A stretch of DNA of 64,000 nt from an uncultured Rhodospirillaceae bacterium (GTDB lineage: Bacteria; Pseudomonadota; Alphaproteobacteria; UBA8366; GCA-2717185). The stretch lies in contig CAYYUG010000003.1 in assembly GCA_964474755.1 (NCBI GenBank), positions 7,580 through 71,579 on the forward strand. The letters run 5' to 3'. Positions 1 to 64,000 of the stretch are shown one piece after another. Both the position numbers and the translations under genes were made by a program. The first letter of the stretch is position 1, and every line of letters starts with the position of its first letter. The notes beneath the pieces were generated by a model. That model was not told the DNA's origin and ran no database searches. It saw only the letters and a program-made list of their open reading frames with translations.

Positions 1-235
1 CCCGCCACTCCGTCGGGCGCATTCGACGGCGCTCGACGAATGCGCTGTCATGCATGTTGGCGCCATAGGCAAAATACCAGACCGCATCCTCAGGCTGTCC
101 ATCAAGGCGCAAGCCCCAGCTTCGATACCAGAGCTGTGCTAGGGGCCATGCGCGTGTTGCGATGGCCACCCAAAGGTGCCGGATCCGTCTGGGTGCGCGA
201 GCGCGTTTACGCGTATGTGTTGGTGCGGTGGACAT
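1..235 (-). CDS. gamma-glutamylcyclotransferase (GGCT/AIG2-like) family protein, N-terminal part; runs off the left edge of the window
   Basis: Manual translation of the minus strand from ATG 235..233 gives MSTAPTHTRKRARAPRRIRHLWVAIATRAWPLAQLWYRSWGLRLDGQPEDAVWYFAYGANMHDSAFVERRRMRPTEW. The YFAYGANM...F..R segment resembles the N-terminal signature of the GGCT/AIG2 fold. It is absent from the ORF track because no stop codon lies inside the window. Confidence 0.4.
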   Translation of the reverse strand, partial: MSTAPTHTRKRARAPRRIRHLWVAIATRAWPLAQLWYRSWGLRLDGQPEDAVWYFAYGANMHDSAFVERRRMRPTEWR

Positions 236-341
236 CTTTCGTGGATAGCCGATCCGCTCCCCGAATGAAAGACAGGGCGTTTTCATTTTTGTGTCGAAGC
301 TCTATTTTCCGGCCGCAGACAGAGCGTTTCAGGAGATTTTA

Positions 342-1457
342 ATGAAAAACCGAATGTGTGAGATGTTCGGCATCGATTTACCAATTTTTGCCTTTTCCCA
401 CTGCCGCGACGTTGTAGTTGAAGTGTCTAAGGCCGGGGGGATGGGCGTGCTCGGGATGGCCCGCATGAGCCCCGATCAAGTCGAAGCAGATCTAAAGTGG
501 ATCGACGATCACATCGAAGGCAAACCCTACGGTATTGACGTGTTGATGCCGCAAAAGATCGACGATGTCAGCGAGATGAAATACGACCCGGACGAGCTTC
601 TGCCGAAGGAGCATGTCCAGTTCGTTCGCGACATGCTCGACAAGGCGGGCATCCCTGAATTACCAGAAGCTGAGGACACCGAGCTGAAGCGCGAAATCGT
701 CAAGGGCATGAATTTTACGCCTCGCGAAAGCCTGGAGATGATCAAGGTCTGTATGAAGCACCCGATCAAATTAATCGTAAACGCTTTGGGCTCGCCGCCC
801 AAGAGCTTGGTTGAAGAGGCGCACGCCAAGGGCATCAAAGTAGGTGCTCTTGCCGGGAAGCCGCGGCACGCCATCAAGCATCGCGATGTGGGCTGCGATT
901 TCGTCGTCGCCGTTGGAACGGAGGCGGGAGGTCACACCGGTGAGCTTTCTTCCATGGTGCTTTGGCCTAGCATCGTCGATGCGGTGGCGCCGATGCCGGT
1001 ACTTGGGGCCGGCGGTGTCGGGCGTGGCCGGCAGATGGCGGCGGCCCTAGTTCTGGGTTGCGAGGGTATTTGGGCCGGCTCACTGTGGCTTAAGACGGCG
1101 CAAAGCGAAGTGATCCCCGAGATCAAGGCTAAGATGTTTGAAGCAGAGCATAGCGATTCTATTCTGACGACGACGGTGACCGGAAAACCGTGCCGGACAC
1201 TGAACAACGCTTTCTCGCGCGCCTATGACGCGCCTGGCGCGCCGAAGACCCTGCCGGCTCCGGCGCAAAACTACCTGTGGTGGCAAGAAGGTCGAACGCG
1301 GGTGGAACGGGTGCGCGCCAAAGATTTCCTAACCTATCCTGTCGGACAAGTGGTCGGCGATATGAAGGAGGAGATCTCCGTCAAGGAGACCGTCTACGAT
1401 TTGCTGAATGAAATGCTTGACGCGAAGGATCGTCTAGATGGGATGATCGGAAAATGA
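342..1457 (+). CDS. nitronate monooxygenase / 2-nitropropane dioxygenase family FMN oxidoreductase
   Basis: ORF 291..1457 trimmed to ATG 342, which has AGGAG 6 nt upstream. MFGIDLPIFAFSH, GGMGVLG and VGTEAGGHTG segments are typical of the NMO (PF03060) TIM-barrel family. Confidence 0.8.
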   Translation: MKNRMCEMFGIDLPIFAFSHCRDVVVEVSKAGGMGVLGMARMSPDQVEADLKWIDDHIEGKPYGIDVLMPQKIDDVSEMKYDPDELLPKEHVQFVRDMLDKAGIPELPEAEDTELKREIVKGMNFTPRESLEMIKVCMKHPIKLIVNALGSPPKSLVEEAHAKGIKVGALAGKPRHAIKHRDVGCDFVVAVGTEAGGHTGELSSMVLWPSIVDAVAPMPVLGAGGVGRGRQMAAALVLGCEGIWAGSLWLKTAQSEVIPEIKAKMFEAEHSDSILTTTVTGKPCRTLNNAFSRAYDAPGAPKTLPAPAQNYLWWQEGRTRVERVRAKDFLTYPVGQVVGDMKEEISVKETVYDLLNEMLDAKDRLDGMIGK

Positions 1458-1763
1458 ATAAGATTACACGTTGCCTGTTATTTACACCTGCATCAGCAGC
1501 GTTCCTGAGGCTGCTGCGCTGCGATGCATTAAACAGCACTAATCCCACGGGACAGTGTTCGCCAGCTTTCTAAGGATGGCAGCATTTCTTGACAACATAT
1601 CCCTTCAAGCTGTCGCAAGATGGGCTAACTGCAATGCTACTTGGCGTTAGGGGGTCGGAGCTTCCGTGCTACCAATCCCTCGGTTTTACTAATGCAACGG
1701 ATGCCTGCCTTAGATTTTTCCTTTCGGTTACCGGACAGAGCGTCAAAGGTCGCGCTCAAATTG

Positions 1764-1795
1764 TTAGAAATAGTGCTGACGTCAGTATTAGAAAT
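1764..1795. repeat. 10-bp palindrome CTGACGTCAG (1776..1785) flanked by the direct repeat TTAGAAAT (1764..1771 and 1788..1795)
   Basis: Read directly. It lies inside the 570-bp non-coding gap 1458..2026. Confidence 0.3.
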
Positions 1796-2026
1796 TTTTA
1801 GTCAACACGTTGCCGACATAGAAAATTGAGAATTCATCAGCGGTTCCAGCTTGCCAAAACGCCCTAATTCTATCGGTGCAAATAATCGCTCGGGAAAGTG
1901 CAACACTGGATATTCACACGACGCCAAGAGGGGAAATGCCGTTCACCTCCCCAATTGGCGAAGGCAGGTAAAGCCTAGTAATTCAACCTAAGAACTCTTT
2001 TGAAACTCACTCCAGGCCAAGGTCTG

Positions 2027-2911
2027 TCATGATTTCTTCGCGGCACGCCCTTTCACTGAGCGTGGTCCCATCGGTTCCGGCTGGAACGGGCCGTCGCGCA
2101 TCTGCAGATAGGAACGCACGCCATCCGTGCGCTGTTTTTCAAAGAGTGCTTCGCGATACTCGGTGTGCGAAGAATGGGCTATGGCGCCGAGTGTCCCTTC
2201 CAGTATTAGAGCGGCGTTGATGCCGGCGGCCTGGATGCCTTGCATTGCAATCGCTTTGTTCAGCCGAACTGCAGGCTCCGGCACTAAAGCAATGCGGGCG
2301 GCCAGTGCTCGGGCTTTGTCCATCAACTCATCGTGGGGAACGAGTTCATTGATCATGCCAATTCGATAGGCCTCTTCGGCGTCGAAATGATCTCCGGTGA
2401 GTGCCCATCGGTTAGCGTTCTTCCAGCCACACAACGCGGTAAAAAGATAGGTCGTGTTTGAGACATGACGGACTTCGGGTTGCGCAAAAACCGCCTTCTC
2501 GGATGCGATGGTAATATCGGCCGCAAGTTGGTACCAAAAGCCCCCGCCCATCGCCCATCCATTGACTGCGGCGATTATCGGCTTGCCAAGCTTCCACATG
2601 TGGCCCCATTTTTCGACATTCTTGGCGTCGCCCCGCTGCCACGCCTCAAGATATTCCGCTATGCTGAGACCCGTCGGGTCCGTCTTCTTGCGACCACTTT
2701 CACCCGCACCCTGGTCGTAGCCGGCGCTAAAAGCAGCGCCGGCGCCGGTCATGATAATTACCCGTACGTCCTTATCTGCGTCCGCATCGTCAAAAGCGCG
2801 ATGCAGATCGGCTTCCATTTTCGGTGTCAGTGCATTCATTGCTTCAGGGCGATTTAACGTAATCGTCGCGATACTATCTTCGACTTCGTAAAGTAGGCCT
2901 TCGTAATCCAT
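2027..2911 (-). CDS. enoyl-CoA hydratase/isomerase (crotonase) family protein
   Basis: MDYEGLLYEVEDSIATITLNRPEAMNALT...MTGAGAAFSAGYD is the crotonase N-terminal pattern. ATG 2911 has GAGGAG 7 nt upstream. An alternative ATG at 2926 overlaps the upstream aldolase stop (ATGA). Confidence 0.85.
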   Translation of the reverse strand: MDYEGLLYEVEDSIATITLNRPEAMNALTPKMEADLHRAFDDADADKDVRVIIMTGAGAAFSAGYDQGAGESGRKKTDPTGLSIAEYLEAWQRGDAKNVEKWGHMWKLGKPIIAAVNGWAMGGGFWYQLAADITIASEKAVFAQPEVRHVSNTTYLFTALCGWKNANRWALTGDHFDAEEAYRIGMINELVPHDELMDKARALAARIALVPEPAVRLNKAIAMQGIQAAGINAALILEGTLGAIAHSSHTEYREALFEKQRTDGVRSYLQMRDGPFQPEPMGPRSVKGRAAKKS

Positions 2912-2922
2912 GGTGCGTCTCC

Positions 2923-3708
2923 TCATACCTTTAGATTATTGAAAAAAGCGCCGCGCGACTTTCCTCCGGCGAGGATGAAGGACATGTCGGCGCCACCAAG
3001 GAAGAAGCGCATTCCACGTTTGACAAAGTCCGGCAGGATGTTTTCGTCATAGACGCCGCCTAGACCGGCAATTTTTCCAGCACCGTGGGCCGCGGCGATG
3101 ACCTCGTCGATCGCGGCTAAAAATTCCGGATTAGTGGATTGTCCTGGGATACCCATCGTCGTCGACAGATCCGAGCCGCCGACCAGGAGGACGTCGACGC
3201 CGTCGACGGCGGCGATCTCACCGGCATTCTTTACCGCTTCCGGTGTTTCGATCATCATGACGACAAGCGTTTCATCGTTCCCGCCCTCCGTTGCCTCCTT
3301 CGGCGGAACGGCCTCGTATTCGAGTAGCGGTCCACCGTAGGTCATTGACCGGATACCGAGCGGCGGGAAACGGCAGGCCGAACTGAAGGCGCGAGCCTCT
3401 TTTGCGTTCTGGACATGTGGGAAGATGATGCCTTGAGCGCCAGCATCCAGGATGCGGGCGGCCCGGTTGGTATCGCCCTCAGGCACTCGAACGATCGGCG
3501 TGATATCTACGGGCAGGGAGGCAGCACAAATTTGTCCTGCTGTATCAAGATCCATAGTTGAATGCTCGAGATCGATGAACAGCCAGTGGAAGCCGCAGGC
3601 CTTGGCTATTTGCGGCGCCTCGACTGTTCGTAGACGGCTAAGATTAAAGCTGGCGGCAAGTTTGCCTTCTTGCAGGCGCCGTTTGACGGCATTTGCGACG
3701 ACGGCCAT
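2923..3708 (-). CDS. HpcH/HpaI aldolase / citrate-lyase-beta family protein
   Basis: ORF 2923..3858 trimmed to ATG 3708 (AGGAGA upstream). GFHWLFIDLEHS, PIVRVPEGD and MIETPEAV segments are typical of the HpcH/HpaI (PF03328) family. Confidence 0.8.
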   Translation of the reverse strand: MAVVANAVKRRLQEGKLAASFNLSRLRTVEAPQIAKACGFHWLFIDLEHSTMDLDTAGQICAASLPVDITPIVRVPEGDTNRAARILDAGAQGIIFPHVQNAKEARAFSSACRFPPLGIRSMTYGGPLLEYEAVPPKEATEGGNDETLVVMMIETPEAVKNAGEIAAVDGVDVLLVGGSDLSTTMGIPGQSTNPEFLAAIDEVIAAAHGAGKIAGLGGVYDENILPDFVKRGMRFFLGGADMSFILAGGKSRGAFFNNLKV

Positions 3709-3872
3709 GGCTGTTTTTCTCCTGTACTGACTGTTCGGTTGTTGGCTGTCATTTTGCGCGTCCGACACTTCCCTTTCAAACCATGATCGTGATTTGTATT
3801 TACCGGGGTTGCGGGAAGCGGTTTCGGCGGCGATCATTCCCGCAAACAATTTAGTCATCGAAGGAGCCTGTC

Positions 3873-4793
3873 ATGGCTGACAAGAAGATCGAATTCGGTA
3901 CGACCCTGCGGTCGGTCTACAACATCGCAAAACTGGCGAAACAGATCGAGGATCTGGGTTACGACTTTCTTGGCTGCGGCGAACATGTCAGCTTCCATGG
4001 TGAGACGGCGAATGGCCTGGTCTCCCTATCGGTTGCAGCTGGTGCAACGGAGCGCATCCGTTTGATGAGCGCGATCACCTTGGTGCCGCTCTACCCGGCA
4101 GCCCTGCTTGCGAAGATGGGTGCCGCTCTGGATGTAGCGTCTAATGGTCGCTTCACACTTGGTGTCGGTGTCGGCGGTGAGTTTCCGAACGAATTCGAGG
4201 CCTGCGGTGTTCCCGTGAAGCAGCGTGGCTCTCGAACCGACGATGCACTAGAGGTTATTACTCGAACATGGACGCAAACTGATGTGACCTACGAAGGTCG
4301 CTATACGACGCTCAAAAATTTCAGTCTGAAACCCTTGCCGATACAAAAACCACATCCGCCGATCTGGGTTTCAGGCCGGACCGACGCTGCGATGAAACGG
4401 GCGGCGAAATATGGCGATGGTTGGTTGCCTTATATGTACACGCCGGAACACCTCGCCAATAGCATCAAGAAAATCAAGGCATTTGGCGAGGAGGTCGGCA
4501 CCGATCTGTCAGATTTTACCTTCGCGCTTTACATCTTCTCCGCCGTGCATGAGGACCGTGAAACGGCGGTGAAATACGCTGCAGAACGGCTAAGCAAGCA
4601 GTATGCGCAGGATTTCAGTCAGCTCGTGCATAAATACGCGCTCGCCGGCGACCCTGACACATGCAAGGCGCGGCTGCAGGAATATATCGATGCGGGCGCC
4701 AGTGCGGTCTTTGTGTCGTCAGCCTGTCCCGACGATTATATCGACACCAATCTGGAGATGCTCGCCAAATCGGTCATCCCCGCTTTCCGCTGA
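3873..4793 (+). CDS. luciferase-like (LLM) flavin/F420-dependent oxidoreductase
   Basis: 306-aa ORF with AAGGAG upstream. LGYDFLGCGEHV...RFTLGVGVGG...PHPPIWVSG is the LLM (PF00296) pattern. Confidence 0.8.
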   Translation: MADKKIEFGTTLRSVYNIAKLAKQIEDLGYDFLGCGEHVSFHGETANGLVSLSVAAGATERIRLMSAITLVPLYPAALLAKMGAALDVASNGRFTLGVGVGGEFPNEFEACGVPVKQRGSRTDDALEVITRTWTQTDVTYEGRYTTLKNFSLKPLPIQKPHPPIWVSGRTDAAMKRAAKYGDGWLPYMYTPEHLANSIKKIKAFGEEVGTDLSDFTFALYIFSAVHEDRETAVKYAAERLSKQYAQDFSQLVHKYALAGDPDTCKARLQEYIDAGASAVFVSSACPDDYIDTNLEMLAKSVIPAFR

Positions 4794-4808
4794 TCGGAGT
4801 TTGTCTGT

Positions 4809-5837
4809 ATGAAACTTGGCATGACCACGGGGAGCGGCAACCGCCAGGTTGCCCTCGATATGGAGATGATCTTGGAAGCGGAGCGTCTCGGCTACGACAT
4901 CGTCCGCACGTCGGAATCCTATGGCAGCGACGCTGTCAGTACCGCCGCCTTCATTCTAGCGCAGACGACAAAGATCCATGTCGGCACCGGAATTATGCAG
5001 TTTGGCGCGCGAACGCCGGCCATGACGGCAATGACGGCGATCAGCCTCGATCATCTATCAGGTGGCCGGTTCCGGCTTGGGCTCGGCCTTTCTGGACCGC
5101 AGGTCATCGAAGGTTGGCATGGGCAGCGCTTTGGCAAACCGCTTGGCATGACGCGGGAATACGTTGCGATCGTGCGCAATATCTTTAAACGCGAGGGTCC
5201 GATGGAACATCATGGGGCCTATTACGACATTCCCTATGCTGGCCAGGATGCTACGGGCCTTGGTAAGCCTTTGAAGTCGATCACACATGCGCGTGAGGAC
5301 CTGCCAATTTACCTCGCTGCCATGGGACCAAAGATGCTGTCTCTGAGCGGAGAAATTTCTGATGGGGTCGTGCCAGGCATGTTTTCACCAGAGAAATGGC
5401 CATCGCTCGAGAAACCACTCTGCGACGGCTTCGCCAAAGCGGGCGGTGCTAAGGATTTCGATAGTTTTGATCTTGCGCCGGCCGTACCGGTGTCGTTAGG
5501 CGGCAATACGCAGGAATGTCGCGACAGGCTAAAGCCTTATTACGCACGATATATCGGCGGTATGGGTGCGCGCGAGGTGAATTTCCACAATGCCAACGTT
5601 CGCCGGCTCGGCTTCGATGACATGGCAGACCGTATCCAAACGCTCTTCCTCGATGGCAAGCGAAATGAGGCAGTGGCCGCGGTAGATGATGATTTCATAG
5701 ACGAGGTTGCATTGTGCGGTCCGCGCGAGCGCATCAAGGAGCGTTTGACACGCTACACGATGCTACCGATACAGACCTTCCAGGTTCGTTTCCCGACGGT
5801 GGATACGATCCGGCTGATGGCCGAACTGATCAACTGA
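4809..5837 (+). CDS. luciferase-like (LLM) flavin/F420-dependent oxidoreductase
   Basis: 342-aa ORF. GTGIMQFGARTPAMTAMTAISLDHLSGGRFRLGLGLSGPQVIEGWHG is an LLM core. It is a clear paralog of 56259..57296. Confidence 0.85.
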   Translation: MKLGMTTGSGNRQVALDMEMILEAERLGYDIVRTSESYGSDAVSTAAFILAQTTKIHVGTGIMQFGARTPAMTAMTAISLDHLSGGRFRLGLGLSGPQVIEGWHGQRFGKPLGMTREYVAIVRNIFKREGPMEHHGAYYDIPYAGQDATGLGKPLKSITHAREDLPIYLAAMGPKMLSLSGEISDGVVPGMFSPEKWPSLEKPLCDGFAKAGGAKDFDSFDLAPAVPVSLGGNTQECRDRLKPYYARYIGGMGAREVNFHNANVRRLGFDDMADRIQTLFLDGKRNEAVAAVDDDFIDEVALCGPRERIKERLTRYTMLPIQTFQVRFPTVDTIRLMAELIN

Positions 5838-6318
5838 TATCCTTCTCCGGTCGTTCGAATATCATACAACTCGTCGTTGCATGGGCGAGAAGTTTGCCGG
5901 AGGTATCTGTGATTTTGCCTTCCGCGTAACCGGCACGACGACCGCTGCGCAGGACTGTGCCGATCGCAGTGAGCGTACCGCTATCGGGTAAAACTGGTCG
6001 CATGAATGTGATCTTAAACTCTAAGGTCGTAGAGCTGAGGCCCTGTTCGAGGGTCGTCGCCACTGCGAGGCCCATACAGGCGTCGAGCAAAGTGGCGGAA
6101 TAGCCGCCATGCACAGTACCTTGTGGGTTCAGATGCTCCCTTGTCGGTGCGGCCGTAATGACGACTTGGCCGACCTCTGCCTCTACCACGTCATAGTCGA
6201 GTACCTTTGCCATGGTGTTGAGTGGCTGCGACCCGTCAACAAGGCCCTGCACAAAGGCGAGACCACTCATCTTACGTTGTTCGGAATTTGGCACCGTGCC
6301 GTAGTGTTTATCCGCCAT
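5830..6318 (-). CDS. PaaI-family (hotdog fold) thioesterase
   Basis: 162-aa ORF. NPQGTVHGGYSATLLDACMGLAV is the PaaI/4HBT-type hotdog signature. Its 3' end overlaps the convergent LLM gene by 8 nt. Confidence 0.8.
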   Translation of the reverse strand: MADKHYGTVPNSEQRKMSGLAFVQGLVDGSQPLNTMAKVLDYDVVEAEVGQVVITAAPTREHLNPQGTVHGGYSATLLDACMGLAVATTLEQGLSSTTLEFKITFMRPVLPDSGTLTAIGTVLRSGRRAGYAEGKITDTSGKLLAHATTSCMIFERPEKDIS

Positions 6319-7159
6319 CAGCTTATCTCCAAGGATAGGCCGGTGAAACGCGGCAGCCTGCCATCCTGATAGGTCTCGACGCCTTTTTTGTAATCGTCTC
6401 TTAGCATGTGGTCTCCAATTAGATATTTAAAGTCTTTGAGTGATTTTGGGATAGCGTGTTGCATGAGCTGAGTGCAAAACTGTCTTTTGGCGGTCAGTAT
6501 CGCGGCTGGAGAGGTCTGTCGTACCGCGTGATTAGCGGCAGCCAAAACCCGCAAGGATACTTGTTGTAAGGGTAGAACGCATTGAGGAATTCAATCTCCT
6601 AGGCTTATCCAGCCGGATAATATTATTCACTTAACATGATATTGACGGCATGGGTTACGCCGACTAAACGCGGCAGAACCCAGGACAGACTAGTTTCGGA
6701 TGGCAGGCAGAGGCGTAGTCCGGCTGTATTGAATTTTGATCCGAACGCGTCGTAGCGCAGGTCGCAGAAGTTTGCCAGGTTTTGGGCTATATCCGCGCTG
6801 TCGCTATTCATTACGGCGATCACCGGCTTCAGTAGGCGCCAATGCAAGACCATGCCATGGTCAAAGCCCGGCCCGGCATAGAAACTGGGCTTTTCAAATC
6901 GTTGTCATGCACCGGTTGGGCGTAATCCTCGCAGCTATCGGAATAGCGATTGAGCGCCTTCGCATCTGCACCGACATAGAATTGCCGCCCCGTAACGGTG
7001 AGATGGCTACTCGGACGTCGGTTTTGGCGTCGGGCTGCGCCATGTGCCAGCGATACTCGACATTTTACTGCATCGTTGATGAGTTGCCACGCTGTGGGTT
7101 GTCCAGATATACCGTGACAACCTCAATCTCGATCGTGCATTGCGTGACGTTGCACTCCA
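6318..7159 (-). pseudogene. decayed enoyl-CoA hydratase/isomerase (crotonase) gene with several frame disruptions
   Basis: Crotonase-like segments lie in three different minus-strand frames. MECNVTQCTIEIEVVTVYLDNPQRGNSSTMQ runs from ATG 7159 to a stop at 7066..7064. It is followed by ...DAKTDVRVAISP, then HLTVTGRQFYVGADAKALNRY, then (after an in-frame TGA) FYAGPGFDHGMVLHWRLLKPVIAVMNSDSADIAQNLANFCDLRYD...LPRLVG (ORF 6623..6853), then the C-terminal DYKKGVETYQDGRLPRF (ORF 6318..6554). Confidence 0.7.
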
Positions 7160-7237
7160 TCGTGATGACCTTCTTTCATCCGGTCGTGGGCAGACCGTAA
7201 CGAAATCGGCCCGATGGGCAAACAAAAGGAAATATAA

Positions 7238-7870
7238 ATGTTCTATGAGCCGAAAGACGGCCACGGCCTGTCAAAAAACCCGTTCAACAGCCTCGTAGTA
7301 CCGCGGCCCATCGGCTGGATTAGCAGCGTAGACAAAAACGGCGTCGTTAACTTAGCACCGTATAGTTTTTTTAACGCGACGAGCTACAGTCCGCCGACAG
7401 TGATGTTCTCCGCAGGCAAGGGGCAGGTCGAGGATGATGGACGCAAGGATTCGCTGCGCAACATTATCGAGACAGGCGAGTTCGTGCACAATTTTACGAA
7501 CTGGGACACTCGAGAGGCGATGAACGAAAGCTCGGCGACGACGTCGATGGATGTTGACGAGATGGCGATGGTTGGATTGACACCGGTTTCGTCGAAGCTG
7601 ATCAAGGCGCCGCGCGTAAAGGAGACGCCGATACATTTTGAATGCAAGCTTATCCAGACCGTCGACCTGCCTAACGAAAATTTAGATGACAAATACACGG
7701 TAGTCTTCGGTGAGGTTATTGGCATTCATATTGACGACGAGTTCATTCTGCCGAGCGGCCAGATCGATATCGCGAAGCTCCATCCAATCGCTCGTATGGG
7801 CTATCAGGACTATAGCGAGGTTACGGGCGAGACCGTTTTCACCATGGTGCGGCCAGGCATTCGGGAGTAA
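7238..7870 (+). CDS. flavin reductase family protein (FMN-binding split barrel)
   Basis: 210-aa ORF. NPFNSLVVPRPIGWISSVDKNGVVNLAPYSFFNA is typical of flavin reductase-like domain proteins (PF01613). Confidence 0.8.
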   Translation: MFYEPKDGHGLSKNPFNSLVVPRPIGWISSVDKNGVVNLAPYSFFNATSYSPPTVMFSAGKGQVEDDGRKDSLRNIIETGEFVHNFTNWDTREAMNESSATTSMDVDEMAMVGLTPVSSKLIKAPRVKETPIHFECKLIQTVDLPNENLDDKYTVVFGEVIGIHIDDEFILPSGQIDIAKLHPIARMGYQDYSEVTGETVFTMVRPGIRE

Positions 7871-7878
7871 CGCCTGAC

Positions 7879-8745
7879 ATGTCCCCGTCGCCGGCTCTTG
7901 GGGCAACCGCAATATTGCTTGCGGGTGTTGTCCTAAGCTTCAGCGGGCTAATCGTTCGGCATATCGAGGCGGCGGACGACTGGCAAATCGTGTTCTACCG
8001 CTCGTTGGTCGTTGCTATCTCGCTGACGCTGCTCATGATCCTGCGAGACCGACTAAAGTTTATTTTGGTGGTTCGACGCAGCGGATGGGCAGGTCTCTGT
8101 GCCGGTCTTTCGATTGCGGTGTCAATGGTGACATTCGTTCTTGCCATTAATGCGACGAGCGTCGCCAACACGCTTTTCATGCTCGCGGCGGCACCCTTCT
8201 TGGCCGCTGTGCTAGGCTGGTTGCTGCTACGGGAACGCCTCGAACGGGCGACCTGGGTGGCTATGCTGCTGGCATTAGGTGGCGTCGGTGCCATGGTCTG
8301 GCATGGGGTGACCGGGGGCAGTCTTTTTGGCAACGCAATGGCCCTTCTGACGGCGTTAGGCTTCGCCGGATTTAGCGTTGCGCTGCGTTTTGGACGCCAG
8401 ACAGACATGTTACCTGCGGTCTGTTTTGCTGGGTATGCGAGTGCCGCTGCGGCGGCGTGTGTCGTTTCGTATTCAGGATCTAGTTTTGTCCTTCCCGTTC
8501 ACGAATACGGTCTCTGCCTTCTCTTTGGCGCCGTCGTGGCATGCGGTCTCGGCACCTATGCATTTGGGGGGCGCGCCGTTCCGGCGGCTGTGTTGGCGTT
8601 GCTGTCGCTGACCGAAGTGCTTCTCGGACCGTTATGGGTATGGCTTCTTTTGGGGGAAGTTCCGCATTTGATGACGCTGATCGGCGGTGGCATCCTGCTG
8701 GCAGCGATCGTTGGGCAAGCAACAGCAAGTTTAGGTCGTGGGTAG
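7879..8745 (+). CDS. EamA/DMT-family transporter
   Basis: 288-aa strongly hydrophobic ORF with about 10 predicted helices in two similar halves, as in the EamA family. Confidence 0.7.
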   Translation: MSPSPALGATAILLAGVVLSFSGLIVRHIEAADDWQIVFYRSLVVAISLTLLMILRDRLKFILVVRRSGWAGLCAGLSIAVSMVTFVLAINATSVANTLFMLAAAPFLAAVLGWLLLRERLERATWVAMLLALGGVGAMVWHGVTGGSLFGNAMALLTALGFAGFSVALRFGRQTDMLPAVCFAGYASAAAAACVVSYSGSSFVLPVHEYGLCLLFGAVVACGLGTYAFGGRAVPAAVLALLSLTEVLLGPLWVWLLLGEVPHLMTLIGGGILLAAIVGQATASLGRG

Positions 8746-8812
8746 ACAATTTCTGTAACTCTCCGCGGGAGACGACGTAAGCTGCCGGGAAATAATAGAC
8801 CGCGAGACCGCT

Positions 8813-10081
8813 ATGCTTAGATCAGAAGACAACGAATTGCTGTGTCACGTAGGGCCCGGGACGCCCATGGGAAATTTGTTTCGTCGGTTCTGGTTGCCGG
8901 CATTGGTTCCCGAAGAGATCCAAGTGCCCGATTGCGATCCGGTTCGTCTGCGGCTGTTGGGCGAGGATTTAATCGCTTTTCGGGACAGCGATGGACGGAT
9001 TGGAGTGCTAGAGGAGCGCTGTCCGCACCGACGTGCGTCGCTCTATTTCGGACGAAACGAGCAATGCGGTATCCGTTGCGTCTATCACGGTTGGAAATTT
9101 GATGTCGATGGCAATTGCACCGACATGCCGAACGAACGACCAGAGACGGATTTTAAACATAAGGTGCAGATTAAGAGCTACGCCACGGCGGAATGGGGCG
9201 GTTATATCTGGGTTTATATGGGGCCGACAGAGCGTAAGCCGCCTTTGCCGGCGTTCGAGTGGGCTACTTTACCGTCCGCGCACCGTTGGCAGCGTAAATG
9301 GCATTATTCGGCCAATTGGATGCAGGGGCTCGAGGGCGAACTCGATACTTGTCACACGAGCTTTCTACATGGGGGTATCGATCCGGGCTCCCTGTCACCC
9401 GGCCTCAATGAATCTACGGCGAACTGGGCGCGGGATGGCATGCCAACCCTGCACATTTGCGATACGGGTTACGGTTACTATTACGGTTCAAAGCGGGATT
9501 TAGGCAATGGTCATTACAATTGGCGGCTGACCCAGTGGATCCTCCCGAGCACCTCGATAATCCCGCACGCTAAGTTTCCGATCTCCTCGCGTGCCTACAT
9601 TCCGATCGATGATGAGAACACATTTGTCTTCGGTAGTTCATTTAATCCGGATGAGCCAATGACCCAGGTAGACCGTGATTATCTGGAAACCGGCATGGGC
9701 GCCGCCCCGAAACTATTGCCTGGCAGTTTTACGCCCGAGGTTAACCGGACGAACGACTATAAGCGCGACCGAGCCTTGCAGCGCTCAGGTCATGCCACAG
9801 GCATCCCCGGTGTTAACAATCAGGACCGGGCGATTGTCGAGGCGATGGGGCCGATCGTCGATCGCGAGAACGAGCATTTGGGCTCTTCGGACGTTGCCGT
9901 GATCGCTGCGCGCCGTAAACTTATCCAGTTGGCTAAGGACTTGGCCGACGGTAAAGAACCGGATCTGCCACAGGATCCTAGCGCCTTCAATGTCAGGCCA
10001 ATCGACGTGACGACGCCGCATTCGAGAATGGAAGATGTAGTCTTGTCCTACAGTGACAAGCTACGCTTCGCCGCGGAATAG
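8813..10081 (+). CDS. Rieske [2Fe-2S] non-heme-iron oxygenase, alpha-only (phthalate/VanA-type)
   Basis: 422-aa ORF with the Rieske motif CPHRRASL...CVYHGWKF. The N-terminal NLFRRFWLPA pattern is typical of the class IA oxygenase family. Confidence 0.8.
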   Translation: MLRSEDNELLCHVGPGTPMGNLFRRFWLPALVPEEIQVPDCDPVRLRLLGEDLIAFRDSDGRIGVLEERCPHRRASLYFGRNEQCGIRCVYHGWKFDVDGNCTDMPNERPETDFKHKVQIKSYATAEWGGYIWVYMGPTERKPPLPAFEWATLPSAHRWQRKWHYSANWMQGLEGELDTCHTSFLHGGIDPGSLSPGLNESTANWARDGMPTLHICDTGYGYYYGSKRDLGNGHYNWRLTQWILPSTSIIPHAKFPISSRAYIPIDDENTFVFGSSFNPDEPMTQVDRDYLETGMGAAPKLLPGSFTPEVNRTNDYKRDRALQRSGHATGIPGVNNQDRAIVEAMGPIVDRENEHLGSSDVAVIAARRKLIQLAKDLADGKEPDLPQDPSAFNVRPIDVTTPHSRMEDVVLSYSDKLRFAAE

Positions 10082-10095
10082 GCGGCATTGATCTG

Positions 10096-11010
10096 TTAAG
10101 TCTCCGCTGCTTGTTTGCGGATAACTTCCTGATCGTCATCGAAGAAGCGGTTTTCTAGGATACTTTGGTTTGAATATATCGAACCGACGACAGCGCTTGG
10201 TCGAAGTGGCAGCGGGATACGAATCGGAGCTGAGACGACGCGCGGCTCCAGTACCGGTGCGCCTCGAACGATCTTGTCGTTGAACCCATCAAGCCCACCC
10301 TTCAGGTCGGCAAGCGGCCAAGCATCGACGGCGGCGTAGGCCTGCAGCAGGAAGCGGCGCGACTGTGACGAACGGTTGAAGGCAGAGCCGTGCAGAAGGC
10401 GGGCGTGATGAATTGTTAGCGTGCCGGCTGGGCCCATCAGGGGCACTGCCTTCGATAACTCATCGGACAACTCGTCGGGATCGATAGCACCGCAGAAATA
10501 ACCATGTTCATGATGATTGTAGGTTGGCCCCTTGTGACTGCCGGGCACAACGAACATCGGGCCATTCTCTTCCGTGCATTCATCCAGATAGATGCCTACT
10601 GCCAGTACGTCGTCGTTTGTGTGCGGGTAGAAGGCCCAATCCTGATGCCACTCTATCGATTCTCCGACCTCAGCGGACTTCATATTTATCTTGGTATTGT
10701 GCACACGAACGCCCGACGGCATCAGGGGCGCGAGCAGATCCATGATGAAAGGCTCGCCAACGAAGTCGGCGAAGAAATCCGAATGCTCATGATGCGATTT
10801 GATCCTCCGGATCCGAGGTTTTTCTGGTGTGTGCGACGGATCGAGGTCGAGTATTTCTGTCCCGGCGGTGACCTTGTAGGCCTCGGCGCACATCCGTTCG
10901 GTTTCCTTGATGACTGCCTGTAGGCGATCTTGCGGCACGGCATCCGTTATCACGAGGTAACCGTCTCGGTAGTATCGGTCCAATTCTTCCTGGCTCAGCG
11001 TCCGGGTCAT
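10096..11010 (-). CDS. phytanoyl-CoA dioxygenase (PhyH) family Fe(II)/2OG oxygenase
   Basis: ORF 10096..11079 trimmed to ATG 11010 (AGGAGA upstream). LSQEELDRYYRDGYLVI and WHQDWAFYP (HxD) are typical of PF05721. Confidence 0.75.
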   Translation of the reverse strand: MTRTLSQEELDRYYRDGYLVITDAVPQDRLQAVIKETERMCAEAYKVTAGTEILDLDPSHTPEKPRIRRIKSHHEHSDFFADFVGEPFIMDLLAPLMPSGVRVHNTKINMKSAEVGESIEWHQDWAFYPHTNDDVLAVGIYLDECTEENGPMFVVPGSHKGPTYNHHEHGYFCGAIDPDELSDELSKAVPLMGPAGTLTIHHARLLHGSAFNRSSQSRRFLLQAYAAVDAWPLADLKGGLDGFNDKIVRGAPVLEPRVVSAPIRIPLPLRPSAVVGSIYSNQSILENRFFDDDQEVIRKQAAET

Positions 11011-11278
11011 CGCCGTTTCTCCTGGTGAGTATTGCTCTGATAATAACATATTGTCCCCTGACTTAGGCAAATTCGCCATTCGTAGGAGAAATCAGCTATC
11101 TCCCGAGAAGGAAAACAGCCCTTTCTCGAATACCAACGACGGGCATTTACAACATGTCAGGCGCGATATTTTTTTTGGAGGAACTGTTTGTTTTATGCGA
11201 TGGCTATCCGTTCGGTTTTATGGGGACCTTCGTCTATCCTGTCTTTACTTTTGGACGAAACCGCATTAGGCGCGCATT

Positions 11279-12166
11279 ATGAACGAACTGCCTGAAATCC
11301 TCGCATCCCCTGAGATCACACGCCAGGCGACCGGTTTCGTCTTTACTGAAGGCCCACTCTGGCACCCGGACGATTTCTGGTATTTCAATGATATACGGCC
11401 GGGTACTCTTTACAAGATGCGTCTTGGTGGAGAACCGGAAATGATCCGCAAGACCGTCGGCGGCAACGGGATGACATTCGATTTGCAGGGGCGCATCATC
11501 CATTGTGAAGGTGAGGCGCGTAAAGTCACTCGAACCGAATTAGATGGTACGGTGACCACTTTGGTCGATCGCTTCGAGAGTGGTCGCTTCAACAGGCCGA
11601 ACGATGTCATTTGCCATTCGGACGGCAGTCTCTACTTTACTGACCCGTCAATGCGTCGCTCCTTCGCAGAACGTGAAATTCCCGGACCTGAAGGGGAGGA
11701 TGGTGTTTGGGCAGGGGCACAGGTCTATAGGGTTGCACCAGACGATAGCATCTCCACCGTCGTGACAGTCGAATACCCGAACGGTCTTGCATTTTCGCCT
11801 GACGAGAAGACGCTTTACATCGCCAATACGCGGTCAAATCAGTATGTCCATGCGATCGAGATAGACGCTGAGGGTAACTACATCCGTCGTCGCATTTTCT
11901 GCGACTTCAGTGGTGACGATGTTGGCTTCCCTGACGGTATGAAGGTCGACAGCTCTGGGCGCGTGTTCTGCACCGGACCGGGTGGCATCTGGGTCGTCGA
12001 GACGGATGGCAAACATATCGGCACGATTCGTTTTCCGGAACAGGCAATCAACATGGCCTTCGGCGGTGAGGATTTGTGCACGCTTTTCGTGACGGCCCAC
12101 ACGTCGGTCTACTCGGTCCGGGTCAGGACGCCGGGTCAGCCACACCCGTTCTACCTTCAAAAATAG
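11279..12166 (+). CDS. SMP-30/gluconolactonase/LRE-family beta-propeller hydrolase
   Basis: 295-aa ORF. FTEGPLWHP, RPNDVICHSDGSLYFTDP, PNGLAFSPDEKTLY and PDGMKVDSSGRV repeats are typical of PF08450. Confidence 0.8.
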   Translation: MNELPEILASPEITRQATGFVFTEGPLWHPDDFWYFNDIRPGTLYKMRLGGEPEMIRKTVGGNGMTFDLQGRIIHCEGEARKVTRTELDGTVTTLVDRFESGRFNRPNDVICHSDGSLYFTDPSMRRSFAEREIPGPEGEDGVWAGAQVYRVAPDDSISTVVTVEYPNGLAFSPDEKTLYIANTRSNQYVHAIEIDAEGNYIRRRIFCDFSGDDVGFPDGMKVDSSGRVFCTGPGGIWVVETDGKHIGTIRFPEQAINMAFGGEDLCTLFVTAHTSVYSVRVRTPGQPHPFYLQK

Positions 12167-12179
12167 GGAAGGTAACGCC

Positions 12180-13247
12180 ATGAAATTCGGCGGCGTTGTT
12201 GCGACCAAAATCGACGATTGGCAGATCTTCCAGTATCTGGAGGACCTCGGCTACGACAGCGCCTGGGCGCCGGATTCTCAGATGATCTGGTCCGACTGCT
12301 ACGCCACTCTGGCACTGGCGGCGCACCATACGAACCGCATTCGTTTGGGTACTGGTGTGTCCATAGCAGGTACGCGTGCTGCACCGGTTACGGCCCATTC
12401 CATTGCCACGATCAATAAGCTGGCGCCGGGTCGCACATTTCTGGGAATCGGGACCGGCCACACTGCTATGCGTATCATGGGACAAAATCCAGTGCCGCCG
12501 AGTAAGTTCCGCGACTATCTACGGGTTTTGCACGGCCTGATGCATGGGGAAGAGGTTGAGTATGAGGGTCAACCGATCCGGTTCCTGGATCGAGAGCTCG
12601 AATGCATTAATATAGACGATCATATAGACATCTACGTGGCCGCTAACGGAGCGAAAGCCTTGGCCGCCGCCGGCGCTTATGGTGATGCCCGGATTAGCGC
12701 TGGCAATGAACCGGTGAGCGTGTTCCAGCGAAATTTGGGACGCATGCGCAAAGGGGCTGAAGCGGTCGGCCGGCGGTTGGCCGATGATTTCCCCTCCGCC
12801 GTCCTGACCTATGCCTGCATCCTGGAGCCGGGCGAAACGCTCGCCTCCGACAGGGTTATCGAGGAAGTTGGAGCGGCGGCGTTATCGAGCCTGCATTTCT
12901 GGTACGAGATTTATCTGCAGCGCGGCACTGATGCGTTTATTCTCGCAGATGTACGAGATACCTGGGAGGCCTATAAAGAATATGTCGACAGTGAATTTCC
13001 GCTGGATCGACGGCATCAATTTCTTCACCGAGGTCACTGCGCTTTTACTCCAAAAAGCGAGCGACGCTTCATCACACCGGAGTTGATCCGTGCCTCCGGC
13101 GGTCTGGTGGGCGCGCCAGATGAAATTATCGAGCAGATTCGAATATTTGAGGCGGGTGGCTTGACTGAGACGTTGTTGTTGCCGCCCGTCGCGGTCGCGC
13201 GCGACAATTTCAAAACCTTCGCTGAACGAGTGATCGAGCGGTATTAA
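12180..13247 (+). CDS. luciferase-like (LLM) flavin/F420-dependent oxidoreductase
   Basis: 355-aa ORF with GGAAGG upstream. LGYDSAWAPDSQ...RIRLGTGVS...GRTFLGIGTGH is the LLM pattern. Confidence 0.8.
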   Translation: MKFGGVVATKIDDWQIFQYLEDLGYDSAWAPDSQMIWSDCYATLALAAHHTNRIRLGTGVSIAGTRAAPVTAHSIATINKLAPGRTFLGIGTGHTAMRIMGQNPVPPSKFRDYLRVLHGLMHGEEVEYEGQPIRFLDRELECINIDDHIDIYVAANGAKALAAAGAYGDARISAGNEPVSVFQRNLGRMRKGAEAVGRRLADDFPSAVLTYACILEPGETLASDRVIEEVGAAALSSLHFWYEIYLQRGTDAFILADVRDTWEAYKEYVDSEFPLDRRHQFLHRGHCAFTPKSERRFITPELIRASGGLVGAPDEIIEQIRIFEAGGLTETLLLPPVAVARDNFKTFAERVIERY

Positions 13248-14008
13248 CCGGCGGTCATACCGCCGTCGATGGTAAGCTCGGCTCCGGTCATCCAGCCCGA
13301 CTCGTCTGAGGCCAGGAACAGGCAGCCATTGGCGATGTCTTCTGGTTTGCCGAAATGCCCCATCGGCGTCTTGTCAAGGCGAGGTTTGGCGAGTTCTGGG
13401 TCGTTATGGGTGATCTCGGTCATCGGCGAGGTCACAAACCCAGGATGGACTGAATTCACGCGGATGTTCTCAGTTGCGTATTGCAGCGCTACCGACTTCG
13501 TCGCGAGGCGGACCGATCCTTTTGAGGCGTGGTAGGCGACATTATGCGGTGAGCCGACTAGCCCGTAGATCGATGAGATATTGATAATAGAACCTCCACC
13601 GGCCGCCTTCATTGCCGGCACCGCATGTTTCATGCCTAAGAAAATGCCGGTTGAATTAACATCCATTACCGTGTTCCAATTCTCAATATCTTGATCCTCG
13701 ATTTTTGGCGCGAATTTTGTGCCCGGAATACGACCGGAGACGCCGGCAGCATTGACCAAAATGTCGAGCCGGCCGAACCGGTCGAGTGTCTGCTGAATTG
13801 CGCTCTCCCACTGACTTTCGTCGGTTGTATCGAGATGGATGCAGATCCCGTCACCACTTTCCTTGGAGACCTCATGGCCGAGATTGTCGTTGATGTCGGC
13901 TACTGCTACACCGGCACCTTCACGTGCGTAAAGACGACAGGTCGCCGCGCCAATCCCCGATGCGCCGCCTGTGACTAGCGCTACTTTTCCTTCGAGCCGT
14001 CCTGCCAT
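13244..14008 (-). CDS. SDR-family oxidoreductase
   Basis: 254-aa ORF. It has VALVTGGASGIGAA (TGxxxGxG), NAAG and YxxxK (YHASK), with GAGGAGG upstream. Its stop codon overlaps the stop of the convergent LLM gene within TTAA. Confidence 0.85.
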   Translation of the reverse strand: MAGRLEGKVALVTGGASGIGAATCRLYAREGAGVAVADINDNLGHEVSKESGDGICIHLDTTDESQWESAIQQTLDRFGRLDILVNAAGVSGRIPGTKFAPKIEDQDIENWNTVMDVNSTGIFLGMKHAVPAMKAAGGGSIINISSIYGLVGSPHNVAYHASKGSVRLATKSVALQYATENIRVNSVHPGFVTSPMTEITHNDPELAKPRLDKTPMGHFGKPEDIANGCLFLASDESGWMTGAELTIDGGMTAG

Positions 14009-14045
14009 TTTCTGTCCTCCTCATCATTTGACGTACGATATTTTC

Positions 14046-15167
14046 TCATGCCACTGCGCCGCGCAATCGTGGGGAGACATCATCGGGAGCCAACGCGGCC
14101 ATTCGGCCGGGATCAAAGGGGCGCAGATCGACTGTTGTTTCCCCGTCACCAAGGATCAATTCCGTTAACGCCTCTCCGGTTGCAGGAGCATTGAGCATAC
14201 CCCAAACATTGTGGCCAGTTGCGATGTAGGCGCCAGTAGGCCCGGAGACAGCGCCGATCAGTGGCAGTCCGTCTTGCGTGGCCGGCCGGTAGCAGGCCTG
14301 CTCGGCGAGAATTTCTGAGGTGCCCAGTTCTGGGGAAATGCGTCTGGTCATTTCGCGTAAGGTGGCGCTTGCGCCAGGCTCCGGCAGTACGTTGGCGGGA
14401 TCGACGGGTAGCAGGTCTTCGCCAGAAAGACCGCATACATAGGTTGTGCCGTCTGGCCTGGGATTAATTTCCGGCTGGGTCATCATACCGGATTTCCACT
14501 CCAACTCGACGAACAGAGATTCCGGCGACGGTTTGTATTTGAACACCAGACTATGACCTTTCAGCCCGTGGGTGGCGGGAAGTGGAAGCCATTGGCAGGC
14601 TAGGATAGACCAGGGCCCCATGGCGATCACGACAGCATCAGCAAAGACTTCTGCACCATTGACGATCGCGCCGGTCACGCGTTGTTTGTCGGGACTAGAC
14701 AGCAGCCCGTCGATGCAGCCCTCGATTAGAGTTGCGCCGTGGTTGGTCGCTGCCGCCATCATCGCTTTCGTGAACATCGCTGGATGAAGCTGTGCGGTGT
14801 TGTCTGTTGTACCAAGCTGACGATAGACGACGCTGTCTTCACCTAGCCAGGCAGGGGCGTCTAGTCTCCGATAACGGCTCATATCCTGATGAATGCTGCT
14901 GACGACACTCAGCGTTTCGACCCGCCGGTAGCCCCAATCATATTCAAGGGTTGTAGCCAATTCGGCGTGTAGATTGAAGCTTCTCCGGGCGAGGGGGGCG
15001 AGGGGCGAACCGTCGCACCAATCGAGTGCGAGAAATCCTCCGGATTTGCCTGAGGCGGCGTTGGCGAGACCGGTACGCTCGACAACGGAAACCTCGACGC
15101 CGCGCTGGCTAAGGAAATAGGCGGTCGAAGTGCCAATGACGCCGCCGCCGCAAATTAGAACCTTTAT
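14046..15167 (-). CDS. FAD-dependent oxidoreductase (DAO / glycine-D-amino-acid oxidase family) with a non-canonical or lost start codon
   Basis: The ORF track begins at TTG 14960, but the same frame is open up to 15170. That stretch encodes (ATA)KVLICGGGVIGTSTAYFLSQRGVEVSVVERTGLANAASGKSGGFLALDW, the GxGxxG Rossmann N-terminus of PF01266. No ATG, GTG or TTG occurs between the in-frame TGA (15171..15173) and 14960. ATA at 15165..15167 sits exactly where an ATGA-type overlap with the hyuA stop would place ATG. Confidence 0.65.
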   Translation of the reverse strand: MKVLICGGGVIGTSTAYFLSQRGVEVSVVERTGLANAASGKSGGFLALDWCDGSPLAPLARRSFNLHAELATTLEYDWGYRRVETLSVVSSIHQDMSRYRRLDAPAWLGEDSVVYRQLGTTDNTAQLHPAMFTKAMMAAATNHGATLIEGCIDGLLSSPDKQRVTGAIVNGAEVFADAVVIAMGPWSILACQWLPLPATHGLKGHSLVFKYKPSPESLFVELEWKSGMMTQPEINPRPDGTTYVCGLSGEDLLPVDPANVLPEPGASATLREMTRRISPELGTSEILAEQACYRPATQDGLPLIGAVSGPTGAYIATGHNVWGMLNAPATGEALTELILGDGETTVDLRPFDPGRMAALAPDDVSPRLRGAVA

Positions 15168-17206
15168 GATTCAGCTCCTGTATAGCGGCACAGGAGGCCG
15201 CCGCCTTCACCGATAGTCACCGTCCAGTCAGGTGGAATGATCGAGGTGCCGCCCGCTTCTTCGACAATGGCTGGGCCCTTGAAATTGTGTCCAAGTGACA
15301 AGTTGTCACGTGTATAAATTTTTGTTTCTGTCCAATCGCCAAACCAGACTTGCCGTTGCCCCGTATGCTCTTCACCGTTTTCGCTCTGGGTAAATTCTAG
15401 AGTCGGTTTATCAACCTCACCGATGGAAACGAGCCTAATATTGACGATTTCAGCATCGTTTGTCCGGTCCGCGTAGCCAAAAGTTTCTTCATGTCGCGTA
15501 TCGAATGCCTGTCGGAGCAGGTTGAAATCAACGCCGTCTGGATTCCAGGGGATCGCAAGTGTGAAAGATTGTCCAGTATAACGCATGTCCATGGTGAACT
15601 CATGTCGCTGGCGATTAGCTGCGATCCCGTCGGCAATTAGCAGTGCCGTTCCCTGCTCGCGTAACTCGTCTGCTTCTCGTTTGAGATCCGTCAGTTCTAG
15701 TTGTGAGAGCCGTCCTCCTGAGGCTTTGACAAGGTCGCGACGCAAATCTGCCATCATTTGACCAAGGGCGGAGAGGTGGCCGGGGAAGCGTGGGATCAAG
15801 ACCTCTGTCATGCCGAGTTCCTCGGCGACGAGGAAGCCATGCATCGGGCCTGCACCCCCGAACCCAACCAAAACAAAGTCCCTCGGGTCAAAACCCCGAT
15901 GGACGCTGACTTCGCGTACTGCACCCGCCATCTTGGCGACAGCGACGGAGAGGGCGCCATCGGCTACGCCGACAAGATCGTCGGTTCCGAGTTTATCAGC
16001 GACAGGTTTAAATGCGGCTTCAGCCGCCGCCTTGTCGAGATGAAGACCACCGGCGAGCGGGCGCTCAGCGTCTAGCCGTCCGAGCAATAGATTGGCGTCG
16101 GATATCGTAGGTTCCGCGCCGCCGCGACCGTAGCAGGCGGGCCCCGGAAGTGCGCCTGCGCTTTGCGGTCCAATTTGCAAGGTGCCGTCTGAGCCGATCC
16201 AGATGATCGAACCGCCACCAGCACCAATTGTGTGAATATCGAGCTGTGGCATGCGCAGCGGATAGGCATCAATCTGATTGTCGTGTGACATGCGCGGCGT
16301 CAGATCGTGTACCAGTGCGACATCGGTGCTGGTCCCACCCATATCGAAGGTGATGATATCGGGGCGCTGCGCTGATTCTGCGACGCGGACAGCGCCGCTG
16401 ACGCCACCGACAGGGCCAGATAGGAAAGTCCCAGCACAGCGTTGGGCCGCGATTCCGAGTGTCATGGCGCCACCGTTTGAGCCCATGATGTTGACAGGTG
16501 CGGTGATCCCTTGGCCGGAGAGTTCTTGCGCCAGCATGGCGAGGTATTCGCTCATGACAGGTGCGAGATAGGCATTAAGGACAGCAGTCGAGGCCCGCTC
16601 GAATTCGCCACGTTCGGGGATGAGGGCCGCCGACTCGGTTACAGGAACATCGTTGAGCCGGTCGCGAAGGGCTTGCGCGGCCTCTTTTTCATTTTGTGGA
16701 TTTACGTAACTGTTCACAAAGGCGACTGCGACGGCTTCAATCTGTTGCCTTTGCATCGCCTCCGTGATCGCGTCTAGATCAGCGGTAACAAGGGCTGTAA
16801 GAATGTCACCGTTGAAGTCGATCCTTTCGGCAAGCTCATACCGCATGTCACGGGGCACCAGTGGCGCCGGCCGTTGCCAGGTCGCGTCGAATAAGCCACC
16901 CGTTAGCCGGCGTCCCTTGCCGATCTCCAGTACATCCCTAAATCCCTTTGTGGTCACCAGCGCAGTTTTTGCGCCGCGGCGCTGCAAAAGCGCGTTCGTG
17001 GCGATAGTCGTGCCATGCACGAAGGCGCGGATCGCGTCGAACGGAATTTCGAGTTCCTTTAACGCATCAAGAACGCCGCGCCATTGCTCACCGGGTAGGG
17101 ATGGAACCTTAGCGGAAAAGAGGCGGTGTTCACCTTCGTCGTAGGCTAGTAGGTCGGTGAAGGTGCCGCCGACATCGACACCGATGAGGTAGCGGGCTTT
17201 GCTCAT
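15164..17206 (-). CDS. hyuA: hydantoinase/oxoprolinase family, A (beta-like) subunit
   Basis: ORF 15164..17233 trimmed to ATG 17206, which overlaps the hyuB stop (TTATGAGC, an ATGA overlap). YLIGVDVGGTFTD is the N-terminal signature of PF05378/PF01968. Confidence 0.85.
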   Translation of the reverse strand: MSKARYLIGVDVGGTFTDLLAYDEGEHRLFSAKVPSLPGEQWRGVLDALKELEIPFDAIRAFVHGTTIATNALLQRRGAKTALVTTKGFRDVLEIGKGRRLTGGLFDATWQRPAPLVPRDMRYELAERIDFNGDILTALVTADLDAITEAMQRQQIEAVAVAFVNSYVNPQNEKEAAQALRDRLNDVPVTESAALIPERGEFERASTAVLNAYLAPVMSEYLAMLAQELSGQGITAPVNIMGSNGGAMTLGIAAQRCAGTFLSGPVGGVSGAVRVAESAQRPDIITFDMGGTSTDVALVHDLTPRMSHDNQIDAYPLRMPQLDIHTIGAGGGSIIWIGSDGTLQIGPQSAGALPGPACYGRGGAEPTISDANLLLGRLDAERPLAGGLHLDKAAAEAAFKPVADKLGTDDLVGVADGALSVAVAKMAGAVREVSVHRGFDPRDFVLVGFGGAGPMHGFLVAEELGMTEVLIPRFPGHLSALGQMMADLRRDLVKASGGRLSQLELTDLKREADELREQGTALLIADGIAANRQRHEFTMDMRYTGQSFTLAIPWNPDGVDFNLLRQAFDTRHEETFGYADRTNDAEIVNIRLVSIGEVDKPTLEFTQSENGEEHTGQRQVWFGDWTETKIYTRDNLSLGHNFKGPAIVEEAGGTSIIPPDWTVTIGEGGGLLCRYTGAES

Positions 17207-19227
17207 AATTCGGTTGCTTTCAGTGGGCGACACTCCACCAATTCGCCTGGAGTTGCGCCGAGTGCCGCGATGGCGAGCGGTCCGAGTTTTAATGTATTGC
17301 CGGTGTTGCCGATACGTGCCCAGCCACGCAAAGCAGCTGCACCACCGAAGTGGCTTAGCTCGATTAAATCGCCGTCCAAGACACCTAGATTTTGTGCGAT
17401 TTTAGCGGATAAGGTAATGCGCCGTCGCGTCCCGTCTATCTCATCTTCGTTCGCTAGTGCGACTGGCAGTGTCAAGCGGTTGGCGCGAGCCCTTTCCCTT
17501 TCCGACTGCGTTGCTGTTTCGTCAACGGCACCCAAGCTATTTATTATCACGCCGTACCGTTCCCTTGCCCGGTCCGCCCCGAGATATCCGAGTTGTACGT
17601 CATGCTGGACAAGTGCCGGGTCACGATCCAACGGATCGCCATGTCCGCCGCCGCCGGATGATTCGAGACGTACGATGTCACCTTTGCGCAACGGGAACCC
17701 ACCCACTTTTCCGGGAACGGGGGAGGGCTGGATCGTTTCGCCTTCGCGAATGACAGTGAAGCGGTTTTCAGTACCCCCATGCGCGCCGGCGACGCCGAAG
17801 GGTGGGATGATTGCATGGTCAGCTAGGACGGAAAGGCTGGCGCCGTCGCCGAGGATGCGAATATCGCGGCGCATCCCGCAACCGCCGCGGAATTTGCCGT
17901 CCCCGGCGGAGTTCTCGCGCAGGCCGTAGTGTTCGATCCGGATTGGGCATTGCATTTCGGCGATTTCCGCCGCATAGACGACGTTGAAGTCGCCCTCAAG
18001 AAAGGTGCGGACGACATGGTTGCCATCAGCGCCGGCAGTCGCGCCTGTCCCGCCTGCGGGATATTCGTATAGCAAAAACATTCCTGCCTTTTCGGCATCA
18101 GCATTGGCTTGTGGGCCGGACATATAGACATGGTTGGCGCCACCCTTGAGGTCGCCGACGATTTTTTCGGGCAGGGCCTTGCCTAGTGCGGAGATCACAA
18201 GGGCCGCCATAATGGCTCGGCATTCCGCCATTCCACCGCACGGGGCGGGGAGTGTAGCGTTTAAAAAACTCCCCGGCGGATTGATAATTTCGATCGGGTT
18301 AAAGGAGCCGTGGTTCACCGGTGTTTTGGGGTCCAAGAAGGATTTGACGACGCTGGCGACAGCATTTAGCGCCATCGCTGGTCCGACATTGGTTGGACCG
18401 CTGGTCTGCGGACTGCTGCCAGAAAAGTCGGCGATTAGGCGATCGCCAACGACGGTGAGCTTCAGTCGCCCGAGCAGTGGCTCAGGGTTGTGGCCGTCGC
18501 TATCGAGATAACCTTCTGCTAGATAGGTACCGTCCGGTATCATCGAGATGCGTTGCCGCGCCACGGCCTCCGAGCGTGCGATTAGCTCTTCCACCGCGTC
18601 GAGGAAGCCATCGCCGCCGAAGCGCGAGAACAGCCGCTCTATTTGCTCTGCCGCTTTGCGTGAGGTTCCAAGCATGGTGTTGAAGTCGCCACGGCGTTCA
18701 TGGCTGATCCGCATGTTGTTGATTAGTAAATTGAGAAAGGCGTCGTTCATCCGGCCCCTTTCGCATATTCGCGTCGGCTCGATGCGCATCCCTTCCTGGT
18801 AAATTTCCTTCACTCTTCCGGATAGCGAGCCCGGTGTCATACCGCCAACATCGCCCCAGTGGCAGCGCGTCGCCGTGAACATAGCTAGTTTGCCGTCATG
18901 GAAGACGGGGAACAGCATCAGGATGTCGTTGAGATGGGTTCCACCTGTATAGGGATCGTTGTGCAAGAAAATATCGCCTTCATGGATATCGTCGGCGAAA
19001 GTCTTGACCACCTCAGCAGTGGAGTAGGGGACGGCGAAGATGTGGATGGGATTGTCCGCTTCACCCTGCGCGATCAGGCGGCCGTCTGCTGTGACAAGTG
19101 CGCAGGAAAAATCGTGTCCCTCGTAGATGATCGACGAGTAGGAACTACGGATCACGTTGGCCCGCATCTCGTTAACCACGGCAACAAGCGATTCACGGAT
19201 AAGCTCCAAGCGGCCGAGTTCGTTCAT
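17203..19227 (-). CDS. hyuB: hydantoinase B/oxoprolinase family subunit
   Basis: 674-aa ORF. LELIRESLVAVVNEMRANVIRSSYSSIIYEGHDFSCAL is typical of the PF02538 N-terminus. Confidence 0.85.
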   Translation of the reverse strand: MNELGRLELIRESLVAVVNEMRANVIRSSYSSIIYEGHDFSCALVTADGRLIAQGEADNPIHIFAVPYSTAEVVKTFADDIHEGDIFLHNDPYTGGTHLNDILMLFPVFHDGKLAMFTATRCHWGDVGGMTPGSLSGRVKEIYQEGMRIEPTRICERGRMNDAFLNLLINNMRISHERRGDFNTMLGTSRKAAEQIERLFSRFGGDGFLDAVEELIARSEAVARQRISMIPDGTYLAEGYLDSDGHNPEPLLGRLKLTVVGDRLIADFSGSSPQTSGPTNVGPAMALNAVASVVKSFLDPKTPVNHGSFNPIEIINPPGSFLNATLPAPCGGMAECRAIMAALVISALGKALPEKIVGDLKGGANHVYMSGPQANADAEKAGMFLLYEYPAGGTGATAGADGNHVVRTFLEGDFNVVYAAEIAEMQCPIRIEHYGLRENSAGDGKFRGGCGMRRDIRILGDGASLSVLADHAIIPPFGVAGAHGGTENRFTVIREGETIQPSPVPGKVGGFPLRKGDIVRLESSGGGGHGDPLDRDPALVQHDVQLGYLGADRARERYGVIINSLGAVDETATQSERERARANRLTLPVALANEDEIDGTRRRITLSAKIAQNLGVLDGDLIELSHFGGAAALRGWARIGNTGNTLKLGPLAIAALGATPGELVECRPLKATEL

Positions 19228-19397
19228 GGCATATTTCCCGCTTAGGATTTCTACTGTTGAGTACTATAGGGCAATGGAACCGCGAAGCGAATGCCGCACG
19301 GCGATCGTTAGCATTGCGTTATGTTGTAGTATGGAGAGAATTATGGCATTCGGAAATCGGCGCGGAGGGTGCCGACAATCTAGGGGAGGATGACGGG

Positions 19398-20354
19398 ATG
19401 GCTGACGGCGATCTTTGGGCCTATTTGAACGGAGAGTTGGTGCGTGGTGACGATGCGGTGCTGCCGCTTACGGATCGGGGTGTGCAATGGGGCGATGCAG
19501 TTTACGATTCGATACGTACCTACGCCGGCAAACCCTTCCAGGTACCGTTTCGGATCGACCGTTTTTTTCGAAGTTTGCAATACACGCGTATAAATCCTGG
19601 TATCACCAAGGATCAACTGGCTAAGGCGACTGAAGAGGTTGTTGAGGCGAATATGCCGCTGCTCGGTGCCGATGAGGAATTGAGCATCAACTACTACGTT
19701 TCGCGCGGTTCTATGGAAATGACGGACGGTCGCACGCCTGCCGGGACCGTTGCGATCTTTTGCCGCTTGGTTGGCTTCGCAGCCTTCGCTGAGTTTTATG
19801 TCCGCGGCGGCGCTGCGATCACGCCATCGACGCGTCGTACACCACCAGAATGTGTGTCACCAAAAGCAAAAATTGCAAATAAAATGAACCACTTTGTCGC
19901 GGATATGGAAGCAAAAGCTTATAATCCCGATGCATTTGCTGTGATGCTGGATCTCGAGGGCAATATTACCGAGGGAACCGGTTCGAATTTCATGTTCGTG
20001 TCAGGTGGCCGGATCAAGGTTCCAGATACACGACTAGTTCTGAGTGGCGCCGACATGGATTTCATTGGAGAACTGTCCTCGGACATGCAAATTGGTTCCG
20101 ACGAGGGCACTTACACGCCTTATGACGTTTACAACGCTGATGAGGCATTCCTGACAACGAATAGCTTCGGCATCTTGCCAATCACTAGCATGAACGGGTT
20201 GCCTATCGGTGACGGTAAGGTGGGACCGGTGACACGCCGTCTGACAGAAGCCTGGTCCGACAAAGTGGGTAGCGATTTTGTGACGCAGGCCTTGAAGCAT
20301 CTAGACCCTGAACTGCGTGAGACGCTCGAGGTAGAGCGAGCTGGGGCGGCCTAA
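19398..20354 (+). CDS. class IV (branched-chain / D-amino-acid) aminotransferase family protein
   Basis: ORF 19257..20354 trimmed to ATG 19398 (GGAGGA upstream). LNGELV...LPLTDRGVQWGDAVYDSIRTY, KIANKMNHF, and NITEGTGSNFMFV are typical of PF01063. Confidence 0.8.
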   Translation: MADGDLWAYLNGELVRGDDAVLPLTDRGVQWGDAVYDSIRTYAGKPFQVPFRIDRFFRSLQYTRINPGITKDQLAKATEEVVEANMPLLGADEELSINYYVSRGSMEMTDGRTPAGTVAIFCRLVGFAAFAEFYVRGGAAITPSTRRTPPECVSPKAKIANKMNHFVADMEAKAYNPDAFAVMLDLEGNITEGTGSNFMFVSGGRIKVPDTRLVLSGADMDFIGELSSDMQIGSDEGTYTPYDVYNADEAFLTTNSFGILPITSMNGLPIGDGKVGPVTRRLTEAWSDKVGSDFVTQALKHLDPELRETLEVERAGAA

Positions 20355-20390
20355 ATTCACTAAACGTTACAATTGTTTGTGTTAAATCGT

Positions 20391-22085
20391 ATGGTTGACT
20401 TCAACTGGCGCGACCGGGCAGCGACCCTATTCGACTGCGAAAAACAGCCGGCTGTTGGTTCGCGCGGTATGGTCGTTACTAATCACCCGCTTGCGTCTGC
20501 GGCAGGTATGCAGTTGCTGGCTGGCGGCGGCAACGCCTTTGATGCGGCGATCGCATCCTTCTTTGCACTGACCGTTGTCGAGCCGATGATGGTCGGGATC
20601 GTTGGCGGTGGAATGACGCATATTCGCTTTGCGGATGGCCGGCATACGGTGATCGATGGACAGGTGCGTGCTCCGCTGGCCTCCGGTCCGGATTGTTTTC
20701 GGCCCATATCGGACACGCTTCCTGACTATCTGGAGACCGAAGGGCGCGAGAATGCGATTGGCATAAAATCTGTCGCTGCACCCGGCAACCTCAAGGCGTG
20801 GTGCGAAATACTCGCGCGTTTCGGCACCGTTTCGCTAGCAGATGCCATGGCGCCGGCGATCGCCTTCGCGTCTCAAGGCTTTGCAGTCACGCCTTATCTT
20901 AACGAGTGCATAACCGATGCGGCGGATGACCTGCTTCAAAATTCTGCAATTTCGGAGATATTCCTGTCAGACGGCAGTCCGGCCGCCGTTGGAAGCAAGA
21001 TGGTGATGAGAGACTATGCTGAGACGTTGCGAGCCATCGCGTCAGAAGGACCGGGTGTGTTTTACGGCGGATCGTTGGGACGAACTGTTGCAGAATATTT
21101 TCAAAATTCGGGCGGTTTCCTGTCGATGGCGGATTTTGAGGATTATGCGACTGTCGAGCGTGACGTTGTCCGCGGTACCTATCGAGGCTACGAGATAGTC
21201 GGCCCACCGCCGCCGGCGGCCAGCGGAATCCACATCGTCCAGATGCTGAATTTGCTTGAAGGGTTTCGCGTCGATGAACTTGGATTTGGTACGCCAGAGA
21301 CGCTGCATCTGCTGGCTGAAGTTCTGAAGATCGCTTTTGCTGACCGAAAAGTAGCGACTGCTGATCCCGACTTTGTTGACGTGCCCGTTGAGCGGTTGCT
21401 CTCGAAAGTCTATGCGGACGAGCGCCGGCCCGAAATCGATGTGAAACGGGCTAGGCAATGGGATGCTGGCGTCACCCCACCTGAATCGGCGAATACAACG
21501 CATCTGACCGTTGCCGATGGCGAAGGGAACATCGTCGCCATGACGCAGACAATCAACAGTACTTTCGGCGCTCGGATCGTCGTCCCAGGCACTGGCATTA
21601 TTCCGAATAACTACATGTATGTCTTTGATCCGCATCCAGACCATGCTCTGTCGATCGCACCAGGCAAACGGGTAACATCTTCGATGTCGCCGATGATGGC
21701 GTTGAAAGATGGCGAACCATTGGTCGCGCTCGGTTTACCTGGAGGTTTGCGGATCTTCCCTTCGGCGATGCAGGCGCTGATCGCGATTATTGATCACGGC
21801 ATGAGCGTGCAGGAGGCCGTAGAGGCGCCACGGCTTTGGACCCAGGGTGGACCCGTTGAGTTGGAGATCGGATTTCCGGATGCCGTTCGCAAAGAACTAG
21901 CGGGGCGAGGGCACGAAATACAAATGGTGCCGCATGTCGGCGGCGGAATGAATGCCATCGCGTTTGGCGACGGTGGTCAGATGACCGGCGCTGCTTGCTG
22001 GCGCGCGGACGGTACGCCTGTCGCACTATCCGGCGGCTTGGCGCGCCCAGGAGTTCGGTTCTGGCCTGATAAAGCGATGCGCTAA
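20391..22085 (+). CDS. gamma-glutamyltransferase-family Ntn hydrolase (no signal peptide)
   Basis: ORF 20373..22085, with ATG 20391 as the likely start. It has GMVVTNHPLASAAGMQLLAGGGNAFDAAIA and the autoprocessing/catalytic Thr context ANTTHLTVADGEGN. The N-terminus is hydrophilic. Confidence 0.8.
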   Translation: MVDFNWRDRAATLFDCEKQPAVGSRGMVVTNHPLASAAGMQLLAGGGNAFDAAIASFFALTVVEPMMVGIVGGGMTHIRFADGRHTVIDGQVRAPLASGPDCFRPISDTLPDYLETEGRENAIGIKSVAAPGNLKAWCEILARFGTVSLADAMAPAIAFASQGFAVTPYLNECITDAADDLLQNSAISEIFLSDGSPAAVGSKMVMRDYAETLRAIASEGPGVFYGGSLGRTVAEYFQNSGGFLSMADFEDYATVERDVVRGTYRGYEIVGPPPPAASGIHIVQMLNLLEGFRVDELGFGTPETLHLLAEVLKIAFADRKVATADPDFVDVPVERLLSKVYADERRPEIDVKRARQWDAGVTPPESANTTHLTVADGEGNIVAMTQTINSTFGARIVVPGTGIIPNNYMYVFDPHPDHALSIAPGKRVTSSMSPMMALKDGEPLVALGLPGGLRIFPSAMQALIAIIDHGMSVQEAVEAPRLWTQGGPVELEIGFPDAVRKELAGRGHEIQMVPHVGGGMNAIAFGDGGQMTGAACWRADGTPVALSGGLARPGVRFWPDKAMR

Positions 22086-22168
22086 AACTCATTAGTATTT
22101 CAGAAATTTGCAGGTGAATTGACGTAAAGATAGGGTCCTCTGGTAACCTCAGGTAGGCAGGTACATTC

Positions 22169-23533
22169 ATGACAACACGCATTCTCGTTCCTACTGGTGC
22201 CCTGGGTATCAGTTTTAGCGAAGAAGCCTTCGCACGCGGAGTTGCAGCGAAGCCAGACATCATCTGTGTTGACGGAGGGTCGACCGATAGCGGTCCCTTT
22301 TATCTGGGGACAGGGACATCGAAATATTCCCGAGCAGCGACGAAGGAAGAATGGCGCCGTCTGATGGACGCGCGCGAGGAAGCTGGTGTGCCTCTAGTGA
22401 TTGGCACATGCGGGACCTGCGGAGCTGATGCCGCGGTCGATTGGATGTTGTCGATTACGAAGGAGCTGGCGGCGGAACTCGGTCAAACAGTCAAAATTGC
22501 AGCGCTATACTCCAGCCAAATGACGCCGGATGTGCAAGCAGCCCTTCGAGACGGGCGCATAGCACCCTTGTCGCCGGCCCCGGATATCACGGACGAGGCG
22601 CTTGCGCGAACCGAAAACATTGTCGCACTTGCCGGGGCGGAACAGATCAACGCTGCGCTCGACACTGGTGCTGATATTGTGTTGTGCGGACGGGCGACGG
22701 ATACAGCGATTGTCTCAGCGCTCCCGTTGAAGCGAGGCGAGCATGCCGGTGCCGCGTGGCACGGAGCGAAAATTGCTGAGTGTGGCGCGCTTTGCAGCAC
22801 CGATCCGACCAGCGGAGTTATTTTGCTTGAAATTGATGAAGAAGGGTTCACGGTCGAGCCACTGGGAGAGGCCGCGCGTTGTACCCCGCATTCAGTATCA
22901 GCTCACATGCTGTACGAGAATTCTGATCCCTTCATACTGTACGAACCCGGCGGTCATCTTGATGTAACTAGGGCGAAATACGAGGCGTTAGATGAGCGTC
23001 GCGTTCGCGTGACTGGCTCGAAATGGGTGCCATCAAACCGATACACCGTAAAACTCGAGGGGGCGCGTGTCGGTGGCTACCAGACGACAATCATGGCGAT
23101 ACTTCGCGACGAACGTTATGTCGAGAATGCCCGGGAATGGGTTAATAAGTTGCATTCTTTCGTAAGTGAGCAAATCGAGAAGCGAATGGGAATGCCCGCG
23201 ACAGACTACGATCTCGAATTTCGCCTCATCGGCGTAGATGGTGCTCTCGGATCGCTTGAACACAAACTCTCTGCACCGACAGAGGTTGGCGTTTTGGGCA
23301 TTATCACAGCATCCGATGAGGAAACCTCGAGCGAGATTGCAAAGCTTATCAATCCCTATGTTCTTCATTACCCGCTGACCCGGGACGAAGAATTGCCAAC
23401 CTTCGCATTTCCGTTCTCGCCGGCACATTCTGATCGAGGGGCACTCTACGAGTTTTGCCTTAACCACGTGATGGTGCTAGGTGACCCGATGGAGGCCTTC
23501 CGCCTGTCGCTGACCGAGGCCGGTAATGGCTAG
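22169..23533 (+). CDS. AtuA-like (DUF1446) family protein
   Basis: 454-aa ORF. The ILVPTGALGISF...DIICVDGGSTDSGPFYLGTG pattern matches my memory of the acyclic terpene utilisation AtuA/DUF1446 family. Confidence 0.6.
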   Translation: MTTRILVPTGALGISFSEEAFARGVAAKPDIICVDGGSTDSGPFYLGTGTSKYSRAATKEEWRRLMDAREEAGVPLVIGTCGTCGADAAVDWMLSITKELAAELGQTVKIAALYSSQMTPDVQAALRDGRIAPLSPAPDITDEALARTENIVALAGAEQINAALDTGADIVLCGRATDTAIVSALPLKRGEHAGAAWHGAKIAECGALCSTDPTSGVILLEIDEEGFTVEPLGEAARCTPHSVSAHMLYENSDPFILYEPGGHLDVTRAKYEALDERRVRVTGSKWVPSNRYTVKLEGARVGGYQTTIMAILRDERYVENAREWVNKLHSFVSEQIEKRMGMPATDYDLEFRLIGVDGALGSLEHKLSAPTEVGVLGIITASDEETSSEIAKLINPYVLHYPLTRDEELPTFAFPFSPAHSDRGALYEFCLNHVMVLGDPMEAFRLSLTEAGNG

Positions 23534-23825
23534 GCTGGGTGACAGCGTTCTCAAGGTTCGCTCGAAGAATGCAGGGCCATTCTGGGTAACGATCGATGTT
23601 TTTTGCGGCGACTTGGAAACGTTCGAAAAAATTTCAAAGGGCTTGTCGACTGGCAATGTTGCGCGGCTGTTTGGTCAACCGACGCAAGAGGTCAAACGAT
23701 TTGATATCGCCGATCTGAACGTGGTCAAGTTCAGTTTTCCCCGTCCCATCGTGCAGGGAAACCGCGACGACCGCGATATGCATGGTGCACAATGGGCGGC
23801 ACTTCTCGCGGAACACGAACTCTGA
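23526..23825 (+). CDS. DUF4387-like small protein (usual partner or C-terminal module of AtuA)
   Basis: 99-aa ORF overlapping the atuA-like stop by 8 nt. VRSKNAGPFWVTIDVF...DLNVVKFSFPR resembles DUF4387. Confidence 0.55.
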   Translation: MARLGDSVLKVRSKNAGPFWVTIDVFCGDLETFEKISKGLSTGNVARLFGQPTQEVKRFDIADLNVVKFSFPRPIVQGNRDDRDMHGAQWAALLAEHEL

Positions 23826-23828
23826 ATG

Positions 23829-24731
23829 TTAACGGTTTACCGAAGAGGGGTTGAAACCGGTGGCGCGCTCGTCGCGGCCGGTCGGTGCCAGTTCGCTCGC
23901 TAAATTGCCGGCGATGCGGGTTGCTTGGAGAACACGCGCCTCTTTGAAATCATAGGGCCGAGCACGGTGCAGGACGCATCGATTATCCCAGACCAGCAAA
24001 TCGCCGACGGTCCAGTGATGGGTATATACGCGCGGCGCTTTTGCGGCTTGGTCGAGAAGATCATCAAGGAGTGCCTGCGCGTCCTCGTCTTCCATGCCTG
24101 GAATTCGATAGGTGTGACGACCGATGCATAGACATTTTCGGCCGGTGACGGGGTGCACCTTGATTAGCGGACGCAGCGGTGCGCCTTTATCATGGTACCC
24201 GTAGGCTGACCCGGTTTCGAACTTGTAGCCGATCTTCGCCTGCGATGCGTAAAGTGAGTGATAGGCCGAGAGACCCTCGATTCGCGACTGAGTGACTTTG
24301 TCCAGCGCGTCGTAGCCAGCTCGCATATCGGCCAGCTCGGTCTCGCCGCCTTCCGGTGGTACCACAAGAGCAGAAAGCAGTCCGGCTTTGGCCGCTATTG
24401 GCATATAAGTACTGTCAAGGTGCCAGCCTTCATTGCCTCGCAGCGATTTGAAGCGTTGCTCGTCCGGTTTCATGATCGAGCCGTCCTGATTTCGGTTGGA
24501 GATCTGAACGCCTTCTTTGCCTTCGCGCAAAATTTCTAGGTCTCCAAACCGTTTTCCGAATGCGACTTGCTCTGCGTCACTCAGGTGCTGCCCTGGGAAT
24601 ACCAACGCAGCGTGCGTTAGAAATGCCTCTTCAACGATGCGCCAAGTCGGCTCATCCAAATTTGCAAGATCAACATCGGTTATGACAGCGCCTAGGCTAA
24701 GACCTTCAATCGGCGTAACAGTGGGAGCCAT
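23829..24731 (-). CDS. TauD/TfdA-family Fe(II)/2OG dioxygenase
   Basis: 300-aa ORF. GAVITDVDL..., WHLDSTY (HxD), and WTVGDLLVWDNRCVLHRA are typical of PF02668. Confidence 0.85.
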   Translation of the reverse strand: MAPTVTPIEGLSLGAVITDVDLANLDEPTWRIVEEAFLTHAALVFPGQHLSDAEQVAFGKRFGDLEILREGKEGVQISNRNQDGSIMKPDEQRFKSLRGNEGWHLDSTYMPIAAKAGLLSALVVPPEGGETELADMRAGYDALDKVTQSRIEGLSAYHSLYASQAKIGYKFETGSAYGYHDKGAPLRPLIKVHPVTGRKCLCIGRHTYRIPGMEDEDAQALLDDLLDQAAKAPRVYTHHWTVGDLLVWDNRCVLHRARPYDFKEARVLQATRIAGNLASELAPTGRDERATGFNPSSVNR

Positions 24732-24753
24732 GTTTCGTTCCTATTGCATAGCG

Positions 24754-24805
24754 ACTATTGGTCAATAGTATCGACGAATAAATGATGCAAAGGCAAATTT
24801 TGCCT
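24754..24805. promoter_or_regulatory. two short palindromes in the TauD/cupin divergent region (ACTATTG-gt-CAATAGT and AGGCAAA-t-TTTGCCT)
   Basis: Read directly at 24754..24769 and 24791..24805. An additional CTATTG half-site lies at 24741..24746. These are candidate operators. Confidence 0.3.
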
Positions 24806-24833
24806 CGCTCAATCCGTTTGAGAGGACTGAACA

Positions 24834-25097
24834 ATGAACGAAACTGAATTTACAAGATCCTGCGAGGTAGATGGTTTTAAGGTGAAACGGATGGATCGCT
24901 CTGCGGGAATGAGCAATGAAATGCACACCCATATTTTCTCTGCAAAATTGATGGTTTTAAAAGGCGAGTTTACCGTTGTTTTTAAAGATGTCGAAGCCGT
25001 CTGTGGCCCAGGCGACACCTGCGAAGTTCCTGCTGGAACGCAGCACGCTGAACGGACCGGTTCAGATGGGGCTACGATCCTAATAGGCAAAAAGTAG
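24834..25097 (+). CDS. cupin-domain small protein
   Basis: 87-aa ORF with HTH...G....VPAGTQH spacing typical of cupin_2. Confidence 0.6.
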   Translation: MNETEFTRSCEVDGFKVKRMDRSAGMSNEMHTHIFSAKLMVLKGEFTVVFKDVEAVCGPGDTCEVPAGTQHAERTGSDGATILIGKK

Positions 25098-25103
25098 AGG
25101 CGA

Positions 25104-25577
25104 CTAGAGCGGTATCACGAGGAGTGTGTCGATTCCACGGCTGTCGAAGACGACTAGCCTTTCCGAGAATTTGAGCGCATTGTCGTTCTCGACGATGCGG
25201 TCATAGTAACAGCCGGTGCTAAAGATCATTGCCGAACCATCGCGCATGATCCGGGTTACCTGGTAATTTGTTTCTGCCAGCATCGTATCGCCTTCCACAG
25301 CTTTGATAAGCGTGGTCGATAGGATGTGCCGGTAGCGGTGATCCTCATATATATTCGCTTCACGAAGAGCCATAATGCGGTCGCGCAGCATGTCGCGAGA
25401 ATCGCAATCGATTACGCCAAGCGGCAGATCTAACTCGAAATTCTCGGCTGAGATAATTTTGTAGACGCAACTTTTGGTGAAATACTCCGGCCATTCCTCG
25501 AAACGACCGCTATCGAGACTGTCCGCGCAGCGCGCCAGTAGATCTTGAACCCGAAGCTGCCGTTTTATGTCCACCAA
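25104..25577 (-). CDS. aromatic-ring-hydroxylating dioxygenase beta subunit (NTF2-like)
   Basis: 157-aa ORF immediately downstream of the alpha subunit. FEEWPEYFTKSCVYKI...DRIMALRE...YEDHRYRHIL is typical of PF00866. Confidence 0.8.
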   Translation of the reverse strand: MVDIKRQLRVQDLLARCADSLDSGRFEEWPEYFTKSCVYKIISAENFELDLPLGVIDCDSRDMLRDRIMALREANIYEDHRYRHILSTTLIKAVEGDTMLAETNYQVTRIMRDGSAMIFSTGCYYDRIVENDNALKFSERLVVFDSRGIDTLLVIPL

Positions 25578-25579
25578 AT

Positions 25580-26827
25580 TTAGAGCCCCATGTGGCTGCG
25601 ATAGGCTGCCCAGAAACCGCGCACCGAAGCTTCGGTGGTTCGCGTGTTGTCGCTAATATGATCGCGACCACCCATTTCGATGATAGAGCTTTCTTCGAGG
25701 GCGCCTGGAATACCGCGTTGCACGAAATTTCCGACTGCTCCATCCTCCATAGATATGTAGCCGGCAGGGCCGATCAAGTTCGCCTGTTTGAGACGCATTT
25801 TGGTAGTTATTTCATCATCGTCTTCGAAGCCTAGTACGGTCCAGTTTAGCTCGGTACGATTAACACCCTTGGGCAGTATCTGCCGAACAGCGATGCTATT
25901 TTCGACTTGCTGCAGAATAAAATTTGGGAAGACTGAAAGGATTTGAATATTGATACCGTCGCCGAATTCATCAAAGGATTCTAGCAGGGAAGGGTCGGCG
26001 AGCTGGTAGTCGTCGCGGCTGGCGCGCAATTTGGACTCGTCATATTCGGCATTCGCGTGGATAGTTCGGCGCTTCGAATAGCTCGCATGATTGCCGCCGG
26101 TTGGATCGACTAGAACACCGCCTTCCGAGGAAAGGCGGTTTATTCGAAACGTTGCGAAGAAAAGGTGAAGTAAGCCGGCATGGTAAGAATCCTTCACGTT
26201 CTCGACATACAGTTTCCAATTATTATTAAGTATTTGAGTGTGATATCCTAAAATTCTAAGAGGACGGTTAAGCACGCGATCGATCCTTTGCAGGATATCG
26301 GGACCTATAAATTCTTCTAGCGACGGTGTGTTGTCGGAAAAGGTTCCGAATACAAGGCCGCAGCGTTTGCCGGTACGCAACGGTCGCATCCGATGGTCTT
26401 TTACGTTGAAGTCATCCGGCATTCCACCGCGGCCCTTAACACCTTTGGCGAAAGCCGCGCTAATCAGTTCGCCTTTTAATCCATAGATCCAGTTGTGGTA
26501 GACGCAGGTCAGTGTTTTGGCATTGCCTCTATCTTTTAGGCACACCATCGCTCCCTTATGTACGCAGCGGTTCTCGAAGGCATTTATGTCGCCATTTTCG
26601 TCGCGTATGACGATTATTGGGGTTTCGCCAACGTATGTGGTTTTGTAGTCGCCGGAGTTTGGAATTTCGTTGGCCAGGCAAAGTAGTTGCCAGGTTTCAC
26701 CCTGAAAGATCTGTTTCTGCTCGGCAGCGTAGATGTCCCTATCGACGAATGTACGGTAGGGTACCCGACTGTTGCCGGCTTCTGGCCATTTCAAGAGTTG
26801 CGGATCGTTGGTCAGGACGTCAGTCAT
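25580..26827 (-). CDS. aromatic-ring-hydroxylating dioxygenase alpha subunit (Rieske)
   Basis: 415-aa ORF with the Rieske motif CVHKGAMV...CVYHNWIY and a catalytic domain containing DSYHAGLLH. Confidence 0.85.
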   Translation of the reverse strand: MTDVLTNDPQLLKWPEAGNSRVPYRTFVDRDIYAAEQKQIFQGETWQLLCLANEIPNSGDYKTTYVGETPIIVIRDENGDINAFENRCVHKGAMVCLKDRGNAKTLTCVYHNWIYGLKGELISAAFAKGVKGRGGMPDDFNVKDHRMRPLRTGKRCGLVFGTFSDNTPSLEEFIGPDILQRIDRVLNRPLRILGYHTQILNNNWKLYVENVKDSYHAGLLHLFFATFRINRLSSEGGVLVDPTGGNHASYSKRRTIHANAEYDESKLRASRDDYQLADPSLLESFDEFGDGINIQILSVFPNFILQQVENSIAVRQILPKGVNRTELNWTVLGFEDDDEITTKMRLKQANLIGPAGYISMEDGAVGNFVQRGIPGALEESSIIEMGGRDHISDNTRTTEASVRGFWAAYRSHMGL

Positions 26828-26917
26828 GGCGATACTTTCGAAGCAGGCTATCTGGAAGAGAGTAACGAAATCCTGGGCGAACGGATAATTAATGAGCAGC
26901 CGCTGCGAGCGATACTG

Positions 26918-27958
26918 TTAGACAAAAGTGAGCAAGCGCCGTGGCGTGTCGACGATGATTGCTTGTATTTCCGTTTCCGTGAAATCGCGCAGCCGCATCA
27001 ACGGTATCGCATTCTCAAATATATGGCCATAACCGTGGCCACCATATGATCTGAGACGGGTCAAAAAACAGATGTCGTGACTAATCACAATTTGGTCAAG
27101 ATGTCCTCGCTCTATGAGAGCCCGGATTAGTCGCAGGCGGATCGCATCGTTTGGCATGTCAATCTGCGGGTTAAGTGGGTAGTAGCTTGTTTCCTGTCCG
27201 AATAGGTCAAATTCGATGATGCATCCCGTATCGGCGAGCCTAAATAGCCGGTCAAAGTCGAAAATGGTGCGTTCAATATGGCTAATGACCGTGCGTTCTG
27301 GTGCACCGTCATGAGCCACGATGAATTCCATGATTTCCTGCGGCTGTTCCTCATGGCGCCCAGGATGAACGTTCAGTGAAGCGCCCGTTTCCTGCTGCGC
27401 AATGATGGCACCCGCCATGACGCGTTTTTCCAAATTAGTCCACGGAGATTGGCACCCGATCTCGCCGATCATGCCCGCCCGAATATTGGTGTCCCAAGCG
27501 CCTTCGAGGATCTGCCCTACTATCTCGGTGGCAAAACTATCAACGTCTCGGCTGTGGTTAGCTTCATCCTGATATTCGTCAACATAATGTCCGCACCCCA
27601 TCACCACATGGGCGCCGGAATCTCGTGAAATTTGCGCCAGTGCGTCAGGTGCGGGGGCAAGACCACCGGAGCTCAGCTCGACAATGGTATTGCCGCCGGC
27701 GGCGACCATCTCTTTGACCTCGAAAGTCGCCAGTTCAGCCGAACGCGAGATGAAGTTGCGCGGCACCTTCACTCGTCCGTAGTTGAATTGCCAGCAATTG
27801 CAGAGATTGATCTCTGGGCCTTGATCCAGGTCTGCCGCCATCTTCGGTGTTCGGATATCCCAGACGAGATGCTCATGCATCAGAGTATTGCCAAGTTCTG
27901 TTGGGTCGATAGGCCCTAAAACGGTTTGAGCTTTACCTTTCAGCTCGGACATCGTCAT
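26918..27958 (-). CDS. phosphotriesterase-related (PTE/PHP) amidohydrolase-superfamily protein
   Basis: 346-aa ORF. TVLGPIDPTELGNTLMHEHL is typical of the PF02126 N-terminus. Confidence 0.75.
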   Translation of the reverse strand: MTMSELKGKAQTVLGPIDPTELGNTLMHEHLVWDIRTPKMAADLDQGPEINLCNCWQFNYGRVKVPRNFISRSAELATFEVKEMVAAGGNTIVELSSGGLAPAPDALAQISRDSGAHVVMGCGHYVDEYQDEANHSRDVDSFATEIVGQILEGAWDTNIRAGMIGEIGCQSPWTNLEKRVMAGAIIAQQETGASLNVHPGRHEEQPQEIMEFIVAHDGAPERTVISHIERTIFDFDRLFRLADTGCIIEFDLFGQETSYYPLNPQIDMPNDAIRLRLIRALIERGHLDQIVISHDICFLTRLRSYGGHGYGHIFENAIPLMRLRDFTETEIQAIIVDTPRRLLTFV

Positions 27959-28155
27959 ACTCCTTTAGGCGCGGGAACGATTAAGGATTTAAGTTGTTCG
28001 ATGACATCTTCTAGTGCTTTGACGTGAGCGTCTAGCTCCTCGCCGCTCAAGATACTCGAAAGCCCGATAAAGCCACGCTGGGCCACATAGTATCCGTGAT
28101 CAAATAGTTTGAGAAACAAGCAGTTCCTTCGTCCGTTGGTCGCAGTCGGCGGCAT
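27955..28155 (-). pseudogene. probable C-terminal remnant of a class III (omega/GSA-type) aminotransferase
   Basis: 66-aa ORF. FLKLFDHGYYVAQRGFIGLSSILSGEELDAHVKALEDVIEQL resembles only the last 50 or so residues of PLP fold-type-I class III aminotransferases. An in-frame TAA lies about 100 nt upstream and no PLP-domain sequence is found in the 200-bp gap. Its end overlaps the PTE start (ATGA). Confidence 0.4.
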
Positions 28156-28356
28156 CTTCGGCGGTGTAGAGAGGAGCTTTAACGCATGCGCTCCCAGGCA
28201 AGCGGCGATGCTGTCTTGATCTGTCGATGCTGAGTAGGTTAAGCACGATTACTGGTAGAGTTATTTTCCACGCTGTCATGGTATTAATCGAAATGAGATG
28301 GCGAGTTGGTGTTTGTCACCACTGGATGACGTTTTAAATAAACACAGCAGCGCGAA

Positions 28357-28869
28357 CTAGGCCGTTTCCGGGTTGGGGGCTTCCAGAAGGCCTCTGGCCT
28401 CCATCATGGGATAAATGCCGCCAGCTTTCATGACTTCAAGGACCATATCGGGGAAGCGTGTGCCCTGCAGGACCTTGCCAGTCCGTTTGTTGCGCACGGT
28501 GAATTGACCGAACTCCACTTCAATTTCATCGCCTTCCTCAATAAATTTGGAAATGCCGGGACATTCCAATGCGAAGACCCCGTAATTGGCGCAGTTGCGG
28601 AAGAATAGCCCGTTGATCGACTCCGCGATGATGCAGGTCACGCCTAATTCCTTTAGCGACCGCGCCGCCGGTCGGCCGGAGCCGGTGCCGAAATTTTGAC
28701 CGCCGACGATGACGTCTCCCTGCTGCACCTCGTCTACCCAGCCGGGCCGATTGGCCTCGAAGGCGTGCTTGGGTTGTTCATCGAAGGGCAGCAGCATAAC
28801 AGGACCGGGAAGGATCAGGTCCGTGTTGATATGATCGCCGAATTTCCAGGTTTTACCTTGGATACGCAT
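28357..28869 (-). CDS. aconitase-family small subunit (LeuD-like swivel domain)
   Basis: 170-aa ORF. MRIQGKTWKFGDHINTDLILPG and GQNFGTGSGR are typical of short (archaeal-type) LeuD/HacB subunits. Confidence 0.8.
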   Translation of the reverse strand: MRIQGKTWKFGDHINTDLILPGPVMLLPFDEQPKHAFEANRPGWVDEVQQGDVIVGGQNFGTGSGRPAARSLKELGVTCIIAESINGLFFRNCANYGVFALECPGISKFIEEGDEIEVEFGQFTVRNKRTGKVLQGTRFPDMVLEVMKAGGIYPMMEARGLLEAPNPETA

Positions 28870-28880
28870 AGAGTGATTCC

Positions 28881-30134
28881 CTACAAAAATTCGCGCGGGT
28901 CGGTAAGCGTGCCTCGAACTGCGGACGCCGCGACTGTTGCTGGTGAGGCGAGATAGATATCAGCCTCCGGACTGCCCATTCGGCCTTTAAAGTTGCGTGT
29001 TGATGCAGTGACACATTTTTCGCCCGGTGCCAGGATCCCGTTGCTGTATCCGCAGCAGGCGCCGCAGGTTGAATTCGTTACCACCGCCCCAGCCTCCATC
29101 AGCGTCTGAACGTAACCACGGCGCATCGCCTCAAGGAAAATAAGCTGCGAACCAGGGGTTACTATTAATCGAGTGCCTTTGGCGATCTTTTGGCCCTTAA
29201 CCACCTTTGCCGCAATCTCGAAATCGTCCAGAGTGCCGTTGGCGCAGGAGCCTATGAAAGCTTGGTCTAGGTGATGTTGGTCGGCGTCTTTTACGGGTCG
29301 AGCATTCTCGACAACCGTTCCTGGATAAGCGACGAGGGGTTCAAGGGCGTTGAGATCGATCGTTCGTTTGGATGCGTAGCTGGCGTCAGGGTCAGCGAAT
29401 TGCGGCACGAATTCCGCATCTGGATTGCGCGATCGTACATGCTCAATGCATTTGTCGTCGGCCTCGAATACGGCGAACTCGGCACTTATCTCCGCGCACA
29501 TGGTCGCCAAGGTGCGGCGCGCATTCATGCTCATGCCGTTTACGCCGTTACCAACAAACTCGACATTATGCATTGCGTGTTCTCCATAGGTGTTACCGAT
29601 ATGGAGAATGATGTCTTTGCCATTCAGCACAGGCGGCAATTCGCCGGTCAGCGTATAGCGAATAGTCTCACACACAGGGAACCAGGTCTGACCCGTCGCG
29701 CAGACATAACTCATCTCGGGGTGGCCTATACCGCGCGCAGCGCAGTTGAAGGCGCCGGCACTGCAGGTGTGTGAGTCAACGCAAGCGAGCAAGGTGCCGG
29801 GCAAGGCGTAGCCGAAATCGGCCACCAGCTGGTGGCAAATTCCGAGACCGTTATTGACGTCATGGAAGCGGGTGATGCCATGTTTTTCAGCAAAACGCCG
29901 TGCGGCTTTGTGCATGCTGGCGCGCATCGGACTATCCGCCGGCGCGATATGGTCAAGCATGATGACGATCTTGTCGGGATCGAACACTTTCTTGGGCTCC
30001 CGCATTCGGTTGTGCATAAAGTTTTGATCGATTACCACGACGGTGCCGACATCCACCGTCACGATATCCCCTGGTGTTACCGTGTCTTGGCCCGCAGCCC
30101 GTGCCAGGATTTTCTCCACCATAGTCAGGCCCAT
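28881..30134 (-). CDS. aconitase-family large subunit (LeuC/HacA-like dehydratase)
   Basis: ORF 28881..30167, with the likely start at MGLTMVEKILARA (ATG 30134; alternatives are 30167, 30143 and 30122). The cluster-ligand contexts DSHTCSAG, IGSCANG and STCGACCG are present. Confidence 0.8.
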   Translation of the reverse strand: MGLTMVEKILARAAGQDTVTPGDIVTVDVGTVVVIDQNFMHNRMREPKKVFDPDKIVIMLDHIAPADSPMRASMHKAARRFAEKHGITRFHDVNNGLGICHQLVADFGYALPGTLLACVDSHTCSAGAFNCAARGIGHPEMSYVCATGQTWFPVCETIRYTLTGELPPVLNGKDIILHIGNTYGEHAMHNVEFVGNGVNGMSMNARRTLATMCAEISAEFAVFEADDKCIEHVRSRNPDAEFVPQFADPDASYASKRTIDLNALEPLVAYPGTVVENARPVKDADQHHLDQAFIGSCANGTLDDFEIAAKVVKGQKIAKGTRLIVTPGSQLIFLEAMRRGYVQTLMEAGAVVTNSTCGACCGYSNGILAPGEKCVTASTRNFKGRMGSPEADIYLASPATVAASAVRGTLTDPREFL

Positions 30135-30227
30135 CGCCCTCATCCTTCTATCGTTCAGGATTTCCAAATTGTTTGCCGCGTGCCACCATTATCCGGAGAC
30201 ATATGCCGTTGTGGCCCGAAGGATGAA

Positions 30228-31094
30228 ATGATGAAACATACGACAAAACTCCGCAATCTGATTGAAGGAGAGGACATCCTGTTATGTCCCGGGACCTACG
30301 ACCCATTGATGGCGAAGTTGATTAAACAGCTTGGCTTTGAGGCTTTGTACATGACAGGCGCCGGCATATCTCACTCGACCTTGGCAATGCCGGACCTTGG
30401 TTTGACGACGATGACGGAAATGGTACATCGCGCGACCCTGTTGGCGGATGCCTCAGAACTGCCGCTGATCTGCGATGCGGATACGGGTTATGGCAATGCA
30501 CTCAATGTCATGCGAACAGTGCGGGAATACGAGCGTGCTGGTGTCGCCGGTATTCATATTGAAGACCAGGAGATGCCGAAGCGATGTGGCCATTTTTTCG
30601 GCAAATCGCTGATTAATAAAGAGGAGATGGTTGGCAAACTTAAGGCGGCGCTCGATGCCCGAAAGGACGAAGATTTTATGATTATTGCCCGCACCGATGC
30701 GCGGACCGCAGTAGGTTTTGAAGAGGCGTTGGACCGGGCTCACGCCTATGCGGAAGCGGGGGCCGATGTCATTTTTTTCGAGAGCCCTCGGTCGATTGAG
30801 GAGTTAACGGAAGTGCCCAAGGCAATCGGCAAGCCGGTGCTGGCGAACATGGTTGAGACGGGACTGACGCCCTTACTATCTGCACAGGAGTTGCAGGAAA
30901 TTGGTTACGGTGTTGTGATTTTTGCGGGCGGCCTCGCGAGGTTTTTAGCCCGTCAGGCGCAGGGTTTTTTGCAGAACTTAAAAGATACCGGAACAACGGA
31001 AGCCTACATGGACCGTATGAATAGCTTCCAGGAACATAACGAATTGCTAGAACTGCCGAAGTTCGATGAACTAGCCAAGAAGTATGGATTATAA
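30228..31094 (+). CDS. isocitrate lyase / PEP mutase superfamily protein (PrpB / methylisocitrate-lyase-like)
   Basis: ORF 29832..31094 trimmed to ATGATG at 30228 (GAAGGA upstream). CDADTGYGN and IEDQEMPKRCGH are signature segments of the ICL/PEPM family. The upstream part of the ORF is antisense to the leuC-like gene. Confidence 0.8.
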   Translation: MMKHTTKLRNLIEGEDILLCPGTYDPLMAKLIKQLGFEALYMTGAGISHSTLAMPDLGLTTMTEMVHRATLLADASELPLICDADTGYGNALNVMRTVREYERAGVAGIHIEDQEMPKRCGHFFGKSLINKEEMVGKLKAALDARKDEDFMIIARTDARTAVGFEEALDRAHAYAEAGADVIFFESPRSIEELTEVPKAIGKPVLANMVETGLTPLLSAQELQEIGYGVVIFAGGLARFLARQAQGFLQNLKDTGTTEAYMDRMNSFQEHNELLELPKFDELAKKYGL

Positions 31095-31103
31095 AAACGG
31101 AGA

Positions 31104-31904
31104 ATGCCGGCGATGGACTACCAGCATATTAAAGTCGAACGTGGCGGTGAGATCGCCGTTGTAACCTTCAACCGACCAGAGCGGGCCAATGCGTTGAACG
31201 CGCGCCACATCCAGGAGATAGAGCACGCTTCGCTTAGTTTTCGAGAGGACGCAATGACGCGTGTCGTTGTCTTCACCGGCGCCGGCAAGCATTTTACCTC
31301 CGGCGCGGATCTTAGCGAGCGTCAGCCCGGCGAGAACCCCGAAACCCTGATGCTCCGGCGTCAACGGCGTCGGGCGGGTCAGCACTGCATCCAATCGATC
31401 CTCGATATGGATCAGATTACAATAGGGGCGTGGACGGGCGCGGCGATGGGCGGCGGCGCATGTATAGCTGCGGCGATGGATTTCCGTATCGGAGCCAAGG
31501 ACTGTTTCATGTCTTTTCCAGAAATCCTCATCGGTGTTCCACTGATGTGGCAGTCTCTGCCGCTTTGTGTGCGGCTCATGGGTGCGTCGCGGGCCAAGCG
31601 TATGGTAATCAGCGGCGAGCACGTCCGTGGGCCGACCCTGCTCGATTGGGGTGTGCTCGACGATATGGTTTCAACCGATCAGGTTGAAACACGTGCGATG
31701 GAGTGGGCGGAACGATACGCTGCGCAGGCGCCTGTCGCAGCGCAGATGATCAAACGCAGCGTTAACGCTATTTCTACTGCGCTAGATCGATCAATTATGC
31801 ACATGGATTTCGACCAGCATCTGTTAGCGAGTTCCATGGATGATACCGTGGAGGCAATAGCTTCATATAGGGAGAAGCGCAGAGGTACCTTTTCGGGCAA
31901 TTAG
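31104..31904 (+). CDS. enoyl-CoA hydratase/isomerase (crotonase) family protein
   Basis: 266-aa ORF. IAVVTFNRPERANAL...VVVFTGAGKHFTSGADL is the crotonase pattern. Confidence 0.85.
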   Translation: MPAMDYQHIKVERGGEIAVVTFNRPERANALNARHIQEIEHASLSFREDAMTRVVVFTGAGKHFTSGADLSERQPGENPETLMLRRQRRRAGQHCIQSILDMDQITIGAWTGAAMGGGACIAAAMDFRIGAKDCFMSFPEILIGVPLMWQSLPLCVRLMGASRAKRMVISGEHVRGPTLLDWGVLDDMVSTDQVETRAMEWAERYAAQAPVAAQMIKRSVNAISTALDRSIMHMDFDQHLLASSMDDTVEAIASYREKRRGTFSGN

Positions 31905-31918
31905 CAGGAGTATGTGCC

Positions 31919-32749
31919 ATGCAGGTCACGCAAATTGCGAACGGTTTCGCGGCTCGTATCACTGGGATTGATCTATCGCAGCATCTCGATGACGACCTGT
32001 TCGCGGAAATCAGGTCACTGTGGATGGAGCATCGAATTGTGCTGTTTCCCGACCAAACGCTGGACGACGAAAGTCTTGTAGCCTTTGCGGGGCGGTTCGG
32101 CCGTCTTTTTGTTCATGCACAGACTTCGCTGCTGTCGAAAAAACGCAAGGAGGTCATGGAACTCTCGAATTTGCCTGAGGCAGAACGCAAGACCACTCAC
32201 GAACTTGACTGGCATACTGACCAGACGTACACGCCGGAGCCGGTCTTCGGGACCATGTTATACGGACTGGTTGCTCCGACTGAGGGCGGCGAAACTTTGA
32301 TCGCGGATCTCGCTGGCGCCTATGCGAGCCTGCCGGACGCGCTGCGTAGCCGTGTAGAGGGTGTCCCCGCAGTCTACTCGGCGGAGCCACGGCCAAAGGT
32401 GCGCGAGACACCGCTCGATGTGGATGAAAAGAAACGCATTCCGGATTGTACGCACCCGCTGGTCCGAAGGCATCCTTATCTGGACCGCAAGGCACTTTAT
32501 CTTAGCCCTTTACACATGAAGACGATAGGCGACCTCTCGGAAGAAGATAGCCTCGAATTGATCCGCGAGCTGACGTCCCACGCTACGCAGCCGGCGCATG
32601 TCTACTGCCACACCTGGACCGTGGGTGATCTTATCATGTGGGACAATACCTCGGTGATGCATCGCCGTACGCCATTCCCGCCGGACGAGCCGCGCCACCT
32701 TAAGCGCGCGGGGTTCTACTTACCCAAGGACCTTGCGGTTCCGTTCTAG
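31919..32749 (+). CDS. TauD/TfdA-family Fe(II)/2OG dioxygenase
   Basis: 276-aa ORF with WHTDQTY (HxD) and WTVGDLIMWDNTSVMHRR. Confidence 0.85.
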   Translation: MQVTQIANGFAARITGIDLSQHLDDDLFAEIRSLWMEHRIVLFPDQTLDDESLVAFAGRFGRLFVHAQTSLLSKKRKEVMELSNLPEAERKTTHELDWHTDQTYTPEPVFGTMLYGLVAPTEGGETLIADLAGAYASLPDALRSRVEGVPAVYSAEPRPKVRETPLDVDEKKRIPDCTHPLVRRHPYLDRKALYLSPLHMKTIGDLSEEDSLELIRELTSHATQPAHVYCHTWTVGDLIMWDNTSVMHRRTPFPPDEPRHLKRAGFYLPKDLAVPF

Positions 32750-33525
32750 GCTGCGATGTAATCACGAACAGCCAAATACAGCGTAACGATTCCGATTCCT
32801 GCAAGGGCCAGTAAGGCAGCATTGCGAAAATGGCGCTGGCCCTTTCCGCCGAAGAACCGGGCTCCAATCCAGATTGCGAGGGAATAGAGCGGTGCAATCA
32901 TCAGCGCGAGGAGTAAGGATTCTCTCGTAAAAAGGCCCAGATACCAGAAGGGAAACATAGCACAGAGGTTGAGAGATGTTACCGCACCGATCACATTAGC
33001 GCGTTGCTGAACCGTTGAGCCTGGTTGCGATAGTGCTAGGATCACTGCAAGTGGGCCGCTTACGCTTGCTGCACCCTGTATCAATCCAGCCGATGCCCCG
33101 GCGCCCGTCAGCATCGCCTTGCTAGGGCGTCGGGTCAGTTGCCAGCCGCAAACTAAAACCAAAAACATTATTAGTACGAAAACCGAAATTGCCATACGCA
33201 TGATTGAGGGATCGAGTGATAACAGCACCATGACACCGAACGGTGCGATGGCAAAACTGGCCAATCCAAAGGGAAGGACAAATCCACGTTCGCTGTCTCG
33301 TACGGCAGTGGGGAGTAGTTGGATTGTGGCCGGCAGACCGGACAGGTTTGCGGCTGGGACGGCCACGATCGGGCCGAAGACGGCGCTCAAAACCATGACA
33401 ATGATCAGGGCGGCGCCGAAACCGACGAAGCCACGGATGAAGCCGGCCAACAGAACCGCCGCGGCGACAATGGCCAGGCCGGCATAGGAGACCGGTCCGA
33501 TGTAGACCTGGATAGTTTCAAGCAT
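32746..33525 (-). CDS. TauE/SafE (TSUP) family membrane protein, sulfite-exporter homolog
   Basis: ORF 32746..33543 (TTG start) with ATG 33525 more likely. It is very hydrophobic, and LAGFIRGFVGFGAALI is the typical first-helix motif of PF01925. Its stop overlaps the stop of the convergent TauD gene within CTAG. Confidence 0.75.
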   Translation of the reverse strand: MLETIQVYIGPVSYAGLAIVAAAVLLAGFIRGFVGFGAALIIVMVLSAVFGPIVAVPAANLSGLPATIQLLPTAVRDSERGFVLPFGLASFAIAPFGVMVLLSLDPSIMRMAISVFVLIMFLVLVCGWQLTRRPSKAMLTGAGASAGLIQGAASVSGPLAVILALSQPGSTVQQRANVIGAVTSLNLCAMFPFWYLGLFTRESLLLALMIAPLYSLAIWIGARFFGGKGQRHFRNAALLALAGIGIVTLYLAVRDYIAA

Positions 33526-33624
33526 GCCCGCTATTCCCGGCAAAGTATGCCGAAAGGGAGTGTGTTTCCCGGCAGTGGTGCCGTGACAATGATACTATCG
33601 GAACAGAACGCGTTCTGAAAACGG

Positions 33625-34476
33625 CTAGACCGGCCGTTCACCGGCAGCGGTCGTGCGGTGGAGGAAGCGCGGTTGGTTTTCGTCATAATCGCGCACCGCG
33701 TAATGCATGTTGGCGCGGTTGTCCCACATCAGCACGTCGCCAACCCGCCATTTGTGCCGGTAAATGTTCTCGTGCCGGGTCGCCTGGGCGTAGAGAAATT
33801 CCAGGATCGGCTTGCTCTCCTCGCGCGTCATACCGATGAAGTGAGAGGTGTAGTAGGGGTTGACGTAGAGCGCCTTGCGGCCGCTGCCAGGATGGGTACG
33901 GACGACTGGGTGGATGACGCCGGGCGGCACCTCGGTGACCTGCACACGTGAGGGGACTTCGGTCACCAGTGTCTCCGCATTGTGCTCCGCCTGCAGCCCG
34001 TCAAGGAACTTGCGCAACGGTTCTGAGAGTTCCTCATAGGCCGAGTACATATTGCAAAACATCGTATCGGCCAGACCTTCGGTGACCTCAATGGCGTACA
34101 GCATAGAAAGGGCCGGAGGGACTTCGCCGAAAGAAATGTCGGAGTGCCAAAAATCATTGCGCGGGCCAAGCTTGCCGGGCCGGTTCTCCAGCACCATCAC
34201 TTCCGGCTGATCCTCAAGACCGCGGCGCGAGCCGAGCGGGTGTTCTTCAGTGGGGCCGAAGCGGTGCGTGAAGGCTACTTGATGGCCGGGTTCGATCTTC
34301 TGATTGCGGAAGACCAGCACGAGATTGTCGTGAAATGCCTGCTCGATTTCAGTAAAGGTCTCGTCGTCTAGCGGCTGTGATAGGTCGACGTCGGTCACTT
34401 CTGCACCGAGCGCGTTGCAGAGTGGGATTAGTCTGATGCGCTTGTGGTTTCGTTCTTTAGTGGCGAGGGCCGTCAT
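33625..34476 (-). CDS. TauD/TfdA-family Fe(II)/2OG dioxygenase
   Basis: ORF 33625..34617 trimmed to ATG 34476 (MTALATKERN...), which removes the overlap with the upstream gene. It has WHSDISF (HxD) and WRVGDVLMWDNRANMHYA. Confidence 0.85.
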   Translation of the reverse strand: MTALATKERNHKRIRLIPLCNALGAEVTDVDLSQPLDDETFTEIEQAFHDNLVLVFRNQKIEPGHQVAFTHRFGPTEEHPLGSRRGLEDQPEVMVLENRPGKLGPRNDFWHSDISFGEVPPALSMLYAIEVTEGLADTMFCNMYSAYEELSEPLRKFLDGLQAEHNAETLVTEVPSRVQVTEVPPGVIHPVVRTHPGSGRKALYVNPYYTSHFIGMTREESKPILEFLYAQATRHENIYRHKWRVGDVLMWDNRANMHYAVRDYDENQPRFLHRTTAAGERPV

Positions 34477-34490
34477 TGTAAAACTCCGAT

Positions 34491-35357
34491 CTAGTAGGGA
34501 CGTTCGCCAGTTATCGTCGTGCGGTGCAGCAGACGACGCTGCGGCAGGGCGTAGTCGCAGATCGCCAAATGCTGGGTTAGCGTGTTGTCCCACATTACTA
34601 CGTCGCCAACCCGCCACTCATGCCGATAGGTGAAGTCCGGCTTCTTGGTGTGATCCCACAACTCCTGCAGCAGAGTTTCGCTTTCGTCCGCCGGTAGCCC
34701 CACGATATGCGTCGTGTGGCCCTCATTGACGAGGAGGCCGCGGCGTCCAGTTTCGGGATGGGTGCGGACCACGGGGTGTGTCACCGTCGGTGTTTTTGCG
34801 TGTTGTTCGTCCGACATTTCGATGTGTTTGGTACCGTCATCGGCCAGCTTCTGAAAGCGTTTGGCGAGGCTGTACTGCGCCTTAAGCGTGTCGATGCGAT
34901 CGCGTGTCTCGGCCGGTAACGCTTCGTAGGCCGCTGCCGTACTGGCCCAAATTGTGTTGCCGAGTGACGTTCCATTTTCCTGGGGTATTTCCATCGCATA
35001 TAGAATCGAACCGCGGCTTGGCACGTCCAGGTAGGACAGGTCCGTGTGCCAGTAGCGACCCGCATCCGGAATGCCGATATTTTTACCGTTTTCGAGAACG
35101 TTGGAGACAATAAGAATTTCCGGATGCTCTTTGTGTAAATACTGTTCCAAAACATGTGTTTCTAAATCGCCGAAATACCGGCTGTAGCGTAGGAACTGAT
35201 CCGGTGTCACTTTTTGGTCGCGAAACACCAGAACGGAATGACGGCTCCACGCCCTGCGGAGTGTGTTTTGTTCATCGGCCTCTAACGGCTTTGCCAAATC
35301 AACATCCAAGACTTCGGCGCCGATCACGCCGTCGAACGGCTTCACGTGTAGGGGCAT
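34491..35357 (-). CDS. TauD/TfdA-family Fe(II)/2OG dioxygenase (tandem paralog)
   Basis: ORF 34491..35537 trimmed to ATG 35357 (MPLHVKPFDGVIGAEV...). It has WHTDLSY (HxD) and WRVGDVVMWDNTLTQHLA. It is collinear with, and clearly similar to, 33625..34476. Confidence 0.85.
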   Translation of the reverse strand: MPLHVKPFDGVIGAEVLDVDLAKPLEADEQNTLRRAWSRHSVLVFRDQKVTPDQFLRYSRYFGDLETHVLEQYLHKEHPEILIVSNVLENGKNIGIPDAGRYWHTDLSYLDVPSRGSILYAMEIPQENGTSLGNTIWASTAAAYEALPAETRDRIDTLKAQYSLAKRFQKLADDGTKHIEMSDEQHAKTPTVTHPVVRTHPETGRRGLLVNEGHTTHIVGLPADESETLLQELWDHTKKPDFTYRHEWRVGDVVMWDNTLTQHLAICDYALPQRRLLHRTTITGERPY

Positions 35358-35361
35358 GATG

Positions 35362-36720
35362 TCAACTCCTGTCGAGAATTCCGGTAAGGCTATCACGATC
35401 TTCCAGTTGGCCGAGTGAGGCTGCCAGTGCGTCGGCTTCGGCGGTGCTGCGCGGCTGCATGCCAAACTGCGCGCAATCGCGAAACTTAGCGGCGACCTGA
35501 TCGTCTGACAACGGGTTCGCAATGGTGCCCGGTACATTTTCTAGATCGGCCTCTAACTTGGCACCGCTGGAGGTCTTCACTGTCACGCGCGCTGGGGCGA
35601 ACTTTCCGCTGTTAGCGTCATCGATACTGATATCCACTTTCTGGATGAACTCGGCAATCGCGGTATCGTTGACCGCGGCGTCCTGGATCTCAGCGATGCC
35701 GAGACGGCGGCGGAGCAGGGCGCTGGCGGCGGAGTAGTGAATGCTGAACTGGGCTGCTACCTGTGGATTATCCGATGGATCAAAGGCGTCACCGACCAGA
35801 CCGTTTGCAAAAGGTGAAAGCTCAATCTCGACGCGGTCAATTTGGTCGGGTGTCAGATCGTTGGCCTCCGCCACTTCAATCAAGAGGTCGATTGGGACAT
35901 GGTTTGCCGTGCAGCTCGGATATTTTTTGATGGCAGTTGCCAACGACTCGTAATGCGTACCGAGATCCTCGATCAAAGTTCCGACGTCGCCCTCACCATA
36001 GAGCGTGTGAAAACCGAACTTTCCCTCGACGGCTTGGCTCGGTCCGTTGATTCCAGCTGCCGCAAGCTGTGCTGAAAAGACACCCGCCTCTGCTGCGAAT
36101 CCAGATTGCGCTCGCTTGGCGAGGCTCTTCTCAAGCAAGGCCTGCTGTGTGCCACCGGCTCGACTCAGTGCTAGGCCAATCGCGTTCGCAATGCCCGCCT
36201 CGTCGAGGCCAAGCAGCTTACCCACCGCCGCGGCGGCGCCGAAGACGCCAAATACTGATGTATAAAACCAGCCTTTGTTGTGCAGATTGGCGGCACCGAA
36301 GCGGCAAGCGACTTCGTTGCCCAGCGCGACAGCGGCGAGGAAGGCCTTACCGTCGGCGTGGATTTGCTCGGCGATCGCCCAGGCGGCCGGGACGGTAACG
36401 ATATCGGGATGGACGGAACCGCGCTCGTACACCGAGTCGTAGTCCAGGGCAGCAGCGTGCAAGCCGTTGACGAAGGCCGCGCCACGGCTACTGACGCGTT
36501 CGCCGCTGGCCCACAATGTGCTGGTGCCAGTTGCACCTTCCGCCAGGATCGTCTCACGGGCCCCCTCGCAACCCGGTGCATCTGATCCTGCTAAGGCCAC
36601 GCCAACGGTGTCGAGGATCCGTTGTTTGGTAGCGGTTATAACCTCTGCTGGTAGCGCGCCGTAATCAGTGCTCGCCACGAAAACGGCGAGCGACTCGGTC
36701 GCGCTTGGTGAATCCGACAT
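35362..36720 (-). CDS. MmgE/PrpD-family protein (2-methylcitrate-dehydratase-like)
   Basis: ORF 35362..36765 trimmed to ATG 36720 (GAGGAG upstream). FVASTDYGALPAEVITATKQRILDTVGVALAG is a typical PF03972 N-terminus. Confidence 0.8.
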   Translation of the reverse strand: MSDSPSATESLAVFVASTDYGALPAEVITATKQRILDTVGVALAGSDAPGCEGARETILAEGATGTSTLWASGERVSSRGAAFVNGLHAAALDYDSVYERGSVHPDIVTVPAAWAIAEQIHADGKAFLAAVALGNEVACRFGAANLHNKGWFYTSVFGVFGAAAAVGKLLGLDEAGIANAIGLALSRAGGTQQALLEKSLAKRAQSGFAAEAGVFSAQLAAAGINGPSQAVEGKFGFHTLYGEGDVGTLIEDLGTHYESLATAIKKYPSCTANHVPIDLLIEVAEANDLTPDQIDRVEIELSPFANGLVGDAFDPSDNPQVAAQFSIHYSAASALLRRRLGIAEIQDAAVNDTAIAEFIQKVDISIDDANSGKFAPARVTVKTSSGAKLEADLENVPGTIANPLSDDQVAAKFRDCAQFGMQPRSTAEADALAASLGQLEDRDSLTGILDRS

Positions 36721-37149
36721 TCCGTACTGCTCCTCATTTCCGCTCTTTGCGGTAAGTGTCCACAAGATCGCCTTGATACGTCAAATTTGGTTTTCTGTGG
36801 CTTTAATCTAATTTTGTAGCGTAAGCGGGCTTAGACTTTATCTATTGATCCAAATAAAAGAACGCTGTGCGGACATCTGTTAATTGCAACGCTACGCGGC
36901 GGTCGCCACGGGGCGGACCTTTTGCCGCGCGGCTGCGCGCCTACATGTTTTGCATCCGCCGCTCAGCGAGACGATGGATTGGTTGCCATCACAGACTGTA
37001 ATGGAGTCCCACGGACGCTAGTCGATTGTTATGAATAGAATGTTCGGTTGTGTGATGGCGATGCCCTTTCGCGCGTCCAATATCGTTCGTCTATAAATGT
37101 CAGGCCTATGATATAGTGCACGCTATGTTTGGTGAAGGAGTGCTGCGAA

Positions 37150-39225
37150 ATGACTGCCGAGATCGTCCGTTCCGCCTGCCCGCATGACTGCCCGAGTGCT
37201 TGTGCGCTGGAGGTGGAGCGCCTGTCGCCTACGAGGATTGGCCGCATCCGCGGCAATCCGGACCTGCCTTTTACTGCTGGTGTGGTGTGTGAGAAGGTCG
37301 GGCGCTATGCGGAGCGAGTGCATCATCCCGATCGTTTAACGCACCCGTTGAAACGCGTTGGCGCAAAGGGTGAGGGCAGGTTCGAGCAGATTGGTTGGGA
37401 CGAGGCGCTCGACACCGTCTCGCTAGCCTTCAAGACCGCGGCGGAAAAGTACGGCTCGGAATCGGTCTGGCCCTATCACTCCGGCGGTACATTGGGTGTC
37501 GTTCAGCGCTACGGCATCGAGCGGATGAGCCGCCTTTTTAACTATTCCGGCATGACTGGAACAATTTGCGTGACCCCGGCGATGTCTGGTTGGGCGGCCG
37601 GTGTCGGTGGTCAGCGAGGGGTCGATCCATGCGAGGTCGAGGAAAGCGACCTGATAGTCGTCTGGGGTGGCAACCCGGTGCACACCAATGTCAATCTGAT
37701 GAGCCATATCCAGAAGGCTCGCAAGACGCGGGGGGCGAAGCTGGTTGTCGTCGATGTTTACCGCACATCGACCATGGCCGCAGCTGATATTGGTCTGGTG
37801 CTGCGGCCGGGCACCGACGCTGCGTTGGCTTGCGCAATGATGCAGGTGATGCTTGCAGAAGGCATGGTTGATGAGCCTTATCTTGCCGAGTATAGCGATT
37901 TTGATGATGAAGTCCGGACCCACCTAGCTGGCAAGACACCCAACTGGGCAGCAGCGATTACAGGATTGACAGTTGATGAGATCACGGCGTTTGCGCGACT
38001 TTATGGCAGGACGCAGAAGAGTTACATAAAATTCGGTGTGGGCTTCACGCGCAGCAGGAATGGCGCAACGAGTATGCATGCGGCAAGTGCATTACCTGCG
38101 ATGACCGGTGCCTGGCAGTATCGGGGTGGTGGGGCGTTTTGGGGCAGCTTCGATATTTGGGGTCTCGATACCACGTTAGCTCATGCCGATGATAAGGCAG
38201 GTAATGTGACGCGTATGCTGGACCAATCGCGGATCGGTGCAATCCTGAATGGACAGGAGGACGCGTTAGAAGGCGGACCGCCGGTAGCGGCAATGTTCAT
38301 CCAAAATTCGAATACCGCCTTGGTTGCAGCCGATAGTGCCGCGGTACGCCGCGGTTTATTGCGTGAGGATTTGTTCGTCTGCGTACATGAACAGTTCATG
38401 ACTGCGACGGCGCGGTATGCCGATATTCTGTTACCCGCTGCAATGTTTCTTGAGGTCGATGATATCTACAAGGGGTGGGGCCATACGGCGCTCACTGTCG
38501 GACCACGTGTGCTGGAACGGCATGCGGACTGCCGCAGCAATTTGGAAGTTGTCAATGCGCTAGCAAAACGGCTTGGTGCAGAACATCCTAGTTTAGACAT
38601 GTCTTCGGAGGAGCTCGTTGACGCCACACTTGATGCATCCAATTTGGGAGAATTGTCGATGATCAAAGAACAGGGTTGGGTAGATTGTTCACCTTCTTTC
38701 GAAGACGCGCATTTCCTTAGTGGATTTCGTCATTCTGACGGTCGTTTTCATTTCAAGCCCAACTGGTCGGAGATTGGTCCCTATCATGTGGGTATGCCCT
38801 CAATTGTGGATCATTGGGATGTAGTCGATACAGTGGGAGTGGACCGGCCGTTCCGCCTAGTCACGCCGCCACCAAGAACATATTTAAATAGCTCTTTCAC
38901 GGAAACGCCGGGATCGCAAAAGCGAGAGCGACGCCCGACAGCTATGATCCATCCGGTGGATGCCCAGAGTTGCGGTGTGGAAGACGGAGACATGGTGCGG
39001 CTCGGTAATGCGCGCGGCGATGTTGTTATGTACGCAAAGATATCCGATACGGCCAAGCAAGGCGTCGTGATCGCCGAAGGGGTCTGGCCGGATAATAATT
39101 TCGACCGGGGCATCGGTATCAATATGTTAATCGACGCCACCCCCGTCCCTCCCGCAGGAGGCTCGGCTTTTCATGACACAGCCATCTGGTTACGTCCGGA
39201 GGTGATGCAGGACGCCGCGGATTGA
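37150..39225 (+). CDS. molybdopterin (MopB/DMSO-reductase superfamily) oxidoreductase, cytoplasmic type
   Basis: ORF 37129..39225 trimmed to ATG 37150 (GAAGGAG upstream). It has an N-terminal 4Fe-4S Cys motif CPHDCPSACALEV...C, a molybdopterin-binding domain, and a C-terminal dinucleotide-binding barrel (VRLGNARGDV). There is no twin-arginine signal. Confidence 0.8.
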   Translation: MTAEIVRSACPHDCPSACALEVERLSPTRIGRIRGNPDLPFTAGVVCEKVGRYAERVHHPDRLTHPLKRVGAKGEGRFEQIGWDEALDTVSLAFKTAAEKYGSESVWPYHSGGTLGVVQRYGIERMSRLFNYSGMTGTICVTPAMSGWAAGVGGQRGVDPCEVEESDLIVVWGGNPVHTNVNLMSHIQKARKTRGAKLVVVDVYRTSTMAAADIGLVLRPGTDAALACAMMQVMLAEGMVDEPYLAEYSDFDDEVRTHLAGKTPNWAAAITGLTVDEITAFARLYGRTQKSYIKFGVGFTRSRNGATSMHAASALPAMTGAWQYRGGGAFWGSFDIWGLDTTLAHADDKAGNVTRMLDQSRIGAILNGQEDALEGGPPVAAMFIQNSNTALVAADSAAVRRGLLREDLFVCVHEQFMTATARYADILLPAAMFLEVDDIYKGWGHTALTVGPRVLERHADCRSNLEVVNALAKRLGAEHPSLDMSSEELVDATLDASNLGELSMIKEQGWVDCSPSFEDAHFLSGFRHSDGRFHFKPNWSEIGPYHVGMPSIVDHWDVVDTVGVDRPFRLVTPPPRTYLNSSFTETPGSQKRERRPTAMIHPVDAQSCGVEDGDMVRLGNARGDVVMYAKISDTAKQGVVIAEGVWPDNNFDRGIGINMLIDATPVPPAGGSAFHDTAIWLRPEVMQDAAD

Positions 39226-39244
39226 GGGACATCGACGGGTAGAT

Positions 39245-40813
39245 TTAGGCGAATGCTGTTGGTCTTGGGCTAATATCGTCTAGTGACATCATCTCTCGTG
39301 CCAGGCGTTCCATAAGTTCTGCTTGTTGGCTAACCGCTTCCGGTATTCCAAATAGGTTTCGCATTTCGCCTGGATCTTCGGAATGGTCAAAAAATTCGCC
39401 ATGCTCGAGGCCATCATAAATGGTTAAACGGTCATTCTTTGTAAGCAAGGTGCGCATACGCAGAGACTTTCCGGTATGGACCATGTCATGTATCTGATCT
39501 TCTTCGATCAATATCGTTTCCCGCAGCGTTGCATTAGGATCGTCTAGTAAGGGTGTAATGTCATGACTTTGCATTCCACGATGGGCTTCGACGCCGGCTA
39601 ATGATAGGATCGTTGCAGCCAAATCGATCGACCCGACCAAGTTTTTACAGACACCTGCAGCACGTCCAGGCGTCTTAACAAGAAGAGGGATGCGGGTGCA
39701 GCCCTCGTAGTGCATTGCGCCTTTCAGCATCATGCCGTGGTCACCGAACATATCGCCATGATCTGATGTGAATATTACGATTGTTTCGCTGGCCAACCCG
39801 GTCTCGTCCAAGGTTTGAAAGATCCGGCCGATCGCGTCGTCGACCATGGAGATCATGCCGTAAGCTTTTGCTGCCATCTCTCGATATTCTGCTTCGGTGG
39901 GGGAGAACGGGTTAACGTGTGACTTTAGTGGTTGGCCGCGCTTTCGCTGCATCCGTTTGTATTGTGGTGTCGAGTGCTCGTGCGGATCGTCGAAGCACGA
40001 CGGCAAGGAGACGTCGGCCGCGTCGTACATATCGTAGTATTTTCCGGGCGGGGTAAACGGATGGTGCGGATCTGGATAGGAACAAACGACAAAGAAAGGC
40101 TTGTCTATTTGCGTTTTGGCATGTCGACACAAGAAATCCTGGGTTCGCTCGGTGATGTATGAGGTTGGGTAGATGTCCTCCGGCAAGGAAGTTCGCCAAA
40201 CGTGATGCGATGGTTGCGATACTTCGATGGCATTGGAAGCACCGCGCAATTTTGTTAAATCGACACCGCGTTGCCGCGCCCAATGGAAATAGTGGCCGGT
40301 GCATCCGTCGGAATGCCCGACAGACAGGTCGACATGGGTAAACCCGTAATAGTCGTCCGGCATTTCGACTAGTTCGGCGAGGTGCCTATTAATGTCTTCA
40401 AAGAGATCCCAACCTTCCGGAAAATTTTCAATTCGAGCATCATGAGGTGGCAGATCGGGTAGGGCACGGGCGATCTGCTCTGGTGAGCTTCCCATATTTT
40501 GAAGATGGCATTTTCCGATATGCGCTGTTTGGTATCCTGCCTCCCTCAGGCTGCGCGGAAAGGTCCTTGCACGGGGATCGAGGGGGATGCCGTTGTAGCG
40601 CGTACCATGTAGCGAAGGCATACGGCCAGTGAAAATCGTAGATCGGTTCGGCATGCAAATTGGGTTGGCGACATAGGCGCGGTCGAAACGCATAGCTTGT
40701 GCAGCCAAGGCATCGAGGTTTGGTGTCTGGACGATTGAATTGCCGCCAAACCCCGTAAAGTCCGGGCGATGCTGGTCTGTCATCAATAAAAGAATATTGG
40801 GGCGCTTACTCAT
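39245..40813 (-). CDS. Cys-type sulfatase (arylsulfatase family)
   Basis: 522-aa ORF. PNILLLMTDQHR and the formylglycine site C-M-P-N-R-S (PICMPNRSTIFTG) are typical of PF00884. There is no N-terminal signal peptide. Confidence 0.85.
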   Translation of the reverse strand: MSKRPNILLLMTDQHRPDFTGFGGNSIVQTPNLDALAAQAMRFDRAYVANPICMPNRSTIFTGRMPSLHGTRYNGIPLDPRARTFPRSLREAGYQTAHIGKCHLQNMGSSPEQIARALPDLPPHDARIENFPEGWDLFEDINRHLAELVEMPDDYYGFTHVDLSVGHSDGCTGHYFHWARQRGVDLTKLRGASNAIEVSQPSHHVWRTSLPEDIYPTSYITERTQDFLCRHAKTQIDKPFFVVCSYPDPHHPFTPPGKYYDMYDAADVSLPSCFDDPHEHSTPQYKRMQRKRGQPLKSHVNPFSPTEAEYREMAAKAYGMISMVDDAIGRIFQTLDETGLASETIVIFTSDHGDMFGDHGMMLKGAMHYEGCTRIPLLVKTPGRAAGVCKNLVGSIDLAATILSLAGVEAHRGMQSHDITPLLDDPNATLRETILIEEDQIHDMVHTGKSLRMRTLLTKNDRLTIYDGLEHGEFFDHSEDPGEMRNLFGIPEAVSQQAELMERLAREMMSLDDISPRPTAFA

Positions 40814-41052
40814 GGCGGAGACTCCGACGACAATGCAAGACTGCAGATTGTAAGATATGTTGAAATTAACGCCCGATACCGTTCAGTAAACAACGCACAG
40901 GTCGTTTGCTTCATCCGACCGGCGCAGGCGCCGTTTGGTTAAAAGAACGCTCCGAGCGCCCAATGCTTTCCGTCACAATGATCGGCCTACGCGTACTTGA
41001 GCTAGGTCAGTATTTTCTAAAACGACGCGGTAGGCGCAACTAAGGCTTCGCC

Positions 41053-41982
41053 CTATTTCCCTTCCTCCTTGGGCGCAATATTTGGGATTCCTTGCATTAA
41101 ACCTTCCGGTACCATGCTGATAAGTTCATCGACTGTGAACATGCCATTTTCATCTTGCTTGTAGATTGAACGGGCTTCTTCACCAAAATAGTAGGTGTGG
41201 ATACGAGAGCGTTCTGCGTGGAATATCTGGCCGTTGACGTCCTCTGCCGCACCTGTCGCCAAATAGGCAACCATCGGGGCGACATATTCAGGGCCTGGCA
41301 TTGCCATACGAGCATCGTACTGAGCTTGCGTTAGCAAGCCGGCGTCGAGACGCCGTTTCCAACCGGCGATAACTGCATCGTTCACGGTCATCCTTGTTGC
41401 TGCCATTGGGCACATGGCGTTCGCTGTGATGCCGTAACGACCGCATTCTCGCGCTATGGAGCGGGTCAATCCGATGATGCCAGCTTTGGCAGCAGAGTAG
41501 TTGCACTGTCCTACGGCGCCCTTAAATGCATCTGAGGAGAAGTTAATGATCCGGCCGTAGCGCGCAGAACGCATTACCTTTGTTGCGTGATGACACATGT
41601 TCCAATGGCCCTTGAGATGGACCGAGATGACTTGATCAAAATCCTCTTCGGTCATATTCCAGATCATGCGTTCGCGTAGCATACCGGCGACGTTTACAAG
41701 AATGTCGAGCTTCCCAAACATGTCTAAACTGCTCTTTACCATTCGTCCGGCATTGGCGTAGTCGGCAACGGAATCGTAGTTTGCTATTGCGGCGCCGCCT
41801 GCGGCCTTGATTTCCGCAACGACTTCGTCGGCAGGCTTGTCTTCCGTTGCTTCACCACCACGCCCGACGCCGGGATCATTGACGACTACGCTGGCGCCTT
41901 CTTTCGCGAGTAACAAGGCAACTTCTTTGCCAATGCCTCGGCCGGCACCAGTGACAATTGCAGACTTTCCTTCGAGGTTCAT
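41053..41982 (-). CDS. SDR-family oxidoreductase (MFE-2 / hydroxysteroid-dehydrogenase-like)
   Basis: 309-aa ORF with SAIVTGAGRGIGKE, NVAG and YSAAK. Confidence 0.8.
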   Translation of the reverse strand: MNLEGKSAIVTGAGRGIGKEVALLLAKEGASVVVNDPGVGRGGEATEDKPADEVVAEIKAAGGAAIANYDSVADYANAGRMVKSSLDMFGKLDILVNVAGMLRERMIWNMTEEDFDQVISVHLKGHWNMCHHATKVMRSARYGRIINFSSDAFKGAVGQCNYSAAKAGIIGLTRSIARECGRYGITANAMCPMAATRMTVNDAVIAGWKRRLDAGLLTQAQYDARMAMPGPEYVAPMVAYLATGAAEDVNGQIFHAERSRIHTYYFGEEARSIYKQDENGMFTVDELISMVPEGLMQGIPNIAPKEEGK

Positions 41983-42056
41983 TCGGTTTCTCCTAACAAG
42001 AACTATCGATTTTAGATGGGTTTTTTCGCCTGCGGTTTCACTGTCTACGGATGGAG

Positions 42057-43550
42057 CTATCGAGTCTCACCGAGGGGATTGAGCCGGACGCCAGCACGTA
42101 ACCGCTTCCAAGGCAAATTCGCCGGGTCAGCTACCATTGGGCCTGGTGCGGCACAGACAAGGATTTCCTCGGCGATAGGCGCGAAGTCGGCACGGAAATG
42201 TACAGAGCTTTTGTTAACCAAGATATTTTCCTCGGTGGGTTCGATACCGACGAAGCGGTACATTGCTTGGTCTGCGAGTTGAACTTTGTTGCAGGCCAGA
42301 ACAACTCGGGTTCCACCCACTTTTAGGCAGGCGGATGGTCCAAGGTTAAACTTTGCACCTTTGTAAAAGGGACCAGTCGCATCGAAGCGTCCATCATGCA
42401 AATTTTCCACAGTGTATAGGGCCTCGAACGGGTCGTCACCGTCGAACCCAGAATGACCGCCAAAACTCAAATTGACTTCAGCGCCAATACCGGCGCGATG
42501 GGCGATTTCCGCCGCAGTCGTATCGACCATCAGGCCAAGCGCAGCCTTTTCGGCGCGATTTTCGACTAGTGCGCGGAGCATACCAGCGGTATTGCTATCT
42601 CCACCGGCGCCAGGATTGTCTTGGGTGTCGGCGATAACCACTGGTCGAGTTGCAGATGCCGCGAGGCGCATTGCCTCTTGCACGCCACTGTGTGGATCGT
42701 AGATCGTCCCAGCGAACGCCGCCTCCAGGTCATTCACGTCTTCGGACAGACGTTGACAGGATGAGCGCGCGGCCACTTCGGTCCATCCATAAGTAAAAAC
42801 AGATGGTCCGCAATGATGGATATCCGCGGCGGGAAAACCAGGCGTGAATGATGCGTGCATCACATCCCCTTGCTCTATTTCTGCTAGACGCTGATAGAGA
42901 CCTTGAGCAGGTTGCATCATGGTGCACTGCCAGTTCAGTGGAATAAGAAAATCCATTTGCTGAAAGGCTTTGGCTGGCTTTTGGCCGCGTTGAAACATTT
43001 CATGCAGGAGACGGGCGGTACGAGCGCCAGTATCCGCCATATCGACATGCGGATAGGTGCGGTATGCGACCAGAAGGTCAGCATAGGCAATCATCTCCGG
43101 TGTCGTATTGCAATGCAAGTCGAGGCTGGCAACCAGCGGCATGTCTGGACCTATATAATCACGTACGCGCCGCAGCAATTCGCCTTCGCCGTCCTGCAAA
43201 TGTTCGGTCACCATGGCGCCATGCAGACAAAGATAAACCGCGTCTAAGGTTGGGGCGCTTTTCAAGCCATCAAGAATTAGTCCGGTAATGTGCTCGAACG
43301 CATGTTCTGTTACCACGTCCGACGGCGCTGCCGCACCCCAAGTTAGAGCCGTGACATGGTGGTCAAGTGCTTCAATTTGTTCGACAAAGCCAGCGATAGG
43401 CAGGTTTTTGCCCTTTACCCTCGGGAACATGTCCGGCCCGGTGGTGAGAGGCGGTCGGCTGCCACCTGTTGTGAAGGCCTTTAAATCCGCTTTTGTCGGT
43501 GCGAAGGTATTGGTTTCGTGTTGGATGCCTCCGATGGCGATGAGCGCCAT
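42057..43550 (-). CDS. M81-family metallopeptidase (MlrC, microcystinase-C-like)
   Basis: 497-aa ORF. MALIAIGGIQHETNTFAP is the characteristic MlrC N-terminus (PF07364/PF07171). Confidence 0.75.
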   Translation of the reverse strand: MALIAIGGIQHETNTFAPTKADLKAFTTGGSRPPLTTGPDMFPRVKGKNLPIAGFVEQIEALDHHVTALTWGAAAPSDVVTEHAFEHITGLILDGLKSAPTLDAVYLCLHGAMVTEHLQDGEGELLRRVRDYIGPDMPLVASLDLHCNTTPEMIAYADLLVAYRTYPHVDMADTGARTARLLHEMFQRGQKPAKAFQQMDFLIPLNWQCTMMQPAQGLYQRLAEIEQGDVMHASFTPGFPAADIHHCGPSVFTYGWTEVAARSSCQRLSEDVNDLEAAFAGTIYDPHSGVQEAMRLAASATRPVVIADTQDNPGAGGDSNTAGMLRALVENRAEKAALGLMVDTTAAEIAHRAGIGAEVNLSFGGHSGFDGDDPFEALYTVENLHDGRFDATGPFYKGAKFNLGPSACLKVGGTRVVLACNKVQLADQAMYRFVGIEPTEENILVNKSSVHFRADFAPIAEEILVCAAPGPMVADPANLPWKRLRAGVRLNPLGETR

Positions 43551-43583
43551 AGCGTTTCTCCCACAATTTGTTGCCTTGACGTA

Positions 43584-44435
43584 TCAGTGAAACAGCGTTC
43601 CGCCGTTAACATTATACGCTTGGCCGGTAATCATTGCCGCCTCATTGGAGGATAAGAAGCCAATCAGGTTGGCCACATCTTCGGATTCTACGATCCGCCC
43701 GAGTGGATTTACTTGACCGAGTTGCTCGACGAGCTGCGCTCTGTATGTCTCCAGTGGGATCCCTTGACGTTCGGCAGCCTCCTGTTCCTGATAGCTCATC
43801 CGATCCGTATTGACGCTTCCGGGGCACACGGAGTTGACGGTTATTTGATGTGGCGCTAGGTCAAGGGCGGCGCACTGAGCCAAGCCGAGTAGTCCAAACT
43901 TTGTGGCGGAATATGCGCTACTTGTCGCCTTGCCACGCTTGGAGGCATCCGAGGCAGTATTGATAATACGACCGCCCTTACCGCGTTCTATCATGTGAGG
44001 AGCGGTAAATTTTATAGTCAGATAGACGGCAGTGAGGTTAATGTTGAGGAAGTGTTGCCATTCGCTTTCGTCTAGCTCCCAAACTGGCACTCGGTCTTTG
44101 CCAATGATTGCGCGTGCATTGTTTACCAGGATATCTATTTTACCGAACTGACCGATAACCGTATCGATGAGATCTCGTATCTCTGTGCTAATAGAAAGGT
44201 CACAGGCAACCGTCAGACATTTTCGTCCTTGGTCGCGAACTTCATTGGCGACGCTCTCAATCCCTTGCCATTTGTCTCCGCGTTCCAGCGGTGGCAGATC
44301 AGATTGTGAGCGTGAGACATCAGTTAATGCTATATCCGCCCCGAGAGCGGCAAGCTTGAGCGCTGTGGCGCGACCAATTCCTTTGCGTCCTCCAGCACCT
44401 GTGATCAGCGCGACTTTTCCTTCGAGCCCCGACAT
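43584..44435 (-). CDS. SDR-family oxidoreductase
   Basis: 283-aa ORF with VALITGAGGRKGIG, NNAR and YSATK. Confidence 0.8.
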   Translation of the reverse strand: MSGLEGKVALITGAGGRKGIGRATALKLAALGADIALTDVSRSQSDLPPLERGDKWQGIESVANEVRDQGRKCLTVACDLSISTEIRDLIDTVIGQFGKIDILVNNARAIIGKDRVPVWELDESEWQHFLNINLTAVYLTIKFTAPHMIERGKGGRIINTASDASKRGKATSSAYSATKFGLLGLAQCAALDLAPHQITVNSVCPGSVNTDRMSYQEQEAAERQGIPLETYRAQLVEQLGQVNPLGRIVESEDVANLIGFLSSNEAAMITGQAYNVNGGTLFH

Positions 44436-44602
44436 ACATTCTTCCTTTGCAATCGCTAAAGCACATTCTCTTTCAATGAGATACGATATTTTTGTATTGA
44501 GTTACGTAAAACAGAGTTGGAGAAGATCATTATAAGCATGGACGATATTCAGCACATAATTTATGAGCCAGAGGCTACTCGCGCTCGTGGTCGAGCAAGT
44601 TG

Positions 44603-44625
44603 CGATCAGGTTAGGAACCTGATCG
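44603..44625. promoter_or_regulatory. perfect 10-bp inverted repeat CGATCAGGTT-agg-AACCTGATCG in a divergent promoter region
   Basis: Read directly from the sequence. It lies about 95 nt upstream of the GGT-like start (44719) and about 170 nt from the SDR start (44435). It is a candidate operator or hairpin. Confidence 0.35.
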
Positions 44626-44718
44626 GCTTACAAAAATGCCTGCGCTAGTTAAAAGGGTTTTCGCTCAGACTTCGGCATCGGGTACTCTTCGGCTCCAAAG
44701 GATGGATAAGGACGCAAC

Positions 44719-46329
44719 ATGACACATGGGATGGTGTGTGCACCGCAGCCTGAAACGGTCGATGCGGGCCTTGATGTGTTACGAGAGGGCGGTAACGTAA
44801 TGGATGCAGCAATCGCTGCGGCACTGGTGCAGACCGTTGTCGACCCGCAAATGTGCGGTATTGCCGGTTTTGGGTCGATGCAGGTTTATCGCAATGATAC
44901 TCGCGAACACACCTATATAGATTTTCACGGCCGGGCACCGTTATCTACTCGACCTGAGATGTGGAAACATCTGATCGTCCGCGAGTGCGATGATGGTTTT
45001 GGTTTCGTACTTGAAGGCCAAGTCAACGAGATCGGTTACACCTCGATGACCACGCCGATGACGCTCAAGGCTTTTGCGGAGGGGCTTGAGCGATTTGGGA
45101 CGAGGACGTTGGCCGAATTGATACAGCCTGCGATCTCCTATTGTGAAGATGGCTTCACAGTACGTCCCAAAGTCCATGGCTTCTGGCTTCAACCGGCGCA
45201 GAACGGACGTATCGATCGGGTGAGAGTAACTAGCGAATTTCCGGCGGCGGCGAAAATATACAGAAAAGGGGACGGTAGCCTCCATAATGTGGGCGACGTT
45301 CTGAAAAACCCAGATATGGGAAAGACTTATCGTCGGATTGCGGATGCCGGTGTTAAAGATTTCTACACCGGTGAGATAGCTAAAGCGATAGACGCTGATA
45401 TGCGCGCTAACGGTGGGCATATTACGTTGGCTGATCTGGCAAAATGTGAACCAGAAATCAATGAACCGTTGCGCGGCAGCTATCGCGGTTTTGAGGTAGT
45501 GACCAACCCGCCGCCGGGCGGTGGACTAATGGTTATCGAGATGCTGAACATTCTTGAGAACTTCGACCTCGCAGCCATGGGTTTTAATTCGGCGGAATAT
45601 GTCGCCACAGTTGCGGAAGCGATGAAATTAGCCACGGTCGATAAGGATACCCTCATGGGTGATCCAAATTTTATTGACATCCCGATGGATGAGCTGATGT
45701 CCAAAGACTACGCGGCGACATTGGCAGCGCGCATCCGAAGCGGTGAAAAGGCCCACGTGAAGCGGGTGAATGCCGGCGCCCCCGAAAGCAAAGAGACGAC
45801 GCATATCTGTGTTGCCGACAATCAGGGTAATGTCGTTAACATGACCCACTCTCTGGGATCGAGTTCAGGGGTTGTGAGTGATGGTCTTGGGTTTATGTAC
45901 AATAATTGTATGATGGTGTTTGATCCACGGCCAGGGTACCCGGGATCACTGGCCCCAGGGAAAGCTAGGTTTACAGCTCTTTGTCCGACAATGCTAATGG
46001 ATGATGGCAAGCCATTCCTTGCGCTTGGAGCACCTGGCGGCACGACGATTACGATGGGTGTGCTGCAGACTATTCTCAACGTGGTTGATTTCGGTATGAG
46101 TGCGCAAGAGGCGGTTTCTGCGCCGCGCTTCTGCGCCTTGTCCGATACGATAGAACTTACCAATCGTATACTCCGTTCCACCGAGCGGGAATTACTAGCC
46201 CGTGGTTATCCGACTATGCGCTACGCCGTTAGCTATGCCACCCCGCTGGTGCACGCTATTCGTCTGCGCGACGGTATCCTTGACGGCGGCGCCGATCCTG
46301 CCGGCGACGGTATGGCAGCTAAAATTTAG
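44719..46329 (+). CDS. gamma-glutamyltransferase-family Ntn hydrolase (no signal peptide)
   Basis: 536-aa ORF with AAGGA upstream. It has GNVMDAAIAAALVQTVVDPQMCGIAGFG and the catalytic Thr context KETTHICVADNQGN. The protein starts directly at the conserved core. Confidence 0.8.
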   Translation: MTHGMVCAPQPETVDAGLDVLREGGNVMDAAIAAALVQTVVDPQMCGIAGFGSMQVYRNDTREHTYIDFHGRAPLSTRPEMWKHLIVRECDDGFGFVLEGQVNEIGYTSMTTPMTLKAFAEGLERFGTRTLAELIQPAISYCEDGFTVRPKVHGFWLQPAQNGRIDRVRVTSEFPAAAKIYRKGDGSLHNVGDVLKNPDMGKTYRRIADAGVKDFYTGEIAKAIDADMRANGGHITLADLAKCEPEINEPLRGSYRGFEVVTNPPPGGGLMVIEMLNILENFDLAAMGFNSAEYVATVAEAMKLATVDKDTLMGDPNFIDIPMDELMSKDYAATLAARIRSGEKAHVKRVNAGAPESKETTHICVADNQGNVVNMTHSLGSSSGVVSDGLGFMYNNCMMVFDPRPGYPGSLAPGKARFTALCPTMLMDDGKPFLALGAPGGTTITMGVLQTILNVVDFGMSAQEAVSAPRFCALSDTIELTNRILRSTERELLARGYPTMRYAVSYATPLVHAIRLRDGILDGGADPAGDGMAAKI

Positions 46330-46479
46330 CTGGTTAATACCAAACCTCTGCTCAGTTATTTTTTAGAAATTTTTGCAAACCAAGCAGAACAATCGGTCAT
46401 GCGAATTTTTTGGTAAGCAATTTAGCTTTTGTGTTTGCTAATATTGAGTGGGGGAGCAGGAAGGTTTCAGCAATGATAT

Positions 46480-46501
46480 AGCCACGTTCTACGTGGCTTT
46501 T
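46480..46501 (+). terminator. candidate rho-independent terminator (AGCCACG-ttcta-CGTGGCT followed by TTTT)
   Basis: A 7-bp stem, 5-nt loop and short T run, 150 nt downstream of the GGT-like stop. Confidence 0.4.
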
Positions 46502-46804
46502 GAAGGCTGAACTTAGTACCCCGACTATCATGAAGAAAGCGGCGACTAGATGGTTGCGCGGAAAACCCCTAAAAGACTTTAATTCAGGGCGCCTCCAGAT
46601 TGGTACTCAGGAAGATTATGTTACGCTGACTGGATCCACATTTTCCAGCCGCCGACAGCATTATTTTTTTCATAAAATAAGGGCCTTGCTGCTGATGCGA
46701 AATGACGGCGCTTAAACCTGTATTCGCACAGTTAGATAGCAATAATTGTGCGCTTTACTGATGGATAGAAAACTATAAGCAGTGGTTTACAGACTAACTG
46801 TGCC

Positions 46805-48223
46805 TTAAAGGTCCAAATGGGACCAAACGCGTTTGCTAGCTTCGTTCAAATTTCGCACAGCATTTGGCACATCGATCGTAAGGACTTCGCCATTTTCAAC
46901 GATGGTTTTGCCGTCGACGATGACCCGGTCAACGTCATCACCGGTCGCCGCCAATACCAGAAACTTAAAAGGGTCATACACGGGGGTGGCCTTTGGCGTG
47001 TCAATGCGAAGGAGCACGATATCTGCGCAACATCCTGACGCTAGGCGCCCCAAATCAGAACGGCCTAAGGCATCAGCGCCACCGGTTGTAGCCATCGCGA
47101 AAATATCTTCCGCAGGAGCCACTTCCGCGGCGTGTTCGACGATTTTGCAGACGACTGCTGCCATACGCATTTCACTGAACAAGTCGAATGGATAGGTATC
47201 GGTGCCAAGGCTTTGGCGTATGCCGAGTTCTTTATATTTGTGGATTGAGTTTATGACGCCGCCACGCCGCGCTTTGACCCAGGGCATATGGCATACTGTC
47301 GTTTGAGAATCTCGTAACGCAGCGATTTCATAGGCCGACATGCTGTTCATATCGCCATTATGCGACATGATTTGTCCGTGACCGATGATGAAGTCAGGGC
47401 CTAGCAGGCCGCAAGCCTCAAGATACTCGACGGTAGTTTGGCCCTCGATTTCGCCTACACGGCGGAATTCGTTAGGCGACTGACCTGCATGAATTTGAAT
47501 GGGAAGACTAAGCTCATCTGCCAACTCACGCGTTTTTTTTAATAAATCTGTATCGCAGGTGTCGACTTGTCCTGGCGCCAGCATTGTCCGGAGACGGTCA
47601 TCGAAGCGACCGTTCCACTGTTGGCAAAAATCCACACAAGCATCGAACCGAGTTCGACCTTGATCAGGATAATCCTTATAGAAAATACTACCGTCGGTAT
47701 CTTGCCCATAGTGGCGTGTTCGATAGCGTGGCCCGGAATAGCAGCGGAGGCCGGACCTACCACCAACATCCGCGACTTTTTCCGTTGTCTCTATGTTGCC
47801 ATTGCCGCCGATTTCATAATCATATCCGAGTTCAACCACGGTGGTCGAACCTGTGCGCGCGAGTTCCGCGAAGGCACATGCTGCCGCAGCAACTTGTGCT
47901 TCTGGGTCTGTTGCATGACGAACGTTTGGTAGCACTTTGTAGAGAGCAACGTGGTTTGTTGCTGCTCCTTTGACTGTCTTATCGCCGATATCTTCAAGAT
48001 ACCCTTTTGTAAAAGGTGTGTCGGTAACGTGAAGATGATTGTTAATTAAACCAGGAATAACTAATCGACCAGTGGCATCGATTACCTGATCCGATTTACC
48101 TTCGTAGGTTTGGCCAACGTATATGATCGTTTGATCATCGAAGACGACTTTCCCTTGTTCAACTATTTGGTGACTATCGTCAATCCAAGCGATCACTGTT
48201 CCGTTGCGAATTTCTGTTATCAT
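46805..48223 (-). CDS. amidohydrolase-1 superfamily protein (aminohydrolase/chlorohydrolase-like)
   Basis: 472-aa ORF. GRLVIPGLINNHLHV (HxH metal site) is followed by later HAGQ and GTD motifs. Its start overlaps the stop of the upstream Mo-subunit gene by 4 nt. Confidence 0.8.
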   Translation of the reverse strand: MITEIRNGTVIAWIDDSHQIVEQGKVVFDDQTIIYVGQTYEGKSDQVIDATGRLVIPGLINNHLHVTDTPFTKGYLEDIGDKTVKGAATNHVALYKVLPNVRHATDPEAQVAAAACAFAELARTGSTTVVELGYDYEIGGNGNIETTEKVADVGGRSGLRCYSGPRYRTRHYGQDTDGSIFYKDYPDQGRTRFDACVDFCQQWNGRFDDRLRTMLAPGQVDTCDTDLLKKTRELADELSLPIQIHAGQSPNEFRRVGEIEGQTTVEYLEACGLLGPDFIIGHGQIMSHNGDMNSMSAYEIAALRDSQTTVCHMPWVKARRGGVINSIHKYKELGIRQSLGTDTYPFDLFSEMRMAAVVCKIVEHAAEVAPAEDIFAMATTGGADALGRSDLGRLASGCCADIVLLRIDTPKATPVYDPFKFLVLAATGDDVDRVIVDGKTIVENGEVLTIDVPNAVRNLNEASKRVWSHLDL

Positions 48224-50535
48224 CGGTCTTGCCCTTTTTGAGCCTGTTTAATTACTCGCCAAACGCGTTCTGGGGTGGCCGGGCCTTCGAAACTGTGGAT
48301 GTTCAATGGCGCAAGGGCATCACTAATCGCATTTGTGATGGCAGGAAAACCGGCAATCGCGCCAGCTTCACCGCAGCCTTTTACACCTAAGGGGTTGGTT
48401 GTGCAGTCGACACCGTTGAAGATCACACTTAAAGGAGGAATATCTGTAGCACGAGGTAAGGCATAGTCGAGTAAAGAACCGCTCAGCAATTGGCCTGAGA
48501 TATCCTGATATACCGCATGTTCTAGTAAAGCTTGGCCAATGCCCTGTGCGATTGCACCGTGAACTTGGCCGCTAGCAACCATGGGATTAATGATTGTGCC
48601 GTAATCATCGACGGCACCGTATCTAACCACATCGACCTTGCCGGTATCAGGATCAATCTCGACTTCGGCGATGTGACAGCCATTGGGAAAGGTCATATGT
48701 TTGCGAGTGAATTCTTGTGACGTGTCCAGTGTGCTCAAGTCTGAGCTCGCATTTGTCTGACGCGCAGCTCTCGCAACCTCGAATAAATCGATCGCCCGCT
48801 CTGATCCGGAAACACGATATTGTCCCTTTTTGTAAAAAATTTCGGTTTCCCTAGCCTGCAATAATTTTGCAGCGATGGGTTTGCCTTTTCCAATTATTTT
48901 TTCGATTGCTAAATACATCGCTGTGCCGCCCATATACGTCGCACGCGAACTTCCGTGGCCGCCCCCTTTGGAGATCAGACCGGTGTCCCCATGCCGGTAG
49001 CGGATTTTCTCAATCGGCACACCCAGAAACTCTGAAATTATCTGAGGAAATGTAGTTTCATGCCCTTGGCCAATAGATTGTGTGCCGGTTGTAAGTATCA
49101 GCGTGTCGTCCTCGAAGTTGAGTTCAACCTTCTCTTCAGGTGCTCCACCAGTCGCTTTGATGTGATAGGCGAAGCCCAATCCTAGAAGTCTAGCTCGCGA
49201 CATCGCATCTTGCTGACGTTTTGCAAAGCCGGATGCTGCCTGCATTGCGCGGTTGAGATTTTTGGAGAACTTCCCGCTGTCAACATAGGTCCCGGTTATG
49301 CTGGTAAATGGTGTAGTTTTGCGCATATTTCGTCGACGTAACTCGGCTCGGTCAATTCCCATTTCTCGGGCTGCACAATCTATCAAACGCTCTAGTACGT
49401 TGACTGCTTCAGCAAATCCCGGGCCTCGGGTTACCCCAATTGGCACGGTATTAGTGGTTACCGCCCCGATTGAGAGATAAATTTGAGGAATTTCGTAGAC
49501 CGTACCCGGAAGCGACGCATATTGGTCGCTGCAAACACGGCCTGAAGAGCCGCAGAGATAGGCTCCAAGATTTGCCCAACTCCCGATACGGAGGGCCAAA
49601 AAGTGCCCGTCGGCGTCTAAAGCCAGTTCAGCATCGGCTAAATGATCGCGCGCTTGATGATCGGAGACGAAACCCGCCATACGTTCATTGATCCATTTAA
49701 CAGGGCAGCCGGCAACACGGGCGGCCCAAAGCAATAAGACATGCTCGGGATAAGCGAAATTCTTTAAGCCGAACCCGCCGCCCACGTCGGGTGCAATAAC
49801 TCGGACATTTTCATTGTCGACGCCCAGCGTCTCAGCGATACAGTCCCTTCCTGCATGGAGACTTTGACTAGAGATGTGGAGCGTATAACGCGAAGATATC
49901 TGGTTAAAAAAACCGACGCCACCACGTGGTTCCATCGAATTAGTGATTACTCGATGATTAGTAAGACGGAGCCGCGTCAAATGAGAGGCGGTTCGAAAAG
50001 CTTGTTGGCTTGCATTTTCGTCCCCGACTTGCCAACGAAGAATTACATTGTCTGGGATGTTATCGCTGATTTTTGGTGCGGATTTGGAAAGTGCAGAACT
50101 AATGGATGTAATGGCTGGCAACGGCTGGAACTCAATCTCGATACGCTCGGCTGCATCACGCGCTATTGCTAGGCTGCGCGCCACGACCGCAGCGACGGGT
50201 TGACCGACATAGCGAACGCGATCCGTTGCAAGGGGCGGATGAGGCAAATAGGAGAAGGGTTCGCCGTTGCGAAAATTTTCCCGAACATACGGCTCCATTG
50301 GTTTGATGCCTGCGGCTATTTGGTCTGTACCTTTGAGAACCGCTAATACCCCAGGCAAATTTTCAACTGCGTCCGATTTAATGCTCCGAACTTTGGCATG
50401 GGCATGGGGTGATCGAAGAATGCAAAGGTATGCCAAATTCCCAAATGGGAGATCGTCGACAAATTGGCCTTTGCCAATTAGAAAACGCCTGTCTTCGGTT
50501 CGTTCGGGCGAGTCTCCGATTCTAACCCTTGGCAT
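48220..50535 (-). CDS. xanthine-dehydrogenase / CoxL-family molybdopterin-binding subunit
   Basis: 771-aa ORF. FLIGKGQFVDDLPFGNLAYLCILRSPHAHAKV is the typical N-terminus of aldehyde oxidase/XDH a/b-hammerhead plus molybdopterin-binding subunits (PF01315/PF02738). Confidence 0.85.
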   Translation of the reverse strand: MPRVRIGDSPERTEDRRFLIGKGQFVDDLPFGNLAYLCILRSPHAHAKVRSIKSDAVENLPGVLAVLKGTDQIAAGIKPMEPYVRENFRNGEPFSYLPHPPLATDRVRYVGQPVAAVVARSLAIARDAAERIEIEFQPLPAITSISSALSKSAPKISDNIPDNVILRWQVGDENASQQAFRTASHLTRLRLTNHRVITNSMEPRGGVGFFNQISSRYTLHISSQSLHAGRDCIAETLGVDNENVRVIAPDVGGGFGLKNFAYPEHVLLLWAARVAGCPVKWINERMAGFVSDHQARDHLADAELALDADGHFLALRIGSWANLGAYLCGSSGRVCSDQYASLPGTVYEIPQIYLSIGAVTTNTVPIGVTRGPGFAEAVNVLERLIDCAAREMGIDRAELRRRNMRKTTPFTSITGTYVDSGKFSKNLNRAMQAASGFAKRQQDAMSRARLLGLGFAYHIKATGGAPEEKVELNFEDDTLILTTGTQSIGQGHETTFPQIISEFLGVPIEKIRYRHGDTGLISKGGGHGSSRATYMGGTAMYLAIEKIIGKGKPIAAKLLQARETEIFYKKGQYRVSGSERAIDLFEVARAARQTNASSDLSTLDTSQEFTRKHMTFPNGCHIAEVEIDPDTGKVDVVRYGAVDDYGTIINPMVASGQVHGAIAQGIGQALLEHAVYQDISGQLLSGSLLDYALPRATDIPPLSVIFNGVDCTTNPLGVKGCGEAGAIAGFPAITNAISDALAPLNIHSFEGPATPERVWRVIKQAQKGQDR

Positions 50536-51044
50536 GATTTGGCTTCTTATAATTCAGTAAAGGCGGGCACTTCATTCTTGTAGATATCAAAAACCCAAGC
50601 AAATTCGTTGCTCTCTAATAATTCTTTGAACTTACTAATGTTGCAGCGCCACTATGATGCGCTATCGTAAACTTGGAGAAAAATCGAGGCCCTCAGAAAG
50701 ATCCGCATGCCTTTTGCGTTGTAGCCTTAAATTTCCCTAATTCGAAATTTTAGAGAACAAATACGGCACCTGTCGTATTATCGAGAATACCGTAATAACG
50801 GTGATGTTTTTCTGTTTTTAAAGTCAAATAGAATATTTGGCTTTATTGTCTGTTGTCTCGGCCTTTGATAGTCCATGGTTGACACAACTGACGGCTTTTT
50901 TGAATATGCACAGGCCCCTTTTTTATAAAAAAATGCTGAATTATTACAGGCCTTTAAGCTTTAAACGCAGAAACTTAAACAGCAATTCTTGAAACTGATC
51001 GGCCTCTGAACGATTTATCTTTAGTCATCACTTATATGTTACAC

Positions 51045-51122
51045 TGCAGAGGTAGCGAAGCGGTAGGGTCAACTGGATAACCGATCGAGACCAACCCAGT
51101 GGTTGCGAGCTTCTTACCTGCA
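51045..51122 (+). ncRNA. candidate structured 5' leader upstream of selD (unclassified)
   Basis: Hand-folded interrupted helix: 51045-49/51118-22, 51052-55/51114-17 and 51057-61/51109-13, enclosing an inner 5-bp stem 51072-76/51096-100. It ends about 15 nt before the purine-rich AGGAAAAAA that precedes ATG 51150. I recognise no known riboswitch class. Confidence 0.2.
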
Positions 51123-51149
51123 CGAGCGATTTAACTCAGGAAAAAATTT

Positions 51150-52199
51150 ATGGATATAAAAACCCCCCGTTTAACCACCCTTTCTCATGGTGGTGGCTGA
51201 GGCTGTAAAGTAGCACCGTCGGTGCTCAACGACATTCTATCAAAACTTCCGCCGCAAGCGGCAAATCCTGCTTTGCTTATCGGTCATGAAACCGGCGACG
51301 ATGCGGCAGTCTTTAAAATAAATGACGAGCAAGCGGTTGTCGCAACGACCGACTTCTTTATGCCAATTGTTGACGATCCATATGACTATGGTCGGATAGC
51401 AGCAACTAATGCGCTGTCCGATGTATACGCTGTCGGCGGTACGCCGATTTTGGCGCTAGCGATTGCAGCAATGCCGATGAACCAGATGTCGCCTGATACT
51501 ATTCAAAAGATTTTATCCGGTGGTGCGCAGGTTTGTGCGAATGCAGGGGTCCCGGTAGCAGGTGGCCACACGATCGATGCGGTAGAACCCATTTACGGCC
51601 TTGCAGTCGTTGGATTAGTGCATCCGGACCGTATTAAGCGAAACTGCGAAGCGCAGGAAGGCGATGATCTGATCCTGGGCAAAGCGCTCGGTGTCGGTAT
51701 CCTTGGTGCAGCTATGAACAAGGATGAACTTGATCCGGAAGGCTACCGCCAGATGGTTGAAACCGCCACCAAGCTGAATGCCGTTGGCGCTGAACTCTCT
51801 AAGTTGCCAGGCGTTCATGCTCTAACTGACGTAACTGGATTTGGGTTAATTGGACACCTGCTTGAGATCTGCCATGGATCTAATTTGGCTGGAGCCGTTA
51901 ACTGGAACGACTTACCGATTTTGCCCGCCGCCCGGGACTATGCGGAGCGTGGTTACAACACTGGGGCCGCTGGCCGAAACTGGCAAAGTTTTGGACATGA
52001 TGCGACACTGCCAGTTGGTATTTCGGATTGGCAAAAGAACTTGTTGACCGACCCACAAACGAGTGGTGGTCTAATGCTGAGTTGCACGCGTGAAATGACT
52101 GGTGACGTTCTCAATATCTTTAATAGCAATGGCTTTGCCGATGCCACTAAGATTGGGCAGATGCAGGATGGAAGGCCGCATGTCACTGTAACGCTATAG
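51150..52199 (+). CDS. selD: selenide, water dikinase (selenophosphate synthetase), selenocysteine-containing form (Sec at codon 17)
   Basis: ORF track entry 51222..52199 extended upstream in the same frame. ATG 51150 gives MDIKTPRLTTLSHGGG-TGA-GCKVAPSVLNDILSKLP. This matches the SelD N-terminal loop (E. coli SHGAGCGCKISPKVL), with TGA at the catalytic Cys/Sec position. The rest (TTDFFMPIVDDPYDYGRIAATNALSDVYAVGG, GGHTID, MTDVTGFGL, DPQTSGGL) is collinear with SelD. Confidence 0.85.
51212..51226 (+). promoter_or_regulatory. candidate bacterial SECIS hairpin (AGCACC-gtc-GGTGCT)
   Basis: A 6-bp perfect stem starts 11 nt after TGA 51198..51200. This position is consistent with bacterial SECIS elements, which lie immediately 3' of the recoded UGA. 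Confidence 0.5.
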
Positions 52200-52408
52200 A
52201 ATTACCGGTCTACGTACGAAACGTTGCTGAGCGGTCCATCGGCCGATGTTCTGGAATTGCTTTATTGCCATTTGGCTGCGGAACAATACGTATTGTCGCT
52301 GGAATTCTGAGGGATTGTGAAATTAATCTTTTGTTGAGCTGGTCTGTTTTCCTAGGAGCGCTATCAGCGGGATTAACAAGAAAGATTTCCAATTAAAAAG
52401 TTAAATCA

Positions 52409-53176
52409 TTGAATTCATTACGTTTATATTTCCATCCGGCAAGTAGTGCATCGATGCGTGTGACACTCTATTTGCGCTGCCGGGCCATACCGACTGATCA
52501 CGTTGAGTTGGTCAGCACCGGGTTGGAAACCGACCATCGCGGGATCCTGGTTTTTACGATGCCTAAAGACGACCCGGAAACCGTGAAGATTGGAACGACG
52601 GAGCTTTCGGCTTTTAACCCGGAGGGGCGAATTCCTGTTCTACTTCTACCTGATGGAAGAAAGTTGACGCAGTCCGGACCAATCATTGACTATATCGAGG
52701 AATGTAGTCAGGACATTCTTGGTCCAGAATTACTGCCACAAGATATGTGGCTTCGTGCTGAAGCTCGACGCGTGATGTGGATTATCGCTGCAGACACGCA
52801 GCCCTATCAAAATATTCCCTTTATCATACAAGCTATTGGCGAATGGGGGATGGTGAAGGCAGATCCCACTATTCATCCTCTTCGACTGCATTTCATCCGT
52901 CGTGAATTCGGGGCGTTGGAGGGAATTATTAAGAATACCGCTGGGCATTTTTCTATTGGTGATGATGTTACGCTGGCAGACTGTTTCCTCGTGCCACAAA
53001 TACGGAATGCTTTGTTGGCTGGGATCGATATACAACAAGAATTTCCCACGATGGGACGCGTCTGGAAAAATCTAATCGACGTTGCAGAGGTTCGCGCGGT
53101 GCTCGATGAGGCAGGGGGCATCGTGCAGCCCTTCGCGTTCGATCCCGATAAGTTCGAAGTCTACGCTAAACTGTAG
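52409..53176 (+). CDS. glutathione S-transferase fold protein (zeta / maleylacetoacetate-isomerase-like)
   Basis: 255-aa ORF with a TTG start. LRLYFHPASSASMRVTLYL, NPEGRIPVLLLPDG..LTQSGPIIDYIEE and a C-terminal helical domain fit the GST N and C domains. There is an apparent insertion between beta2 and the NPxG segment. Confidence 0.6.
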   Translation: MNSLRLYFHPASSASMRVTLYLRCRAIPTDHVELVSTGLETDHRGILVFTMPKDDPETVKIGTTELSAFNPEGRIPVLLLPDGRKLTQSGPIIDYIEECSQDILGPELLPQDMWLRAEARRVMWIIAADTQPYQNIPFIIQAIGEWGMVKADPTIHPLRLHFIRREFGALEGIIKNTAGHFSIGDDVTLADCFLVPQIRNALLAGIDIQQEFPTMGRVWKNLIDVAEVRAVLDEAGGIVQPFAFDPDKFEVYAKL

Positions 53177-53212
53177 GCTAAAAACGGCTACCGTGAGGGA
53201 CAGCGAAAAGCA

Positions 53213-54241
53213 CTAGCTTTCTGTTGAGGTGTAGTAAGTTCCCTTGCCCTCCTGCGGCAAGATCCCTTCGCCCTTGTGAACAATAACCCCTGCTGCTGAT
53301 GGGCGATCGTCTTCTCTAAGCCAGAGCCTGAGTATATGTCGTCTTAACGCTGGATCTGTTGCGTCCTCGAAGGCGGTTCTTGTGTGTAAGACACAGCAAT
53401 TGTTTGTGAAGCTAGCTTCGCCAGGCTCGATTGTCAGGTTCAGCTTGAAATCTTCCCGATTGGCCAAGCTTTCGAAGGTATCGAGGGCTTCAATCTCGTG
53501 ATCGCTGAGAGACACATGTCCTTCTTCGACGGCCAGATCGATGTAACCGCGAATACAGATGACACTGGGAACCCCATCTGTGATTGAAATGGTTGGAATA
53601 CGTTCGGGTGTGACGATAGGCTCTCCCGGAGGTTGCTCGCCAAAACGATGATGATGGAAGCCGCTGTATAAAGGTTCGACAAGTTCAGGATTTGAGGCCA
53701 GCATTTCGTTGTGGACGGCAAGTGCGCTCGCGTAACCGCTGATCCCTCCCTTTACCGCCTTACGCAAGCATAACATGCCGATATGATCGCATCGGTCAGT
53801 GTGAAGCTTCAATTCTCGGCTGCTGCGGTATGCTCGCTCGTTCCTGTCACTTCCCCCAACATTGACGACATCTGCAATTAACTCGCCGTTGGCGCTTTGC
53901 GAGACAGGCCGGCCAAAATGCGTGCCCAATCCTAAAAACAGAAGCCTAATATCTTCCAACGCCATGCGATCTGTCGGAAACCCTCGAAGCATCAAAAGAC
54001 CACGACCCTGTTGTATTTCACGACGCCAGGATTGCACGTCCTCATATATCGTTTTTAAGGGAAATGTCAGCGGGTTCAGTTCTTTATGGGCGGCTCCTGA
54101 CTTTTTGAATGAAGCTGTCTCCGATTCTAAGGCGTTGATTTGAGTCGATGAAAGGTCGATCGAAAAATCGTCTTTGGAGTTGAAATCGGTTGCCTTCCAA
54201 CATGCAGGATGGTCTATCGGCTGCGCCGTCGCGTGAGGCAT
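53213..54241 (-). CDS. TauD/TfdA-superfamily (clavaminate-synthase-like) Fe(II)/2OG dioxygenase
   Basis: ORF 53213..54298 (TTG) trimmed to ATG 54241 (GGAG upstream). LLMLRGFP, LKLHTDRCD (HxD) and NCCVLHTRTAF are typical of CAS-like members of PF02668. Confidence 0.7.
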   Translation of the reverse strand: MPHATAQPIDHPACWKATDFNSKDDFSIDLSSTQINALESETASFKKSGAAHKELNPLTFPLKTIYEDVQSWRREIQQGRGLLMLRGFPTDRMALEDIRLLFLGLGTHFGRPVSQSANGELIADVVNVGGSDRNERAYRSSRELKLHTDRCDHIGMLCLRKAVKGGISGYASALAVHNEMLASNPELVEPLYSGFHHHRFGEQPPGEPIVTPERIPTISITDGVPSVICIRGYIDLAVEEGHVSLSDHEIEALDTFESLANREDFKLNLTIEPGEASFTNNCCVLHTRTAFEDATDPALRRHILRLWLREDDRPSAAGVIVHKGEGILPQEGKGTYYTSTES

Positions 54242-54562
54242 TCCAAAACTCCGGCAGTTGCTATGTTTTTGCAATGACAACGTGTCTAATGATGGCAAGT
54301 AAAAGGGCCGAAAACAACGTCATGAGGCGCTTACATTAAAAAATTTTTACTCATATGCATCCAACTTTACATTTTGTATAGGAAAATTGCGCAGGGTTGG
54401 CGTTCAAATCATTTTATTCGGTTGCTGAAGAGCCGCACCGGACCTGAGCTAGTCGAGCCAAAGGGACTGGTATCGATGCGCCGATGAAGGCTGTCACACT
54501 AATGGATGATGGTTTTGTTTTTTCTTGCCATTCTTTCGTTATCAGACCGTCTTGGTCGGCAG

Positions 54563-54997
54563 TTAGTTTGTCGAATTTTGCTTTGTTCTCGTGCTGAGTT
54601 TGTACGTGACCAGTCCTTGAGCGATGTCTCTGTCTTCTGTGTCGCACACATTGATTTCGACAAACACTGTGGACCTTCCGCGGCGTTTGACTTTGGCATC
54701 GGCGATCAAGTCGGCTGATTTGCCAGGGTTAAGAAAATTGCAGGTCAATGATATCGTTGTTCCCCACGCGCCCTTATCCAATCCCTCATATGACCAAGCT
54801 GCCGCTGTCGCTGCATTGTCAATTAACGTGGTAATTGCACCACCATGGACACGACCTACTTCGTTTTGAACGGCGCCATCGGTCGGCATGCGAACGATGC
54901 AATTACCCTCCGATGCGTCATCAATCGTCATTCTCATTTGTTTGCCAATACTGCCTGTGACTATCTTCTCCGCCAGCGCTCGGTATTTAGCTTTCAT
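54563..54997 (-). CDS. PaaI-family (hotdog fold) thioesterase
   Basis: ORF 54563..55057 trimmed to ATG 54997 (AGGAG upstream). It contains GRVHGGAITTLIDNAATAAAW. Confidence 0.75.
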   Translation of the reverse strand: MKAKYRALAEKIVTGSIGKQMRMTIDDASEGNCIVRMPTDGAVQNEVGRVHGGAITTLIDNAATAAAWSYEGLDKGAWGTTISLTCNFLNPGKSADLIADAKVKRRGRSTVFVEINVCDTEDRDIAQGLVTYKLSTRTKQNSTN

Positions 54998-55134
54998 ATG
55001 TATCGCTCCTGATGAAATTTTAGCAGCAGTATGCCGAAGCGATCCGTTTGAGACCACGCTTCCCCTCCTCGTATTGCATCGGAAGGTTTCAGCATTCTAG
55101 GTTGGCGTGCATTTTAGTTGGGGTGATCAAATAG

Positions 55135-55629
55135 ATGGCACAAGAATTTCTCCTATCGAACGCAGATAAGTTTGTCGGACAGCAGATTGCTCTCACGGAC
55201 TGGTTAACGATCGATCAGGAACAAGTAGATCGTTTCGGAGAAGTTACGCGTTGGACGCCATGGATGCATACTGATCCAAAACGATGTGCTGAGGAAAGTC
55301 CTTATGGAGGCACTTTGGTGCATGGCTTCTTCATCGTCAGTCTGATTACATATTTCATGGAAGGTGCCGGCGTTCGACCCAAGGATGGTGCCTATTCATT
55401 GAACTATGGCATGGACAAGGTCCGGGTGCTGCGACCTGTCATTACGGGAGATGGAGTGCGTATCCGTGATCGCGTCAAGCTGATTGGGGTGACGGATAGG
55501 GGGGATGCTAAACGCCTGTTAAAAACTAGTCACGAGTTTGAGGTCGAGGGTCAGCAAGGTCCGTCTGTCTACGTGGAATATTTGAACTTCTGGTTTCCAA
55601 AATCTACAGATACAACCTTTAACCAATGA
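55135..55629 (+). CDS. MaoC-like (R-specific enoyl-CoA hydratase, NodN-like) hotdog dehydratase
   Basis: 164-aa ORF with FGEVTRWTPWMHTDP...GGTLVHGFF. Confidence 0.7.
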   Translation: MAQEFLLSNADKFVGQQIALTDWLTIDQEQVDRFGEVTRWTPWMHTDPKRCAEESPYGGTLVHGFFIVSLITYFMEGAGVRPKDGAYSLNYGMDKVRVLRPVITGDGVRIRDRVKLIGVTDRGDAKRLLKTSHEFEVEGQQGPSVYVEYLNFWFPKSTDTTFNQ

Positions 55630-56249
55630 GAGTAGCTACAGTGAAGGTAGAGTTCCATTTCGATTTCGGCAGTCCCAACGCCTATTTTTGTCATAAAATC
55701 ATTCCAGATATCGAAAGCCGTACCGGTGTTCCTTTTGAGTATGTTCCGGTTCTGCTCGGTGGCGTGTTCAAGCTTACGAAAAATCAGTCGCCGATGGTCG
55801 CTTTTGCCGGCATCAAGAACAAACAGGAATATAATCGCCTGGAAACACAACGCTTTATCATGAAACACGATTTGACGGCGTTCAACCGTAATCCACATTT
55901 CCCAGTAAATACAATTCAGATCATGCGGGGGGCTATCGCTGCGCAAATAGACGGTTTTTTAGAATCTTATGTAGATACTGTGTATCACCATATGTGGGAA
56001 GACCCCAAAAAAATGGATGAACCGGAAGTCATCCGGGCTGCTCTTAGCGGGTCAGGATTGGATGGTGACATGTTTATGGCTCGTATCCAGGATCAGGCAG
56101 TAAAGGATCGTCTTCTAAATAATACGGAAGCGTCAGTTGAGCGCGGAACATTTGGGAGCCCAACGTTCTTTGTGGGAGATGAGATTTATTTTGGTAAAGA
56201 TCGCTTGGGAGACGTTGAGGAGGCAATTCTTGCAAACTTCCGAAGCTAG
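55626..56249 (+). CDS. 2-hydroxychromene-2-carboxylate isomerase / DsbA-like thioredoxin-fold protein
   Basis: 207-aa ORF overlapping the upstream stop by 4 nt. FHFDFGSPNAYF and GTFGSPTFFVGDEIYFGKDRL are typical of the HCCA isomerase/GST-kappa family (PF01323). Confidence 0.75.
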   Translation: MRVATVKVEFHFDFGSPNAYFCHKIIPDIESRTGVPFEYVPVLLGGVFKLTKNQSPMVAFAGIKNKQEYNRLETQRFIMKHDLTAFNRNPHFPVNTIQIMRGAIAAQIDGFLESYVDTVYHHMWEDPKKMDEPEVIRAALSGSGLDGDMFMARIQDQAVKDRLLNNTEASVERGTFGSPTFFVGDEIYFGKDRLGDVEEAILANFRS

Positions 56250-56258
56250 AAGGCGAGA

Positions 56259-57296
56259 ATGAAAACATCAATTTCAATTGGCGCGTATGGCCGCCGAGAT
56301 ATCAAAGATGTGATGGAGTTCGTCGTTGAGGCGGAGCGGCTTGGTGTCGATCATGCTTGGTCTGCGGAGGCTTGGGGCACAGATGCGGTCACGACGTTGG
56401 CATATCTTGCCGCACGGACCTCTAATATCAAGCTTGGCACCGGCATCATGCAAATTAGCGCCCGCGTCCCCGCTATGACAGCTATGACTGCATTGTCACT
56501 GAACCGTCTTTGCGATGGCCGATTTATCCTCGGTCTAGGTGTTAGCGGGCCTCAAGTTGTCGAGGGACTTCAAGGTGTGTCTTACCAGGCACCGCTAACT
56601 CGTCTGAAGGAGAACGTTGAGATTATCAAAATTGCCTTTAAAGGCGAGAAGGTTGTTTATGACGGCAAGTACCATGTGTTACCGCGGCCCTATGGGGAAG
56701 GGAAGGCGATTAAGCTGGAACATTCACCCGCTGATATCCCTATCTTCCTGGCGACTTTGGGTCCAAATGCGCTCGAATATACCGGTGCGGCAGCAGATGG
56801 CTGGCTAGGGACTTCTTTCTCGCCGGACAATGCAGAGGCGCACCTTTCGTACATTCGAAAAGGGGCGGAGAGCGTTGGGCGTTCCCTGGACGACATAGAA
56901 CTGCACGTGGCGTGCGGAGTGGACATCGGAGAGGATGTCGAGGCGTTAATTAACGCGCGCCGGGCGGGGGTTGCCTTCCAGATGGGCGGGATGGGGTCTG
57001 CGACCACGAATTTTTATAATGATGCCTTCAAGCGCGCGGGTTACAGCGACGCTGCTACTGAAATTCAGAGGCTTTGGGTCGATGGCCGACGCGATGAAGC
57101 GCGCAAGATCGTACCCAATGAAATGATTACACAGTTCGGGGCTATCGGTACGCCAGATATGGTCCGTGAGCGCTTCAAGATATACAAAAAAGCAGGTGTC
57201 GACTCGTTAAGTCTCCGTTTCGACAACGCGCTTGAAACAAAAGCTAAGATTGAAATGCTTGAGCAGGTGATGGACCTGCTGAAAGACTTGGCATAG
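56259..57296 (+). CDS. luciferase-like (LLM) flavin/F420-dependent oxidoreductase
   Basis: 345-aa ORF. GTGIMQISARVPAMTAMTALSLNRLCDGRFILGLGVSGPQVVEGLQG marks it as a paralog of 4809..5837. Confidence 0.85.
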   Translation: MKTSISIGAYGRRDIKDVMEFVVEAERLGVDHAWSAEAWGTDAVTTLAYLAARTSNIKLGTGIMQISARVPAMTAMTALSLNRLCDGRFILGLGVSGPQVVEGLQGVSYQAPLTRLKENVEIIKIAFKGEKVVYDGKYHVLPRPYGEGKAIKLEHSPADIPIFLATLGPNALEYTGAAADGWLGTSFSPDNAEAHLSYIRKGAESVGRSLDDIELHVACGVDIGEDVEALINARRAGVAFQMGGMGSATTNFYNDAFKRAGYSDAATEIQRLWVDGRRDEARKIVPNEMITQFGAIGTPDMVRERFKIYKKAGVDSLSLRFDNALETKAKIEMLEQVMDLLKDLA

Positions 57297-57341
57297 TCGG
57301 TACGTTCTATTCACCTTTCAACGCAATTAAAGGAACTATCC

Positions 57342-58373
57342 ATGCGTGGTGTTTTGGTCAAGGAGTGGACCGAATTCGAGAACCTCACTTTGGAGGAATG
57401 CCCGGCACCGGAACTGAAATCGGGCGAGGTGAGAATTCGGACTCAGTCTGCCGGTGTTAGTTTTGCGACCAGCCTCGTAGTGTCTGGAAAATATCAGCGT
57501 AAACCGCCGCTTCCATTCGTGCCAGGTACTGAAATTGCCGGTATCGTGACGGAGAGGGCAGACGGAGTTGTCCATGTTAAGGAAGGGGATAGGGTGTGCG
57601 CCGTTCTTGATTGGGGTGGTCTTGCCGAAGAAGCCGTCGCGCATGAAGTGAACGTGTTCCCCATCCCCAACAGTCTGGAATTTAATCGTGCAATCTGTCT
57701 AACGAATTCATATGGAACATCATACGCGGCTTTGTGTTGGCCACATCTACTGCGCATTCGCGAAGGTGAGACATTATTGGTGCATGGCGCGGCAGGTGGC
57801 GTCGGAATGGCGGCAATTGAGATCGCCAAAATACTCGGTGCTACCGTCATTGCGACGGCCGGTTCGGACGAAAAACTGGCGGTTGCGAAGGAACATGGTG
57901 CAGATCATCGCATTAACTATCGCAAGGGTGAATTTCGCAAGAAAGTTCTCGAGATAACAGATGGCCGTGGCGCGGATGCTATTTATGATCCAGTTGGGGG
58001 TGAAGTCTTCGCTCAATCACTACGCTGCATAGCGCCCGAGGGTCGTATTATGCCGGTAGGGTTTGCTGGCGGTAACATTCAGCAAATTCCGGCCAATATT
58101 TTGTTGGTGAAGAATATCACGGTCTGTGGTTTGAATATGGGCTATTATGTGGGTTGGAGCCCTGACGATGTCCGCCACGAATATGGAGATCGCATGCGCG
58201 CCTTGATGGCGCAACTATACGATTGGTACGAGGCGGGGGATCTAAATCCTGTCATATCCCATACATTTGCGCTGTCCGCCTTTCAGCAGGCGATGTCGGA
58301 AGTTTTGGGGCGCCGCTCGATTGGCAGAGTAGCCGTGGTTATGGATGAAGAGGCGCGACGGCTGGGAAAATAA
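57342..58373 (+). CDS. MDR-family NADPH:quinone oxidoreductase / zinc-type alcohol dehydrogenase-like protein
   Basis: 343-aa ORF. It has VHGAAGGVGMAAIEIAK (AxxGxxG Rossmann) and a GroES-like N-terminal domain. Confidence 0.8.
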   Translation: MRGVLVKEWTEFENLTLEECPAPELKSGEVRIRTQSAGVSFATSLVVSGKYQRKPPLPFVPGTEIAGIVTERADGVVHVKEGDRVCAVLDWGGLAEEAVAHEVNVFPIPNSLEFNRAICLTNSYGTSYAALCWPHLLRIREGETLLVHGAAGGVGMAAIEIAKILGATVIATAGSDEKLAVAKEHGADHRINYRKGEFRKKVLEITDGRGADAIYDPVGGEVFAQSLRCIAPEGRIMPVGFAGGNIQQIPANILLVKNITVCGLNMGYYVGWSPDDVRHEYGDRMRALMAQLYDWYEAGDLNPVISHTFALSAFQQAMSEVLGRRSIGRVAVVMDEEARRLGK

Positions 58374-58585
58374 CGCTATAGAATCCAACATAGAGTTAGT
58401 TTGCCATCATAGCTTCGCTAACTTGCCGCCGGTTTCACTGCCGCTCAATTAGAGGACAAATACCGCGGAGTATTAATAGGAAGAGCAAATTAAGGGCTCT
58501 TATCTTTGGGTTTAGTGAATTTTTTAAGCCACAAATGAATGGCTATGAGAAACAAAAAAGGATGTATGAGAGTTCGTTGCTTCTA

Positions 58586-59788
58586 TTATTCCGATAGCCA
58601 GCGAACGATCTGCGTTGCCGCCTTTACCGTTAATACGATCTTCTCTTTATCAAGTGGTAGCGGCTGAGATGAAAATTTCGTAATTACACTTCCGCTTTGC
58701 CGGTCCACGAACAGAAATTGTCCGTGTACCCCGAACGCGAATATCAGCGGTGTTTCGCCATGCAAGGAATACCATTGGTTGCGGTAGGAAATATCGAGGC
58801 CTGGAAAATATTCCGCCAAAGTCCCGTCTTTCCATGCTTTGGTGCTGCCATTGCGTTCGATATCATCGATCCAGTTTTCTGGCACGATCGACGTTGTACC
58901 TCTCGATCCGCCCTTTGCAACCATGTGTCCAATCCTCGCCAGGTCTCTGGTCGTAGTGCACATGCCTCCGGCACAGCGAGGGGCCCCAAGTCTATCCACA
59001 GTGATATAAGCATTCTCAGTGGTCCCCAGTAATTGCCAGAGGAGAGTGCTCATCAGGTCCACATATCGCCGACCAGTTGCGCGTTCCATGACCCAACCCA
59101 GCAAATCATTATTTGGCGATACGTAATTTATTGGTCCGCCATGCTCTCCCGAACGGCCCTTTAATTGGTTGTAAAAATTACGCAGATCCGTTGCAGTTTC
59201 GCCAGGTTCTAGCGGGTTCCAATTGGTTGATTTTCGGTAGTCTATTATCAGCCCTGTGGTTGCCATATAGTCTTCGTCAAAATCGATGCCGACCCGCATG
59301 TCGAGGAGATGACGAACTGTTGCGTCACGATAGGCAGTCTCCGAAATCTCGGGTACAATTTCCGATACCAATTGCTCTGTATCCAAGTCTCCTCGTTCTA
59401 TAAGGATACCCGCTAAAAGAGCGAGCATCGACTTGCTGACGGACATTAATATGTGTGGCGTCCGTTGTGTCATGCCCGTCATATATTTTTCGAATACAAT
59501 TTTTTCATCGTGCAGGATCACGATCCCATCCGTTTGCGTTTCTTCGAGAAACCTATCGAATGAGATTAAATTACCGTCATTGTTTTCGATTTGGCAGTCG
59601 CCAAAATTGGCAGGTTCGGACACAAGTTCCAGAAAGTCACTCGTCGCAGCAGCGATATCGGCTGATGGGACGATTTCGCGTACGTGTTGGAACCCCCATT
59701 TGTTAAATGGCGGTGATCGCCAATTTGCAAGCGTAACTTGCGTATTAGGTGAAGGTGGAAAACCATTCATAATGGAAGCTTTGTTCAT
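58586..59788 (-). CDS. serine hydrolase, beta-lactamase/transpeptidase-like (class C / 6-aminohexanoate-dimer-hydrolase-like)
   Basis: 400-aa ORF with the SxxK motif in LMSVSKSMLALLAGIL. There is no signal peptide. Its ATG directly abuts the stop of the upstream TauD gene. Confidence 0.75.
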   Translation of the reverse strand: MNKASIMNGFPPSPNTQVTLANWRSPPFNKWGFQHVREIVPSADIAAATSDFLELVSEPANFGDCQIENNDGNLISFDRFLEETQTDGIVILHDEKIVFEKYMTGMTQRTPHILMSVSKSMLALLAGILIERGDLDTEQLVSEIVPEISETAYRDATVRHLLDMRVGIDFDEDYMATTGLIIDYRKSTNWNPLEPGETATDLRNFYNQLKGRSGEHGGPINYVSPNNDLLGWVMERATGRRYVDLMSTLLWQLLGTTENAYITVDRLGAPRCAGGMCTTTRDLARIGHMVAKGGSRGTTSIVPENWIDDIERNGSTKAWKDGTLAEYFPGLDISYRNQWYSLHGETPLIFAFGVHGQFLFVDRQSGSVITKFSSQPLPLDKEKIVLTVKAATQIVRWLSE

Positions 59789-60679
59789 CTATGCCACCTC
59801 TAAGGCAGTACCAGCCTCATCCACAGTCGGTCCTATCCCAGCAACTGTAGTGCGGTGCATGATACGCCGAAACCGATTAGCTTCGTAAGTAGTAGCTCGA
59901 TGAAGGACACAACGGTTGTCCCATATTACAAAGTCTAATGGCTGCCATTGGTGGATGTAGACGAACTCCGGTTGGCTAGCTTTGGCGACGAGGTCACGAA
60001 GTAGATTTCGACCTTTTTCTACTGGCCATCCGATAATGTAGGAAGCGTGTGAACCGGTGTAGAAGTTCTTCCTACCGTTCGCTGGATTGGTTCGTACCAC
60101 GGCATGCTGCACTGGAGGTACTTCTGCAAGGGTCTCCTTTGGTGCCTTATAACCCTTCACTAGGCTCCGCGAGTAGCCATAGTCATGTTCGGCAACAAGT
60201 CCGTCGAGTTGCCGTCGTTCTCTTTCGGGCATTGCTTTATACGCGGCTCTGCAGGATGCAAACTGAGTATCACCGCCCCTTGGCGGAACCTCTCGACCAG
60301 ATAGCATGGAACAGTAAGAGGGTATAGGCTTGAAGGAACTGTCGGTATGCCACATTGCGTTGCCACTATTTGATTTGAGGCGCGGATGCCCTGGCGGAAA
60401 GATTTTATTAGTCCGAAAGTCTACGTTCGTAATGTTGGCCACAGGAACGCCGCCATCACCTTCGCGTTTGTAAACAGTTGTTTCGAGTGGTCCCCACTGC
60501 GCGCTGAATTCGGTTTGTGAAACGTCATCGAATTGCTGATCGCGAAACACGAGTACCGAGTAATCATCGAGACCGGCTTTGAGATCGTCTATTAGTGAGC
60601 CATTAACCTTGCTAGTGAGATTTACACCGCTCACTTCCGCTCCAATATGCGGGGTGAGTTTCTTCAATCCGAACCGCAT
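59789..60679 (-). CDS. TauD/TfdA-family Fe(II)/2OG dioxygenase
   Basis: ORF 59789..60727 trimmed to ATG 60679 (MRFGLKKLTPHIGAEV...). It has WHTDSSF (HxD) and WQPLDFVIWDNRCVLHRA. Confidence 0.85.
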   Translation of the reverse strand: MRFGLKKLTPHIGAEVSGVNLTSKVNGSLIDDLKAGLDDYSVLVFRDQQFDDVSQTEFSAQWGPLETTVYKREGDGGVPVANITNVDFRTNKIFPPGHPRLKSNSGNAMWHTDSSFKPIPSYCSMLSGREVPPRGGDTQFASCRAAYKAMPERERRQLDGLVAEHDYGYSRSLVKGYKAPKETLAEVPPVQHAVVRTNPANGRKNFYTGSHASYIIGWPVEKGRNLLRDLVAKASQPEFVYIHQWQPLDFVIWDNRCVLHRATTYEANRFRRIMHRTTVAGIGPTVDEAGTALEVA

Positions 60680-60751
60680 GCCGGTTGGCCTTTCGAACGT
60701 TGCGCCTGCGACGAAGTGAAGCAACAACCTCGCACCGACGCAAGGAGGTGT

Positions 60752-61621
60752 TTATTCGGAGGATGACTGGAACGGCACCGGATACTTATCCGGCGGCAGG
60801 AATACGGTCGTTCGCTTCATTAGGCGTGGGGTGTCCGGATCAAAGGGCTCGCGCTGGTGCAACACGCGGCAATTGTCCCATAACACGATATCACCGCGCC
60901 GCCATTCGTGTTGAAATACGAATTCTGGCGCGGTCATGTGGATGACGAGTTCATGAAGGAGGGTCTGACTTTCACTCGGTAACATGTTCTCGATGCCATA
61001 GGTTTGCAGTGGGTCAAGATACAGGCTCTTGCGACCGCTCTCCGGTTGCGTCAGTACCAAGGGATGGACGACGTCAGGCGTTAGGTCCCGAATTGCATGG
61101 ACGTCAGGTTTTTCGGTAATGTCGACAGAGAAGATCTGATAGGCGAACTTGCCGCGTAATCTATCAACTCTGTTTTTCATAACCTCTGACAATGTCTCGT
61201 ATGCAAGTTGCGTGTTGGCCCACGCTGTTTTACCGCCATTTTCCGGCACCTCGATCGCATATAGGATCGATCCTGTATCCGGCTTTGGTTTGTAGCAACT
61301 ATCCGTATGCCACTTCGCTTCGCCGCTGGCCAGCGCGCCAATATTTTGGCCCGACTCCAGCCGCAAGTTTGAGACTAAGACGATTTCTGGATTGGATCGC
61401 GATCGGATATCGGTGCGCACATGGATATTGATATCGCCAAATTTCTTGCTGAATTCGATTTGTTCGATTTCGTTGAGTAATTGGTCGCGGATCAAGATGA
61501 CCGGGTGCTTGATCCAGAGTGCGTTGATTGCCTTAACCGATGGGTCGTCCAGCGCCCTTAGATCAATGTCGAGTATTTCAACGCCAAACTGTGGATGAAG
61601 AGGGCGGGTGCTAAGTTTCAC
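60752..61621 (-). CDS. TauD/TfdA-family Fe(II)/2OG dioxygenase (tandem with 59789..60679)
   Basis: 289-aa ORF with WHTDSCY (HxD) and WRRGDIVLWDNCRVLHQR. Its start overlaps the upstream stop by 4 nt. Confidence 0.85.
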   Translation of the reverse strand: MKLSTRPLHPQFGVEILDIDLRALDDPSVKAINALWIKHPVILIRDQLLNEIEQIEFSKKFGDINIHVRTDIRSRSNPEIVLVSNLRLESGQNIGALASGEAKWHTDSCYKPKPDTGSILYAIEVPENGGKTAWANTQLAYETLSEVMKNRVDRLRGKFAYQIFSVDITEKPDVHAIRDLTPDVVHPLVLTQPESGRKSLYLDPLQTYGIENMLPSESQTLLHELVIHMTAPEFVFQHEWRRGDIVLWDNCRVLHQREPFDPDTPRLMKRTTVFLPPDKYPVPFQSSSE

Positions 61622-63096
61622 TGCACTGTTTTTCCGAACAACATGGTGTCTACTTTTTCCTCGACTACGGTGCCTGCAAAGAATTTAGGGTTGAGTGCCG
61701 TGTGGAGGCGCGCGGTATTGCCAAAAGTGAAGGCTTTGAATTGCGTCTCATCCAAGGCACCTTCCTCGACGAGTTCGAAGGCTTCTTCGAGAACACCGCG
61801 CATATCGATCACGTCGAAATGTCCGATGTCGGAACTGAACATCGGGTTCAGCCGTGTTTTCTCGTTGTAGGCCCAGGCAGCGGTAGGGTCGTCTGCTTCG
61901 CAGCCAAAGAAAAAGCGTTCCTGGAATAGTGTCCGCAGGTCGGACGCACTTGTGACGCCCGACGTGGCAAAATCGTCTAAGTCGATGCCGGTTTCGTGCT
62001 CTCGTTGATCCAGTGTGTTGGCTGTGTAGAAAGGTTTTAGCGTACTTGGACCAGCAGCGATTGCCTCAACTTTTCCCTCATAGGCGCTACCGCCGTACCG
62101 CTTCAGCAGAGATGCTATTTCCTCCAAGTCTAAATTGGCTGGGCTCAGGTTGGAGCGCATCGCTGTGTCGTTTCGCTTTTCCCAATGTCCGATCATATCT
62201 GTTAGTAAATTGCACGCCCAAGCAACACCCCCCTCCAACATACCAAACCGCAGCAAGGGAAAGCGTTGCAGTACGCCGCCAAAGAGCAGGGCTTTTGCGA
62301 AAACGTGGCTGGCACCTGCGAAATGGCCGATATGATTGAAAGTGAAATTATTCACCGAGGCACGACCTTCCCAGCCCATGCTGCTGGAATGTGATGTCAC
62401 TGCGACGCCGGCATCAAAGCAGGCTTGCCAAAACGGGTCATAGTCGTATGGGCTTTCCATCGCTAGACAATCGATATAATAGCCACCAGACGCGTAGTAA
62501 CCGCCAGTTTCTCCATTACTTGGATCGATGTCGAGTGGGCGTCGCACATGGTTGGCTATCATTATCGCCTTCATGCCGAGTTCATGTGTTGCGTGATGGA
62601 GTTCCTCGATCGCCTCACCAGGTGTGTGCATTGGAATTGTAGCAACCGGTGTCATGCGGTCGGAGAATGGTGCGAAGAGTTCAGCGTTCATCCGATTTAG
62701 CGCGCGGCAGATGGTCGGGCGTAGCTCGGGGTCAGGAATAGATCCTTGAACTAAGCCTAAAGTCGTGTAGACAATGGCAAAATCGATGCCGAACTCGTCG
62801 AGCCGCTCATACATCAAGCCCGGCGCCATCGCCGTCGCCTTGTCTAAAGTATTAGCCGGTTCGCCCCACCAGGTTGGGCGGCGCAATCGACGCGTAAATC
62901 TTTCCTCTGCAGTCATCCCGTACCAGGCATCTTCGTGTTTCTTGTTCTGTCGGAATTTTTCGACTGCGGCGTTGCCTCCTTCCTGCTTCAGAAAATCAAG
63001 AAAGATCGGGACTGGTTCGAGCCAGTGGCCGTCGGCATCGATAATGGGATGGCGAAGCTGTGCGTGAATTTCCGCTGAGCGTGTCGTTGCCGTCAT
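61618..63096 (-). CDS. amidohydrolase-2 (PF04909-like) metal-dependent hydrolase/decarboxylase family protein
   Basis: 492-aa ORF. The N-terminal HPIIDADGHWLEP is the typical metal-binding start of this TIM-barrel family. Confidence 0.65.
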   Translation of the reverse strand: MTATTRSAEIHAQLRHPIIDADGHWLEPVPIFLDFLKQEGGNAAVEKFRQNKKHEDAWYGMTAEERFTRRLRRPTWWGEPANTLDKATAMAPGLMYERLDEFGIDFAIVYTTLGLVQGSIPDPELRPTICRALNRMNAELFAPFSDRMTPVATIPMHTPGEAIEELHHATHELGMKAIMIANHVRRPLDIDPSNGETGGYYASGGYYIDCLAMESPYDYDPFWQACFDAGVAVTSHSSSMGWEGRASVNNFTFNHIGHFAGASHVFAKALLFGGVLQRFPLLRFGMLEGGVAWACNLLTDMIGHWEKRNDTAMRSNLSPANLDLEEIASLLKRYGGSAYEGKVEAIAAGPSTLKPFYTANTLDQREHETGIDLDDFATSGVTSASDLRTLFQERFFFGCEADDPTAAWAYNEKTRLNPMFSSDIGHFDVIDMRGVLEEAFELVEEGALDETQFKAFTFGNTARLHTALNPKFFAGTVVEEKVDTMLFGKTVQ

Positions 63097-63106
63097 ATCA
63101 CCCTCG

Positions 63107-64000
63107 CTACGGAATGTCCGCCAACATCATCTTCGAGCATTTCTCACCGATCATAATAGAGGGAGCATTCGTGTTACCGGACGTTAAGGTCGGCATGATT
63201 GAAGCATCGGCTATACGAAGTCCGTCAATACCGTGCACGCGCAGCCGCTCGTCAACCACAGCCATGGCGTCGGAGCCCATCTTGCACGTACCGACCGGGT
63301 GGTAAGTCGTCTCCGCAGTTTGCCGCACCCAGTTGAGTAGGCTGTCATCGTCATCCATGCTGCTACCGGGTGAGATTTCTTCGGTGATAATGCCCCGCAG
63401 AGCTGGGGCAGTCATGACGTTCCGTGCAATACGTATCGCCTCCAACGTGACGTCCCGGTCGAGTTGCGCGCTTAAGAAGTTAAAGTTGATTGCCGGCGGT
63501 GCAGTGGGATCGGATGATTTTAGATGGATGTTGCCAGTGCTCTCGGAACGCAAAATATGCATAAAGGCAGTCACCCCTGATCTTTCGGAAAGCTTGAAAT
63601 TCTCAGTCATGAAAAACGGAACCCAGCCGATTACCGCGTTGGGGGCTTCCAATCCTGCCCGCGTTCGAATGAAAGCCCTTAAGGGCGCCGCCGACATGCC
63701 GAGCAAACCCCGGTCCGTGAACGCGTATTTTAGCGCTTCCCAGACTAGGCGCACTCCGCGGCCTTTTACGTTGTAAGTGATGCCTAAATTATCTGGTATC
63801 GTCCATTTCAAGCGGGGGGCGTAGTGATCGCGCAGGTTCTCGCCAACGCCCGGCAGTTCTTGTTGTACCTCGATGCCAAGCGTTTTTAATCTTTCCGCCT
63901 GACCTATACCCGATAGTTCTAATAATTGCGGCGAGTTGATTGCACCGGCGCTGATCACGACCTCGCGTGTCGCTTTTGCTTCCACCGTGGCACCTTTGTG
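63107..64000 (-). CDS. GMC-family (choline-dehydrogenase-like) FAD oxidoreductase, C-terminal part; gene continues beyond the right edge
   Basis: The frame is open to position 64000 (HKGATVEAKATREVVISAGAINSPQLLELSGIG...). The C-terminal HPVGTCKMG...VHGIDGLRIADASIMP is the GMC signature. Confidence 0.85.
   Translation of the reverse strand, partial: HKGATVEAKATREVVISAGAINSPQLLELSGIGQAERLKTLGIEVQQELPGVGENLRDHYAPRLKWTIPDNLGITYNVKGRGVRLVWEALKYAFTDRGLLGMSAAPLRAFIRTRAGLEAPNAVIGWVPFFMTENFKLSERSGVTAFMHILRSESTGNIHLKSSDPTAPPAINFNFLSAQLDRDVTLEAIRIARNVMTAPALRGIITEEISPGSSMDDDDSLLNWVRQTAETTYHPVGTCKMGSDAMAVVDERLRVHGIDGLRIADASIMPTLTSGNTNAPSIMIGEKCSKMMLADIP

Follow-up and report, generated by a model that had tools for sequence, protein, structure and literature searches.

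On balance, we consider it probable that the nine genes at positions 28357 to 36720 of the window, i.e., the whole 64,000-nucleotide stretch of DNA analyzed, form a mosaic of at least two independently conserved catabolic modules, not one methylcitrate-like pathway. Module 1 consists of a LeuCD-like pair and a PrpB-like C-C lyase, and module 2 of an MmgE/PrpD-family protein and two TauD-type dioxygenases, TauD3 and TauD2. The remaining three genes, encoding a crotonase-fold protein, a further dioxygenase (TauD1), and a TauE/SafE (TSUP) membrane protein, are lineage-specific neighbors conserved within the genus only. All nine genes are real and intact, and Pfam placed each of them in the family and at the location named in a preliminary description of this DNA, which was also right that the lyase carries a KRCGH motif and that the stretch lacks a PrpC-like citrate synthase and an acyl-CoA synthetase. 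The predicted catalytic residues are intact: the Fe-S cysteines, the KRCGH loop with its Mg ligands, and the Fe and 2-oxoglutarate (2OG) ligands in all the TauD proteins. Within the 8.4 kb, we found no encoded transporter, regulator, or indication of the substrate.

The small subunit of the LeuCD-like pair (28357..28869, minus strand; 170 aa; Pfam Aconitase_C) passed the NCBIfam model TIGR02087, "LeuD/DmdB family" (130.7 bits against a cut-off of 108.95), and missed the cut-offs of all equivalog models. It has the invariant GSGR Ser/Arg motif, and its specificity loop, which follows INTDLILPG, is hydrophobic (PVMLLPF). The large subunit (28881..30134, minus strand; 417 aa; Pfam Aconitase, 275 bits), which the small one adjoins in every relative compared, lies in an open reading frame reaching 30167, with the family-typical 417-aa form starting at 30134. 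It passed the subfamily models NF001614, TIGR01343, and TIGR02086, but not the LEU2 and HacA equivalogs, and it has the Fe-S cysteines Cys297, Cys357, and Cys360 as well as the DSH motif. The nearest solved large subunits are the isopropylmalate/citramalate isomerase of M. jannaschii, with 4KP1 the closest (E 7e-101), and its homoaconitase (E 1e-82; 4KP1, 4NQY, and 4KP2 in all). These archaeal enzymes are of the same size class (~417 + 170 aa) and have the same Fe-S ligands; they are biosynthetic, however, whereas the window pair scores too low for their equivalog models and is found linked with a lyase and transporters. A biosynthetic LeuCD of the E. coli type is present elsewhere in the genome, at C11 and C45.

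The large-subunit and lyase genes diverge from a 93-bp intergenic region (30135..30227, read directly), which is presumed to be their shared control region and in which a promoter consensus scan gave nothing informative. The lyase (30228..31094, plus strand; 288 aa; ICL/PEP-mutase superfamily; Pfam PEP_mutase, 164.6 bits) scored 320.6 against a cut-off of 354.4 with the NCBIfam prpB equivalog, a cut-off reached by none of the lyase paralogs in the genome, among which it is the best match to that model. At ~E 1e-61, it is as close to solved methylisocitrate lyase as to petal death protein and "CPEP mutase"; the solved 2,3-dimethylmalate lyase, 3FA3, was matched at E 6e-55. In addition to KRCGH, the lyase keeps the E. 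coli PrpB positions D58, D85, D87, E115, R158, E188, and N210, while T212 is replaced by V and R270 by F.

Together, the LeuCD-like pair and the ICL/PrpB-like lyase are a real, widely conserved functional unit. They adjoin each other in all eight alphaproteobacterial loci with both flanks visible, where the divergent layout is common to all relatives, and in 8 of 11 independent contexts extending from Alpha- and Betaproteobacteria to Rokubacteria (LeuC identity, 54 to 79%). LeuC homologues were found at 75 to 93% identity in 12 species, Comamonadaceae among them, and the lyase is 84 to 95% identical to the copies of its relatives. The LeuCD of Comamonadaceae/Rhodoferax is 78 to 79% identical, and its partner there is a non-orthologous lyase (46 to 47%) with two TctC receptors on its flanks. 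The neighbors of module 1 are usually carboxylate transporters (TctC, DASS, MFS, and ABC), and catabolism of a substituted dicarboxylate is therefore a reasonable reading of this unit. To this extent, the substituted di- or tricarboxylate catabolism proposed in the preliminary description holds; its single combined route is not supported.

A known system with a comparable pairing is the dimethylmaleate hydratase DmdAB with the 2,3-dimethylmalate lyase Dml, which Alhapel and coworkers reportedly described in 2006 from the nicotinate fermentation of Eubacterium barkeri. There, too, a two-subunit LeuCD-type hydratase is paired with a lyase of the ICL/PEP-mutase superfamily, and a substituted maleate is converted into a 2-oxoacid and a carboxylate. 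The likeness of the window genes lies in the "LeuD/DmdB" subfamily model and the 3FA3 match; no other nicotinate-pathway genes are present, and the bacterium here is an aerobic marine member of the Alphaproteobacteria. By analogy, the Fe-S hydratase/isomerase of module 1, of the archaeal LeuCD/DmdAB type, most likely hydrates an alkyl-substituted maleate or shifts the hydroxyl group of an alkylmalate, and the resulting 2-hydroxy-dicarboxylate would be cleaved by the Mg- and Cys-dependent lyase into a pyruvate-like 2-oxoacid and a carboxylic acid. The gene pairing is observed directly, whereas we infer the chemistry and the class of substrate from the enzyme families and from the roles of individual residues. 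Rather than a tricarboxylate, the substrate is probably a dicarboxylate that carries a hydrophobic group: going by the structures of PrpB and of methanogen HACN/IPMI, V212 and F270 together with the hydrophobic LeuD loop presumably point to a substrate with no distal carboxylate.

Module 2 is read from the minus strand, beginning with the PrpD-like gene (35362..36720; 452 aa; Pfam MmgE_PrpD_N and MmgE_PrpD_C), whose open reading frame spans 35362-36765, with the 452-aa form starting at 36720. It precedes by 4 bp the gene of TauD3 (34491..35357, minus strand; 288 aa; Pfam TauD, 234 bits), which is placed at a start of 35357 within the frame 34491-35537, and is followed further by TauD2 (33625..34476, minus strand; 283 aa; Pfam TauD, 225 bits), with a start at about 34476 in the frame 33625-34617 giving a length that matches the relatives. 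TauE is the last gene of this operon. PrpD-like orthologs at 50 to 77% identity always have two TauD genes before or after them. The cassette was found in genus g1 (75 to 77% for the PrpD-like protein), in XB_MAG149 (67%), in Burkholderiales (56%), on one contig between gatCAB/ruvX and pyrB/pyrC (53%), and, at 50%, in genus g15 from a different family, where the gene order differs and a divergent LysR gene is present. TauD2 orthologs (84 to 86% within the genus and 64 to 65% in g15) always adjoin TauD3 and the PrpD-like gene, and TauD3 orthologs are 64 to 70% and 52 to 54% identical, respectively. We found no paper describing this PrpD-like/TauD/TauD cassette.

The nearest solved structure to the PrpD-like protein is the iminodisuccinate (IDS) epimerase of Agrobacterium tumefaciens (2HP0/2HP3; ~410 residues aligned, E 9e-46 for 2HP0), followed by bacterial IRG1 and by cis-aconitate decarboxylase. 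The window clade differs from the epimerase in having GWF for GWH and KRAQSG for KPMHTG, and no C-N lyase gene lies near it, its partners being two TauD oxygenases. Among solved structures, TauD3 comes nearest to E. coli TauD (1GQW, E 8e-59), whose Fe triad, Thr and Arg for 2OG binding, H70, and R270 are conserved in TauD1 to TauD3, e.g., in TauD2 as H99, D101, H255, T126, R266, H70, and R270. In contrast, the amine-contacting positions 73, 95, and 158 are replaced (Y73 to G and S158 to L in TauD2; Y73 to E, N95 to G, and S158 to R at the amine-binding positions of TauD3), the taurine dioxygenase equivalog scores are 256 for TauD3 and 225 and 130 for the others against a cut-off of 313, and no tauABC transporter is present. 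Judged from the enzyme families of this conserved cassette, the two distinct 2OG-dependent oxygenases would act on a non-taurine anionic substrate, and the IDS-epimerase-like protein may then epimerize, dehydrate, or decarboxylate a succinate-type product or precursor.

The preliminary description had placed the dehydratase, rehydratase, and lyase in one route, interleaved with the TauD, crotonase, and TauE genes. In a single route of this kind, hydroxylation of a di- or tricarboxylate with a substituent or sulfonate group by TauD enzymes would be followed by dehydration (PrpD-like protein), rehydration (LeuCD), and cleavage (lyase), and TauE would export sulfite. We regard this as unlikely, as the two modules are separated in assemblies that are complete or large, and each is present or absent independently of the other: they are 2 Mb apart on the complete chromosome OZ245851.1 (2.25 Mb for module 1 and 0.19 Mb for module 2), they are on different contigs in XB_MAG149, and among eight genomes of the genus, three have both, one has module 1 only, two have module 2 only, and two have neither. 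Module 2 occurs without LeuCD or the lyase in other alphaproteobacterial families and Burkholderiales, and, beyond the lineage rich in TauD, 0 of 11 module 1 contexts contained a TauD gene. The G000 and G056 proteins are 89% identical for the lyase and 85% for LeuC, but only 50% for the PrpD-like protein. The full gene set is thus not conserved elsewhere and splits into separate units. Speaking for a single route, the modules are adjacent in three genomes of the genus (G000, G001, and G007), TauD genes are enriched next to lyase paralogs (see below), and the same families (PrpD-family, LeuCD-like, and lyase), together with a 2OG oxygenase (PhyH), recur at C5:56.8-62.8 kb of the same genome, there with a DASS transporter, and again on a Rokubacteria contig. 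Because of this recurrence, PrpD-family enzymes may be functionally linked to LeuCD-lyase modules. However, the PrpD-like proteins of C5 and Rokubacteria belong to other subfamilies, retaining the GxH and KxxHxG motifs missing from the window clade, and are not sister to it in the tree.

Neighborhoods in this genome have to be read against its gene content. The assembly (4.3 Mb, 92% complete) has 121 TauD matches above the Pfam cut-off (118 loci by tblastn), often in tandem arrays, 16 to 17 PrpD-family genes, and 13 PEP_mutase-family genes; random placement would give ~0.23 TauD genes per 8.4 kb. Lyase paralogs with a TauD gene within 2 kb are more frequent than expected (5 of 13, against 1.6 expected; p = 0.015). 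PrpD-family and lyase genes no more than 7 kb apart were observed twice, against 0.58 expected (p = 0.11). Owing to these family counts and the latter p value, the clustering of the three methylcitrate-like families is not significant on the genome's own statistics, and the PrpD-like gene and the lyase could be juxtaposed by chance.

Another doubtful reading takes module 2 as a system for desulfurizing organosulfonates or sulfate esters, in which TauD2 and TauD3 would cleave a carboxylated sulfonate to give sulfite or sulfate, with the sulfite exported by TauE and the carbon skeleton processed by the PrpD-like protein. TauD3 is nearest to a genuine taurine dioxygenase, and H70 and R270, which bind the anion, are unchanged, although their equivalents could also bind carboxylates, as we infer from other family members; the missed equivalog cut-off and the replaced amine-binding residues also argue against it. 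The TauE protein (32746..33543, minus strand; Pfam TauE, 66 bits; no NCBIfam match) was the one support for the sulfonate idea of the preliminary description, and its link with the cassette is confined to this genus: it lies downstream in G001 and G006, and in G007 with three genes inserted, but is absent from the cassette in g15 and L131-L133. A sulfatase and a molybdopterin oxidoreductase adjoin the locus in G000 and G001, the oxidoreductase matching no specific sulfite dehydrogenase model.

It is very unlikely that the whole stretch is a juxtaposition of unrelated single enzymes packed into a paralog-rich genome. The density of these gene families is very high, and single genes are frequently inserted or replaced among close relatives; this reading is nevertheless contradicted for both modules, each held together across families, orders, and phyla with gene spacings of 4 to 19 bp. 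For the crotonase, TauD1, and TauE, it may hold. The crotonase gene (31104..31904, plus strand; 266 aa; Pfam ECH_1, 150 bits; no NCBIfam equivalog passed) starts 9 bp past the lyase gene, next to which it is found only in genomes of the same genus, and it persists in G006, which lacks both LeuCD and the lyase. It reads GGGAC where hydratases such as rat ECH presumably have GGGCE. TauD1 (31919..32749, plus strand; 276 aa; Pfam TauD, 212 bits) has intact Fe and 2OG ligands, and its ortholog was seen only in G001.

Finally, it is extremely improbable that the stretch encodes a propionate-degrading variant of the methylcitrate cycle in which the lyase serves as PrpB and the PrpD-like protein dehydrates 2-methylcitrate. 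This reading is largely refuted by the missing PrpC, the sub-cut-off lyase with its changes at positions 212 and 270, and the non-PrpD clade, even though the family names fit, the lyase gives the best prpB match of the genome with PrpB's catalytic loop and Mg ligands, and the same three enzyme superfamilies serve the cycle of E. coli (prpBCDE: PrpC, PrpD, AcnB or AcnD/PrpF, and PrpB). The genome, 92% complete as assembled, yielded one full-length citrate synthase and no second one of the PrpC type, and no PrpB or PrpD above the NCBIfam equivalog cut-offs. The PrpD-like protein scored 47 against the PrpD cut-off of 950 and gave no match to E. coli PrpD at 1e-5, and the latter is an outgroup to all 16 PrpD-family paralogs in the tree, placing the protein outside the 2-methylcitrate dehydratase clade. 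Unlike AcnB and AcnD, the window LeuCD belongs to the short archaeal class, and the three genes do not form a unit that is conserved.

Among the close relatives, G006 has an aminotransferase gene at the site of LeuCD and the lyase, an EamA exporter gene is inserted between TauD1 and the crotonase in G001, and GGT, TauD, and LVIVD genes are inserted in G007.

The gene families named in the preliminary description are all present in the window, as found by open reading frame listing and Pfam searches. A LeuD-like gene (28357-28869) and a LeuC-like gene (28881-30134) lie on the minus strand; a PEP-mutase/ICL-family lyase gene (30228-31094), a crotonase gene (31104-31904), and a TauD-family dioxygenase gene, TauD1 (31919-32749), lie on the plus strand; and the genes for a TauE/SafE protein (32746-33543), TauD2 (33625-34476), TauD3 (34491-35357), and an MmgE/PrpD-family protein (35362-36720) lie again on the minus strand. 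Gene order, strand, and gaps sort them into three tight transcription units: LeuC-LeuD (gap of 11 bp), lyase-crotonase-TauD1 (gaps of 9 and 14 bp), and PrpD-like-TauD3-TauD2-TauE (gaps of 4, 14, and approximately 80 bp). The LeuC-LeuD and lyase units are divergent, with 93 bp between them. A promoter and terminator scan gave fewer matches than in shuffled sequence. The nine genes had been proposed to form one methylcitrate-cycle-like route. In our best reading, the stretch is a mosaic that encodes no single pathway: the LeuC-LeuD pair and the lyase make up one module (module 1), the PrpD-like protein with TauD3 and TauD2 another (module 2), with the crotonase, TauD1, and TauE as local additions.

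A 2-methylcitrate cycle was not detectable in the host genome (G000), a 4.3-Mb, 92%-complete MAG of an uncultured marine alphaproteobacterium whose relatives carry the labels Rhodospirillaceae or Alphaproteobacteria, because it encodes only one full-length citrate synthase and lacks any PrpB or PrpD over the equivalog cut-offs. The window contains no citrate-synthase-family gene to represent PrpC, and a second full citrate synthase was not found in the 92%-complete genome, which gave one full-length and two short fragment-type matches. The PrpD-like protein scored 47.3 on the NCBIfam PrpD equivalog, against a cut-off of 950, E. coli PrpD was not among its PDB matches at 1e-5, and a tree placed E. 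coli PrpD as the outgroup to all 16 PrpD-family paralogs of G000. The window lyase scored 320.6 on the prpB equivalog TIGR02317 (cut-off, 354.4), which none of the 13 lyase paralogs passed, including the one on contig C12 that adjoins the housekeeping AcnA gene.

G000 is rich in all of these families, with 121 TauD matches above the Pfam cut-off, 16 to 17 MmgE/PrpD genes, 13 PEP_mutase-family genes, and eight aconitase-family genes. A placement test found two cases in which no more than 7 kb separated a PrpD-family gene from a lyase gene (0.58 expected; p = 0.11), so the mere co-location of three "methylcitrate-like" families is not significant in this genome. For 5 of the 13 lyase genes, a TauD gene was no more than 2 kb away (1.6 expected; p = 0.015). 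TauD neighbours are expected in G000.

The LeuC- and LeuD-like proteins of module 1 are members of the archaeal-type LeuCD/HacAB/DmdAB subfamily, as their cysteine ligands, Ser/Arg motif, and subfamily scores all agree. LeuC scored 447 on NF001614 (cut-off, 385) and 424 on TIGR01343 (cut-off, 386), and LeuD scored 131 on TIGR02087 ("LeuD/DmdB"; cut-off, 109); the 4Fe-4S cysteines C297, C357, and C360 and a DSH motif are found in LeuC, and a GSGR Ser/Arg motif in LeuD. Both failed the biosynthetic equivalogs (LEU2, 373 versus 611; HacA_Meth, 344 versus 550; leud, 116 versus 246). E. coli-type biosynthetic LeuCD copies lie elsewhere in G000. The nearest solved large subunit to LeuC is the M. jannaschii isopropylmalate/citramalate isomerase, and LeuD is hydrophobic (PVMLLPF) in the small-subunit loop that governs substrate specificity in methanogen enzymes.

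The lyase has the KRCGH loop reported for it and keeps D58, D85, D87, E115, R158, and E188 (E. coli PrpB numbering), which confirms its superfamily and an intact set of catalytic residues. It scores below the prpB cut-off, and methylisocitrate lyases, the petal death protein, and dimethylmalate lyase are equally close to it. T212 and R270 of E. coli PrpB, which contact the distal carboxylate, are replaced by V and F, and these changes would argue for a dicarboxylate substrate. Most likely, by analogy with dimethylmaleate hydratase and dimethylmalate lyase, whose mode of action module 1 would resemble, the LeuCD-like enzyme would hydrate or isomerise an alkyl-substituted maleate or malate, and the lyase would then split the product into a 2-oxoacid and a carboxylate. 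In two other papers, the term "dimethylmalate lyase" is a mere annotation label for PrpB.

Module 1 was found to be conserved by itself. The LeuC query retrieved 12 loci at 75 to 93% identity, and the lyase (84 to 95% identical) was divergent beside LeuC-LeuD in every alphaproteobacterial locus showing both flanks. At these loci, the crotonase occurred in same-genus genomes only, and the PrpD-like, TauD, and TauE genes in only two same-genus genomes. In Comamonadaceae and Rhodoferax (loci L017 and L019; 10001-14740), the order is LeuC-LeuD-TctC-lyase-TctC, with two TctC/Bug receptors; LeuCD is 78 to 79% identical to the alphaproteobacterial pair, suggesting horizontal transfer, and the lyase is a different, non-orthologous paralog (46 to 47%; non-sister in the tree). 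At 54 to 67% LeuC identity, a PEP_mutase-family gene adjoins or lies near LeuCD in further unrelated contigs of Betaproteobacteria, Rokubacteria, other Alphaproteobacteria, and unclassified MAGs. The LeuCD-lyase pair was seen in 8 of 11 independent contexts overall, only one of which has a PrpD-family gene within 10 kb and none a TauD gene; frequent neighbours are CoA-activating enzymes or carboxylate transporters (TctABC, MFS, or ABC with SBP_bac_5). The clade has a patchy distribution and turned up in 6 of 400 alphaproteobacterial genomes sampled evenly.

Two of the more distant loci (L123 and L124; 7000-17000) have lyase-LeuC-LeuD, at 58 to 59% LeuC identity, beside genes for UbiD, a molybdenum hydroxylase large subunit, a crotonase, and a cupin, and in L123 also near an Amidohydro_2 enzyme. 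By analogy with the nicotinate pathway, this context hints at a possible tie to the breakdown of N-heterocycles or aromatic acids. In the window, after a 398-bp gap following LeuD, a phosphotriesterase-family (PTE) hydrolase and the alpha and beta subunits of an AndAc-like Rieske dioxygenase are encoded (25104-27958). The PTE gene still adjoins LeuD in genome G005, and the PTE and Rieske alpha genes are kept in genome G006 although an aminotransferase stands in there for LeuCD-lyase. The PTE and Rieske dioxygenase genes are probably a third independent module.

The first protein of module 2 belongs to the MmgE/PrpD family (PF03972, 207.9 bits; PF19305, 94.5 bits; cut-offs of 32.1). In the PDB search it was nearest to iminodisuccinate (IDS) epimerase (E = 9e-46), followed by IRG1 and cis-aconitate decarboxylase. 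Despite this likeness to IDS epimerase, two histidine-containing motifs differ. The window clade reads GWF(Y/N)T and KR(A/M)(Q/L)SG, whereas IDS epimerase, cis-aconitate decarboxylase, and the paralogs on contig C5 and in Rokubacteria keep histidines there. The TauD-linked clade (35362-36720, with orthologs at loci L013 and L106) has lost one histidine in each motif, GWH having become GWF and K..H.G having become KRAQSG. No C-N lyase of the IDS-epimerase type was seen near the PrpD-like gene.

The TauD proteins carry the residues of Fe(II)/2OG dioxygenases, with H99, D101, H255, T126, and R266 invariant in TauD0-3, and H70 and R270 of E. coli TauD are kept in TauD1-3. None of the three reached the cut-off of the taurine dioxygenase equivalog NF007104 (scores of 256, 225, and 130; cut-off, 313). 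Positions 73/95/158, which bind the taurine amine in TauD (Y73, N95, and S158; 1GQW/1OS7), read E/G/R in TauD3, G/N/L in TauD2, and T/E/R in TauD1. Module 2 is predicted to be an oxygenase cassette acting on an anionic, non-taurine substrate.

As for the add-ons, the TauE/SafE (TSUP) protein has a Pfam TauE domain (66 bits) and matched no NCBIfam model. The crotonase (ECH_1, 150 bits) reads GGGAC...FPE, versus GGGCE in hydratases such as rat ECH. By this comparison, the first of the two catalytic glutamates appears to be replaced, and the enzyme may be of the isomerase, decarboxylase, or hydrolase type.

Module 2 has a distribution of its own. Every PrpD-like ortholog had two TauD genes alongside: within the host's genus (75 to 77% identity for the PrpD-like protein), in genome XB_MAG149 (67%), in a Burkholderiales MAG with a LysR gene (56%), on a 2.9-Mb contig with the trio flanked by gatCAB/ruvX and pyrB/pyrC (53%), and in a genus of another family (g15; PrpD-like 50%, TauD3 52 to 54%, TauD2 64 to 65%), where the order is altered to TauD2-TauD3-PrpD with a divergent LysR gene. 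LeuCD or the lyase occurred at none of the compared loci outside the genus, nor did TauE, which is tied to module 2 within the genus only. A class-wide search found the PrpD-like clade in at least 1 of 400 genomes, a lower bound since only four candidates were scored per genome. A literature search found no paper describing module 1 or such a PrpD-like-TauD-TauD cassette, which is an uncharacterised conserved unit and may be a self-contained system of three enzymes for a substrate so far unrecognised.

The two modules keep their synteny separately, not together, which speaks against all genes forming one route. The complete chromosome OZ245851.1 (5,690,826 bp) has module 1 at 2.25 Mb and module 2 at 0.19 Mb, and in XB_MAG149 they are on separate contigs. 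Of eight genomes in the genus, three contain both modules, adjacent to each other, one contains module 1 only, two contain module 2 only, and two contain neither. Between G000 and genome G056, the lyase is 89% and LeuC 85% identical and the PrpD-like protein only 50%, indicating that the histories of the modules differ. Single genes have also turned over among close relatives, which show an aminotransferase where LeuCD-lyase would stand (G006), an inserted EamA gene (G001), or inserted GGT, TauD, and LVIVD genes (G007). In paralog-rich marine heterotrophs, suggestive mixes of family names can thus come from small independent modules side by side. Two compact, conserved, uncharacterised units readily tested at the bench are thereby singled out: the hydratase-lyase pair, likely for alkyl-maleates or alkyl-malates, and the PrpD-like double-TauD cassette.

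Similar family mixes recur elsewhere. Contig C5 of G000 carries a cluster (52864-62792; L009:2864-12792) of a DASS symporter (Na+/carboxylate or sulfate), Usp, GST, two tandem PEP_mutase-family lyases, LeuC' and LeuD', which share 40% identity with the window pair, and a PhyH-type 2OG dioxygenase, along with an MmgE/PrpD gene in convergent orientation. This is no duplicate of the window cluster, as its lyases and PrpD-family protein are non-sister to those of the window in trees. With the C5 LeuC' as the query, mostly biosynthetic archaeal-type LeuC was retrieved at 38 to 53%, and only one match, a 92% ortholog on a short contig, was informative. A Rokubacteria contig (L121; JACPCW010000088.1, 1260-17299) is a distant replicate of the combination. 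Its large cluster runs on one strand through TctB, TctA, and TctC to a LeuC-like gene in fragments, a lyase, and LeuC-LeuD, followed by an ABC importer (SBP_bac_5), MmgE/PrpD, two lyases, and a further LeuC-like gene; it contains two LeuCD-lyase sets. Lyase paralogs also lie beside TauD and luciferase-like monooxygenase (LLM) genes at C34:25189-27181, C85:10395-14446, and C4:113513-116843 (L114, L115, and L116), with the order TauD-lyase-TauD-LLM on one strand of C85.

Together, these clusters suggest, on weak statistics, that oxygenases, PrpD-family enzymes, and hydratase-lyase pairs may be partners in a looser, recurrent way; the window PrpD-like clade is tied to TauD genes specifically, not to LeuCD. 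We consider it rather unlikely that the window, C5, and Rokubacteria clusters vary one undescribed theme, in which 2OG (or flavin) oxygenases of a TauD-rich lineage would regularly work with LeuCD-like hydratases and ICL-like lyases to "hydroxylate, then retro-aldol cleave" branched carboxylic acids of marine dissolved organic matter.

The TauD/TfdA-family expansion of G000 is extreme, with 121 matches in 4.3 Mb, and the window holds seven members (23829-24731, 31919-35357, and at about 53321, 59846, and 60806) versus approximately 1.8 expected at mean genome density. We found no paper on such an expansion. With some 120 paralogs, the genome is a resource for finding new substrates of 2-oxoglutarate oxygenases in marine carbon and sulfur turnover. 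In a FastTree phylogeny with 113 TauD paralogs, the closest paralogs to TauD2 and TauD3 appeared to lie beside lyase paralogs; this suggestion was discarded because the BLAST ranking did not support it, all TauD paralogs being approximately 40% identical. Some of the TauD/TfdA genes form recent tandem arrays (contigs C21, C35, C61, and C7), and others are pairs of old paralogs.

Follow-up and report, generated by a model that had tools for sequence, protein, structure and literature searches.

A selD gene with an in-frame UGA codon and a conserved downstream hairpin probably encodes a selenocysteine-containing SelD in an uncultured marine alphaproteobacterium

The selD gene on the forward strand of the window, by which we mean the whole 64-kb stretch of DNA analyzed here, very probably encodes a SelD protein of 349 residues in which residue 17 is selenocysteine (Sec), specified by a UGA codon together with a SECIS hairpin located downstream of it within the coding sequence. 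This was the core of the original prediction; our analysis confirms what had been observed and supports its interpretation. The DNA comes from an uncultured alphaproteobacterium of marine origin and Rhodospirillales-like affiliation. The reading frame of selD is defined by the following features:

51150..52199, forward strand: full-length selD coding sequence, 349 codons plus stop, in which codon 17 is a UGA predicted to be read as selenocysteine
51138..51141, forward strand: Shine-Dalgarno-like AGGA, recognized by reading the sequence, 8 nt 5' of the ATG at 51150
51198..51200, forward strand: in-frame TGA, the Sec17 codon, which aligns with the catalytic Cys17 of E. coli SelD
51207-51209, forward strand: Lys20 codon AAA, assigned by alignment with E. 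coli SelD
51222..51224, forward strand: GTG taken as the start by ORF finding and by public gene callers; it lies within the 3' arm of the SECIS hairpin and is not the true start

A single frame runs from the ATG at 51150 to the TAG at 52197-52199, with one internal TGA. Sixteen sense codons, MDIKTPRLTTLSHGGG, lead from the ATG to the TGA at 51198-51200, and on the 3' side of the TGA, GCKVAPSVLNDIL... follows in frame, with 332 further codons before the TAG is reached. The mechanical ORF list begins selD at GTG 51222 instead and gives a product of 325 aa, in which the Gly-rich loop, Sec17 and Lys20 are all missing. That the supplied ORF misses the catalytic loop had been claimed beforehand, and when the frame was checked from ATG 51150 through the TGA, the claim proved accurate to the base.

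To establish the identity of the product, the 349-aa sequence was scored with the TGA read as Cys (U replaced by C). The alignment with SelD family models that had been suggested as a check gave 415 bits with TIGR00476 (cutoff 125) and 502 bits with NF002098, the NCBIfam SelD equivalog (cutoff 299), the latter match covering profile positions 4-344 of 347 and including the residues before the TGA. The Pfam domains AIRS (PF00586, 97 bits) and AIRS_C (PF02769, 56 bits), which correspond to a PurM-like fold, were also found. When compared by BLASTP with E. coli SelD (b1764, taken from NC_000913), the product showed 45% identity from residue 1 onward, and the first 280 residues aligned without a gap. 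The E. coli segment reads YSHGAGCGCKISPKVL on the NC_000913 sequence, just as previously quoted, and its Cys17 is aligned with the TGA, which agrees with the proposed placement of the TGA at the position of the catalytic Cys. Residues K20, D51, D68, N87, D91 and D227 are likewise conserved in ungapped alignment. Cys/Sec17, Lys20 and these Asp/Asn residues presumably have the catalytic and the metal- and ATP-binding roles of their counterparts in the SelD structures of E. coli and Aquifex. Judged by its sequence, the region 51150-52199 encodes a full-length SelD that is predicted to be catalytically active.

All public gene calls for this selD (ENA, Logan, JGI and NCBI-derived), which amount to 33 collection blocks, give the 325-aa form. 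JGI names this product 'selenide,water dikinase', and every full-length member of its 90% cluster is 325 aa long. These calls, together with the result of mechanical ORF finding, would fit a TGA that is a genuine stop, present owing to a pseudogene or to a sequencing or assembly error, with a functional protein of 325 aa starting at GTG 51222. TGA is also a normal stop in this genome: it ends 12 of the 46 long ORFs in the window, which indicates that the genetic code is standard. However, a protein starting at GTG 51222 would be devoid of the Gly-rich loop and of the residues matching Cys17 and Lys20 of E. coli, and the GTG itself has no ribosome-binding site and lies inside a hairpin whose sequence is frozen among orthologs, as described below.

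The distribution of the TGA codon argues even more directly against a genuine stop. A scan for orthologs with one genome per species yielded 26 loci. Twenty-four of them belong to uncultured marine MAGs classified as Rhodospirillales, Rhodospirillaceae or Alphaproteobacteria, with 63-100% protein identity, and the other two to Flavobacteriales, with 42-43% identity. The MAG chromosomes OZ243926.1 and OZ245815.1 (4.6-5.3 Mb) are among the ortholog-bearing sequences. The TGA is present at the Sec17 codon in all 24 alphaproteobacterial orthologs, which come from independent assemblies, whereas the two Flavobacteriales homologs have TGT (Cys) in its place. Each of the 24 orthologs also has an ATG that lies 15-17 codons 5' of the TGA and is preceded by a ribosome-binding site, the AGGA/GGAG motif being at the same distance from the ATG as in the window, and in each of them the TGA is preceded by RLTxLSHGGG. 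Conservation of amino acids upstream of the codon equivalent to 51222 had been named as one point at which the original prediction could fail, and it was found: codons -10 to -1 are invariant at the amino acid level in the 24 orthologs, while two to five synonymous codons are used at each position. Since the amino acids are fixed and the codons vary synonymously, the stretch 5' of the TGA is translated and under purifying selection. The same pattern of conserved amino acids with synonymous changes applies to the 16 codons preceding the TGA, which are accordingly translated in this frame. In addition to the 24 assemblies, the TGA recurs in about 100 metagenomic Sec-selD genes. Because it is thus found in dozens of independent assemblies, a sequencing error or a pseudogene is excluded, and we consider the probability that the TGA is a genuine stop to be negligible. 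The 325-aa ORF is an artefact of UGA being treated as a stop, and the 349-residue Sec-containing product is the preferred reading.

Downstream of the TGA, the following elements of the putative SECIS were located:

51210..51226, forward strand: nucleotide-invariant block GTAGCACCGTCGGTGCT, which contains the SECIS upper stem-loop
51212-51217 paired with 51221-51226, forward strand: SECIS upper stem of 6 bp, AGCACC/GGUGCU
51218-51220, forward strand: apical loop GTC (GUC), 3 nt
51201-51207 paired with 51235-51241 (51201..51241), forward strand: possible lower SECIS helix from the RNAalifold consensus, weakly supported

A 6-bp hairpin had been predicted 11 nt 3' of the TGA, and the sequence AGCACC-GTC-GGTGCT is indeed found at 51212-51226, with its first base exactly 11 nt past the TGA. 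The codons that cover the hairpin, +4 to +8 relative to the TGA (GTA GCA CCG TCG GTG), are all at least four-fold degenerate, and each of them is represented by one codon only in the 24 distinct orthologs. In contrast, three to four different third bases are used at each of the 10 other amino-acid-invariant four-fold codons within the first 50 codons. This frozen block of 17 nt (51210-51226) bears the signature of a constraint at the RNA level that is superimposed on the coding sequence.

The folding energies alone are less telling. The 15-nt hairpin has a free energy of -7.2 kcal/mol (z = -3.4), and 2 of 200 shuffled sequences fold equally well, while the 43-nt context has -11.2 kcal/mol and does not differ significantly from shuffled sequences (z = -1.5). 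By folding alone the significance of the hairpin is therefore modest, and it rests on sequence comparison. No Rfam match was obtained in the whole window at gathering thresholds, nor in the region 50500-51400 at E<=10; Rfam contains no bacterial SECIS family. In the possible lower helix, 79% of the cells are paired and one pair is CG in 7 sequences and UA in 7 others; two pairs depart from the consensus only by unpaired cells, and the window's own sequence is mismatched there.

No variation of the upper stem is seen in the lineage, so that covariation is provided only by more distant Sec-selD genes. As base-pairing is not demonstrated by an invariant block, the 17 nt could in principle have been kept in the lineage for a reason other than a SECIS, for example as a protein-binding or regulatory site in DNA or RNA, or by a codon-usage constraint on VAPSV. 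Such a general constraint is at odds with the neighboring codons, which are equally conserved at the amino acid level and free at their third positions. More distant genes were collected by scanning metagenomes with the coding motif H-G-G-G-TGA-G-C-K, leaving the hairpin unconstrained. About 100 of the 120 matches proved to be true Sec-selD genes, originating from soil, fresh water, the gut and the sea, and 105 unique 60-mers, including those of the genomic orthologs, were compared.

A hairpin in one of two registers was found in 99 of these 105 unique Sec-selD sequences. The register of the window (register A, with the loop at nt 21-23) occurs in 47 sequences, and the other register, which lies one codon further and has the loop GUU at nt 24-26 and a bulged A, in 52. 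A geometry shifted by 1 or 2 nt does not fit any of the 105 sequences. In register A, the loop is GUC, GGC, GGA or GGG, and thus begins with G, in 43 of the 47 sequences. Pair 17-27 is CG in 36, GC in 7 and GU in 3 of the 47 sequences, and pair 18-26 is AU in 35, UA in 9 and GU in 2; since only sequences with 5 or more of the 6 pairs were assigned to register A, this selection biases the percentage paired but leaves the double changes unaffected. These compensatory changes link lineages with different peptides (VAPSVL versus LGPxDL). Among Cys-type selD genes used as controls (E. coli and Flavobacteriales), only 2-3 of 6-7 positions pair. The compensatory changes and the largely unpaired state of the Cys-type forms show that the hairpin is a conserved structure specific to UGA-containing selD. 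For the same reasons, maintenance of the block for a purpose unrelated to a SECIS appears extremely unlikely: other Sec-selD lineages (LGPxDL, LTPALL) have different nucleotides and still form a hairpin with a G-first loop and compensatory changes, at the same or at a one-codon-shifted position, and the Cys-type genes have no such hairpin.

The hairpin was further compared with the features of bacterial SECIS elements. In the bSECISearch model, as set out in a figure legend (Fig. 2, PMC13188914), an apical loop of 3-9 nt sits on an upper stem with 4-16 bp; one or both of the first two loop positions are G, most often with G or U as the next base, 16-37 nt separate the UGA from the apical loop, and the minimum free energy does not exceed -7.5 kcal/mol. 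The selD hairpin has the 3-nt loop GUC, which begins with G-U, and a stem of 6 bp, and 17 nt (51201-51217) separate the TGA from the first loop base at 51218. The 43-nt element, with its -11.2 kcal/mol, lies below the energy limit, and the 15-nt hairpin alone falls 0.3 kcal/mol short of it. A second point of reference is the SECIS of E. coli fdhF, whose minimal sequence GGTTGCAGGTCTGCACC has been described, the short upper stem being the part bound by SelB (PMC10945757). By direct measurement, the distance from the UGA (codon 140) to the start of this element is 11 nt, which is the same offset as in selD. Both the model (PMC13188914) and the fdhF offset thus bear out the earlier statement that the hairpin lies where a bacterial SECIS is expected.

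Like the fdhF SECIS (GGUUGCAGGUCUGCACC), the selD hairpin is a stem-loop within the coding region that has an 11-nt offset and a small apical loop with G-U. The overall sequences are different, and the two elements also differ in the loop, which is GGUC in fdhF and the 3-nt GUC in selD, in the position of the loop G-U, which occupies nt 21-22 in selD and nt 23-24 in fdhF, and in the bulged U, which is found in the upper stem of the fdhF SECIS but not in that of selD. Given these similarities, the selD hairpin would be bound by SelB.

If the UGA is read as Sec, the host should possess the Sec machinery. Using tblastn with E. coli SelA and SelB, ARAGORN and Rfam, we did not find selA, selB or tRNA-Sec in the 64-kb window, in an extension of about 20 kb or in the flanks (+/-10 kb) of the 24 orthologs. 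The same searches detected selA, selB and tRNA-SeC(tca) beside the Sec-selD gene of a metagenomic contig (L099), which served as positive control, and an E. coli SelD query recovered every locus. Hence, the Sec machinery is unlinked to selD in the loci searched. This result, together with the fact that a Cys at position 17 is functional in E. coli SelD, would also be compatible with a UGA that is decoded as Cys or Trp, whether by a near-cognate tRNA, by a suppressor tRNA or after a codon reassignment specific to the lineage, in which case the hairpin would act only as a stimulator of read-through. However, several observations argue against this. The 12 of 46 long ORFs that end with TGA exclude a global reassignment, and the geometry of the hairpin, its apical loop with G-U and the offset shared with fdhF are those of SECIS elements that bind SelB. 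A Cys codon (TGT or TGC) is just one base away, yet the TGA has been retained across deep divergence. Moreover, the Sec-selD gene that adjoins selA, selB and tRNA-SeC in the control contig has the same N-terminal motif as the gene studied here.

A second recoded gene also speaks for Sec as the inserted residue. It belongs to the UGSC family (PF24696) and is located about 7.8-8 kb to the right of the window, on contigs of the same population that are 99.9% identical to the window. A MAG (GCA_036138995.1) likewise contains the UGSC gene, together with a copy of the right-hand part of the window (51619-64000) at 99.7% identity. The called product halts at TGA GGT TCC TGT, which can be read as U-G-S-C, and its UGA occupies the defining residue of a known family of selenoproteins; proteins with UGSC rank among the major selenoprotein families of marine samples (PMC2398784). 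The read-through product of 184 aa matches PF24696 over positions 2-171 of 172 with 157 bits, and the G-rich apical loop GGGUCUA of a hairpin is placed 17 nt past the UGA. The gene resembles selD in having a TGA at the U of U-G-S-C, in its truncation by gene callers and in the 17-nt spacing; it differs in that it encodes an unrelated protein and lies outside the window. Two recoded genes at a distance of about 20 kb make it very likely that the host decodes Sec, and we conclude from these sequences that the organism very probably does so. A reading of the UGA in selD as Cys or Trp is accordingly very unlikely in our view, and Sec17 remains the preferred assignment.

Within the window itself, a six-frame scan for TGA-interrupted ORFs produced 129 mechanical candidates, of which selD was the only one with a redox motif or plausible continuity. 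An additional 10 kb of the 165-kb contig contain only hydantoinase, SDR, hydrolase and SpoU genes. For the protein at the left end of the window (2027-2926), no match was found in public records.

The surroundings of selD were analyzed for conserved linkage. Two of its neighbors are:

48220-50535, reverse strand: large subunit of a molybdopterin (Mo-)hydroxylase
46805-48223, reverse strand: amidohydrolase of the chlorohydrolase family

This pair adjoins selD only in the window and in one other locus (L001), and is missing beside selD in L021 and L002, the nearest of the remaining orthologs. The idea of a selenium-dependent Mo-hydroxylase trait, in which selD would be linked to an enzyme of the XDH family, was rejected, as the synteny is not conserved. 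Also in the neighborhood of selD are a GST-like gene and several genes for catabolism, TauD-family members among them. In many soil and freshwater Sec-selD loci (56 loci) selU adjoins selD, whereas the selD genes of the present lineage have no adjacent selU. The 614-nt intergenic region 5' of selD has no Rfam match and no conservation in the orthologs, and promoter-like matches in it are no more frequent than in shuffled sequence.

Taken together, our results suggest the following scenario. The UGA at residue 17, in the N-terminal Gly-rich catalytic loop, would be read as selenocysteine, and the resulting SelD with Sec17 would supply selenophosphate to Sec synthesis and perhaps to further pathways that use selenium. 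When selenium or charged tRNA(Sec) is missing, translation would stop after 16 residues. As Sec-tRNA(Sec) is required for making SelD itself, a positive feedback loop may couple SelD synthesis to the selenium supply. A familiar example of a Sec-containing SelD is that of Haemophilus influenzae, and such proteins, along with the autoregulation they might entail, have been a topic of discussion since the 1990s. Guimaraes and colleagues reportedly pointed out in 1996 that a Sec-containing SelD makes its own synthesis selenium-dependent.

A further-reaching idea is that the lineage maintains its Sec apparatus mainly to serve SelD itself and some small selenoproteins, UGSC for example, without a Cys-type backup, so that the loop would be obligatory and self-sustaining. 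We regard this as rather improbable. If it were true, the dependence on the selenium supply could be bistable and heritable, and a 17-nt SECIS that stays invariant down to 63% protein identity would point to a tight co-constraint with a lineage-specific SelB.

The main value of the present findings lies in the correction of the annotation, according to which selD encodes a protein of 349 aa with Sec17 rather than one of 325 aa without the catalytic loop. The UGSC gene represents an annotation error of the same kind: its product is listed by NCBI as a 99-aa hypothetical protein, and it would instead be a selenoprotein of about 184 aa. The two genes mark an abundant uncultured lineage of marine alphaproteobacteria as a selenium user and Sec decoder, which is of relevance for trace-element ecology and for estimates of selenoproteomes from MAGs.

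The Sec-containing variants of SelD that the original prediction had invoked are well catalogued in genomes and in marine metagenomes (PMC1794560; PMC2398784; PMC13188914). FdhA and SelD have the widest distribution among bacterial selenoproteins, and Sec decoders without FdhA all have a Sec-SelD (Zhang et al., 2006, PMC1794560). In the marine GOS metagenomes, 357 Sec-SelD sequences were found in 40 samples, a number second only to that of SelW-like proteins (PMC2398784). The Sec-selD arrangement is common in marine bacteria, and Sec-SelD ranks second in distribution among the selenoprotein families of prokaryotes.

The protein described here shares with E. coli SelD the Asp/Asn residues as well as the catalytic loop SHGxG-[C/U]-GCK. 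The E. coli gene differs in that codon 17 is TGC (Cys) and is not followed by a hairpin downstream, with only 2 of 6 positions pairing in the register of the selD hairpin; for this reason, the synthesis of E. coli SelD is independent of the Sec machinery. With the known Sec-SelD proteins, the product of the window shares the family, the Sec in the N-terminal Gly-rich loop (U-G-C-K), the SECIS hairpin within the coding sequence after the UGA and the marine origin. Nothing essential differs from them, the lineage being characterized by a single, clade-invariant hairpin class, AGCACC-GUC-GGUGCU. The selD gene of the window is therefore a straightforward member of the Sec-SelD class, which is already known and involves no new mechanism.

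The selD gene is separated from a divergent molybdenum hydroxylase gene by 614 nt, and an amidohydrolase is paired with the hydroxylase between selD and a gamma-glutamyltransferase gene:

50536-51149, intergenic region between the divergent molybdenum hydroxylase gene and selD
46805-50535, minus strand, chlorohydrolase-family amidohydrolase (472 aa) and CoxL/XDH-family molybdopterin hydroxylase large subunit (771 aa)

No Rfam match or tRNA was found in the intergenic region, promoter-like matches were no more frequent there than in shuffled sequence, and its selD-proximal part showed no conservation among orthologs. The large subunit scored under every equivalog cutoff. The pair is shared by the window and the orthologous locus L001 and is missing from the same position in L021 and L002, from the next closest species; on this distribution, it looks like a lineage-specific insertion. 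The molybdenum hydroxylase gene was not among the gene calls of L031, the ENA scaffold SUTE22-1_SAMN10231916 scaffold_408. This scaffold differs from the window by two small rearrangements or gaps (L031:5260-7306 versus window 46459-48527) and is otherwise 99.6% identical; the differences probably reflect either an artefact of scaffolding or variation between strains.

On the other side of selD, four paralogs of TauD-family Fe(II)/2-oxoglutarate dioxygenases were identified in a stretch of approximately 20 kb, three in the window and one in L040, a locus extending past its right end:

53213-54298, minus strand
59789-60727, minus strand
60752-61621, minus strand
L040:4188-5018

They are interspersed with genes for an amidohydrolase_2, a beta-lactamase-fold protein, a luciferase-like monooxygenase and two tandem GMC oxidoreductases, and the region looks like a catabolic gene neighbourhood.

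A further selenoprotein gene lies ∼7.8 kb past the right end of the window (window-equivalent ∼71.5-72.1 kb):

L040:1002-1553, minus strand (equivalent to L044:10001-10552, plus strand, in another extension locus), UGSC-family (PF24696) selenoprotein gene

Its in-frame TGA GGT TCC TGT encodes U-G-S-C, and the loop of its hairpin, GGGUCUA, begins 17 nt past the UGA. In public gene calls, which end at the TGA, it appears as a "hypothetical protein" of 99 aa (MEC9153291.1, MEC9153827.1); translated through the TGA, the product has 184 aa and matches the PF24696 family model end to end.

Among the metagenomic Sec-selD genes (L048-L167; e.g., L054, L072, L081, L098, L116, and L138), the SECIS sequences fall into discrete classes:

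GUC loop spanning nt 21-23
GUU loop spanning nt 24-26, plus a bulged A
GGUCC-GGN-GGACC
GGUC, fdhF-like

Genes of the GUU class come mostly from soil and freshwater and usually have selU adjacent (56 loci), unlike those of the window's class. The motif search also returned a recurrent non-selD sequence, ...HGSRHGGG*GCKVYRAFRHRMGS, identical across four contigs from gut and other metagenomes (L051, L073, L087, L162), one of them a 463-kb human-gut contig. No SelD homology was found downstream of it in these four, and it appears to be a chance match.

The 7.9-kb metagenome contig SAMEA5043665__coassemble_404 (L099), in which Sec-selD, selA, selB and tRNA-Sec are compactly clustered, served as a positive control for searches for the Sec machinery:

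near 1566-1588, Sec-selD TGA
∼3092-3877, selB
∼3949-4998, selA
5296-5387, tRNA-SeC

The SECIS loop of its selD, GGUC, is the same as that of Escherichia coli fdhF.
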